Shown: positions 1 through 64,000 of the stretch, one piece after another
Numbering within the stretch: position 1 is the stretch's first letter
How the letters are laid out: each line of letters opens with the position of its first letter
Origin: Phoronis australis
Lineage: Eukaryota; Animalia; Phoronida
Assembly: GCA_002633005.1 (NCBI GenBank)
Contig: NMRA01000015.1
Span: 1,657,439 to 1,721,438 of the forward strand
Reading direction: 5' to 3'
DNA: 64,000 bases
Program-made: the position numbers and the translations under genes
Notes under the pieces: generated by a model
Database searches by the model: none
The model's input: the letters and a program-made list of their open reading frames with translations, nothing else
What the model was told of the DNA's origin: nothing

Positions 1-183
1 GTTGTAAAAAGTCCAATTCTACTTTTAGAAAATATATACTTTTATTGACTGTGTTAGATTCTATAATTTTTAGATAATTGGCTTAACACTCAGACCTTTG
101 AATAAGGTCCTATATGACATATAGTGATGTATTTGGGTGAAAATCTTTAATTGTGCTGTTGAAAATTCCACATTTTGAATGCT

Positions 184-270
184 GCTGACAATAACATGTT
201 GTTCTAGCCGCTGACAATGACACCTTGTTGTTCTAGCCACTGACAATAACATCTTGTTTTTGTAGCTGCT
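184..270 (+). repeat. ~29-bp tandem repeat x3 spanning the CEP104 3' splice site
   Basis: ctgacaataacat(c)ttgtt(g)ttctagc units, with AGs at 206-207, 235-236 and 264-265 (the last is the functional acceptor). Confidence 0.75.
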
Positions 271-1071
271 GAGCCTGATAAAAATCACTGTCCTATGTGT
301 CATAAGAACTTCCCTGGAGTTGGTGAGGAAGCATGGAAAACACATTTGATGGGACCCAATGGATGTAAACAGAACCCTCGTCGACTGAATGCATCCAAGG
401 GTGAGTGCTTAATCCAGTTTCAGGACTAGGGGAGCAGAACAAAATTTATCAATACGATCCAGTTTCGATATTTTCTTATTGATACGTTATTTTATGGGTA
501 CTTGCAAGAAGTGGGCATGAAAATAAATATGTGCAAAAGTTATTCATACGAAACTGGTTCATTCACCTCACTGGGCAGACTCAAGTTCAGAACAAGACTT
601 CATAAGCAAATCTGCTGTACTTTTGTCCGATGTACTATGAGACATACCAATATTCTCAAAACTTGCTGAATATCAGCTGCGAAGCCAACTGAAACTGTTG
701 TAGATTAAGTGTTTTGACCTTCTGCATGTAGCCCAATTTCCCTAGTATATGGCTGACAACAAACCTCATAGTTTCACTATTGGTATTGTATAGGTATTTT
801 TTATTACTCTCCATATGTACTGTTAATTGAGTTCTGCTGTGTTACCCTATTCGAGATTTGTCTGATGCGTTGATAGGGTGAGGTGTCGACCAATGAAACT
901 TAAGGTCCGCTGATCATAATTTTCCCACCTAACTGTTGCGATAACATGGAGATTCACCATCGAAAAATTCTTATACTAGTTGTAATTGTCTTTTCAGGTG
1001 CGAGAGGAACCAAGCCCTCTGGGAAGGCTGTCGGCAAGGGGGGTCAAGTGAAAAGGTCACCGAGAAAATAA
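266..1071 (+). CDS. CEP104: Centrosomal protein of 104 kDa, last two coding exons (266-400, 998-1071)
   Basis: Exon 266-400 (tgtag| ... |gtgagt) reads AEPDKNHCPMCHKNFPGVGEEAWKTHLMGPNGCKQNPRR, matching the C-terminal zinc finger of CEP104 (human, recalled: NRCPLCHENFSPGEEAWKAHLMGPAGC). A phase-compatible terminal exon 998-1071 (tttcag|) reads GARGTKPSGKAVGKGGQVKRSPRK*. AATAAA at 1157-1162. Confidence 0.88.
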
Positions 1072-1196
1072 CGGATAGTCTCTGGTCAACCGCCAATGTA
1101 ATTTATTGTTTGTAAATATGGTAATTGAATTGTGAACTGATTTACGAAGAGGTAAAAATAAACTAAGTATATTTTTCAATGATTCCTTAAAGTAGT

Positions 1197-1310
1197 GTGG
1201 AATCTACTGACCACTACTGGTTCAGTGGAATCTACTGACCACTACTGGTTCAGTGGAATCTACTGACCACTACTGGTTCAGTGGAATCTACTGACCACTA
1301 CTGGTTCAGT
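1197..1310. repeat. 28-bp perfect tandem repeat x4
   Basis: gtggaatctactgaccactactggttca repeated four times with no spacers. Confidence 0.95.
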
Positions 1311-1605
1311 AATGTTTATCTATAGGTCATAACCCTTTTACACATCCTGTTGACTGCTACTCATCATTTAGTGTCCTGTTATTGTTACATACCTTAATTC
1401 ATCATCCTGTACAATGTCTAACACCCAAGACTAACATCTTATTCACCTTATCATTGACCCATTTCATTACAAGTCCCAACATTCATTCCGTCATTGTCTC
1501 AAATGCCACCATTGTAATAAATATCTTACAAAAAACACTGCTGGTTGAACTTTTAAAAAATTTTAAACAAATGAGAGAAACTTGCCTGTACAATTTTCCC
1601 TTTAA

Positions 1606-2076
1606 AGTTATGTGGGACCCTAAAAAATGTCCAAATTGGTTAATAAATAGCGAATATCCATGCATAGTAAACTTTCACATAGTGTGCTCAATGTGCTGTT
1701 CTTCAAAACGCTGTTGGTTTTAAACCTTTTGCATGAGGAGCCTTCAAAAAGTACGACTTTTATCATTTTCATGAAGGAACTCGTTATGTACATAAAGTGA
1801 AAACAAAATTATACTTTAGAAAATTAAAAAACATTTTTAAGATTTCAACTTGAACATTTATATTAAATGTATTTTTGGGTGTTATAGGGGCTCTTGTTGG
1901 GTCTTTTTGATGAAATTTGCCTTAAAAACATAGCAGATTTGTAAAAAGTTAAAATCATATTCTGTGGGCGTTCCTCCTTCAGAGAATAAATATATACTTT
2001 TAATGACTTTAGTACCATTGTGTATATTTGTCTAAATACACAGACTAGTCGTTAGAGTACTACAGTATACATAACT
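1606..2076. mobile_element. Kolobok-like MITE (TTAA TSD)
   Basis: TTAA|agttatgt ... acataact|TTAA; its 3' part resembles window positions 1-130. Confidence 0.5.
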
Positions 2077-2728
2077 TTAAATTTTCTGGCAAAGCACAAG
2101 AAGAACACTAGCACTTCAGTGAATTTAAGGAAGCAAGGAGTCTAAGTGCTACATAAATCTATGTGCGTAACTGTTGCACCGGCAGTGAAAGCTGTATCCC
2201 CGTGTATGTCTTAAGAGAGTCGGCGCAAACAGTGGCCTTATATTGATGTTCAGGTCTCCACAATCGAGCATCACGTTCCATGTAGTGTCACATTTGCACG
2301 CCTGTTGTCATACTAATACTGCTCACCAGGCTGTTATTCGGGGTCTTTGTGACAGGTGCCTAGGAACTATTTATGATTCAGATTTTGGGTCAAATCAGTT
2401 CAAGAAAACAAATAAGTGCTTTAGCGATTGTTGTCATATTTGCAACACTATATAGAATCCAGGTGTAGGCATGTCTTGATTCTAAAGCTTTCCTCCCTTT
2501 GTTTAATAATAGTACTTCCACCAAGTTACACTGAACTCTGGCCCTGAGTACCACCACTTTTCTGTTTCCTGTTCTCTTTACATTTTGTGCCTTTCATTCT
2601 AATGTTTTATCGTTCTGCAGTGTTCACCTTTTTGGTGTGACGTTTCCCACTGACGATGTTTAAAGTTAAAAAAACGATTCGTCTGTACTATTTCGCCTTA
2701 ATGGTGTTGTAAACAGAACATTACATCT

Positions 2729-2891
2729 CATGGACGGGTCCAGGGGGGGGTCAAGGGGTCTGAACACCCCTGTTTTCCCTTAATTTGAGTGATATCAAAT
2801 ATAGAATTTTCAAAATGTTGACTTGGACCCCCCTTTTTAAAAAGATCCTTGACCCGACCCCCCCTTTTTAAAAATCCTGGATCCGCCCCTG
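2729..2891. mobile_element. Short G/C-tract MITE
   Basis: Imperfect TIRs catggacgggtccagg / cctggatccgcccctg; flanks catct / catcg resemble a 5-bp TSD. Confidence 0.6.
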
Positions 2892-3074
2892 CATCGTTTG
2901 CTGGAGCGCTTTGTTATTTATTCCTTGTATGATGGTGACTTTAAAAAGTGATTTTGTGGTTATGATTGGGAAAGACAATGCATATGAATATGCGACTGAA
3001 GTTTTTAAGAAGCAGCTTTAACATTGGTTTGTGTCGAATACAGATATTCTCGGTTTGACAGACAGCACAGCAGT

Positions 3075-5821
3075 TTAAGGAATAATATTCCAGTGGAAAC
3101 TGGGAGGGTCCTCGTCGTTCCACTTCCACGAGCGCTTTACAACCGTGTCGTCTTGTATGCGGCTTGTTCTTGCCTTTCTGCCACCATCGTCGTTGGTCGT
3201 AAACTGTGAGTCTGTCAAGAACGAGTCTGCGTAAAATTTGTCCAAACCTGCATCTTCGTTAACGGCGCCTCTCGCGACCACATTCCCTGAAAAGATAACC
3301 ATAGAATATACACTGCGGCCCCTTGACAACCAAGTCTTGTCCTATGTTTTTAAGTTTAAAACGTTTTGACTCTTACTGATTTGTATTCGTTTAAAGGGAT
3401 GCTAAACCCTGTTTTGATGAGTTAAATTAATCCGCATTCTGTCGCCTGCTAAAGCTTCGTTGGAACACACTAAAAACTCGTACTCTCTGTGTCACAGATT
3501 GGACTATTATGGTTCTTGGTGGGTGGTCTTCCCCACAGTTGCCCTGTAAAAGCGTACTAGGTAACGCTTGACCGATTAGTAGACTTTGAAAGGAGTTTTC
3601 ATATTTACCTCAAAACTTTTGTGGGTGAGCATTACTTTCTTTCAGAGAGTTAAATGGGAAAGCTGTTATTAATATTTGTTAATTTACCAAATCAGGGTTT
3701 AGAGGCGGAATCGGGTAATTTGGTAAGACAAAGAAACCCGCGCTTTTTGTCAAAAATCTTGAATTAGGCTACTTACTGTAATAAAAAACGAGCGTGAGGG
3801 ATGAATGAACGTACCCAGTCTGTCATGTCCATCAGCATGCGATTTTTTTTGCACTTGACGTCCCGTGGGAAAATGAAAAACGCCATAGCGTTATCTAATA
3901 CTGAGTTGTCACAACTAACACAAACGCAACGCGTCGACATTTTTTATTATACTAAAAAACAAGGGAAAACGAATAGCAATATCTGACGACTTCACACTAA
4001 ACGCAATCTGATGGAAGAGAAATAGAGTAGTATTTATCGACCAATGAATGCCCTTAACTCCAGATCAGCTAATTAATATATCGTCAGATAGTGTTTGCGG
4101 GTGTTCTAATTTGACAGCTGATCTACTAGTGGGGGTTGTTTTTTGGCGTTTTTGATACGAAATAGGTTAGTGTAAGCAGTTTGATTTCTTGAGAAAATTT
4201 GAAATCACGATTTTGTATGAAAAGGCCGGTCATGTGAATAGGAACTTTTGTTTTCTTGCCGATGAATAGTTTCTGAGATTTTCAAAGATAAGGAGTATAC
4301 GTAGCGGCATGTGTTGGGGCCTTGAATAAGACACCGAGAGTCATCAAGTATAACACGTGTATTTGCAGGAATTGTTTTAACCGTTAACATGCTGACTTTT
4401 TAAATCTCAGCGGTTATTACTTGGTTGGCAGAAATTTAGGAGTAGGCGACATGTCCACTTTGGTGGCCTCTAAATCTGTCACTGTTAAAACGTGGCAAGT
4501 AGTTATCAAAGCAGTGTGTTGAAACATTCATATAAGCATGAAGAAATTTGTGGAAAGCCATGTATTGTAGTGTCTGGTTACATGAAACAGTCCAAAAATA
4601 GGGACTCAAACTGAGTTGCCGGATACTGCGTGTTTGGGGGCTTATGAGAACACTAATTTTATTTTCTTACGCTGTTTGAGTGGCTTTGATTTATATCGAG
4701 AGTGAACTCTACGTTGAATTCAAAATATTATTGAAACTAAGTAACGGATCTTTTCATGCAATGCCCCCGATTATTTTGATTGAATTAAGGGCTCAATTTT
4801 TAGTATAATGAGAAACTTTCGCTAGTTAAGAGGAGCTCATACTAAAGATAAAATGGTAGAAAGAAATATTTCATCTGTGAGTAAAGTAGGAAACAAATAC
4901 CCAACAGATTTAGGGAACTTAATTGGGTTTCTATTCGGGTCTCTTTCATGCAATCGGCTTCGGTGCCCGGTTGCATGAAACAGTCCCCTAAATCTACTGC
5001 GTATTATTGGACTTGTGAAAACATCGATTGCCCTTTCTTGAATTGTTTTAGTTTCATTGCTAAGTCAATTTTTGACTTTGATACAAGTCGAGAGTGAATT
5101 CTACGTTGAATTGTCAATATTATCGAAAATATTTAGGGATCTTTTCATGCAACACCCCCAATTTAAGGACTGAGTCTCTATTTATTTTTAATGGACTCTG
5201 GGCTCAGTTTGCAGTTCAATTATTAGAAAATATCATTAATCAAAGAGGAGCTCATAATGAGGATGAAATGATAGAAAAATATTGCATACGTGAGTCCATA
5301 AAGACGCAAATACGCAAAAAGACTTAGGGACCTTAGTTGAGTCCCTATTCGGGACTGTTTCATGCAACCGGCAACAGATCTCTTCACGGTACAACTGCGG
5401 CTCGTATTTAGAATAATTCGACGGTAAACTGCCACTCGGGCAGTACTTTACGGAGTCTAGACACGTAACCAACCTCGACTAACTTGGGCTCCATGGGCTG
5501 CGTCTGTATTTTGCTCCCAAGTTGTCAAAATTCAGAAAACGGGATAGTTAGCTGGGCCGACTTTTCGGCAGTGACGGAACCACCAGAAATTTAAAAATGT
5601 AATTCTACTGAAATTTTTTTTAATTTCGAAAAATACCATGTTGGAACATCACTAAGTTGTTTTTTGTTAAAGTACCGTCGTGATGTTTTTGATAAATAAA
5701 TCGGAATGAGTATAATCAATATGAACTCGCTTATCTTACAAAATTCACAAAAGTGTAACTCACCACAGTAAATAGCAAGGGTACATAAAAGACCCACAAA
5801 TATAAACATGATCTTCACCAT
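3075..5821 (-). CDS. Putative secreted peptide (neuropeptide/hormone) precursor, 89 aa; exons 5821-5764 and 3286-3075
   Basis: Exon 1 MVKIMFIFVGLLCTLAIYC-G|gtgagt is a hydrophobic signal peptide ending in phase 1. It joins ttttcag|GG-NVVARGAVNEDAGLDKFYADSFLTDSQFTTNDDGGRKARTSRIQDDTVVKR-SWKWNDEDPPSFHWNIIP* in frame. Upstream TATA box; minus-strand AATAAA at 2922-2917. Confidence 0.72.
3395..3702. mobile_element. Kolobok-like MITE, copy 1
   Basis: TTAA|agggatgctaaaccctg ... cagggtttag; internal ttatggttcttggtgggtggtctt..cagttgcc is shared with 14507-14858. Confidence 0.6.
4574..5371. mobile_element. Tandem pair of ~400-bp MITEs (4574-4957, 4967-5371)
   Basis: TIRs ccggttgcatgaaacagtcc / ggactgtttcatgcaaccgg; both copies share internal tcgagagtga-ctacgttgaatt and ggatcttttcatgcaa blocks. 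Confidence 0.7.
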
Positions 5822-5895
5822 GTATACAGTCAAGTCGGTCAATCGGTCGGGTACGGGAACAATAAATGTTCTTTTCTCAAAACGGAAGGTCCCCG

Positions 5896-5918
5896 TATTT
5901 ATATAAGCCCTACACGTG
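5896..5918 (-). promoter_or_regulatory. TATA box plus E-box of the peptide precursor gene
   Basis: Minus strand reads gtCACGTGtagggctTATATAAATA, about 75 nt upstream of the ATG at 5821. Confidence 0.6.
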
Positions 5919-8559
5919 ACTTGTCTGAACTGACACATGGCTGCGCATGATCCCAAATTCTCTGAAAGTGATGCATTTTGCTCATCATTACCATCAGAAT
6001 ATAAAATTGTTTGTTAGATCATTGATGATTTTCGTTTTGAATTAGTCTACTGTTAATTGTATTCGTTTTTGAATTACTCTTGCAACCGTCAATTTCTCTA
6101 TTTGCACATCGATAGCAAGTAGACATTATTACTTATTAAGCCTATAATTCCTCTGTTTTAAGTATGACCTGAACATTATACTAACTAAAGTATATTTTAA
6201 GGGACTGCATGAACAAACAATGCAAATTTGACTTGAAAGGTCACTGGGAGCCAATATACAATAGCCATCTTAGTGCCCCGGTTGAGCCATTAGTTCATGC
6301 AAACACTACTTGATGACGAACCATGGCGCAAAATTCTACAATGTCGTTTTCATCTGTGAAAGGGAATAAAGGAAGCGGCATGGTGAACAGAGAATTGATA
6401 AAATGAGCGCTGTTGAAAAGCGAGTTGTAGTTGGCATGTACAAAAGGAGAGATCAGAGATGTTCCCATCTAAAACTTCAGCATGCATTAAGAAAGCGTGT
6501 GTTGAAGGTGATCGCAAATCTGGCCGGCGTTCTGCCGCCACAGGCTATAGAAAAACGTTGAACTTACACCAATGTATTTGTGTCTATTGAAATCCTACTG
6601 GCACCTGTTGTGCATTATAATCATTCTACTGTTTGGCAAGGACGCCTTTCTTTTCTCCGGTGGAAGCATTCAGGACCGCATGATGGTTGTTTCCATCAGG
6701 TGATCGACTCGGCCATAGCCTTCTAAAATCAATTAGTGCACTAATCAGGGATTCAAATTTTCACTTTTAATTAAAGATACGCTTTCCACTTCATTATAGT
6801 TAAAAACTTCATAAAACGCGTTTTAGCGCAAGTTAGTTCAGGACAAACTTTAGCACGAAATGATCATTCAACACAACCCCAAATATTTTTATACTGATAT
6901 GAATTTATACGAATTTTACAGTTTAATTTATTATAATCGTGCACCACCACCCAAAATGGCCGTCGTAGCTAAATGACAGCTGACTCATGCATTGGGTACT
7001 AATTCACCTGCTGCCGTTTATAATGAAGTTTACGTGGAAACACTGCCCACTTAAAACAAAAATTTAAAACATAATAGTAAAATAAGACAAGTACAAATAT
7101 GGCTGAAAAACACGAAATGCATATATTATAGTGATATTCTTCGATTGACGAATCTCATGACGTGATCTAAAGTAGCGAATGTTAAGGAAGGAGCTTTTAT
7201 TTTTAGAAGAAAAATTGCCGAGTTAAAATCAATTTACGCAAACTTGTCAATAAGGTCTTACGTTAAAGATTCTTACTTGTTAAATGACAAGTTCAATTCT
7301 GCGAGTAAAAATGTTTTTAGTCTACTCGTGCAGTAGGTTTTGCCGTGCACTTAGGCCTTCTCTACGTCGGTGTGCGAACTTTGTTTCTGTACGTGCGTAA
7401 TGATATTCGTGACTAAATCCTGGAAATTAAGGATCACAAAGGGATTCCACAGTCCTAGTATTAGTAAGTGATTCCCGTTCGCCCAGTGTGGGGTGCCTTA
7501 GGATGTTAAGGTTAGGATAAGGTTTATCATTGAATGTTTTCTGGTGAACGATTCTGTTAGTGTCATTGCTGCTTCTGAAGTGTAGAATGATTGCCAACAC
7601 TGAGTAAATATCAAAATTAATTGACTTTTGATCACAAAACTTGCTTGTACCTCACAAAGTCAATAGCATCACCATTTAAATTGCTCACGTGATAGATATA
7701 GGCACCAACTTCCAAACTAACATTGTACGCAATGATTTGAACGGACAATGTATTGCCCGCACTGCGTATTTGCACGCATATTGTCATGGTAACTTGATCA
7801 CTTGGTTATTCTCCTCACAAAAAGCACATTTTACGAAGCTTTTTGTGCTGTATACGTTTGCCAACACTGATGTTTTATAGTATTGAGGTACCCGCGTTCT
7901 CACGGCACGGATAACCAACGATGCCGCACTTCGTGTCATCATAGATGGTGTCATCGACAAATAGCGAAGTATAGATAAAGTTAAATCCGCCTTGTTTAGC
8001 TGACTAAAACACGAAAATAGATATTTTACTCCAGCTCTCTAAAAATTGGACTCATAACATTCTCTACCAGCCGTGATAGGATTTTCTTTCTATCACCAAC
8101 AGAAATGTAGAATTCCATCAATGAGTCATTTCACGCCTAACAATTAAACCTTTCTGGGGTTGGCAAACCCTAAAATTGCACAGCACCCATTTGAAGTCGC
8201 CTGTGGCCTGGGGCTGGTAAAGGAAGGGGAAATCTATTATCGTAAGGCAAGTTATGGGACCGATTTTATCATGTTGTGAGTACAAGGCCAACTGAGCAAG
8301 GCACTATGAGCTTTAAATAAGACTGCATTATTTTTGGGCCGCGCCGGTGTAGTAGACTTGTCACAACATCTACATATGTGGGGTAGAGGCCAATTTTTAT
8401 TTGCGTGAACCAATCGTAGGAAGCTCACCAACGGTCCATGCACGAGTTTTGTCCCCTGGACTTGACTGGCAGCTTTCATCAAGGTTAATGCCGGAGTAGG
8501 GCGATCCCGGTAGGCTCAGTTCACAACGCCTGTAAAACTTCTGGTGAATCGACAACTAT

Positions 8560-10690
8560 ACACAATGAGAAAAGATATTCTCTGGACTATTAGTGATTGT
8601 AGGTTTTGCGAAGGCGTTTGACTCTGTATCCTGGAATTGTATTCCCAACGTGCTTATTTTTTATTTTGGAAATAGCTTTATTATGTGTATTTATTTCCTC
8701 AATACGGGATCTCGATTCTCCATGATCCAGAGAAATTTCGCTCCTGATTACTTTGAAATTGGTCGCATGTGCCGACAGGGGGGTCCAATTTCGCCATATT
8801 TGTTGATCATGTGTGTGGGGATTATAGGTATCTTATATAGGCAAAATCTTGAAATTAAAGGAATAGATGTAGGCACCTGATCTGACAGAATAATGCAATA
8901 TGAAGATGTTGACGTTATTATACTCGATGCTTCGAGTGAATCTCTGAAAGTATCCTTGATCTACTTGATCAGTTCTACAAGTTTTCGGGCTTGACGCCCG
9001 GAATCTAGAGAAAACAGAATGCGTGTGGGTCTGAGCTTTGAATTACAGTGACAGACGCTTATGTCCCAAGAAGAACCTAAAATGGAGAAGAGAATATGTT
9101 GCAATAGTTACATTTAGTTTAGTCCTTTCTCGAGTGACTTCACTAAACTTAAGGAAATTCAAAATAGTATAAATTCTTTGAATATGAGAATCTAGGCAAA
9201 TTAACGGCAGTGAAATCTTTTTTTATGGTTTCTAAACTTGTCATTTTATTTGTTTCTCTACTCTTCACCAGCTAAGGAAAATATTCATAGGATTGAAAAA
9301 CTCTCATAATTTTATCTGGGGTAATAAAAATGATTAAGACTTCTGTCTTGGTTGTTGTAAAATGAGCCATATTGAACCAATCACTAAATCACTGAAATCC
9401 TCATGGTTTTATAAAGATGTTTCTTCAACTAATAACGACCTATGGCAAAACATTCTCTTTCCGAGTATTCCCTTAAATATCCACAGAAATACAAAAGCAT
9501 ACATAATATTTTCTGGAAAGAATTATTTAGTGTTGTCAATAAATTCCCCCAAACTTTCCCTGTGCAGCATGACAATATAACATATGAATCCTACTACAAC
9601 CTGGAAAAAAATATTTACAACGATAAATTGGATTTTGAGAGATTCCAGGCAAGGTGGTCTTTTTTTTGCCTAACTAGCTTTTAGAGGGTCCGATAATGTT
9701 CGTAATTTGTTTGATGTACGCTTAACTAGATTTCATATTGCTGCACAACTATGTACTGGTTGGTTGAATTAATAAATGTTTCATCTAAAAAAAAAATAAC
9801 ATATGAATCCTTATGGTTCAATTCCATGTTGTTTGCAGGCAATAGATACTTGCATTATGAAAAATGGCATAACAATAATATTGTGCACATTTATAACTTT
9901 TAAGACTCACTGGGAAAGTTGATGACGTATTAACAATTCTATAGATCTGATGACTTTTCCCCATGTTTCACATAATTTTAATGCTTGCGGAAAACATTAC
10001 GTAAATTTATCTCAAACTGTTTCGTAACCTTCATTCTTGTTTTTGTACTAGAAAAAAATGAAGTTAGTTTGCCAAACATCCAGCCAATACTTTCACGTAT
10101 CTTACTTTCGCTAAATCCAGGAAAATTTGTTTACAAATCTTTGCTTAACCAAAAAAAAAATAATAAAATTTGAAAAAATGGAACAGTTTTATAAACTTCT
10201 TGAGTGACGAGTGGCACCTGACGACAAGCCGACAGCTGTGCAGTTAGCTCTACGAATGCTTTAAAACTGAAACGATTTCAAATTCGTTTGACACATAGAA
10301 AACTTAGCACTAACATTCTTTTCTTGAAGATTGGAGTTGTTATTTGACATATGTGCAATTTTGCGGGGAACAACCAAAGAAAGCTAGTCATCTATATTGG
10401 TCAAATGCGTGCAATCTTTTTGGTTCTGGTTCATTGGATAAATCTAAAAGTTGATTTACCTTAACTTATGGTATTGAGGACGACATAACCGTCGGGAAAT
10501 ACAGAACCAAAACTTTTGGATTTAATAATAAACTTAAGCAAGTACCACATACACCGCCAAATATTTGTCAAATGCTTTTCATGTTTTAATTTCTTAAAAA
10601 ACAAAAATCTTTGAATATTAGAGTTGAGAAAATTATTTTCATAAAAACTGTTAATTGCAAATTTTCAATTGTCTATAGACCCATAAAGTT
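8560..10690 (+). mobile_element. Degenerate L1/Tx1-clade LINE, 5'-truncated ORF2 (RT to C-terminal zinc-binding region)
   Basis: GFAKAFDSVSW, CRQGGPISPYL and a QYEDV (YADD-like) motif, plus FQIRLTHRKLSTN..C..C near 10270-10400; many stops and frameshifts. Confidence 0.85.
9593..9795 (+). mobile_element. 203-bp 5'-truncated LINE 3' end nested in the L1/Tx1 relic
   Basis: 16-bp TSD ataacatatgaatcct at 9577-9592 and 9796-9811; encodes YYNLEKNIY..FQARW; AATAAA at 9771 followed by an A-tail. Confidence 0.8.
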
Positions 10691-10821
10691 CTTCTGTTGG
10701 TAGAAGACTGAAAATATAGTGGACACGAGTACATGTGTGACTGTGAAAGCAGATATCCAGCACTACCGTGTCTGTGTGCATTGTCTATGAGTATGATTTA
10801 ATAAAAGATCCTGCTGGTTTT

Positions 10822-11112
10822 TGAACTTGGAATTCTGATTTATCTTAAGATCGCGTATGCGTGAACTTGGAATACACGAGGAAACTTGATAAAAATTTGA
10901 AATGCACTAAAATCAAGGCTGGTAAATGCTAATAAAATAATGTAAATTGTAACCAACCTTTTTCAACTAGTATTGGCGATCTTGTTCACCAAGCAATTAA
11001 TTTAATTCAAACAGTCGCATTCGATAAAGGAAAAAAATGGGTGATAATGACGCCACTGAACAAAAAATTCACCTAATTGCTTCAATATTCAATTCCAAGT
11101 TCACGTATACGC
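10822..11112. mobile_element. MITE with gcgtatgcgtgaacttggaat TIRs, copy 1
   Basis: Inverted repeats at 10853-10873 and 11092-11112; a relative in opposite orientation at 60801-61178 and a terminus fragment near 63960. Confidence 0.7.
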
Positions 11113-11259
11113 ACAGCACAGTCAACTAGTGACATGGTAGAAAATTTAGTCGCTAGGTGGCGAATCATCGTTATTGCAGCGCCAGCTCGTGGTTGTGTTG
11201 AAGGAGCAGAAAATGGATTAAGAAAACCGAAAACCTTCCAACACTTTTGACAGGGTTTT

Positions 11260-11278
11260 ATGATGTCATCAAATAGTG
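11260..11278 (+). CDS. TAF10: Candidate upstream (first coding) exon of TAF10: MMSSNS-G
   Basis: ATG ATG TCA TCA AAT AGT G|gtaagt is a consensus donor in phase 1, matching the phase-1 acceptor at 22693 ([14 protein letters not shown]). It lies in a CpG-richer stretch. It could instead be a microexon starting at 11254 (ttttgacag|). Confidence 0.45.
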
Positions 11279-11570
11279 GTAAGTACTACCATTTAACCAC
11301 ACCCTTCAAACCGTCTGTTTAGGGTCTAAAAACAAAGCAAAATTTGTAGCACGACGCTCTGGCTCGCAGATTCCGGCTGGTGAACACTCACGAAGCAGGG
11401 TCTCGATGACATGCAGCGCTGCAGCGGCACTGGTTAGATAAAGCGGTCCCAGATTTTAAGAACCAGGCAATCACTGAATAACGGGCCCAGGTAACGCGGT
11501 CCTGTTCTTCGGTGTATGAAACTGGTTCTCTACATCAGGGACCGCTATCTCCGACCAGTGCCCAAAATAC

Positions 11571-13025
11571 TGTTGTATTACTGCAAGTTCACAGCGAGGC
11601 CTCTACTGGCTCTAGAAGTACTCTCACACAGCTATATACTCAAGCTTCAGTAAAACCCAATCCAGGTGCCCTTCCCTGACAGCCTGATTGCCTGCTGAAA
11701 GACTGCCAGCAGGGTTCCTGCCAGCAGTATAAATAAAAGAAACATCCGCGGAGCCATAAAACTGACAAATCACTAGACACCACAGAAAGGTGAAGGATCT
11801 TGACGATAACAGCATTCCCCCCCTCCCTAAAAAAGTGTGGGGCCCACCTGGGAATCAACATCATTTGGCAGATACGAAAAACTTCCCAAAAATTTAACCA
11901 TATCCCCCCTTACCAAAAATAAAGCCACTACTAAGTAGACCAAGAGTGTTAGAATAACAAGGACAGTTCCCCTGGAAGCAGAGAATAACGCACATATCAA
12001 AAATAATAAAAAGAGTTCAGAATTCCAGCACATCCCTAACACATGAAATAAATCATAAAAAGAAAAGCTAGCAGGATCCCAACCCATCCCCCAGGGTGGG
12101 AGAGCAGTCACCTAAGGGAAAAAAGTTCTTGCTAAGGAGACTCCCCGGACTTGTAGCTGCAAAAGGGTCGGTATAGGACACGTGCATTTCTAGTGAAGTT
12201 CTCAAAATAAACCCTGCACTTCCATGATACACGGATGCTACCCACATAGCCACTTGAATATTACATTTTTGACATGCTTCACCTTCAGGTGGAGGCCGAC
12301 TGACACATTCCAACTGGAAGGGAACACCTTAGACACAGACCTACCATGGATAGGTTCACAAAGAAATGTGACTGACCCTCCACTAAATGTAGGCCTCCTG
12401 GCAACTGGGACGGACATGGAAGTACCGCACCCAGGTTAACCACGCACTAGGGATAGATAATAAATAAGGGACTTGCAGGGAGAAAGTATTAGGTTAATGA
12501 AATGGTGTTCAATGACAACCAAAACACTGCCTAAGCCTAAACTCACCAACTACAAGGACGAAATAAATAAATAAATGCCCAAAACCCAAAGCATAAAAAC
12601 CCAGTTAAACCACCAACCCCAACAGACCAAGACACCACTTGGCCACCGTACCAGCAACGCGCTAGCACGATACAACTCCCCTATCCAACCGGACCTACGG
12701 AAAGTGCCCTGGTCAGGCAAAGGTTTTCAAAAAAAGTGGTTGAATACTCCTAGAAAAACCTAACCAGTGCTGACTACGCCAATTGTTGTATTACTGCAGG
12801 TTCACTAGCTAGGCCTCTAGAAGTACTCACCAGTTAAAACACAGCTGCTCAAGCTTCAGTAAAACCCAATCCAGGTGCCCTTCCCTGACAGCCTGATTGC
12901 CTGCTGAAAGACTGCCAGCAGCCTTCCGCCAGCACTATAAATAAAAGAAACATCCCAGGAACCATAAAACTGACAAATCACTAGACACCACAGAAAGGTA
13001 AAGGACGAATGATGTTGACGATACA
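11571..13025 (-). mobile_element. Non-autonomous LTR retroelement (TRIM-like, Gypsy-type signals)
   Basis: LTRs at 11571-11814 and 12784-13025 (TG...CA); 4-bp TSD ATAC at 11567-11570 and 13026-13029; PBS TGGCGTAGTCAGCA (12781-12768) complementary to the tRNA-Ser 3' end; polypurine tract 11828-11815; no gag/pol motifs seen. Confidence 0.88.
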
Positions 13026-14506
13026 ATACAGCTTGTACCACTAGCACTGTGTGTTGAGCTCCGACATTGCACACTGCCAAGGTAGTTCTGCTTGTTACCT
13101 CAATATGTAGGGCTACAGGCCATCTGTGGTGCATGCAAAGTCTGGGAGTCAAGTGACTCTCACCTTGCCCGTTACAGCTATTTAAGTGAAAAACAATCTA
13201 ATAAACGTCAACCAGTTCTGATAATTTGTTGTGACGTGTTTGCAACCTTGTGAAAGAACAGTTGTTTGAAGAATCAACGGAAAAAGAAACTGGCCAATTA
13301 GGGACGCAATATTTCATGGTGCCGAAAATTGACACATTAGATTGCACCACAATTTTAACAACAGAATAACGGTAGAATGCCAATTTTTCCAACATTAGTA
13401 AATAATTTAGTTTACTCACGGAAGAGTGCAGCTTTTAATGACACCAATTGTGTGTGAGATTTTATCGGCTCAAAGCTGTATATTTGGTATATAGCTTTGC
13501 GCCAAGGCTAGGTTTCGATTAGGCCTACTACTGGAACTAACATTTCAATCTCTGAATTACACCAAACAAAACTAGACAGTAGCATTGCCTCAACCCATGG
13601 GGCCACCAGATGTCAGTAGCTTTTTGACAAGTTATGCCTCATGTTGCTAGCAGAGGGACACCATTGTCTTGATCTGATTGATGTCTAAAGTTAACTTTTC
13701 CAAGCACAAACAAACATTCCATCAGTCAAACTATTTATGTACTGTTGTTCGTTCAGTTACCCAAATTGGCCACTGATCATTTTTGTAATGCTTATGTCAG
13801 GGGATGTGATGTCGTGCTCTCTGACACGAGCAGTGTAAAAATGGAGATTTGCCAGTTTGGGAACTCTAGGAAAGACTGTTTGAAAAAAATTTGATTGCAG
13901 GAATATTTGTTCTAGCTGGAAATAGTTAAATACATCAACACCCTCCTAAGGTGCTCATCTATGCGCAAAAAGGACTTATAACAACGTGATTCTGATGTTT
14001 CAATCATTGGTGAGGCATAATTTGCCAAAAACCTTCCAGCATGTTGTAGCCCTATGGGAGATCCACTGTCCTTACTGATGCCAGTTGAGACGATAGTACT
14101 CTCTACACACAAAACATGGCTTAAGTTGTGTCCACACTAGGAGTTATCTTAGAATAAGTTTTACTAGAGCCTCTACTAGAGCAACATGGCCTCATTCAGC
14201 TGTTCAGTTGAGTTTCTACACTGCACTTTGTACTACCTAAACTATGCAACAAATATGTCAATATGACACAAAAATGATGAGTCACCCCCCAGCATGACTT
14301 CATGTGGGTAACAAAGCAAGCACAGGTAAAATTATAAATCGAATACGTTTGCTTGACATTAACCGCAAGCACGCAGCTAATTATTTTCGTCTTGTCAGTT
14401 GCTTTTCCGCTCTGTTACTGCTCCAAACCCTAAAATAAAAACTTCCAATTAGGTAATGAATTTAGCGTTTGGTTGATATTTGATTAGGTATATGTGAAAT
14501 GCTTAA

Positions 14507-14858
14507 GAGGATTCTAAACCCTGTTTTGGTGACTTCAACCAAGCCTTGTTCTGCCACCTAATGCACTACTGGCATACTACTTAACTTATAAAATCAGGAT
14601 TCAACAAGAAGGGCATACTTTCTTGATAGGGTGTTATGGTACTTGGTGGGTGGTCTTTCCTTACAGTTGCCGTGCATCTCGCCTTAAGCCTTGGTCACGC
14701 TTGTCCGTTTATCAGACTTTCTAAGGAAGTATCATATTTTGCTAGAAATATTTGAGAGTTGTCGTGGGTTACGTCAAGCATTACTTTGTTTCAGCGGACT
14801 AGATAGGGACATCATTTTTGATATCTGTTACTAGGGAAAAACTGGGTTTGGTATCCTT
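14507..14858. mobile_element. Kolobok-like MITE, copy 2
   Basis: TTAA|gaggattctaaaccctg ... gggtttggtatcctt; homologous to 3395-3702. Confidence 0.6.
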
Positions 14859-17800
14859 TTAGGTCTTAAAGTTCTCCATTATACAGACTTATTCATTTGT
14901 CTAAGTTAGTGATACGGAACTGGACTGGATGAGCTGGAACTGATGGTGATTTGAAAAAAATATTAAATACGCTATTTTGTAGTTAAATTCGCTCACTAAT
15001 GTCATTGGCTCGATAATTGATCTGGAACTGGCACACTGACTGTATGTACAAATAATATTGTCATTGCTTGACTTTGAATTTCCGATTTCGAGTGTGACGT
15101 ACAGTCGAATGACACTTGTCTTAATATACTAGCTGTTCTTTGATTTTGGTGTACTAGTTCCTCTGTAATTGCTCTTCTGCAGCGCAGTAACATTGACCGA
15201 CTCAGGTCTCACCCTAATATTATGTATCTGCGACCACCGGTCCCATTTAACTAGCACAGCTTTCCTTGTTATCAATTTTTAGTTTCCTGCAAGATGTTTC
15301 TTTTCTTTGATTGTTAAATCAACTTGACTGGTTTTGAAGAAACTTGACATTGCAGTGTATGACATAGTCCAGTACCAATTGATTTTTGGATGGCTATTGT
15401 CGATTTCCATATGTCCACATTACATTTGTGGATGAACGTTGCTGTCATCTTTTTCCGGCGTCCATACATGTCTCGTCCATCTGTTCAGCGTCTGCTGCTG
15501 TATCTCTTAAATAATTACGGCATCATTGTGAAATGTGGCTGTCTTGTTTACTTGTGAATCTAATGATGGACCCAGTGGCAATCTTCATTGTTATTTACGT
15601 ACATGTGCATGCGCCCTCTTGATAATTTTATACCCCTAGTGATAAATGTTTGCAGCATTATCAATATCTTCCAGGACAGCATTTGCCAATCTTCTGATGA
15701 CTAGCACTGCCCCTGATGACTCAAATGTTACATCCATCCACAGGTGGCGCACCCTAGCTTGTGGAAATATTTGAAAAATGAGCTCCTTTTTATCTTTGCC
15801 ATTTTCAATGCAAGTGCTGGGTGCATATCAGCATTGCTCTGGATTGAACTCTGTGATGAATTAGGTTATCTGTAAGATTATTCTTAAACAGTTTTTCAGT
15901 TCATAATGTTAAATAAAGGTCCCTTTGGAACCAAAAAGCCATACCTTGAGGGGAATTGTTTTTATTCCACAACAAAAGAGGGTGCATCTGGTGGTGAATC
16001 AAGTCCATGAAATGTTAATGAAACGGATGTACACAGAGAACCTCAAGGTGCGACTTTTCAGTTCCAAAGGGGATCTTTATTTAATATTACCATCATTTAA
16101 ATTGAACCCTGGAATATTTTTTCACTTGATGTTCCTTTCTAAAACATACAAGATAGCCAAGTGTTCATTTGGCTGTAAACTAAATTTACCTTCACTATGT
16201 TAGGTGACATGCTTTAATTTAATGAATGAAAAGGGTGCAAAATCTCATTGGGAGATTTTGTTTGATTTCGTGTATTAGCAATAGGTGTCACTACCTCTGT
16301 TCTATCTTGTGTAAGGTACTGCAGTGTTTTGTATAGGTGGCTAATGTTCTCTTGACCGGTTTGTGGGAAGTGCTGAAAACAAGTGTCAAACATTGGGAAG
16401 TTTTTGCTGACGTGGACATGTACTGGAATGTTTACAGGATGTGATTAACACATAACAAACATAAAAATGGGTGTTCTTTATCTTTCCCTTATATATACCA
16501 TATTACACTAAGAAAGTGTCATGGTGCTAATGGATTGCACAATTATGCAATAAAAGCTTTCAATGAATGGAATTCTGTAGTTTTACAGATGTACTGAAAG
16601 AGGTCCTTCTGGTGTGACTGATTTATGTGTTGATTGTGGAGGCTGCATTCTGCCTGCTTGTTGAGGTGGAGGACTATGATTTGAAATCTAGGCAGTGGAT
16701 TTCTATTTATGACCTTTTGACAAAAAAGATGTGTGCTTTAAAAATGTCAGCTCATGTGGCAAACTCAGATTTCAGACTGATTGACATTTTTCACCCGGTG
16801 TTGAATGATTCATCACTTCCCGGTGTTCATTGATAATTAATTTTTCCATTAATATTTCGCGATCCGGCAATACGAAGAGCATTTGTTCATTCTTACTTGT
16901 GTTAATCAATGCCAGTTGCACAAGGTTCTACTTCTCACAATGTGTTCATCAGTGAGCCTGTATTGATCACTTATTGTCACCTGTATCGGCCTACTCACCT
17001 GACCCAGTCTGGAGATAAACTAATGACAGCATGTACTGCTCAACAGTCAGCCGTTTAGTCAGGTAACTATCACAATTTACACAGTTTGTTTATGTCATCT
17101 ATAGAGGTCTATGCTCTACAAGGATATTTTTGACTGTGGAATGTATTATGTGGATATGGTTATGGAATCGTTTGAACATTATCCTGCTGATAAACATGCA
17201 AAATTGTCACTGGGAAGAGGGGCTTGCGGCTGCTTTAAATGTCCTAATTGAATACAGCGATAATAAGCAGTCGTTAGTTACAACAGGTAGATTAAATCAT
17301 CAAAGTACTGATAAACCCACCCTCCCATTTGTCCAAAAACTACTTTTGAGGGAGACCACTTATCATTGCATACAGCTGGCCTGAACTTGTTGCTTACTCA
17401 AGATTTTTATATGAGATGTTCAGAATAGACATGGTGTCTGGCCTTGAGAATAACTGGTATAAATTGTCATTGCTGGTGAGCTGTCTCAATAAGTTTGCTT
17501 GTCACACCAGGTCATTTTATGTGCATAGTCACTTCTTGTGTCTTTGGTTTAAAGCAATATTAAGCTGCAGTTCTTTCCAACTTCAACAATCACTTTTTGG
17601 CTGAGTAACAAGCTGGGACCAGTGTTCGTAGCAGTATGTGGCCTAAATCAAAGAAAGACACCTTTATAGATTCTTAACTGTGAAAGTAAATCTTGAATCA
17701 TAGTGGTATGTGTTAAGCCGAGTGCTTCACACTGTGGACGTTAAAAAATGAAATTGAAAATTCTCCTCGGCAAGGTCAATCTGTACATTAGGCCTAAGTT

Positions 17801-18630
17801 AAGAGTTTTTGTTGTTATGTAATTGTGATCATCTTGGTCTTAATTGCCATTCATTTCCTCCTGACCTCCTCACATCAGCCATCTGTTATATTTTGTTGAA
17901 CACTGTCTTCCATTGTTGGCCCTTCCTCATATCAGGTCAGCATAGTATTCAACTGCTACAATGTTTATTGACACTTTCTTTATTTCTCATATCCACAGTG
18001 GATTGTCCAAACAATGCTATGTGTACATTTAGATGAAAGTCTCTTATCCATTATAGTGGGTTGAGAGGTATAGGTAGTGTGCTAGAAGGTTATTACAGGC
18101 TTTTGTTATGAAAATAATGACACCATTGTCTTTTAACTGGGAGAGCTGAAGGTCACAGCCATGCTTATTTTTAGACTGTAACATGTTATTCATTTTGTGA
18201 TGCAGCTGTGTTCATATTGCTGAGCAGTTGTGGTAAGATACTGACCTCTTGTGAAATTTCCCTTACTTTAATGTTAAGAAAAATTTATCCGGTGTTCAAC
18301 ATTTAACGCTGTCTTTAGTAGTACTTATTAATAAGGGTTTTATATTCTCCCTGTTGCATATAATCTCACCCAGAGTCGCCACTGTTCACTCCACCCTCTC
18401 TGATGTATCAGCTCTTGTTATTCTCAGCTATCACTTGATCCTGTCACCTGGCTTGTTTCTGTCCATAATTACTAGTACACCCACCTCCAGCAGTGTTAGG
18501 CAGTGTTATCTTTTGCCGAGGCCACTTCATAAGTGGTTGCTGGCCAGCTCACTCATGTTCACACATTATTGCTTTACTGTTTAGGTGAAGGCCGTGAAGC
18601 CTGTTCTTGCAATCTGTTGAGTACCTCCAG

Positions 18631-19380
18631 ATGGCGACACCCGTGACTGACGGCCTGCCGGACAACCACGTAGAGTTGTTTGTTAAAGCTGGCAAAGACG
18701 GAGAGAGTTATGGAGCCTGTCCATTTTGCCAGCGCATCTTCATGATTCTGCTGATAAAGGCGAACGTTGGTCAGCTGACATTCACTGTGACGACAGTCAA
18801 TATGTCCAAACCACCAGAGGAGTTCAAGAAGTTGTCTAGTCGTATCCCCGTTCTCATTCACGACGAGAAAGTCATTGCTGACAATGATGAGATTGTACAC
18901 TATATTGACAAACACTTCCCTAGGCCTTCTCTCTCTGTTGACAATAAGAAGGCAGTGGAGTGCTGCTTGCAAGTTTTCTCAAAGTTTTCATTCTACATCA
19001 AAGACGTGACGCACTCAACCAGCCATCTCGAAATGGAGTTGAAGAACATTGACGACCATCTGCAGTCGGTAGGCACCAAGTATTTGTGCGGCGATGACCT
19101 CACTCACTTGGACTGCCTCATGCTACCCAAACTTCAACACATCCGAGTGGCTGCCAAGGCTTTCAAGAATTTTGATATTCCCAAGCAATACACAGCACTG
19201 TGGACTTACCTAGCACATGCCTATGAAAATGACGTATTCCGTAACACGTGTCCCTCCGATCAGGAGATTGTCTACCATTGGTCCAGCAAGCAAGAGACTG
19301 CACAGCTGCCAAAGAACATGGAGAACTTTTACTTGTCTGATTCTCATACATATTCATTCGATGTGCCCCTACAGCTGTAG
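18631..19380 (+). CDS. CLIC: Chloride intracellular channel protein (CLIC, GST fold), 249 aa, intronless CDS
   Basis: VELFVKAGKDGESYGACPFCQRIFMIL, TVTTVN, YLCGDDLTHLDCLMLPKLQHIRV and FRNTCPSDQEI are CLIC hallmarks. An in-frame TGA at 18595 makes ATG 18631 the start; a likely 5'UTR acceptor tttag| at 18584. Confidence 0.95.
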   Translation: MATPVTDGLPDNHVELFVKAGKDGESYGACPFCQRIFMILLIKANVGQLTFTVTTVNMSKPPEEFKKLSSRIPVLIHDEKVIADNDEIVHYIDKHFPRPSLSVDNKKAVECCLQVFSKFSFYIKDVTHSTSHLEMELKNIDDHLQSVGTKYLCGDDLTHLDCLMLPKLQHIRVAAKAFKNFDIPKQYTALWTYLAHAYENDVFRNTCPSDQEIVYHWSSKQETAQLPKNMENFYLSDSHTYSFDVPLQL

Positions 19381-19924
19381 ACTTCTTGCTTGAGATATGA
19401 TATGACCCCGTGTATGGATTGTGCTTATTCAAGTTATCAAATTTGGTTACTGTCTAATGCATACAGCAAAATGTCACCACTTAAAGACACAATATGGCAT
19501 AGATGTGAAATCTTGTCTTTTCCTTAGACATAAACATCATTTTGTAAAGTTTTCATTATCTCGATCTACAATTAAAGTAATCAGCCATTGAGAAATGGGA
19601 AAAGGACAGTTTTGGCAATTATTTAAGTATGAAATAGTGAAAAATGACCATAGCACCATAATAAATGCTTAATCATCAGACAATGTTTTGTGAAAGTGTG
19701 GACCTTCACAACAATGTTAGAACCCTTTGAAAAGTGACAAAATGGGAATTATTTTTGTTGGAAATAGGATATTTCACTTCACTGAAAACATTCTGGTAAC
19801 TATTATAGTGTGCTGGTATTTAGATTTTACTGGAATGTCAAGTATTGACTGTAATATTCAACAGGAACACTGTTTCCTAAGCATGCTCAGATATTGGTAG
19901 TTTAACCCAGTGATAACATGTTAA

Positions 19925-20097
19925 AGGGATAGTATCGGTTTTACAGCCGATTTCAATATATGCTTAAAATACTCTGCCATTTACCAAGTGGATTTATTTC
20001 AGCGGTAGAGTGTTAAGCTGCGATTGCAGAGGCAACTATTTGATTCCGCGCTGCTGCTCATGTCAGAAAAGTTTTATTTCTTGTTCGTAATGTTCCT
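19925..20097. mobile_element. Short TTAA-flanked MITE containing a decayed tRNA-like segment
   Basis: TTAA|agggatagta ... taatgttcct|TTAA; internal ttcagcggtagagtgt ... tttgattcc resembles Pol III A/B boxes. Confidence 0.4.
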
Positions 20098-20295
20098 TTA
20101 AGTTAACGACGTGCAATCTTTTGTTTGTGCAATACATACCCGGCTTCAAATGGTGCCCTTTTGTGAGTTTGTAGCCCCATGTTTTGACCTTTATAGTTCA
20201 TAGTATTGTGCGCCTGGCTTGTTTCTGGTGTTCTTAAAGTGTTAGTTGCGATGATTGTGCTTTTTAGGATCTGTTGATTTGTATTCATAGCAAAA

Positions 20296-20453
20296 AGCAT
20301 ACCTGCGTGTTCATGTCATATAGTGCTATGTATCAGCACACCTGTGTGTTCATGTCATGTAGTGCTATGTATCAGCTTACCTGTGTGTTCATGTCATGTA
20401 GTGCTATGTATCAGCATACCTGCATGTTCATGTCATGTAGTGCTATATATCAT
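20296..20453. repeat. 39-bp tandem repeat x4
   Basis: acctgtgtgttcatgtcatgtagtgctatgtatcagcac units. Confidence 0.9.
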
Positions 20454-22692
20454 AGTGAAACTGAGGAATTACCAGTATGGTAACGTTTGATCAATACAAA
20501 ATGTTTCTTCTTAAGGTTTAGACAATCAGTTATTGATTGGTGTTCCAATGTTAATCATTGCTAAGAGTATTTAGGTTAATACATAGATTTATTTTATATG
20601 CAGCATTATTGCATGTTTTGCACAGTATAGGAATCGGCCAATCGATATAGAAATCTTGACAGGAATGACGGCGGAATGACTTACAAAACTGAATTCTAAA
20701 TGTAACTGGTTTGATCCTGAATTGTGAAGGAATAAAATACCAAAAGGTATAAATAGTGATTTCTTTGCCTAAATGCCAAAACAAATTATTTGATCTTGTG
20801 AATTTTTTACTGGTGTGGCGGGATGGGCTCTTGCCCGTTAGCGCGAGTCACTATTCATATTCTGATGTCCATTGTGATGTCTACTTGAAGCTATTTGTTG
20901 GCTAGTCATTGATAGGCAAATGTCCATGCGTGTTTTCTGGAGACCTCTTGGTTTGAGGCAGTCTTGAATCGGAGTTTGTGAAGTGTGGCTGTATCGTCCA
21001 ATATATGATTGAACTGCAGTTGCTGGTCTTATTATATTTATTTGTGAATATGAAAACCCGTGGCACCAGTTTTCTTGAATGTTTGGTTGATGTTTGTTGC
21101 TTCTGAGTTCAATTCCTCACCTAGTGAGGTCATGTTGAGACAGGCAAGTAAAAATCTATTTTGTCAAAATTTCTTTACTAGAATAAAGACTTATTAGCAT
21201 GCATGGTTTGCACTTAAAACAACTTTTTTCAAAGTACCCAGCCTTAATACACGAATCAGCCGTTGGAAAATGGAAAAACTATTCAATTTTGTCTATTATT
21301 TTTGATGAAATAAGTGAAGAATTATTGTTCAACCCGTTTCAGTTATGTCACTTTTAGGTAAAGTGTGTTTTTAAACCTGCCGTTCCTTGAGTTGATCTGT
21401 TACCTAATCTCTGCAGAGCTCTAACATGACCATTGGTCTTGTTCCTTGACAACATTAGAGCAGTTGTTGCATTGTTCACTTTGTGTTGCAGGTAGACTGT
21501 GTTTGTGTGCCCGATTGAATGATCTGATTAAAAAGTATGAAAACGTCATGAGTTGTCATTTTATTTTACCTAATGCAATATAGCTTTCACACAAATTGTA
21601 ACAGATGAGTTACACATATAACACAAATAGCAAAATGGAAACATATATACCTATAGATTGGGGCAAATAGACTGCAGTGGAATGAATTGGGCTGCAGCTA
21701 GGATGTGGAAAAATAGCTACAATCATAAATGAGGCGTGGTTCAAAAGGTTAGGATGTCCTTGAAAATTTTCTTTGTTTTCCTCACTTTCCCATCAATTCT
21801 TCGAGATGGACGGATTTGTTGGTAGGTAGGTAGAATATTTCATTTTGTATTTTGTCACATGTCTGTTGTGTAAGAAATCAGTCATGTTGCAAAAATATAT
21901 TTTTTAAATTAAAAGCATCTTGGCTAATTGTATAATTTACGATAGTTATCCTGAGGGAAGCAATTTACTGAATTTCAACTTCAGCCTTATCAAACAAATG
22001 GAATAAGGATTGATGTCGTGTGGGAAAATTTGTTCTCTTGTATTTTTGGCTAGATCATATGCTGTATGACGATGAAATCTGTCACTGTGGCCGTTACTTG
22101 GCCAATTTGGTGATTAAATATCAACTAGTGTCACAATTCCTACAAGATCTAATGAAATAGAATTTGACCATTTGTTGCAATAATCTTTGGTCCTTAGGTT
22201 TTGCTGAAGGGATTGCATACTGTCCACGCAGACATAGGTCATCTGAAACACCTGTGGTCTGGTAATGAAGTCAGTGGGCTGTTGGTCAAGGGAAAGTAGT
22301 TCCTAACCGCAATGGTACACTCTCATTTCCTGTATAGGCTCTTGTACCAGCGACTCCTCAAGTTGAGAAACTCTTATCTCTGTTACCAAATTGAAATTTC
22401 GTAACAGATGATAAAATTTGCTTTAGGACATTTGGTTTATATAAATACACCTTGTAATTGCTTTGCTTTGTTATGTCTGTTAGCCTGGAAAGCCCAAGGT
22501 TAGAAAAACAAATCTTTGATAAGTATTGAGCTCCTTGGATTATGCAGTGGATACTCATCCATTTAAGTGTAAGAATAACTACCATAGTACATCTTGCAAA
22601 CATTTAAGGCTTGCCAGCACGCCATCTGTTGGTCACATCACGTGACCTAATGAATATTCATATACATCATTCTTCTTCCTCTGTGTTTGCAG

Positions 22693-25198
22693 GGAGTGGC
22701 GATGCCAAGCCCCCTGTCTCTTCAGAGAAGCCTTCTGGACAGTCACTGTGCGACTTCACCATGCAGTTGGAGGAGTATACACCTACTGTAAGTTACATCT
22801 AGCTGGTCTGTCAGAAGTCAACATGTCGTCTTCTCTCACCAGGATGTAATCTTCTAACGCACACTCAACTCAGAGTGAGACTGGAAACTAACCAATAATG
22901 TTGCATGATTTAAGTAGAGATTTTTAGCCATAACATGTCATGCGATTGATCAGTTTTTGAGTTGAGTTTCGAATGAAGAGATTAAACTCCTGGGCTTGAT
23001 GTTAAATCATTTTACTTGAAATCGAACTCAAAGATATCTTCTTTTCTACTTGAATAGTAACTCAAAACATGCTTGAGTACATTGTGGTTTACGCCGATAA
23101 GAGTCTAGTAAGTCCAAATTATCATTTGAGTAGAAACTGGAGATATTGAGCTCAGAATTAAACTTATAACTTTAATGCAAAGTAGGATTACAAAATCATC
23201 TGTGTAAACCATAATTATGGACAATTATCCCGAGTTCAATTTCAAGTAAAAAGCTTACACTGCAGGCCCTGGTTTATTTGTGTTTAGGCCGCAAAAATCA
23301 ATAAATTGGTGAAATGCCATTCACAAAGCCACGGGCCCTCTGAAACGAATGTCTTCAATTTGAATGATGTACTTCTGTGGGAAATGTGAGCAAATGTCTT
23401 AAACTTGTAATTTAAAGTATTGGGTACTAGATTTGTTGACCATGAAAGATTGTAAACTAACCGTAAACTCGTGGGTTAACAACCTGTGCGCTTAAGGGAA
23501 GACGGGGATGGGTGATCAAACTGCATGGGCATTAACCCATGAGTTTACGGTAAAAGTTGTTAATTGCATATTTTAAATTTTTCTATTGGACATTTCCAAA
23601 TCCCCCAGCTCTATGTTCAAAGTGCATTGATCTGAGAGACTTTTGATTTTGTTCAGTTTCTGGACGTCAAATTTAGAATTCAATTGGGGAATGTCACTTG
23701 TAAGAATACGTGCGTTTACAGTTTTTTAGTAAATAAATTTAAATTTTGAATTACTCTTTCAGATACCAGATGCAGTGACAAGTTACTATCTCAACAGGGC
23801 GGGGTTTGAGGCGAGCGACCCCAGAATGTAAGAGACAGGTGTCCATATGTAATGCAGAATTAATGCTCGATTTGTGTTGATGGTCTTGTTATGAGTTTGG
23901 AGCAGTCTCCTCTTCTCAACTCTTAACTTGTCCACGTGATTACACTGGGTAACCCATTTAGTGATAATTACCCGAGTAAAGTAGAGTAATTACTGGACAT
24001 TAAGCTCTACTGTCACAGTGCAGACAGTACTCAGTCAGTGGCATTACTGAATAATTCCCTGTGTGGCCTTGTTGATTACAGATCCTGTTTCTGTAGGCTT
24101 TCACCAGTGCAGAACCCCCGGAGTTTCATTAATTTGAAAGATACTACTAAATTGCTACTCTGTAGGTGTTTTACTGTCATCTTGTCCAAGTTCTTAATTG
24201 TGAAGTATTTTGTCATTAACTTCTGTGGCCATTTTGTCCATTCATCTCTAGAAAAAAATACATTTAAAATTTCTACTTAAAGATGTCATGCTGTAATAGT
24301 TATTGCTTTTCAGTGTTCCACTTTATGAAACTATTTAAATCTTAACTTAGAAGGAAACAACAATGCTGTCATTCTATCACGTCATGCTGTACTTGTTGAA
24401 CAGTGCTGCTGACGTCATGCCAACAATCGAGCTCGAGACTTTCATTTAATGGAGCCCGGATTTGTGTTAAAATTTGTTTTGTGAACTTTTAGTGAAATGA
24501 AGAGGGAAGAATGTCCACTAAGTTCTGATGATGTCATTGGTTCTTTCAGTGTAAGACTAGTGTCTCTGTCTGCACAGAAGTTCATATCAGATATAGCCAA
24601 CGATGCCAAGAAACACTGTGAAATGAGAGTGTCTGGTCAAAGTGCAAAAAAGCAAGGAAAGGTATCGTGACATTTGAAACTTCTACTAAAGGCAGTTGGG
24701 CTTTTCTCAGTTCTCAGTACATTTAAGATTTAAATGGCTATTTTTTTCAGTAAGTTGACTGATCAATAGAGCAGAGATCGAACTAACGTGAAATATCAAA
24801 ACTTTGACAAGCTACTAACCTTTGTGAATTGAAAATCGTATTGTTACAAACAAACCTGCACGGGGAAATTATTTCGAAAAGGAACACAGAGCTTTTTTCC
24901 CATTTCAGATTTCTGTTGAGAAGTGATAAAATAGAATTTTACTATTCCACCAAATTGCATTCTAATTTGAAGACGGGAGCTTTACTGCCTTTGTATTACG
25001 TATACATACATACATTGAGTGGTTTAATGGATGTCATGCATTGTATATGTAAGGTGTCATACATTTCTTATTAATTTTTAATAAATTTTTTTGTAATTTG
25101 TTTGACAGGACAAGAAGATCACACTCACAACAGAAGATCTAATCCCTGTTCTCTCGGAGTATGGAGTGAATGTTAAGAAGCCGCACTACTTTACGTAG
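22693..25198 (+). CDS. TAF10: Transcription initiation factor TFIID subunit 10; exons 22693-22787, 23763-23827, 24550-24661, 25109-25198
   Basis: Spliced product ...[14 protein letters not shown]|[22 protein letters not shown]|[26 protein letters not shown]...K|[29 protein letters not shown] is the TAF10 histone fold. All junctions are GT-AG and phase-consistent; AATAAA at 25462. Confidence 0.96.
22988..23272. mobile_element. MITE-like inverted-repeat element in a TAF10 intron
   Basis: ttttacttgaaatcgaactc ... gagttcaatttcaagtaaaa inverted repeat. Confidence 0.45.
23460..23551. mobile_element. ~90-bp Tc1/pogo-like MITE (hairpin)
   Basis: accgtaaactcgtgggttaa ... ttaacccatgagtttacggt; CCGTA-type terminus. 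Confidence 0.6.
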
Positions 25199-28100
25199 CA
25201 CAAGTGTTGAATAGTCTGATAATACATCACGTTTCCTACTGTGGTGTCTGTGGAACTGTGTCTGAAGAAGTGCACCATACTTTAGGTGCTAAAACTAACA
25301 AGCCTGAAGATATTGAGTGGATTCTTTTTGAGTCCAAATGTGAGAGACGTCAGTGATCCATCTTTAGCCATTGTTATGAAGAGACTTAACAGTTGCTTAC
25401 AGGTGATTTATGATGTAAATAGTGTTTTAGGGTAATACCATTGTAAAAAAAGACAATTAAAAATAAATAAAATTTTATTGCAATTTTACATGTTTCAAGG
25501 TTAACACAAGAAAACTTTTCCACACTATACATTGTAAGTTTAAAGCACCGGTCTTCGGCCAAAAAGATTTAGACCGCCTTGATGGAGTGACATGCAAACT
25601 TACTGGAACTAGTTTTGAGCAGTAATGAACCATTTCTCAAGCTCAGGAATCACTTGGCATCACAGGAAGGAACAAGCTGAACCACTTTTATAGATGTAAG
25701 TGGTTCAAGTCAAAAGTTAGTATTTTTGATGGAAGGCCGGTGCACAGCATCTTAATAAGAAGTAGAGTAAAATCAAACCATTTCAGAAAATAATAATTGC
25801 CAAAATTGCTATTTTTTCATTTTCAAAGGTTTTTAAAATCTATGGAATGCCCACAAGTTCTGAAAACATTGTCTGCGGGTAATCGAACTTTAAATGATGA
25901 AAACATTTGTTTAGTTCTACTTATCTCGTGAAAAAAATCCTTGTCGGCCATGTTGAGGTTTTACTGAAATAAATATAAATGAGGGTGCATTGTGACCAAA
26001 TTCTAAAGAAAATAAAACCTAGACAACGTAGGACCAATAATAGTACCGAACAAGACATGGTTGTGTATGATGGTTAGGTTCAAATTATGCAATGATCAGA
26101 GATAGATTGTCAACTAAACTGTAGAGCAATCCAACACTAGCACTGAAGGTCAAGGTCAAGCTATAGGAATGCTCTTCAAATGAGGAAGATGGAGCCAAAG
26201 ATGCACAGGATGGATTGATAGGACAGACGTTGTTGAGAAAGTAATGTCTCCGTAGGACTGATTAGCTTAACTTCCAAACTCATGAGAAATATCGACTTCT
26301 AAAGTGGAGATCATTAGCATTACTATGCAATGAAGTTGAATGATTGTGATTTTTTGTTTACCTTGTAGTGTTGAATGTTAAGAGCACTGTGGCAGTGTTT
26401 GTCACGAGACATGACAATTATATAACACGACAAATAGCAAATGTAATAATGACCATGAGGAAAAGAAATGTTCTTAAATGAAAAATTGTCCTTCCCATCA
26501 CAGCTCTGTCCTCATTTTTGAGTGTGTCCTTACCGAAGGTCTGTCCTTCACATATTAAGGTCTATCCTTTCCATCCAAGATCTCCGTTTGCAATTCGCGA
26601 CTAAGCCTGAATAGAACGTTTTGACAAAATTTTTATGAGAGCATTTGCTGGAAAGGAATACCGTCACAGCTTAGAGAGGGATACGGGGCAAAGAACACTC
26701 GAGGCCCTCTGGTGGTTATGCTGTCAATTCACACACACACATATCATGTAATCACCTTTCGATGACATATTTTGCAACAACTACAGAAGTTCTTGTTTAC
26801 ATGCACACATTGTTTTCTATAAGGCACCCTTTATTAGTAACAAAATTTTTTTTTTCAATTTAAAAATTGACTAGAATATTAATCTACAATATGAAGATAA
26901 CTGTTGATGGGCTGAAGTCTAAATACAATTTGTCTAACTTGCACAAGTTCAGTTGTTAAAATAATCTTTAGTTGACCAGGCACATATTGCACAATTGATA
27001 ACAGTGCAGATAAACCATCCAGTAACTGAACTACAAATAAACATTCATCATGAACTACCATCTTTACAATGGTAATCTGGTTGCAGTAAACAAGTCTACA
27101 TTTGTGCGTAAATACAGCTGATTTACTTTCTACAGATCCCAAACACCAAGTAAATGCAAAAAAATGTACACAAAGTAAAAACAAATGTTTTGTAAAAATC
27201 AAGTTTATCACAACAGAATGTCCAATACTTCTTGAGTGTTCTACGTTCCCCTATGTTGAAAGATACGGTGAGAAAGACTCTTAAATTACGGACAAGAACA
27301 AAATTGTTAAAAAAACTTCCCATCTGAAAATACATTGTTGCAAATGTTCAAACGTTGAATAGACTTGAGATTTTGACAAAATGTGTTCACATATACTACA
27401 CAACGACTGGGTACTTATTAAGTATTCATGGTATTATGGGATGCCTTCCATGGACGTATGAAACTCTTGAAAATGCAAGAATAGGGAAGTCCTCGAGAGA
27501 TATCACCCATTCCTAGCACAGCATGTGATCACACTAGCTTCATTCGCAACAGTCTTGCATCTATGGAATGGTTTACCCATTTTCTAGAAATAAGGATGAT
27601 CGCAACAGTAACATCCAATATTTCCGTTGAACTTTTGCGGTAGTCAGCAGACGTAAATATCTCCAGTAAAACGAGTGAACGTTAAATGACAACTTTTTAG
27701 TGAGAAAGCTCAATTCCTAAGTGAATATCTAGACAACCCAAACTGGTTAAAGCACTGTTAGCTTACAACTTGGCATGGGTCTCTTTAAAACTTGCCTGTT
27801 AACTTGCAACTCAGCATGCGTCTCATTAAAACTTGTGATTACTGCACTCTTAAAATATTGCTTCCCTCTGTCTTACTCTCAGTAATATTTACAACCGAAA
27901 AAAATAATTCTTTGGTCAGATTTCCAATAAAATAGTCATGCAAGAGGGGAAACAAACCTGATTTTAATTAACACCTAAAAATAAACAATGGAATATTGAA
28001 ATAAACTGTCAAAAAAACTCTGACCAGAAAAACTTTATGCTCAGTGAATTAGCAGAAATGCATGGCGCATAACAGACAAGAAACTAAAAAGACATAATTA

Positions 28101-29828
28101 TTTTAAGCGTATGTTTGCAAAATAAACGACCTTTCACGGATAGCGTGAAACATCATGTTCACAATGGACTGTGGTATAGCAGTCATTCTCAGCAGGAGGA
28201 GGTACAAAATTTGTAGAAATCACTTTTCATACTAATAGCAATTTCAAGTTCAGTTCATCATAAAAACAGGAGTAGACACTTTCTTGATTCTGATTAGATA
28301 ACTCAAATCCTAAAACTCTAGCATTATCTAGGAGGGTAACCCATTGATTTTCGGTATTTGATAAAAGGTGCATGAGAGATGCATGAGAGAGAGGAAAATA
28401 CAGTCTCGCGTACACAAACTTTGATGGCAATCGCAATGGCACTTGCTGATTTTTAAAATGACACAAACCCTAGAATAAAAGCTGGTGTGCATTTCACAGA
28501 GCATAAGTGTCTTTTGAGTTTGGCGAGCTCAAGCAAAATAAATGAAAGGCGAATGATTTGTGAGCGACCTCACCACCAGACATTCATTGACTAGCAAAAT
28601 GATTGGTCGGCAAGACTGGAATGTTGGGATCGGAGAAAACTCACAGTTTCCATTCCATAAGTGAAGACTTCTCACCGCAAGTGTCTTCCATTATGGAAAG
28701 CGACCAAGAGCCCTTGCAGCTACTTTCGTAAAATTGCAGGAAACTGGCATAACAACCAATCACAGATAGCTTTGCACATATTGTCTAAAGAATGTTCCAG
28801 CTTAACACACTCGGTGTACACAGATGACAAAGGTGAGCAAATGTCTGAACAGCTATGTTAAATGATAAATGAATGAAGCCCAGATTACAGGTAGAAAGTA
28901 CACATCAATTGTTTTAGCAAATACAGTTTGGTAGGTGAACTTAAGGTGGTAATCTTTGCGTCAAGGAACAGTTGAGTTACGATAAGTCTTCACTTATGTC
29001 GCACAAAATAAGTTAAATAGTTACATTTTCCTGTCAAATCAATTGACACACTTTTTGTGTGTTGACGGGTGTGTGAAATCAACTGAGTAAGCAAGCATCG
29101 CCAACTGTACATGTGCGAATTCATTAAAATGTTACCTATGGGTTGCCAATGCGATCTATTTATCAGTAACTACGTTACGTTATCTTGATCCAAATTAAAA
29201 GTACTTTACCCCATTGACACACATCCAGGTTATTCCAGTATGAGTGGATAAACTAAGTGGTGACTATACAATGTTCAGACCTTATTAACATGGTTGAAGA
29301 GCAGCGTATTACTAGGATTGATAACAGGGGTTTGCATTTGTATTTTCCAAAGTACAATTAGTTGATAGTGCACAATTTATGTGAGGCAAAAAAATCCCAC
29401 CAAGTAGCGTTGTCTGCAAAATAAGTGAGGGACAAAATATTTTTCCAAATAATATTTGATGTGTGAAATGACGTGACTGTGTGAAATAAGTGGAGAATTA
29501 CTGTAACTAACACTACATGTAACACACTCGTCATAAGTTACACGAACCCTAATCCGTACTTTGCACTTCAAGTGCAACTGGCTTAAGTAGTATGGAATAT
29601 GATCAATCAATAAAAAATATATTGAATAAACCTAACATCGTCAAGATTCCAAAGCAGAACTAGCAGAAGCTTATAGTCTCTTTATTAACACCTGAGTTAT
29701 GTTGATGTAAAATTAACATGATGGAAGACAGGCGGACTTTTGGTTAGCTAGAGGTGTATTGCGTAGTTGTAATTGTAACTGAAGATCAACAAGTGACTTT
29801 GATGGACATGTCGAAATATTTTAAAAAG

Positions 29829-30947
29829 AACAAGCGCAACGCGGAGCGTTGAAATGCGCCCACGAATGCATCGCAAATGGTGCGCTTTTAGGGTTATTTA
29901 TTTGTGTCATAAAAATTTCATAGAAATCCGTCACAGAACTTCAGAAAAACAAAGGAAAACAGAATAAAATGAAATTGCCACTAGGAGGCACACTGTTCAT
30001 CGGATCCGCCTGAAAGTCGTCAATGGCTGTTGTTAGGTTCATATAAATACACTCACTTATGAAATTTATCTGTAGTGGGTTTAGGACATACAGCTATGTA
30101 AAAATAGACTCGAAAACACCAAAAAAGGCCACTAGGCGGTGCGAAATACCTTGATTCCATTCGAAAACAGGAGGATAGTGTCATCTCACTAATAGATGCC
30201 CAGATTCAAAATTTTTTGAAAATCCATTGAGGACTTTTGAAGATACCGAGGTGAACCTAAAACTAAAACCGCCATCAGGGGGCACACCAATAGTCAGATC
30301 CATTTGAAAATCGCCGTTGTTCGTTGTCAACATCATATAAACACACTTGTTAAATTTAGTAAAGATCCTGCAAACAGTTTAGGAGATACGCCATAAGGGA
30401 AAAAAATGAAACTGCCACTAGGAGGCGCCACAGTAGTTGAAGTAATGAGAAAATCATCGTCAACCTCCTCCTTCATAGTAAGAACATATATGCCAATTTT
30501 CACAATCATGCTTAGAGCGGTTTGGTTGATAGAGGGGTGGACGCTAAAAAACAAAATCGAAAACAGTAAAAATGGCCACTAAGTGGTGCAAACTACGTCG
30601 AATCCATCCGAAAACACAAGGATACCGTTGTCTCACTAATAGATGTCTATATACCAAATCTATATACCAAATTTTGTGAAAATATGTTGAGGACCTTTGA
30701 AGATACAGAGGTAAACGTAAAAAACTAAAATTGCCACTGGGGGCACACTGGTAGTCGGATCTATCCGAAAGTATGCTCATGCTGTCCCATCCATAAAAGA
30801 AACACATGTGCAAACTTTCATGAACATACGTCAACCGGTTTTGGAGATAGAGCAGCAGACGCCGGACGGACGCTGGACGGACGCCAGATGGACGGACGGA
30901 GGTGACGGCATAATGCATCCACATATACATATGTGGGCGCATAAAAA
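29829..30947 (+). mobile_element. Helentron-associated (HINE/Pearl-like) element
   Basis: Starts aacaag; subterminal inverted repeats atgcgcccac (29854) / gtgggcgcat (30933); internal gccactaggnggc core repeats; (GACG)n microsatellite near 30859-30900; terminal hairpin ccacatat-ac-atatgtgg followed by an A-run. Confidence 0.75.
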
Positions 30948-30988
30948 TATGTTTACATACTCTACTCATTTATAACCAGACGCAGTGG

Positions 30989-33900
30989 CTAACCTAAACT
31001 GTTGTTAGAGTCTGAGCAAGAGAGATTAGTCTCAGACTGGAAGGTTGTCAAACTCTTCTGAGATTTGCGCACATTCCAGTGAAGACAGCCAGCTAAACTG
31101 GCGAACCAGTCACTCACATGGTCCTTCTTGCATATCGATGGCACAGGGTAGATAGAGGTAACAATACGAAGACTGAAAAGGAATCCGATACGATTAGTTG
31201 TACTCTGTATAGTGTTTCCTACTGGTGACAGATGGCGCTGTGTGCAGGCCAATCCATCACAGTAGATAACAGAACATCAGGACTCCTTACCTTGAAGACA
31301 TTAGTTAAATTGTAACGCTTATAATGAACTGTGCATACAACAGCCTCACTACAGATTGAACTTCAATAAGCAATTCTCGCACAGTCTGTCACATTACACG
31401 AGGAGTGTTTCATGGTTCACAAAATTGACAATTAGTGCAAAATTGAAAAAATACACCAGATTAACGGGACACCGGTATGAAAATTTTGAAATTCATGATG
31501 TTATGGTTGTAGTTAACCATAGTGTAAAATTAACAACTGCTCAGCAGACAATATTGAACAACATCAGGACTGGTCAATCTCAAATTCTTGTCCTCCAAAT
31601 GTTCACACGCATACTGGATAATACTGATAAACTGTCCACTAGTTTGTACTCAGATGGTAACAGGTGCATTGATGGTTTGGTTCCCACTCAGTTTTAACCA
31701 ATTTGTCAATTTTCAAGACTATTCCTAGAGCCACTTCAGTGAGATAATAAGAGTTTCACTGTTTTAGACAAGTGAAAGATTTTCACTTGAAAAGCACTTT
31801 AATCAACACTGATAATGCAAAACACAGCAGTTCTATAACACAACCAAACAGTCCTACAGCAGGCCAAGCTAAGCAGCTGTGCAGTTGTTGGTGTGACTCA
31901 CACTTCATCAAACTGCAGCTCATGTCTACCCCGTCCATCAAATGCTATGTAAACTGTGTTCCTGGCATCAGACGTGACGCGCACCTGTAACACAATCAGT
32001 GGGAGGTCAGCAGAGCAAGACACAGGACAGATATTCGTAATCACATGAATGCATTTTTACTCGGACAAAAACATGATTTTTTATGGAAAACGCCGAATTT
32101 TCCACAGACACAATTTTTTTCACATGAAACTTGCAAATTCCTGTCTGGGATTATCATGTTAGGCCTTTTAGCCACAAAACTAGTCTGTCAAAAATAATAC
32201 TTCCATTTTTTCAAGGAATATTGATATCTTCATTTTTGACATCAGAGTTCTCCAGCTAGAAAGTCTTAATAGAAATTCCAGACACAGTTTTGTAGCTAAA
32301 CAAATAAAGAAACAAAATTTGCAAGTTTCATGTGAAATAAATATTTCACGTTTGTGTAAATTATGGCGATCTTTGTAAAAAATCAAGATTCTTTAGAAAA
32401 CAATGCAGTCATGTGATAATGAATATGTGTGCATGTTTTTTGTGCATAAAAAAGGTTCTTGGAGAATCAAGGATTTGAAAAATACATAGTTGGGTTTACT
32501 ATTACCAGTTAAAAATATTATTTAAGAAATTTGATCCTCGGTAACAAAGATATCTCTGTACTTTAAGTCCACCAGTCTATACAACAAGACCCATGTGTTC
32601 ATGCACAAGTATCGTACTCACCATGACCTCAACTCCAGCAGGTACAACAATGGGTCGGAATGACAGCGAATGTGGGCAGATGGGGGTGATGAGGATAGCA
32701 GGGATGGTGGGGTGAACCATGGAGGCACCAGCACCAGCTGCATAGGCAGTACTTCCTGTTGTAGTGGAAATGATCAGACCTGCAGGCAAGAGTGGTAGTT
32801 TATTAAACAGCATGGGGACATTGAAGGTCACTATTAGCAGACCTGCAGGCAAGAGTGGTACAATTTTGTACACAGCATGGGGACATTAAAGGTCACTATT
32901 ATCAGACCTGCAGGCAAGAGTGGTAAAGTTTTGTAGGCAGCATTGAGACACTGAATGTCAGTATTATCAAACCTGCAGAATGGAAGACAGTGCTATGTGC
33001 AGAATCTGAGGCCTGTGAAGGTAAGAAAAATAAGGCCAGCATGCATGCACAGTAGAGTCATGAACATAGTTTGGGGGCACTGCATGTCACTATAATCATA
33101 CTAAGAGGCAAGCATGGAAAAGTTCAGTACAGTCTGCCATCAGTGAAGATAATTAGTATCAGACCTGCAGGCAAAAGTGGTTGTGGTTTTTTGCACACTT
33201 ACAAAGAATTATGATAATGCGGTACTCAAAAACAAAACATTAGATTTGGGTAAAGCTTTATATACAGTACGAAGACAGTGAAGAAAACTATCAAGAGTGG
33301 TAGAATTGTGTGATCAGTTTGGGGACTGCAACTATGCCTGCAGACAGAAGTGAGAGACAAAGACCAGGCCTGCAGGCATGAGTAACGCGGTTAATCTGTA
33401 CATAGTTTGAAGACAGTGATGGACTTTTGGGCACAAGTGCTAGTAAGAGTTAACATCTCAGTTTGGAAGCAAATCAACAGTAATTACTTGGCGGAATTCT
33501 TTGAATTCCGTCAAGTATGTTGGTCTGACAGCAAGTTTTTTTTGTTTGTTCGCACTCTACAGGTCGCAATTTTCGTCCGATTTTCACGAAATTTGAACAC
33601 GACGTGTAGACTGGAAAGTCCTGGAAGCCTATTGTTTTTGGTCATGATCGGATACAAAATAGCGGACGTGGCGGCCATTTTGTATAAAATTTCACAGTCA
33701 AATACTCGTAGAGGCCGCATTTTTCGACCTACAAAGCTGAAAATCGGTGCGATTATACTAGAACGCATGTGCTACAACTCTGCAGAAAACCGCTGACTTC
33801 TGGTTAAAGATGGCGGAAATATTGGACGTGGCGCATGCGCACCCCGAAATATGGCTAAAAACGTTTTCTCCTGTAGAGGGCGCAATTGCAAACCAATCAC

Positions 33901-36900
33901 TTTCAAACTGGTCATGTGTTTGTTGAGTTTAATAAGCTTTTATAAAAAATTATTGGACCGGAAGTCAATTTCAAGATGGCGGCTGTGGCGCATGTTCACA
34001 CGGTTTCAATCGCTCTGGTGTCGCATTTTTAACGGGACGAGTAAATGACGTGAATTTTTGCATGTGGATTCCTTGAAGTATGGCCTTTCAAAAAGTCTGC
34101 GAGAGCGTATTTCTCAGACTTANNNNNNNNNNNNNNNNNNNNNNNNNNNNNNNNNNNNNNNNNNNNNNNNNNNNNNNNNNNNNNNNNNNNNNNNNNNNNN
34201 NNNNNNNNNNNNNNNNNNNNNNNNNNNNNNNNNNNNNNNNNNNNNNNNNNNNNNNNNNNNNNNNNNNNNNNNNNNNNNNNNNNNNNNNNNNNNNNNNNNN
34301 NNNNNNNNNNNNNNNNNNNNNNNNNNNNNNNNNNNNNNNNNNNNNNNNNNNNNNNNNNNNNNNNNNNNNNNNNNNNNNNNNNNNNNNNNNNNNNNNNNNN
34401 NNNNNNNNNNNNNNNNNNNNNNNNNNNNNNNNNNNNNNNNNNNNNNNNNNNNNNNNNNNNNNNNNNNNNNNNNNNNNNNNNNNNNNNTTTATTGTAGTTG
34501 ATTGTATGCTCTCTATTTGATTTCTTCGCTAGTCACATGAATGTTATCGTGTTTGCCAAACTACCACTTTAGATAGAGTTTTGAACGGGCTTTCATTCTT
34601 TATTGTAGTTGATTGTATGCTCTCTATTTGATTTCTTCGCTAGTCACATGAATGATATCGTGTTTGTCATCTTTTCGATTAATTCCGCCAAGTGTCGCTC
34701 CTCCGAGCGCTCTCGGGTTGGAAGTCATTAAAAATACAGAGTGATATTGAATGTGCACACCCCGTAATGATGAGGACTACTTGATTTGTACATTAAAAAA
34801 TTCAACAAAAGTTGCCACACTTTAATCAATAAATTGACTGATAATATTAAGTTAGCTGCACTTCAAGACACCAGCGTCATCACTGGCTTTGATCTGTGTA
34901 AACAAACAACCAACTCACCGTCCCCCTGTACTGAGGTAACCATCTGCTCATTTATATACATCTCAATGTTACACAGGTATGATGAGGGGCCTCGGTCAAC
35001 GACTACATCATTGAGTACCTGCAAAACAGGTCTCACTGGTCAATATTCAGGTACATCGTGCGAAAGAAAGGTGAGAGACCTCGGTCAATGATTACAACAG
35101 TGAATACCTGCAAAATAGGTCTCTGATCTATCTCGTGAACAAAAGGCGAGAGACCTCGGTCAATGACCACATCAGTGAGAACCCGCTACTAAACAGGTAT
35201 GTAACTTGTAAATATAGAGGTCATTATTCTACAGGAAAGGTGAGTGACCTCCAACACAACTTAATATTACAAGAGACGTGAGGTGGTGGGGTTAAAAAAA
35301 TACCACACAGTCCATGAAAACGTAGCTCACAGTATTTGCAAGATTTCTTTCCACGATCATTATTTGCTCAGATAATATCACCCCTACATTACAACTGAAA
35401 ACCAGCATCCATTTTTGGGATTGGTGAAAAGCAAGTGGTAATGGTAAGACACTTTTCAAGAATTTATTAATCGGATACCATCCCGATTCCAGTTTCAAGT
35501 CTACTTTGGTTTTAGTGACAATGTTGTTCAGTAATGGCGAGGCTGTTCGCAAGGTGACCGAATGTCCTGTGACACTGTCCTACACTAACAGAAAAAAGAT
35601 TTGCCTGCAGCCTAGGTGACTGAGCTTGACCATTTAAGTGAATTTTTAAAAATCTTTAGCAATAGCAGACGTACATTTACATGCAGCTAAGAAGACTTTA
35701 CCTCATTTAAGCAAATTTTTTGTATATTTAGCGAGATTACAGATTGTCTAGGAGTTGATTTCGATTTGATGCTTTTCCTTAGTGGCATTAAATCATTGCA
35801 ACACTAGAAGTTCATACATAACATGTCAAGTTTTGTGCACAACCACAAATTTTAGACTTGATTTTCAATAATCTTTTTAGTAAGCCTGATATACAAATTG
35901 ACAAAACTTAAAGTACCCCCATAGCTAATACCAACTCATCAAAGCAAAATTTCCAAAGCACTACGCACTAGTAAGGGTTTACAGTTCTCCAGAGGGACCA
36001 GCGCACTGTCCTGCTTCTTCAAAATAGAGCACTTCAACCTTGACCGCAACATCAGCTTAGCTTTGCCTGCAAACAGTGGAAACCTTAGGCCTTGTTTACT
36101 TAGCAAAGGTTAGTTTTCACGTAGCAAGCCATTCAAACTCTTACTGATATTGCTGTATAAAATTAAGCTTAATCTGACTAAGAATGCACAAAATACAAAA
36201 TCTGAAGGTTAGCCGTTATCAATTCAAAACAAGAGTGGTTGGCATATGTTGTATAGCAGTTGTAAGTGGTATAGAAATATCCTATATGATGCAGTTTCTA
36301 AATTCTTATACAATTTCAACAGTAACCCAGATAGCATCCTCAAAACATCTTGACCTCTCACCTTCAATAACATTTGTTACTTCTTGACGGAAATCTTCAA
36401 ACACAGTCGGTGTCAAGAAGCCAAGTGAACCGAGGTGGAAAGCTAGCACCGGAGGCACACTTGTCTGAAACAGGGAGAAGAAATGAACTGAGATTAAGAC
36501 ACCGAGAAGAAAATAATTGAGAAAGAAACACAGGGGAAAGAAACTGAGACTCTGATTGAATATAGGACTCGCAACAGTCAAGATATTTTTGTTCATTTGC
36601 CTATTTAGATACGACTTATAGCAAAAAACGCATTCAATTCACCAATTTACCCACAATCCCTTCATGCCAAAGTATTACTAATTAAAGGTCAAGGCTAAGT
36701 TGAAACTCATACAAAACAAGTTAGAAGCGGTGAATCTTCTCATTGAAGTAACCAATGAACTGTATTTGTTCTATGGTGTTCTCCTATGAAATTAGGAATG
36801 TCAAATGATCGTGAATAAGTTATGATTTATTATTGTTTCGCATCTAGTTATTCACCTGGATAACTGATAGTGCCACCATTCTCTAACACTACACTTATGT

Positions 36901-39900
36901 TGCATGAACAGTTACTACGAGCCAGAAGAATGGTATGTAATGGTATTAAGTACATGTCTAAGGTAACCGGTCATCTGCACCTTTCATGAAAATAATGGTC
37001 AACCGTTAACGAAAAAATGATACCATCAATACAAACACATGGAGACCACTCATTGACTGAAAAACACACCTAAAACAAGGAAGATGCGTACAGCAAGGTA
37101 CCATCCCCACCCAGATATATAATCAAGTCTACCAGTTATTGACTGAACAACACACCTGGAACAAGGAAGATGCGTACAGCAAGGTACCGTCACCACCCAG
37201 ACATATAATCAAGTCTACTTTATCCTCCAAATCTTCTCCCTCACGGAATGTGTAAATATTCTTGCGCAGATCTTGAAACTCAGAACTAGCCTGAAGTAGA
37301 GCTTCTTGCTTTACCTTTTCTTCAAGAACCACCACCATGGACTTTTCCTGAAGAACATCATACGCAGGCAATGTAAAAATTGGCACTTGTCAACCCAAGA
37401 CCACCTCATTTCTGAGCCCAAGACCACCTCTAATCTGAGCCCATGGCCACCTAACTTCTGGGCCCAAGACCATCTCATTTCTAGGCCCAAAACCACCTAT
37501 ATTTGCTTGAATCAAAAACTGACCAATCGCATTGCAAGAAATTTTTAAGTTCCTTGGAAGTGTAAAATATGATCTATCAATTTCAAAGATGAGACACGTT
37601 GTTTAAATTTGGTTATTCCGAGCCCTGAGAATTTGACTTAGGCAGTGGCTGCCATAGTAACGAGAACATTTATCTCTCATGCAAATTGAAATAAGTGAAA
37701 CAGCAAATCCTGATCATAACCTTTCCTTAAAGGGGCGTTTTTACTACTTATGACCTTAGCATGAAAATCCTGGACTAGAATTATAAGATACCAGTCTCAA
37801 ATGGTTTTTCCACATCAGTGATTGATTTGTATCATTCAAACAATTGAGATATTAGGTGAAGACCTTGAAATTTTGGCAACTGTTGTTTGGTCTGAAATTT
37901 GTGAGATTTTACCGTAAGGAAAAACTTGAGGTCTAATGTTCAGTAGCCCAAATCAAAAGTTAATTTAATTGCACATTTAACCTTTTTAAAAATAAAATTA
38001 AAAATTCAAGTACAAAAACTAAAATCTTAGTAGTACAAGACAGACAAAAATTATAAACCAATCAGTTGCAGACCTACAAATAAAAGTAAAAGATAAACTA
38101 AAAAATAAAACAAAACTGTGAAATGGATACCAGTTTGCAAGACAACTGTATCCTTGTCTCACCTTAATAATGTGAAATGGATACCAGTTTGCAAGACAAG
38201 TGTATCCTTGTCTCACCTTAATAATCCATGTGATGAGCTCCAAGAACGGCGCTATTACGGTCTGGTCAAAGTGTTTCTTAATTATGAGTACAGCCAAGGG
38301 TGGTTTGCACCATGTCAGCACCATGTTGTCTGGGTCCTGCACCATGCTACAACAGAGGGCAGTCATGTTAGCGTTCTTAATGATGAGTACAGCAAATAGT
38401 GGCTTGCACCATGTTAGCTGGAGCCTGCACCATCCTACAACAGAGGGCAGTCATGTTAGCGCACTCATGTTAGCGTTCTTAATGATGAGCACAGCCATTA
38501 GTGCCTTGCACCATGTCAGCACCATGCTAGCTGGAGCCTGCACCATCCTACAACAGAGGGCAGTCATGTTAGCACAGTCATGTTAGCGTTCTTAATGATG
38601 AGTACGGCAAATATGGGCTTGCACCACGTCAGCTGGAGCCTGCACCATCCTACAACAGAGGGCAGTCATGTTAACTTTCTTAATGATGACTATAGCCAAT
38701 AGTAGCTTGCACCATGTCAGCACCACGTTAGCTGAAGCCTACACCATCCTACAACAGAGGGCAGTCATGTTAGTGCATCAATGGCCAATCAGTCATAAAA
38801 AACAAACAAGTTTCTAGACATGTTTACATTGTATCTAGAAGTGCAGAGTGTTGATTTATGCTTAACATTCTTAACTACTCAGAACCTGGTCTTAAGCAAT
38901 AACAAATAACATATTTGATGAAGGACCAATTTGGGACCAATTATAATGAATAAGATTACGTAGGACAATGGACAAATGTACTTTAGAAAGTCATGTCTCA
39001 AAAATGTCAGAGCAGATTAATTTGAAACTTTCTACTACTATGCTTTATGCAATGTCTCCCAATACATTCGGTACCATACTTTACAGTACAACGCTTTATT
39101 GCGTTCGAGGCCAGAGGCCCAAAGTACAACAACAAACATATCTACAAGCACAGTTAAATACAAAACATCAAGTTTAAGAATTTTTCTCTGGCTAAATATA
39201 CAATGTTTGCATTAGGAGTCTTTCCTAGTTGAAGTCTAATACAGGGTTATGATTATGGTTATCAGAACTTATATTTATATATTGCTGCCGGAGATCTGCA
39301 TAAGCACTGCACACCAACAAAAATTATAGTTTCTTCAACGTAGTTTATATTAAAGAAAATACAAATTCTATTACAATAATCTATTTTGTTGTGCCTTTCT
39401 GCTTCCACTATCAATTTGTGGTTCGAACAATGAAACCTTGAAATTTTTGTATAAAATGGCGCGGTAGATTTAACTGAAAGTATTCCTCTGAAGAGTAATT
39501 AATTTGAAAGATTTAAAATAGAACAGTTTGCGGTTTTCATGAATGTCAACTCCCCAACCTTGTATGTAACAATCAATCACTCTCTCAGAAATTGTTTTAA
39601 AAATGTTACTTCATATGTTACACCTTGATTTAACCACACTTCAAAGAAACCATACTCGGACAAAAGCGATCTGACAAAAGAAGCCCAATTATAAGAAAAT
39701 CTACCATTACTGTCAAGAATAAACAGCATGTCATACATATGCAGCTCAGACATACCTGCTTGTTACGTAAACAGTGGATAAGGGCTGCAAGTAGAACAAG
39801 AAGTGCTCACACCAAGCACCTTTAAAATGTTCTACGCCGTCATGCTTTTTAAACCATCAGATTTCAGCCACAAAACAAATTGTTGGAAAAATCATTTTAT

Positions 39901-42900
39901 CACATAATCCAAAACAAAGACCGTGAGGTACGTTTTGACATCGGTTACTTAACTTAGAAATGGAGACAAGACATTTGCTCCCTTGCTTTGAAAGTGTCAC
40001 CTTTGTCCAAGAGTTTTGGAGTGACAAACAGGCAAGGTATTTACACTGTCTGGTGAACGACCTCTACTGGGTGACTTCCAGAGTACCAGTTTTTGCATGT
40101 TCTCAGCGGGCCACCATTTCTAAAAACAGTTATTTTAGACTTCTTGAGGTTGACACTCATACCCCAGGACAGGAAATAATTATGAAGACGAACAGCTGAT
40201 TCAGAACGCAAAAACATATCTGCATAGAGCAGAGTAGAAATTACTGAGAAACTCTCAGTTACAAATATATCACTTTTAAGGCCCTTTCATATTGACTTAA
40301 CTCCTATCTGAGTGGAGCGTCGACGTATACTGCAATGTTAATTGGACCGTTTATACTGGCTTTGGTAGTTAATGAACATCGAAGTAAACAGTAGGTGATG
40401 CTGTCGTCCTCGAAGTTATTGCAAGGTAGCACTGCACTCCCAAGATTTTTTCAATGTGACAATTTGGGAACATTTACATATGCTAATTGACATAAAACTT
40501 ATTTTCAAATCGATTGGTGAGTATTAGAGCAAAATATAAGCAACTATTAGCGATTCCACTACCCTGTAATTGTTGATGATAACAGTGGCACCTGGCAATA
40601 ACTTTGATAGCATCGAAGATGACCGTTCATACTGCACCGCAGCATCGATGCTCCGCTCTTAAATCCACCCGTTTAGTGCAAAGTTAACTGGCGCTGTTAA
40701 CTTTGATCAAGGACCGAAGTAAAGCGTTCATACTGACAGAAACTCCCCAAAACATCGACACGTCGATGTTAGTATGAAAGGCCCTTTACGCACTCCAGAA
40801 ACTCGTTAATAAAAAAGGACTGACTTCAAAGGAATTCTTTTTAAAATGGTCCACTTTTTCAACAGGGGCTATAAAAAATTAGGACCTCTAACTGGCACAC
40901 AGTAGCAGTAGTGCGTTTATTTACAAAACAAACTAAAACCATAACTAGCATTTTACTGGATGTAGAAACAGTAGAGACACAAGTAATCAAACTAAATTTC
41001 TCTGTCCAAAAGTCACGAAAACCAACGTTCTATTGTTTTATACCTCCGGTCATAGTTAATAACTTAAAAAGTCTATCCTATCCCACAAAAATCTCCAAAA
41101 TGATTTTTTTGCAAACAACGTCTCTTCATATATTATTCCATTAAATTTCTCAACAAAAGTTACTTTTGTAAATTGCATTTTCTTTTTAGCATTTTTGATG
41201 TGATATAAGCTTGATGTGTCAAGTCACATTTTTCAACACTAAATCCCAAGCTCAGAGCAGGCCTTCATGCAGTGTACGTCCTGGGCGTCCAAATGGACGC
41301 CCCAGCACTAATATGGATGCCCTGGCAAGGACGCCCAATGTATCATTTGGACGCCCACTGTCAATAGGAACCTTTCAAGTTTGGACACACACATTGTAAT
41401 GATTACTAGGAAGCCTCTGAAGGCTCACAGTGGGGGCTCTTTTTTCAAAGCAGGAAGAAATATACAATGTATATACAAAGTATATACAATGTTGCTATGC
41501 TCACACTTGGTTGATAGCATTGTAAAAGTCTTGGTCTACACCAATGTTTTATTAAAAATGCTCACTACAGAAGGCTGTTTTGTAAACTTAGATGTAAAAA
41601 CCTTGGTCTATGCATTTTTTTGTAAAAAAAATCTGTGTGTTGGGGGGGATTGCTGGGGATGGGGGGTTACGCGTCGGAATTATGGACGCCCTGGAATATT
41701 GGGAACCTCATTTTGGACACCCTATTTTCGAAATCCTGGATGAAGGCCTGGCTCAGAGCCGAACCTTGCCTCTTAGTAACCATTGCAAGTCACTAATATA
41801 ATGCAAGCAAACTATCTTTATCAAATTCCGATAGTCAGAGTTCTCCATTTAAATCAAAAGAGGGCGCACCCATGTTAGATCACACACACACTTGTGCGAT
41901 AACAACCAAAGGCTCCATTTATTAAATTTAGAGCTTGTTTCCAGCATTTTAGAAAATCTGTTTGCTTAAATAAGTCATTGCACGAATGAGTGAAATTCGA
42001 ATAGTAAATGAAAGGATTCATTTCAGTTTACAATTTTTGAAGTGGTATTGGCATTGTAAAGTAATTTGTTTCTTTAATTCCCATTATGAAATCCACAGTA
42101 CAAAAAGCTTCCGTTTTTATCAATTAAAACCAGTCCTGAGTTTCATTCACATGCTCTCTTTTTACACATGCAGAATGCATCCATAGATTTGACAAATTGG
42201 GATGACACTAGGACCGGTGCATCATTAGAGAAGGAATTTGTCAGTTATTATACAACTAGAAATGTTTTTTGCAACATTGGTCACTATGAATATAAAACAA
42301 TTAAATCACTCAATACTCAGAACCACTTGATAGTAACTAAAATCTTCGTGTTTGATTTGTTCATCAACTATCTCCTGACAATATGCTATCATTGTCTTTC
42401 AGAATATGAGACTAAACAGAGCTTCAGTTTTATGGGCGATTCCAGCAAAGGGTGTTTGTTTGACAAACTTTTGTTACAGTTGGTATGAATTCCTCTACTT
42501 CTTACAAAGTAATCACCCCTTCACATGCAATGAGATAATCTCTATATACTCCTGAGTCAAGAAATTCTGAATGGAGAAGCGTTTCGATTAATCAGAGATC
42601 CATGAATTTGAAAAGAACAACCTCGGTTATAAATAAATCTAATTACTGTAGACACCAAAAGTAGCTTCTATACTAAACACAATTGTCTAAACCAACCTTA
42701 AAAAGACTGAAAAGAGTGCTCCCCCTGCTAAACAAATTACCCTGAATGAATAATGAAAATAGGGCGGTGAAAATTTAAAAATAGTACAAAGTGAGTAGCT
42801 GATATCAAAAGACAGGAAAGAGAGTGTAACTCCCTGTTATAACAGAGAACTCTGCATTATTTTATAGAGTTATGTCACCAAGCAAAGTTTTCTGGTGATT

Positions 42901-45900
42901 GACACAAAAATATAGCATTACTTGCTAACTGCACTAATGGTCCACAATAACAACATCTGGTTCATTGGCCCCAAGTTATGTAAGTTGACTCTGGAGCCTT
43001 GAATAAGGTAGGCCTTAATTTAACAGAGGCTATGGTTGAATAATACTGATCAATTTTGGAAAAGGTAGGCACTTTATAGGTTGTTTAATCCTGCCGGTAC
43101 CAGGGATAATTTTAGAAGCGCACCCCATGTCATTGGTGCAAAATTAATTGATTGCTTAGCTAGGGCCTATTAAAACTGGAAGCAACAATGGACAAAAGAC
43201 TAATTGGCTAACAGGTCTTTCAAATTAGTCAATATTCACTCATACGTCCATGTATTCTAATATGATCCTAGTACTAATGAAATACAATCTCAATAAATTA
43301 TTGATATTACCAAAACATAGATCCAGGGCAGAACAATCTTATCTGAAGCTATGCTCATGCACTCTTTTAACTAGTGCAGTGAAGCACAACATTGTTCACA
43401 GGTTTTATAAGAAGAAAAACAGGAATGTTTGGGAGTTCCACAAACTTTCTACTGCAACAAGTAAACAAAACACTGTGTAATCCTTCTCAGCCATACAAAA
43501 ATTTCTTTTCACAATACAACAAACAATCCTAGGTGATACAGGGTGCACGATTCACTCAAGCTTAGAAAGCATGACAAGTTCTTTTCAGAATTCAGATTCT
43601 ATGACATCATATGTAGTAATAGTTGGATATAACATACCCACATTTTGAGAACCAGTCCTCTCCACTGAAGTGAATAACGGACATCAAACTGGTTCTCAAA
43701 ATGTGGGAATGTCGAGTTATTGCCCCATATGTTATCTTACATACATGTTAAAACTACCCACGTTTTTGTATGGGGGACTGAAAACACTTACTGAACAAAG
43801 TAACCGAGGCTAATAACATTCATAATAAGCATTCATAATAACATTCAACTATATTAAGTGCGTACATATCTATGCTACATATTAAGTTTTTCCGGCACAT
43901 TTTTTCACCAACGCTCCACCGTTCTAAATTTTCTCGCCACTCTTAACGCGTGAATACGGAGTTCTTCCCGCCTCTTCACCCACTCTCAACATTGCGTCAT
44001 AGCTGCAGCTCACTGTACAACTTTTACGTAAACATGCCTCATCAACACATCTAACAAGAGAAGAAGTGGTCACTGCATCAGGTGGAACAGATATTCTTAC
44101 CAGCATTTGAAGCGAGCCAGTGATTCAAGGTAATCTCTGTGGAAAGGTTTGCAAAGCATAGCAACATCTCGTGTTTAGTATGGTGAAGCTTACAAGTTGG
44201 GACAGTGAAATATTAGTCCAGTGAAAAGAGAAGAGGTGACAATTTGTGGCTAGATTACTACACTGGTTTACAATATGTTCCGACCACGCACTAGCCCAGA
44301 CTAAGTCTAAAGAAAAAGCAACTTATGAGGGATGCCTAACGTCTTATTAACATGCAAGTCCCTCAAGCACCCAATCCCTGTTAGTGAAGCAACTAATACC
44401 AATATTGCATACCTGACATACCTGACAAACGTATTACACAACTCCTGCCATGCCCACCACCGTCCAATTTTGTTCAAAGAGGACAGAGACATGGTGACCA
44501 CTGGGCCTCTAGCTAAACCTACAGACAAGGTTACTCTTCCATCTAGACACCATAGTCATCAGACAGGCTGCCTCCTCCTATCCACACACAGATAATCTGA
44601 TCCAGGGCCACACTCCCAACACTATTACAATGACATGAATAACTCCCACATCATAACAGCAAGAGCTACACACACACAACAGGTTATCCAACCAATAGCT
44701 AGTGCGACACAAAGGTCACACTTTCACCCTTCTCCTGCTGGTCACTGTGTATGGATATTATAAATAGGTAAGTGTAAATGTGGAGGTCAACTACGATATA
44801 AAAGACATGAACATTTGCACCATTTTTGTGATGTGCATTTTGGCTAAGAATTTGGTATACCATTGAAATTCATGGGTGTCGCTCACACACAATTGGCCAT
44901 TTGAAATTGACATGCAAGATCAGTGAAAGTAGTTCTTTGTGAACCCTGCTCATAGTAAGTAAACTGTTCCAGTTGGATTGTGTAACTAACCACAGCTTAA
45001 CCCTGGTAACTAGTACTCACAAGGCCTTTTCATACTGACTCAACTCCGGTCTAAGCGGAGCGTCAACCAACATTTACTGCGAAGTTCACTAAACTGTTCA
45101 TACTGGCTTCAGTAGTTAAGGAACATCCCAGTAAACGGCAAGTGACGCTGTCGTCATCGAAATAATCGCATGGTACCGCTGCAAGCTAAGATTTTTTTAA
45201 TGTGACAATTTGGGAACATTTACATGTGCTACTTGACATAAAACATATTTTTAATTTGATTGGTGATAATTCGACCAAAATATAATGGCTAAATCACAAT
45301 CAAGGTCCATATTCGAGAGTTGACTGTGTTACGGTCTAAAATAAATTTTTTTGGTCACTTACCAAATGCCAACTGAATCTCATATGCAAAGAGTTATTTA
45401 GTTGTTCAAATTAAAAAAAGAATCATTAAAATCGGACAATGTTTGAGAAATTTATGCAAGTTTTTTCTATAAATTTCATGCATTTTTAGCGTTACGAGTT
45501 GCCATTTAAAAAATTACAATTTTCAATTGTCAACAGTAGAAAAGAAATTTATTTTATCAAGTAAACAATTACTTAGATATGACTGGGAATAACTTGAGTC
45601 ACTTTTAGAATCACTTAGATGAAGTTGTGCTTAACCATTGAGAAATGGTAGGGTTCATCATAAAACAGGCACTCATTACGAAATTTGTAAATTCTGTGTT
45701 TCTAACCCTCACCTACTGTAAAGAAGGTTTAAAACTAAAGTTCACACTCTGTAATAAAAAGAACTGCAGAATATGTTAGCCTAGGCAACACAGCAAATTA
45801 TTCAATATCTAAATAAACCAAAAGTTTGGATATTGACTGGGTTCTGCTATGTTGAAAATGGGCTAAAAAGGCTAACAAAATGTAATGTACGTACCCCCAT

Positions 45901-48900
45901 GTCGTATTCAGTAACACAAATGGTCATTGCAAATGAAATTATTGCCTTTTAAATAATAACATGGTGCTTATTATCATCAAAGAAAAATAAATGGCCATAC
46001 AACATTATGTTACCATGTGATGCAGAAACAGTGATGCAGTATATGTACCCCCCCCTTGTAGTGTACCTGCCCACATGTTTACAAATGCCATGAAATTAAA
46101 ATATCACTTGGTAAGTGAGCAACACTGGTGGTAGACTGTTAACTTCCTCAAAAATGTTAGGTTAAAAGGGGGTTTATTACAATTACATTTGTTTTGAGTG
46201 AAATATTAGCATTTGTGTAGTGTACGTACCCCTATATTTTAATTTGTGCCTATTTTCAAAGTACAACAGATATGCACATGAATGCTGTGCTTTTTATTTT
46301 TTCTCTTTGAATTGATTTAGTAAATCAACTAACTCTCAGTAGATTCTTAGTATTTAGTTACAAACCTGACATGTCATTGAAATGTAGTGTACGTACCCCT
46401 GTGTAGTGTACGTACCCTGATGTGAACAAATGCCATGAAACAAAAATATTACACAGTAAGTAAGCAACATTTCTCAGAGTATTCTCCATTAAAAATGCTA
46501 GGTTAAAAGGGTGTTAATTACAAATGCGTTTGTTTTGAGTGAAATATTAGCATTTGTGTAGTGTACGTACCACTATATTTGAACATCTGCCTGTTTTCAA
46601 AGAATGACAGACAGATATGCAGGTGTACGCTGTACTTTTTATTTGTTCTCTTTGAATAGATTTGGTAAATGAACTAACTCTCAGTAGATTCTAAGTATTT
46701 TTTACAAACCTGACAAACCATTGAAATGTAGTGTACGTACCCCTGTGTAGTGTACATACCTTCAACCTCTATGCTATGAAGTATTGCCCACAAGTATGTT
46801 TACATACTGCTGTTTTCATGAACAATACTGATATTTCCAAAATGAATCCAGTCTGACTAAAAAAACAATGGACACTATCAAATTTTTGGGCAACAAAATG
46901 CTACAAAGGACTTGGCTAGTATTTAACATCCTAGAATACACGTCATGTGACAACTGATGTTGCAGAGGCAGGTTTTCTGTTTCTCAAGACAACTTGCAAC
47001 AAACCAACAAGTAGAGGCAGCACAAAACTTGAGACCATCCCATACATTTGTAACTTAGTCACAATTTGAAGTTGATTGCCTGTGCGTAGTGTACGTACCC
47101 CCAACCAGTACCATTTTTTACTGTTTACAAGTGGAACAGTGGGCCTAGCGTTGCATTAACTATTTTGACCAACTGGTGAACTTATATATTGAAAACTAGG
47201 TAAATAGCACCAATAAAGTTTTTGAAAAAAGTAGTTACCTTTCATTTTCTTTTTGTAAGAATCATATCGCAAGAGAGGAATTTCTCATAATACTGTGTTA
47301 AGATATGCAATGTATCATCATCTAGAACAACTTGATGAGAACGGTAATAACTTTTCTTACTTTAGTATGTGACACTTCTTCAATTTGATCAAGAACTTGT
47401 TAAATTAAAAGCTACCTCATGAATTTTTGCATGGTAGAAGTTGGCTGTGGCCACAAGTTGTAGTGTATGTACTGTTTTGTACATTTGTCATGCATAAGAC
47501 CATGAATTTTATTCAGTGGTTCTTGTGCAAAAATATTTTAGATTACAAACCTGGAATGACGGTACTTTAAAATAACCCAGCTTTTACAGTTACACGACAA
47601 CCTTTATTTGTCACCAAAAGTGGCCACTGAATATGGACCTTGATTGTGATTTGCCCCATAAGCAACTATTAGCGATTACACTACCCTTAAATTGTTGACG
47701 ATAACAGTGGCACCTGGCGATAATTTCAATGGGACCGAAGTTGACCATTCATACCGCACCGCAGCGTCGACGCTGCGCTGTTACAATCTACCTGTTAACT
47801 ACGATGTTAATAGGAGCTGTTAACTTCGATCCAGGACCAAAGTTAAATGTTCATAGTGACAGCAACTCCCCAAACCATCAACGCGTTGACGTTAGTATGA
47901 AAGGCCCTACAGTGACTTAGAATTTTGGGGATGGTTGTAAATTATGGGAGTCACTCAAACAATACGACTTCTGAAATTGATCAGCAAACCCTGAACAACA
48001 GATTAAAGGACGGACAATACACTTTGGAGGAAAATAGAATGTTTTTGTGTCACCTCAAATCTTTAATTTGGGCAAGTTCATACAAACTTCCAGGTAAATA
48101 TATGTAAATATATGTTACCAGTATATAACATACGTGATGATAAATGGGTGTTATTTTTCATGTATTGAGGCAAAGTAAACAACAGTTACGCGCGCTGTAT
48201 GACATATTTATCATACATATCGTCTGAACTGTTTTTAAGATGTGCATTTACACAAATCTTCAGCGGGCTAAGCAGTAGCATCTGTTTATTTGTCGTTGTG
48301 GAATCGCGCAGAAATTTGAACTCATAATGCGTGTGTTTATTCCACGTAAAATAGCAGCAATTATAAACTTATAAAACATACGGAACAAATTTAACGTGAA
48401 ATAATGAATTAACAGACAAATAGCCTTCTGGTACCTGTACTACCAGACCGGCAGTAGGTTGAGCAGATGATCAGAACGAGAGCGCTCAGAGGAGCGACAC
48501 TTGGCGAAATTAACCAAAAAGATGACGATGGAGATGACGACGATGATGACGTTTATGATGAAGAACAACGTGATGACATTCATATGACTAGCGAAGATGG
48601 AAGAAATCAGTAAGACATAGGCTAGTCTTGAGCAACACTAGGCAAAATTAACTGAAAAAGTGATGATGGAGATGATGGTGACGATGATTGTCATGATGAC
48701 AGTGGCGATTATGAACAACACGATAACATTCATGTGACTAGCAAAGATGTCAGAAACACTGCCATCTTGAAACCAACTTCCGGTTTTCAGCTATGAATAA
48801 TAGCACGTCATAAAAAACTAATACCAAAAAATTTCAAAGGAATTGGTCCTATGATGCGCCCTATACAGGAGAAAACATTTTTAGCCCAAAATCGAGGTGC

Positions 48901-51900
48901 GCATGCGCAACTGCGAATATCTACGCCATCTTTGACTGGAAGTACATGATTTACAGGTCACACGTAGTACTTGTCAGTTGTAATAATCGTACCAATTTTC
49001 AGTCCTGTATGTCAAAAATTGCAGCCTCTATGAACATTTGAATCTGAATTCGGAAACAAAATGGCCACCACGTCCGTCATTGTGAATCAGATCATGACGA
49101 AAAACAAGAGGCTTCTAGGACATTTAGATCAACGCATTGTGTGAAAATTTCACGTAGATCAGACGACAATTGCGACCTGTAGAGTGCAAACAAAAAAAAA
49201 CAAACTTGACGTCAGAGCAACATACTTTCTTTGAATTCCGCCAAGTTACAAGACGTGTTAAAGAAGATAATTAATTGATAAAATTTCATTGAATTGATAA
49301 AAGAATATTGTAATGCAAAACTTGTTATAGCTATTAACCATTTTATTTCATTATATTGACTAAGTACAACCCAGTTAGGACCTGGCCGAAGGTTATGATT
49401 TCAGTATTTGGTGTAGTACCGGTAATGTTTACCATAGCAACGACCCATTCATGACTAGTTGGCCAAATGAGGTCACTCTATTGTTTAGGTTGCGTTCTTT
49501 AAAAACACTGTTTTCATCTTCATTTTCATCAAGTTTGTTGAAATTAAAATTTTAGTTAGTATTTAACGAATATGTTTATGATTTAGGGTATACATTTGGT
49601 TCAGTTGTCATTTGTAAGGTATTATTCAATGATTGGTGACACTAACACCAGAACAGAATTGTGAGCCGTGAGTGGTACTATTTAAGGATAAGCTTAAACA
49701 ACTACCGTAATTATTATGGATTTAGTCCACCAAATACCGTAATCCTTATGGCATTGCCAGCGTTCTCTAGAGATGACAACAGTTATCTTATCTAGAGAAA
49801 ATATGAAAAAGTAATTCAGATGTATTTCACGGTGTGATAACATAGTTATTTCATCACCAATGTATGATAATTTTCTGCAGTGGATATGCCATAACCTGAC
49901 TGTATTCATTTTAAGCCTCAGGCATTGTTTCCTAGAGCACTTGACCAAGTACACTTGAATAATAATTCCTGTCTCCACTGTGATCTGCACAGGTCCTCCT
50001 ACATCACAACCAGACCTTAATCTCATAACTCCACTCTAATCTGATGAACATCCACCAGACACTGGAATGGCTTACTAACTCCTCAGCTTTCAAAATTTTA
50101 ATGTAAGGCAAAATCTCACCAATTTTGGACAATTCAATCACCAAAATAACTTTGTGTTTAAAGATCTTGTAGCAGAGTTGAAAATGACCAAAATTTTCTA
50201 AAACCCTTTCTGAAGGTAACTATGGAACTGAATATTAATTTGATGCTATATAACTTCTGTGAAAAAAAGAAGAAAATAAAAGTACACTTGTCTGCCATAT
50301 TGTCTCCTAAAAGTGGTGGATTTTACCGTATTTCTTAATTATCCATGTTTGTGAAATATATTTTTAACTACATACAGTGAAAATTCTTCAATTTGGGTCA
50401 AAACTAATTGCTATAATTACCACATTACTACTTTTCACATGCTTACCATAACGGTTGCAAATGATCGAAACTTTACCAAATGTCGCTCGGTAACAGCTAT
50501 GCCATACAAACCAAATTAAAATGAAATTAACTTTTCCCGAGAAATATTTTTGTTGGTAAATTTGAAAAAAATGAAATTTCACCTGTCAGCAATATTGTGT
50601 CTCAAAATGAAGACCGTTTACTATACATTTCAATACCAGCGCGTAATTACCATGTCTTGTTTAGGGCAATAACCTAAAAGGTAACTGTCAGGTCACACTA
50701 TACGCTTATTGCACAAGAAAGGAATTATCATCGGGGAAAGAAATTTGGGACAAATATTCAATATGAGGTATCTGAGTGAATATGTACTTGGTGCAACAAC
50801 TGAAGCTAATAACACAAATACATGCATACAAAAAGATGACAGTTTAAAATCAATATATGTATTCCTACACTTTCACATTCATCAACAGTTATTGTCTCTC
50901 TTTTTTGAAATTTTGTTGAATTCAATTTAAGAATTTTCTTCTTCATTCTTACAGTGCATTGTACAATATAACTTCAATTAATCCATATGATGAATGATGA
51001 CAAGAGGCGGAGATCAAACATGGATGTGTTTTAGCGACACTCTCCCCTTTTCATTCTGATCGATGCAAAGTTTACAGCAGACATTCACCAATGTTAATAT
51101 TGATATACTGGTGTATTTGTCTGTGAACAACCAATGGGGGCACTACAGTAGTCTGTGTCCACTGTTGTGGTTTATTGCAACATGAAAGCCAGAGGCTGAA
51201 TTGAATTATCGCCAGGATTTTGAGATACAGCTTAACTGACCAATCAGAATGCAATGTTCTTGACACACTGTTTGCTTTTCCAAGCTGCCATTTCATTTGA
51301 CAAACAACAGAAGTGTGAAAGGCCAGCCAGCCTCATTCCCCAGCTTCTAGACGTACAGTATAGCATTGTTTGTGTGCAAATGTGGAACTTGTGATGGGGG
51401 CTGTCAGAGACAGTCATCCAGGCGATGTGGGGTTCAGCAGGAAAAAGTCATGTCTGAGATACGAGGTTTACAAATTCATCTGTCCACACTGTTGAGCTAT
51501 AACGGCAAGATTCATAGCACAGACAGTGTCCCCTGGTGTCCCCACAGATTCATGGCAAAGACGATGTCCCCACCTGGTATTAAATCACAACTAACATATG
51601 CCACCTTAATTAATGTTTCCTCTAAGTTTGGTGTCATCCTGCACCCATCTGATTGGTACCGCGACCCACAAATTGCTAACACACAATAATAGTATAAATA
51701 TTCATAAAATAACTTTCGTTTTCTTTGTCGCCAATAAATACAAATGCAGGTGACATGTTGACAACATGATCACCTGCGTTCAAATCCCGTGAGAAAGTTC
51801 ATTACTTCGGTTAATGACAGAGTGATTTGATTGAGTGCCCATGTTTATATGACCCAAACATTTTCCGGGAACTACCTGAAACTCTATACACATGAATAAT

Positions 51901-53819
51901 ACACCAGGTAAATATAGAATGACCCAGACGATTAATATATCACATGATAGTTGAGTTTCCATGTATTTGACAATACAAGAATTTTTCTAAGAATCCTTTT
52001 ACAGGTTTTATTCTGTATCCCTTTGAAAATGTCAAACAAGGTGACTGATAACATTCTTGTTGTTCATTGAATAACGAAGCATCTGAGAACAGATTGTAAC
52101 ACAGTCATTAGTCTAGACCAGTTTGATGAACAATTTTGATTGAGTAAAGAAACTTCAAACTCATGAATAACTTCCCCAAAATTAAGGTTACGTAGAACCC
52201 TCATGTGCCCCATAATCACCTACCATGTACCCTATCACCACCTATCACGTACCCTATCACCACCTATCATGTACCCTATTACCACCTATCATGTACTCTA
52301 TCACCACCTATCATGTACCCTATTACCACCTATCATGTACCCCATCACCACCTATCATGTACCCTATCACCACCTATCAAGTATCCTATTGCCATCTATT
52401 ATGTACCCTATTACCAAAGGCCAGTGTAAATACATGTTACTTGGTCAACAAAACAGAAATGATAACATTATTTTTGGCAAATGTTTATTGTATTTCTCAC
52501 CCTGAGTAATACGGCCGTCCCGGATTACACAATGATACTCAAATCTCGCTGTATTTTGCTCTCAATGTCGTAAACATCCGCCAGGCACATTTGCTGCCTC
52601 ATTTTCGTGCCACCGGAGTTTCACATGTTATTTATTATCTGGTTCTTTACAAGTTTTTCTCAGTTGCATTACTCTATTCATCATTCCAATGCCAACAAAG
52701 TATTACTGCTGTGCTGTGGGCTGCAACTTCAACGTGACAAAGTTTGATAAATTGGACAAATACCAATAGATGCGTGATTTGAAATTCTTCGCCTTCCCGA
52801 CATCAATGAGAGACATGAAAATGTGCCTGATTTCCAAAACGAGGTCACGCGCTTTCTAACTTCTGGGACAAAGGAAAATTCTATGGCCGTTTAATCCAGG
52901 ACGGCCCTATTGCCCAGCCCCACTCAAGAGAAGCTAGATTTGTGTTCCTGATATCAGAAGGATTCTGTCTACCCTGATGTGTACAATTCTATTGACAAAG
53001 TACACATGGTCATGGCATGGGCCAAGGTTATATTGTTTCTTTTTTTACTAAACTTTACGAAAAAGACGCATTTACATGATGTATTGCTGGTAGATTGGAA
53101 AAAGTTAAAAATCCTACAGGCTTTGTACATTTACTGAGTTAAACTCTGTAGTATTACTGTACACAGACTTGTCAAAGGTAAAACAATAACCATGAGGAAT
53201 TTGGAACTCAGGATCCCACGTAAATTTGTGTCCCAAAGCAAACATTTTTCTAAGTAAATAAAATTACTTGAAAAACACTTAGGATTTTTAACACAATTTT
53301 CACATGCAAGCAGACTGATTTGCCACCAGTCTGGCTATATTTATGTAAACACCACTGGACTTATAACCCATCCACAGCTTAGGATGTCAGGGACCCAGGG
53401 TATTACATATTAACTAAATAGACCTGGTCAGACATAAACCTCATTTACTGATCTGATGGCCAACTACATAATGTATGCAATACTCTAATTCTGCCCTTAT
53501 TCAGGGCACACAACATGATGTGACATTCCATTTTTTATAAACTTTTCTACAAAAGTAAAGATTAAGAGCATTTAGTCGAATACAAACATGGGCTGCAGAA
53601 AGTAGATGTCATAAAACAGCATATACTGAAACAACCAATTATTCGCAAAAAAATTTGAAAAAAAAATTTTGGGAATTATTTTTGCGCGAAATAAGTGAAT
53701 ATTTACCATAGAGATATAATTAACATGAGAGTACTTACATATCCTTGGCTGCTCTTGTCATGTATCCTTTGGGTCCAAACTGAGAACATGGGTTGGCGCC
53801 ATATAACGACCGAGTTTTC
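30989..53819 (-). CDS. NADK: NAD kinase (cytosolic NADK); exons 53819-53739, 38346-38217, 37347-37156, 36464-36362, 36066-35969, 35018-34919, 32779-32622, 31984-31902, 31172-30989
   Basis: [125 protein letters not shown] and [16 protein letters not shown]. All junctions are GT-AG and phase-consistent. Confidence 0.96.
32777..33385 (-). repeat. Decaying tandem copies of an NADK 3' splice site (63-65 bp period)
   Basis: agacctgcaggcaagagtggta units, with acceptor AG equivalents at 32780, 32843, 32908, 32973 and 33165 and weaker traces to about 33380. Confidence 0.85.
33481..34720 (-). mobile_element. HINE-like element, family 2, spanning the assembly gap
   Basis: Terminal hairpin acttggcggaattc-ttt-gaattccgtcaagt; subterminal aattccgccaagtgtcgctcctccgagcgctctcg; reverse-orientation homolog at 48474-49250. 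Confidence 0.7.
34123..34487. other. Assembly gap (365 N)
   Basis: Run of N. Confidence 1.
37393..37503. repeat. ~23-bp tandem repeat x5
   Basis: cccaagaccacctcatttctgag units just upstream of the NADK 37347 acceptor. Confidence 0.85.
38278..38773 (-). repeat. ~88-113 bp tandem copies of an NADK acceptor plus exon start (5 copies)
   Basis: ctacaacagagggcagtcatgtta at 38347, 38435, 38548, 38650 and 38749, each attached to exon-derived sequence. Confidence 0.9.
40280..40784. mobile_element. PIF/Harbinger-like (Tourist-type) MITE, intact copy
   Basis: TIRs ggccctttcata / tatgaaaggccc with a TAA-like left flank; homologous to 45023-47907. Confidence 0.7.
41258..41750. mobile_element. hAT-type MITE
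   Basis: TIRs caggccttcat / atgaaggcctg; perfect 8-bp TSD gctcagag (41250-41257, 41751-41758); subterminal ggacgccc repeats. Confidence 0.9.
45023..47907. mobile_element. Second Harbinger-like MITE copy, interrupted by a nested insertion
   Basis: 45023-45285 and 47658-47907 align colinearly with 40280-40784. Confidence 0.8.
45286..47657. mobile_element. 2.37-kb non-autonomous TIR transposon (4-bp TSD, possibly Sola-like)
   Basis: TIRs aaatcacaatcaaggtccatattc / gaatatggaccttgattgtgattt; TSD ATAA; dispersed gtagtgtacgtaccc motifs and a ~350-bp internal duplication. Confidence 0.85.
48474..49250 (+). mobile_element. HINE-like element, family 2, second copy
   Basis: aacgagagcgctcagaggagcgacacttggcgaaatt ... 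ttctttgaattccgccaagt with (GAT/GAC)n tracts; homologous to 33481-34720. Confidence 0.7.
52202..52416. repeat. 22-bp tandem repeat, ~10 copies
   Basis: catgtaccctatcaccacctat units. Confidence 0.92.
52689..52830 (+). pseudogene. THAP zinc-finger fragment (DNA-transposon derived)
   Basis: [15 protein letters not shown]...[12 protein letters not shown]: an N-terminal CxxxxC and F.FP THAP-like signature with an in-frame stop. Confidence 0.55.
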
Positions 53820-55341
53820 CTGAAACAGATGGGTCAAATGGAATGAGCTATTTGGAAATATTTATTCACTTTCAAATATACTTCAAGTCTTAGGTGGGCT
53901 TATAACAATAGAATGACCAATATGAAGCATCCTCTGGCTTTAAAGCCTAGTTTGTGAAGCATGTCCTGCAACCATTAACTTTGTTTTGACAAGTAACAAC
54001 ATTGTCAGCATCATTAAACCTTCCTTTATAGCACTGCATATCACAATCGTGAATGCAATATTCCAAAAACAGGAAAGTAGAAAAAAGCAACTACTTCTAT
54101 TGAGAATTTCTTAGCTCCACAGACATGAGTGTGATGTAAAAATGTAGTCAACACCAGAGTGTCATGCCCATCATCACACACACGTTCCTTGCACAAACTT
54201 GTGTCATATCCACTTTAATCCCCCAATGTTTCGAGGGAAAGTGAAAAGAACCACAAAGTCGTCGAATATTTAACTGTAACAGCCGCCACAAACGCAACGC
54301 CTCGTCACTCTTTATTATACCACGAACCACCAGAAAACGAGCAGCACCTTATGATGACTTTTTGTACCAAACGCAATGGAGCCAAGTAGTTCTGTGATGT
54401 TTTGAGTAATAAATGCTCGGAACTCCAGATGAGCTAATTGAGAAGGATTAGTGTTTGCCGGTCTTCTAATGTAACAGCTGAATGATTAGTGGGGCTGTTT
54501 TTTTGGTGTAGATTTGGAATTTTTAAGCCCTAAAAGCCACTATGAAGCATGTCCTGGGCCCACTGTAATGGGACTGGTCTGAAGCTATAATGATCTATAT
54601 GGTTCTCTTTTAAGACCTTACAGATCATCATAGCTTAAAAAGCCTGTACATCAGTTCTACAGTAAAAAGTCTTCAGTTTGGAACACAATCTGGTGGGCAA
54701 GTGGAATTTCATATCATCAAATTTCTCAACAACAATAACTTTTCTGGAAAATTTACTTTGCATTTAGCTTGGTTTGTTTGGTGTAGCTATTACCATACAA
54801 CATTTGATGAAATTTTGAACATTTGCAATAACGTGGTAAGCCTCTGAAATGTGGCAATTTTAGCAAATTTTATCCCAAATTGAAGAATTTTGACCTGAAT
54901 CTGAGTAGGCAATAAGATGAGATCGATTTTAAAACAGGAAGTTGTCTGCAACAAATGTTTTGTGACAGGAGGCTCCTTTGAAACTTCATCAGCATAGAGT
55001 CAACAGCACAGAATTACTTGGGTTGGGTTGCATAAAACCTAAAATTTACCAACTGGAATATAAGTGTGATTGGTGCATGACGGCATTTGCATTGTTCAAC
55101 AACAGCAACAAGACACCGTATGCAATTTGAAATACAACCTCAGTGTTGCTATCAAGTGCGTATTACTTTTAGGCAACAAGTTCAGTGGACTATGGAAACA
55201 AGATAGCTGCAAAATTGGACATGCAAACATGCTGTTGATGCTGTCACTGACATGCACTGTGGGATGTCTTCATACATTGTCCTTTGTGTAATGATTTGAG
55301 ACCAATTGGTATAAAGAACACCTACTGACACACTAGCATGT

Positions 55342-55484
55342 CATGGGCGGCGCAGCACTGAAAAAAGTGGGGGGCTAAAGCCCCCTCAGCCCCCCTGTGG
55401 TGCACCGCCTATAGACCATGTGCGGCATAGCACTGAAAAAAGTGTATCTATAGCCCCCCAGCCTCCTATGGTGCGCCGCCCATG
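55342..55484. mobile_element. Short G/C-tract MITE (dimer)
   Basis: TIRs catgggcggcgca / tgcgccgcccatg; flanks catgt / catga. Confidence 0.6.
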
Positions 55485-57315
55485 CATGAAGGTTGATTTA
55501 ACACCTGCTGCAAGCTAATAACATTCAAGACATATCTTACAAATCGAAACAAGCTGAATGAGCATGAGCATTGGAAACATCCAGTTCCAGTCAAAACAGT
55601 GTTCTTGTTTGTAACTTAAGTGCCATTTACACTTACAAAGTTGACATGGATCAGCTGACACGGAACGAGTTGTTCCAGTGTGTAAAGGGACTGACACAGA
55701 GCAAATTGACACCACAGTGACAAATTTTTGCCACCTGTTTGTGAGGTAGAGCAATTTGCGCCGGAACATCTTGTGCCATGTCAATTATAAGTCTAAACGC
55801 AACACTGGAGCAAGGCGGAAAGGATCATCTCTATTGCGCTTGTGCAATGACCTTCATACAGGTTCTTTGTCTCTGCAACTCTCCTCATTTGTAAACCTAC
55901 GCATGTGCGATTCAGTCTCTCCAGCCTGCAATTTCCGTCTTGCCACAGTTAGCGTGTTGTGTGTGTAAACGGTGGCTTGACACGGGTCAATTTGCTCCGT
56001 GTCAGTTGCACCAGGCCAAAGTTGATGTCTAAATGGGACTTTAGAGTGTGGTAACAATATCAAACAACTATTGAAGTGACTGTTGACAGCGACACCTATT
56101 GACTTAAAGGTGATTATTACAACAAGTAACATATGGAGCCTAGTGCATGAAAGTCAACGAACACTAAAAAGCAGAGTCCGTTTAGGTCTGTGCTTTTAAA
56201 CTGATGAGGCATTTTTAGTTGATGCAAGTGAATCGGTTATTAGAACCTATTTGAGTCAAAAAGGCCAACAAGAACATGATTGTGGCCGACTTGGCACGGC
56301 AAGTCATCTAAAAACCAGCTTGCATGGATTGTATTTGTGTGGCCTTAGAAAAGAATACTGAGAACTTGGCAAAAATGATGCAAGAATATGTTGAGATTGT
56401 GTTAGTGCATTCCATTCGTGTGAATGGAAAATCTTGTTTTTTTGGAAAGAAAAAGTCTTGTTTTTGGTTATGTTAGTATGTTCTTGTGGACAGAGAACTT
56501 TTCGAAAACAATATCTAAAAATAAATACATGTGGAAGGAGAAATTTTTAAAAAATGACGCAAAAAATGATCGTACATGTGGACCACAAAAATGCAAAAAT
56601 GTTGCATTTCCAAATGAAAACGGAGACATACAAATAAAGCAAGATCACTTGACTGCTGACAGGGACACCTATTATGTACTAAGTTAACTAAAAGTGAGAG
56701 TGACAACAAACAAGAGTGTTATGCTAACTAAATTTGCCTAACAGCATGAACACAAAATAAATACAACCAGTGTGGCTTAGCCACTTACCCCTTTACTTGT
56801 CCAGAAGATGGCACTGGTACACTTGAGACAAACCAGAACTGTTATACAATGGGGAGTCTAAAGACTTAGGGTTATGTATAATCTTAAAAATGTCGAAATT
56901 TAGCTAATTCACCACACTATATCCCTGAAATGGCCGATCTGACGACAGTGGAAATCTCCATGTTAGATTAAATGCAAGAAGCCTGTACCAAAGTCGTACT
57001 TACATGGGAGATAATTGTCACCGAACAACTAGCACGGAAAGCTGATCGGGCACAAGTGTGTGTGTAAACACGACAGATACAGAGCCAGTTGACAATGTGG
57101 CAGCTATTTTTGAAACCAGTTTGAGGGGTAGAGCAAGCTCACTCGATCAGTTGCTCCAGTATCAACTACACGTCTAAACACAAATTGGAACAAGGTGGAA
57201 GGGATCATCTCTGTCACGCTTGTCAAAAAACGTAATACATGTGGTAACAAAATAATTTACATTAAAGCAATTATTGGTACACGTGTTTAAAGATAAAACT
57301 GTCAAACAACGATAC

Positions 57316-57435
57316 CTTTTAATGCGGGGCTTCATGAAGATTGCATTAACAGGAGCTTGCCCATTGTTCAGCTCGCTCACATCTTGTAGTGTGCTCAACT
57401 CGTGAGATATATTGTCAGACATGCTACGGTTCCTC
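57316..57435 (-). CDS. NADK: Probable upstream NADK exon (N-terminal regulatory region)
   Basis: ttttacag|G-RNRSMSDNISHELSTLQDVSELNNGQAPVNAIFMKPRIK-AG|gtatcg; 120 nt, phase 2-2, joins the 53819 exon in frame giving KPRIKRKTRSL. Confidence 0.6.
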
Positions 57436-59452
57436 CTGTAAAATGTCCATTATATGGATGACATGAAACTACAGATGGTAAACTTCCATACAGTACTTCT
57501 TCAGCAAAGTAGAATTAAAATAACCGGGGACTTATTTATAATATTCAAAGGCTGACTTTACTTATTGTAAATATCAAATTCATTAGCATCCACAAGCAGG
57601 GTAAAAATATCTTTATGTTAACTCTTTTGTTGAGATTTTTTTGATAGAGGGGCAGAAGATGGCGGGTGGGGAGGGGAGGGCGGGCAAAGGTACCGGGGAG
57701 AAAGTTAGAGATAGGTTAAGGAGCAAGAACTGAATGGAAGGAGGTAACACATTTTTTCACAAGTAATGCTCATGGCCAATTTCATGGTGGGTGATCGCAA
57801 GATTGCTTTACTGGCAGTAAGGGCATCCATATAATTATCAGATTAAAAAAACAGATAATGGTATAGAGTTTGTCTGACATTTACCCTTTTCCGTAAATCA
57901 TGTGCTGTTGGTTATGAGGAACCATAACACAACACAAGATTGATTAAACAAAAATGCTGCTGAATTTTGGGCATTTTGAAAAACAGGACTTTATTAGATG
58001 ATGCTTCGGACTATAAAGTTCAGGAGACCATTTTCAGAAAAAATGTTGTCAAAGCATAATCACCAGTTGATGATACTGTGTTGTATCTCAGTGTTGTATT
58101 TGAATAGTAGCCTGAATGTGACCAATTCTAAAGATCAAAAATCACCAAATGCACTGAGATTTGGTACCACTGCTTAGGTCCGATATCAGGGCTTGATTTG
58201 GAGACCTGTAGTTCGCCAATGCGACCTCAGATTCTATTTGGCAACCTAGTGGTAAAAATTCCAACTTGCCAGACTTTTGTGATTTGCAACCAAGTCGGAA
58301 AAAGTCTCCTCGGGTAAGACTGAACAAAAAATCCTTTGCCATCATCATTGTGTACACAGTAGTTATTTTTTCATTTGATTAAGAAAGGTACAACCTGTAG
58401 CAGATCGCCTGCATTTACTTTTTAAACAGTTGCAACCAAGCAGCATTGGAATTTAATAATATCTACATACCAGAACTATGTTAGTTTACCATAAAAACAT
58501 AAAAAAACAAAATAAAATTAATGAGAACAACCAGGCAACAATACTAAAACCAAAAATTGTGGCGATCTCATCTTCCAGTATCAAGAATGACAGTACATCT
58601 TTGTACTCATATTTTCCAAAGGAGTTCTTAGACTCTTATCTAAGACGCCATTGGCTTGCCTAACATTTGCTGAAATATTCAATGATCTCAGCAGTTTAAT
58701 CACTGTGATATAGCACAACAGAACAAAACATCCCAGAACAGAACATTCCAGAATGAGAACAGGAACTTAACACTTTAGGAAAGATGAGAACTGAGTCGCT
58801 GACACTGGAACAAAGCATAAATTATTGTCATAATCAAAAATGTGTCAGTAGTCTAGACAGTTTTATATAAATTCCTTTCACAAGGCTTGCTTCTCTAAAC
58901 CAAAGTTAATCTCGTATGACTCTGCTTCCAGACATGATTAAAAGAACGGCATTAGCATGTCGTTTTTGTTGTAAAAGTTTATCTTTCAAAAAAAAGACAT
59001 TCTAGATCTGCCAGAGAATTTCCCAATACCTAGTTTCTTTTAAGTCATACGTATAACCCCTAGCTCATTGGAATTCCATGCCCACTCCATACACTAGTTA
59101 CAGTAATTTTTCACACAAAAAGCCTGCAATATGGAGGAGAAAAATTTAACTTTTATTTTGTCAAACTAATTGATTAATAAAACATAAAAATAAAATAAAA
59201 CACTTGACACTTGTAATTTGGTGCAATGGGATGTCTCAAGGCAACAGCCAAATTAGATATTTTGCGTTTACTATAAATTTCCTATCGCCACCTGCCACGA
59301 GCCCCTACCAAATCTAACTTGATTTCAGTCTATAACTGCAGCATAAACACTCAATCCACTCAATCTTCCTACTCAAGCAAACCAAAACACTAGATAATCT
59401 TCTCGCCATCAATACCCTGAAACCCCCAACTGATCGACAATCATTTCCTCAC

Positions 59453-59569
59453 CTGTCTTGTTTCTCATCACCAGGTGTGTTAAGTGTCACTGTGCCCATG
59501 TTTGCCTCTGCAATAATGTAGTCAGTCACATGGTCCGCAGTCTCACTTTCACCATCTGACGAACTCAAC
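59453..59569 (-). CDS. NADK: Possible further upstream NADK exon
   Basis: cttgttag|G-LSSSDGESETADHVTDYIIAEANMGTVTLNTPGDEKQD-AG|gtgagg; 117 nt, phase 2-2, open frame. The true first exon was not located. Confidence 0.5.
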
Positions 59570-60208
59570 CTAACAAGAATAAATATTACTGGCATGAATT
59601 GATAGAAACTTTCGTAAAGTATGTTATAAACACACGTTTTGTCACAAAAAATCAGATTTAGACCACTTACCATTATGAATTTCTTTATTAGGGTTACAAG
59701 CTCTATTCAAGAGTAGAGGACAGTTTAGGAGGTCATTGATGTGCTTTAAACTTCCAACGCAAACAAATAGTCTGTCAATGAAATTGTGAAGTACATGACA
59801 TTTTACAGAAAGTGCATCAGTGTAGATGTCTACCTGCTTTAAAATTTAAACCACATCAAGGTTGATGTCCGTTAGTCAGTCCTTAATGCTCGATATTGGA
59901 AAAATTCCAAGACAGCTAGTGCTTAACACTTGCCCAGCAGGATCACCACTCTAATACCCAGCCTTAAGGAGGCAGCAAAATGGCAACATCCTTTTCGTTG
60001 ATGAATGAAAGAATGCATCAGAACAAAATATTGATTCTGAAAGTATTTGAGTTGGAAGGACTTAAAGACATTGATTACCTCCAAAGATGCCACTCCACGC
60101 TTGAAACTTACTCACACAACTGTGACTTTGATGGTTTAGCCAATGTGAGGCATAATTTGCCAAAAACATTCTGGCACACAGAGGGCCTTTGTCAGCTATG
60201 TGAGATCC

Positions 60209-60362
60209 TCTAGATCACACAGTAATCACAGTCTCCATATGTAGCTAGCTGGTTGCTGGGTGCACTAGTCTAGATCAGACAGTAATCACAGTCTGTAGCT
60301 AGCTGACTGCTGTGTGCACTGGTCTAAATCATACAGTAATCCCAAACTCCATGTGTAGCTAG
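60209..60362. repeat. ~55-60 bp tandem repeat x3
   Basis: ctagatcacacagtaatcacagtct..gtagctag units. Confidence 0.75.
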
Positions 60363-60800
60363 TTGGTCGGCTAATACTGTATAATGGGCTAAATAATTAG
60401 ACAAAGCCCAACATGAACTGTTAACTGTACCTAGGCACAAAATCAGGGAAAAGCTATTGGTAGACTTTGCTCGTGGTAAGCTGACCAGCCATTAAACAGA
60501 GACACCGCCTCAGCTTAGCAATGGGGATGGTGGCACACCCATCATAGTGGTGTTAAAATGGCCAGTTGCCGATTTGGGCAACTCAGAGAAGGACTGCTAA
60601 AAAAATTGATTACAGGATTATTCGTTTGGAAGAAATTAAAGACGTCGGTGGCCTCCTAAGTCGTCCCTCTATGCTCAAAAGGTACTTATAGCAATGTCAC
60701 TTTGATGGATTAATCAGTGTGACTGTGAGGCATTATTTGCTGAATAGATTCTGTTGTATGAACGCCCTCTGTGATTCAGTATCCTATAATTACCACTGTG

Positions 60801-61178
60801 GTGCATGAACTTGAAATCCTGCTTAATCTCAAGATCGCGTATGCGTGAACTTGGAACTGAATATTCATGGGCAATTAGGTGAAATTTTTTATTCAGTTTA
60901 AAGAATTTTTGTAATTACTGGCTACGTGATCAACCATTTTCTCCTCGAGCGTAGCTTGTGTCAAAGAATCAGACGAATATGTGAGTAGTTAAATCTGCAA
61001 TTATTGTTTGGTGAAGATCGCCAATGGTTGAAAAAGGATTGGTTAAAATTTACGTTATTTTATTTAGTGCAGTGAAAATTTTTATCAATGTGAATGTGAT
61101 TATTTGAGTGAACTAGTCAAGTATCCTAGTTTATGCTAAGTTCACGCATGCGCGATCTTGCTTAACAAGATTCCAAGA
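60801..61178. mobile_element. MITE with gcgtatgcgtgaactt TIRs, copy 2
   Basis: caagatcgcgtatgcgtgaactt ... aagttcacgcatgcgcgatcttg; homologous to 10822-11112 in reverse. Confidence 0.7.
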
Positions 61179-61341
61179 TAACTGACAGCACCACCGTCTC
61201 TACATGTAAAGTGTGTTATGGTTCTAAATTGTTTTTTATGTCAAACTACTTTACCATATTGATAATAAACATTTGGAGTGATTCCTAACTAACACCCCAA
61301 CCGTAACACATTGATTTGCATTTACATAAAAAATTTTAGTG

Positions 61342-62490
61342 TTTATTTATTATTATTATTTATTATTGTGATATTTAAAATGAGGGTGGCCTCTTCAGTG
61401 ATAGCACTGCTTTCCAAGAGGGCCCTCAACAAGAAAAACAATAATATAATACAATGAAGTAATAAAACAACAATGAAATATACGTAACAAAGATACAATT
61501 AAAACAGGTTGAGAATTAAGACAATAACTAAATGACAGATAACGGTAAAAATTTAACTAAGACAGATGAAATAAATTAAGAGATGACTCTAGACAGTGAG
61601 AGTATTTACGACAATGAAAAAATGACATGATTAAGACAGGCAGGGTATAAAAGGTTTACAAACACTTTTTAATATTTACTTTAAAGGTAGTAATTGAATT
61701 GGACCGTTTAATTTCTGGGCTAAAAGAATTTCATATTATAGCAGCTGCATAGATAAAAGTTCTCTTGCCCGTCTCGGTTTTAATTTTTTTAGAAGAAACA
61801 TTGCCAGCAACAGAAGAATGTGTAGAATATACAGCCTGACTGCAATTGAATTTACTGCTGAGATATGCTGGAGCCAAGCCATTGATACATCTGTACATAC
61901 AACAGGCAGAGAGATATTTATTTCTTTGTCTTACTTTCATAAATCCCAGCTTGGAATACAAGTCGTCAACCCTAGTGTCCCTAACTCTAGTACCTAGGAT
62001 AGCCCTGGTGGCTCTATTTTGGATTACTTGGACTTTGCTGACAAATGTGTCACTAGTGTGCCCCCAAACCGGTAAACAATAATCAATATGAGGCTGAATA
62101 ATAGAATGGTAAAGGGTCTTAAGAGTACTGACATTAAGAAATTTGCCTTGACGTTTAAGTACACCAATTTTCTTTGATAATTTCTTTGTGATATGATCAA
62201 TGTGCATATTAAATTTAAGATTGGGATCTAAAGTAAGGCCCAAGTACTTAAACTTGTCAACATTCTCGATGGGAGAACCGTTGATAGAAAGGGATAGTTT
62301 TTGTTGTTTTAATTTCTGGTGGGTTCCAAACAGCATCGACTTGGTTTTACTAACGTTAAGAGTGAGTTTAGTTTGAATAAGCCAGTCAAGGATAAGGGCT
62401 AGCTCATCGTTGAGAGAAGTTTCGAGTTCTTTCACTGATCCAGCTGTGGACATAATTGCAGTGTCATCAGCGTATAAAACTGAGACACTG
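61342..62490 (-). mobile_element. 5'-truncated CR1/L2-group LINE (RT C-terminus, 3'UTR, (TAA)n tail)
   Basis: VLYADDTAI..WLIQTKLTLNVSKTKSM..FKYLGLTLDPNLKF..YCLPVW; a premature TGA at 61731 where Trp is expected; 3' stem-loop gagggtggcc..gggccctc at 61382-61427; TAA-type tail at 61342-61368. Confidence 0.92.
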
Positions 62491-64000
62491 TTAACACCAT
62501 CTTAAACCATTTTTCACTAAAGAGTGTGCAAAATTCCCTTTCGCCTTGATCCCTACCAGATTCACCAATGTCAATCAGCTACTGTACAACTTAGTAAAGA
62601 CTTTATACCAAGAACACCACTTGATGACTATATGAATTACGTTTACTTGTTCCGTTTAAGTTATTCGAATATTTAGTAAATAATCTGAAAAGTGACTCGG
62701 AACTAAAATCACAGCCTCGTCCCCAAGCCTCAAGATGGCACTGATCCGTTTAGCCCTTTGAGGCTTGGTTATGGGAACTATCTTCTGTGTATTGATTGGC
62801 CGTTAGCCTTGAATTCATTAAAACAAAGGCAGACTGTAATTATTTTCAAAGGTGTTGTTGTTGATCATGAAGTAGAAGGTATTGTTTGGTTATTGTTTGA
62901 AATAATGGTTGTTGGCGCACTTATTTTCAAGTATTCTTTATTAATAGAATCATAGAAATTTTAATTAACTGATTAAAATCAATTTTTGAATAAAAAATAC
63001 ATTATTTTTGCAATGATTTGGACCTATAAATTGCTTCAGTATAGCGTCTAGGCAACACGTAGCCCCTCGGTTGGCCGGTTAGGGGCTACAATACTTCCCA
63101 TCGCTTTCTGTACGAATTTCATCCTGTGTATTTAAACGGGCGGTAGGCCAAATCTGGTCACTGATTGAGAGTTTTCACTTCATCAAAAATAGATTCTACA
63201 CTTAATACTATGACTTAAAAAGCGCTTAATAAATTCATCAGTGTTCCTTTCTATTTCTACATATATCTTCGATGAAGTATAAATACGACAATTAAGATAA
63301 CTTTGGCAAAGAATTCCAACTCCACTTTTTGGTCATCATTAACTTTTTCACCACACGAGTGACAACCACAAAGTATTTCAACTGAGTTATGTGAGTTAGG
63401 CAAAGCGTAGCGCGAGAGTGAGCAAAGCACGTGAAGCTGGCCAGTGCGACACTTGCAAAATAGCACGGGAAGGTATCAGGTGATATTTGTAAGATTTGTG
63501 ACCCTTGGACCTTTTATTTGTCAACATGCGCGTGATTTCACGTAATTTCCTCAAAATGGCACCCGGTAAGAGAAACTCGAGCAAACTGCGACAGGTTTTC
63601 ATCGATTTGTTCAAATTAATTTTTGTTGACTGAATCGTCTCCAGACTTATGGTATGCGTTAACAACTCCATGTGCATGTAAGCATGTTTCATTTGATTTT
63701 ATTTTACTGTATTTTGAAATTCGTAATTTTTTGTGGGGATGTATCATTGCCCCTGTATGCCTGCGGCATCCAGAGTGATTTAATTGCCTATATACTATTA
63801 GTTTTCATTTTTATACTGCAGAACAACTCCTGAACATTTCAAAGTTGGTATAACTCGTAAAAAAAGTGTCAGAATTCTGACACATTTCATTTGCCATAAC
63901 CAAGCGTCAATAGGCTAAGTCGATCAGTGCCATAATGCTTGGGGTCGAGGCTGCTGCTGTGCGTAAACTTGGAATCCTGCTTAATCTCAAGACTAAGCGG

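What the first reader, a model, noticed from the sequence alone, without database searches (positions are those of the whole stretch)
2917..5918. Candidate novel neuropeptide/peptide-hormone precursor gene hidden as two small exons
Seen in sequence: an E-box and TATA box, a 58-nt exon encoding a signal peptide, a GT-AG intron with matching phase, a 212-nt terminal exon and a poly(A) signal. The product is MVKIMFIFVGLLCTLAIYCGNVVA|RGAVNEDAGLDKFYADSFLTDSQFTTNDDG-GRK-ARTSRIQDDTVV-KR-SWKWNDEDPPSFHWNIIP*. Established: a signal peptide, an acidic propeptide, a dibasic KR convertase site and a C-terminal peptide are the standard prohormone layout; G-RK could additionally signal amidation. Inference: the predicted 18-mer SWKWNDEDPPSFHWNIIP (three Trp, no Cys, no amide) matches no neuropeptide family I recognise, and the ORF track splits the gene into two meaningless ORFs, so annotation could easily miss it.
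Basis: partly seen in the sequence, partly recalled or inferred. Interest (0 to 1): 0.85.

Follow-up and report, generated by a model that had tools for sequence, protein, structure and literature searches.

The report
Orphan tryptophan-rich peptide hormone precursor
A small two-exon gene in a marine-invertebrate-type (lophotrochozoan) genome is transcribed and spliced as proposed, has no detectable relative, and likely encodes a secreted precursor that is predicted to release an 18-residue tryptophan-rich signalling peptide.

Summary
The gene is real. RNA reads from three runs join the two exons at exactly the proposed GT-AG intron (16, 16 and 109 junction reads, all on the minus strand). The spliced RNA has one long reading frame of 89 residues from its first ATG: hydrophobic N-terminus, acidic middle, RK, RxxR and KR sites, then an 18-residue tail holding all three Trp and all three Pro. 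No relative was found in 5.8 billion and 1.84 billion proteins, Pfam, PDB or four neuropeptide-catalogue supplements, and no paralogue reads appear at 80% likeness. A neighbouring CLIC gene places the host among lophotrochozoans, outside molluscs and most annelids (quick tree). Best reading: a lineage-restricted prepropeptide whose tail is a non-amidated signalling peptide (0.55). Neural expression, secretion and cleavage are untested, and dibasic sites alone are no better than chance here (49% of shuffles). The tail loosely echoes protostome somatostatin-like peptides (WK, PPS, late W) but lacks their cysteine loop and intron. Orphan peptide precursors are common in these phyla, so this is a new member of a known kind.

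The parts
5913..5918 (-). E-box CACGTG (within GTCACGTG), 8 nt upstream of the TATA box; function untested
   Evidence: sequence; GTCACGTG occurs 2 times in the 64-kb window
5898..5905 (-). TATA box TATATAAA
   Evidence: sequence; RNA depth is zero in the bin 5912-6020 and many molecules end at 5848 and 5861
5764..5861 (-). Exon 1 (5' end at 5861 or a little further up); coding part 5821-5764, first ATG of the RNA, most of the predicted signal peptide
   Evidence: no upstream ATG in 5822-5900
3287..5763 (-). Intron, 2477 nt, GT..AG, phase 1; holds two diverged copies of a roughly 390-nt repeat with inverted ends
   Evidence: 141 junction reads in three runs; repeats
3075..3286 (-). Exon 2 coding part: end of signal peptide, acidic pro-region, basic sites, C-terminal peptide, stop
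3159..3179 (-). Candidate processing cluster R56-K57 (after G-G) and R59-T-S-R62 (RxxR)
   Evidence: sequence; use in the cell is inferred
3132..3137 (-). K70-R71, predicted prohormone convertase site
   Evidence: sequence; cleavage inferred
3078..3131 (-). Predicted mature 18-mer SWKWNDEDPPSFHWNIIP, net charge -2, monoisotopic mass 2267.04, free C-terminus
2917..3074 (-). 3' UTR with AATAAA at 2922-2917
   Evidence: sequence; reads thin out across it

Best explanation
This is a transcribed, spliced gene with an 89-residue reading frame that likely encodes a secreted prepropeptide, predicted to be cut at Lys-Arg to release a non-amidated 18-residue Trp/Pro-rich signalling peptide restricted to this lineage. 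Shown: transcription on the minus strand, the splice, the reading frame, absence of detectable relatives. Inferred: the hydrophobic N-terminus sends it into the ER (cut after about residue 20-26, most simply V-V-A at 24); PC1/PC2-type convertases cut after K70-R71 (and perhaps at RK or R-T-S-R) in secretory granules; the acidic middle is a spacer; the tail is released from neurons or endocrine cells and acts on a receptor, most likely a GPCR, through its aromatic residues.
For: Junction reads 16/16/109, one strand, one upstream partner only. Longest ATG frame of the spliced RNA is 89 codons against 27 or fewer for all others. Kyte-Doolittle 2.4-2.8 over residues 1-17, hydrophilic after 25. All 3 Trp and all 3 Pro lie behind the last KR within the final 18 residues: 7 in 100,000 shuffles (pattern chosen after looking). 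The only coding difference seen in reads is synonymous (3249). Moderate level (3.1, 3.4, 16.8 exon-2 reads per million) and no paralogue reads at 80% likeness fit a single-copy signalling gene better than an expanded venom family (established knowledge, recalled). Single-sequence fold gives no confident structure (pLDDT 49.8; weak). Lineage-specific precursors of this general build are documented in nemerteans and phoronids (PMC8557429 sections 5, 6) and Platynereis (PMC3890597 passages).
Against: KR or RR occurs in 49% of shuffles of the post-signal sequence, and KR/RR plus a second dibasic plus RxxR in 6.7%. The tail has none of the usual hallmarks (amide donor, pyroglutamate, disulfide, repeated copies). 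No orthologue, so no conservation test. The RNA runs carry no tissue labels; the five-fold difference between runs is uninterpreted. Signal peptide judged by hydropathy only.
Confidence: 0.55

Rival explanations
1. A secreted, convertase-processed peptide from non-neural gland cells (mucus, defence, venom, pheromone, adhesive or matrix), using the same signal-pro-KR-peptide layout.
For: The layout is shared by toxins and defence peptides (established knowledge). Fast-evolving gland peptides are often orphans. Five-fold difference among runs could reflect a tissue. Nemerteans, one candidate host group, secrete peptide toxins (listing only, PMC7460313).
Against: No close paralogue in reads or window; level is modest; tail is acidic (net -2) and cysteine-free, unlike most antimicrobial and venom peptides (recalled).
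Confidence: 0.25
2. A small secreted protein of about 65 residues that is not processed; the basic pairs are incidental.
For: Dibasic sites at chance level. The low-confidence model draws several beta strands across the KR site. A sub-threshold Pfam START_2 match covers residues 8-64 of the exon-2 product (E 0.014, 15.7 bits against cut-off 23.6).
Against: No disulfides; pLDDT under 70 everywhere; strong compositional split at the KR site.
Confidence: 0.11
3. A cysteine-free, linear descendant of the protostome somatostatin/urotensin-related (SSRP-like) gene.
For: [quoted passage not shown] SSRP-like peptides are reported absent in nemerteans and phoronids (section 11). The neighbour CLIC and SSRP-like have accession numbers 86 apart in Gigantopelta and 441 apart in Pecten, which suggests one linkage group (inference from how accessions are issued; positions not checked).
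Against: No cysteine loop; residue before WK is Ser, not aliphatic or aromatic; single phase-1 intron where all SSRP genes examined have a phase-0 intron in the pro-region. BLOSUM local score is matched by 42% of shuffles. An unrelated look-alike (GGRWamide, p 0.00015) turned up as easily. Accessions are 323, 3616 and 4308 apart in Capitella, Mizuhopecten and Lingula, and 2565 in Lottia, assemblies with short scaffolds where this is uninformative. Host phylum not fixed.
Confidence: 0.07
4. A spliced non-coding RNA with an incidental reading frame.
For: No homologue and no protein evidence.
Against: Frame starts at the first ATG, spans the splice in phase, covers 270 of about 480 nt and opens with a signal-like segment.
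Confidence: 0.02

Closest known systems
Lineage-restricted lophotrochozoan proneuropeptides (nemertean DMF, AGEamide, GxGH, ND; phoronid LKFL; Platynereis-only precursors) in PMC8557429 and PMC3890597
   Same: Signal peptide, acidic spacer, dibasic sites, short peptide, no relatives outside the lineage
   Different: No shared sequence motif; those families have orthologues in several species or mass-spectrometric support, this one has neither yet
Protostome somatostatin-related (SSRP-like) precursors (PMC9048919)
   Same: One peptide at the C-terminus after KR; WK dipeptide, prolines and a further Trp towards the end
   Different: No cysteine loop, acidic insert between WK and PPS, phase-1 instead of phase-0 intron, shorter precursor
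MIP/allatostatin-B and annelid WI peptides (x-W-x6-7-W-[G/I/L]; PMC3890597)
   Same: Starts S-W directly after KR; two spaced Trp with acidic residues between; WI peptides are non-amidated too
   Different: Spacing is W-x9-W or W-x11-W, four residues follow the last Trp, one copy instead of many
Nemertean GGRWamide (PMC8557429 supplement)
   Same: Pro-region stretch F-T-T-N-D-D-G-G-R resembles F-T-T-D-G-G-R
   Different: No W-G-R amide end, no cysteine ring, not repeated

Membership tests
Prepropeptide (neuropeptide/peptide hormone precursor, general class) | Transcribed gene with the proposed reading frame | tested here: met
Prepropeptide (general class) | Cleavable N-terminal signal peptide | tested here: inconclusive
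   hydropathy and V-x-A fit; no SignalP on hand
Prepropeptide (general class) | Basic convertase sites flanking a short peptide | tested here: inconclusive
   KR, RK, RxxR present; KR/RR in 49% of shuffles; Trp/Pro partition 7e-5
Prepropeptide (general class) | Conservation concentrated in the mature peptide | tested here: inconclusive
   no orthologue found
Prepropeptide (general class) | Neural/endocrine expression and processed peptide detected | not testable with these tools
   runs have no tissue labels; no mass spectrometry
SSRP-like (somatostatin/urotensin-related) | [quoted passage not shown] | tested here: met
   sequence; definition from PMC9048919
SSRP-like | Disulfide loop C-x-W-K-x-C | tested here: not met
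   no Cys after the signal peptide
SSRP-like | Phase-0 intron in the pro-region | tested here: not met
   single phase-1 intron at codon 20
SSRP-like | Activation of an SSRP-type receptor | not testable with these tools
   needs a receptor assay
MIP/allatostatin-B and WI | x-W-x6-7-W-[G/I/L] at the peptide end | tested here: not met
   pattern absent (definition)
MIP/allatostatin-B and WI | Multi-copy precursor | tested here: not met
   one copy; reads show no further exon
GGRWamide | G-G-R-W-G-R amide end and cysteine ring | tested here: not met
   compared sequences; G-G-R-K here, no Cys

The most novel reading that the evidence does not exclude
The tail is a linear, cysteine-free descendant of the protostome somatostatin/urotensin-related peptide, kept on its ancestral linkage group in a lophotrochozoan lineage where that system is reported lost, and still signals through its WK and tryptophan residues.
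Probability: 0.07. Interest if true: 0.75.

Novelty: new member of a known kind. Interest (0 to 1): 0.47.

Why it matters
It adds an expressed, unannotated peptide-precursor candidate from a poorly sampled lophotrochozoan group, with an exact mass that can be looked for and a short peptide that can be made and screened against the many orphan GPCRs of these animals. It also shows the kind of gene that homology-based catalogues miss. If the SSRP link held, a reported loss of somatostatin-type signalling would instead be a loss of the disulfide ring, which would change how such losses are scored.

Tried and rejected
No whole genome is held, so paralogues were sought only in the window (nothing beyond 5-7 residue chance hits) and in reads. 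No indexed RNA holder was listed; the three informative runs were added by species label. All database searches used the 69-residue exon-2 product, not the whole precursor: word search near length, no candidate; longer proteins, 20 candidates, 0 at E<=10; phmmer on 1.84 billion, 0 at E<=0.001; PDB 0 at E<=10; Pfam only START_2 below cut-off, rejected. The ESM Atlas gave no answer. Main-text motif search: 11 papers, 10 listed, none relevant by title. Supplement motif searches: PMC8557429 no SWKW, WNDED, PPSFHW, WKWN, WNIIP, DDGGRK (some long runs are cut in display); PMC3890597 11 files searched, 5 not searched; PMC9048919 no SWKW; PMC6425005 6 files, the large one cut when stored, PSFHW and HWNII 0, 16 hits to shorter words of which 7 passages were shown, none a like precursor. 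Exact-word searches miss diverged orthologues. WWS peptide rejected (long Cys-rich C-terminus). Synteny literature searches gave nothing usable. Searches seen as listings only, apart from papers named as read. Earlier scan findings: none by sequence or place. The careful tree did not finish; the quick tree used 68 rows (window CLIC, the top 60 hits and 7 further named rows of 120 listed).

Full report
Observation. On the minus strand the sequence shows an E-box (5918-5913), a TATA box (5905-5898), an ATG at 5821 with no ATG in the 79 nt above it, 58 coding nt, a 2477-nt GT-AG intron in phase 1, 212 coding nt ending in TAA at 3075 and AATAAA at 2922. Joined, these give 270 nt and 89 residues. 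The ATG context is middling (T at -3, G at +4); a second Met at codon 5 would give the same kind of N-terminus. A hydrophobic start with a donor and an upstream TATA is found at this one locus of the window and in 0 of 12 simulated windows.

Expression. Four runs with the same species label were listed, without tissue. In the three raw-read RNA runs, 16, 16 and 109 reads skip exactly this intron, all in the direction of a minus-strand RNA; both exons are covered, the flanking intron ends are nearly empty, and depth stops below the TATA box. About a fifth of each run was read. Laid at 80% likeness on exon 2 alone, 261 of 263 reads were 95% alike or better, every loose end was exon 1 (19, 17, 113 reads, agreement 1.0), and the one coding difference is synonymous. 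So there is one splice form and no close expressed paralogue in these samples. Levels are 3.1, 3.4 and 16.8 exon-2 reads per million. The fourth run (contigs, perhaps DNA) held neither exon, which proves nothing.

Product. Residues 1-17 are strongly hydrophobic; 25-55 are acidic (net -5); then G-G-R-K, R-T-S-R, a 7-residue spacer, K-R and the 18-residue tail (net -2, 2267.04 Da). Against the reading: KR or RR arises in 49% of shuffles of the 65 post-signal residues, and the whole set of basic sites in 6.7%. For it: all three Trp and all three Pro fall behind the last KR in 7 of 100,000 shuffles, a pattern chosen after looking. A single-sequence fold of the exon-2 product is not confident (pLDDT 49.8, pTM 0.31).

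Host and neighbours. The window also holds a likely last exon of CEP104 (250-426, weak Pfam hit), a one-exon CLIC frame, TAF10 and NAD kinase. CLIC is about 55-62% identical to named mollusc, annelid and brachiopod proteins alike; in a quick tree it lies outside the mollusc clade (98) and the main annelid clade (95), unresolved beside Lingula, Owenia and one unnamed protein. No named nemertean or phoronid CLIC was among the hits, so those groups are possible but not shown.

Relatives. None: (exon-2 product as query; short divergent peptides escape such searches). Exact motifs of the tail were not found in a main-text search or as a like precursor in the supplements of PMC8557429, PMC3890597, PMC9048919 and PMC6425005, with the gaps listed under Tried and rejected. 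Papers seen: PMC8557429 abstract, sections 5 and 6, supplement parts 1, 30, 93 and search passages; PMC9048919 passages, section 11, supplement part 2 and passages; PMC3890597 passages and supplement passages; PMC6425005 supplement passages only; PMC13311285 passages.

Resemblances. Three were weighed. MIP and WI peptides also begin S-W after KR, but their W-x6-7-W ending and multi-copy precursor are absent. Nemertean GGRWamide resembles nine residues of the pro-region (p 0.00015) without the W-G-R end or cysteines. Protostome SSRP-like peptides share WK, PPS and a late Trp and sit singly at the C-terminus; the loose pattern occurs in 0.06% of shuffles but the alignment score in 42%, and two defining features, the cysteine loop and the phase-0 intron, fail. 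With some 70-100 families to compare against, matches of this strength are expected. One independent hint remains: CLIC and SSRP-like accessions lie 86 and 441 apart in two chromosome-scale mollusc annotations, and 323 to 4308 apart in four scaffold-level ones; at best this means a shared linkage group, and positions were not checked. From memory, unverified here: human CEP104, NADK, CLIC4, UTS2 and CORT all lie on 1p36.

Mechanism and verdict. Most likely (0.55) the product enters the secretory pathway, is cut after Lys-Arg and releases a non-amidated Trp/Pro-rich peptide that signals to a receptor; a gland peptide (0.25), an uncut small protein (0.11), an SSRP descendant (0.07) and a non-coding RNA (0.02) are the rivals. 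The gene and its splice are shown; secretion, cleavage, cell type and target are inferred. Lineage-restricted precursors are a known and common kind in these phyla, so novelty is that of a new member, and interest is moderate (0.47).

Noticed in passing
window 18631-19377 (+) and 22719-25192 (+): Intronless CLIC frame directly followed by TAF10 exons; in Mytilus the two genes also carry adjacent accession numbers, so this pair looks like an old microsyntenic block.
   Followed up: partly
window 250-426 (+): Zinc-finger exon with a below-cut-off CEP104_ZnF match (E 0.00066), likely the last exon of CEP104, tail to tail with the peptide gene.
   Followed up: partly
window 32577-37389 (-): NAD kinase exons (four Pfam matches).
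   Followed up: no
window 4570-5378: Two diverged tandem copies (about 390-415 nt apart) of a repeat with inverted ends inside the intron; it draws reads on both strands from other loci, MITE-like.
   Followed up: partly
window 2731-2891: Short element with imperfect inverted ends and G/C runs inserted about 25 nt past the poly(A) signal.
   Followed up: no
window 61734-62501 (-) and 8569-8877 (+): Reverse-transcriptase fragments of non-LTR retroelements.
   Followed up: no
window 34120-34488; 38274-38773; 52201-52416: A 365-N assembly gap within the NAD kinase region, and two minisatellite arrays.
   Followed up: no
window 5846: A 5' UTR difference (G>T on the plus strand) fixed in the reads of X1 and X2 and absent in X3: an allele between samples.
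   Followed up: no
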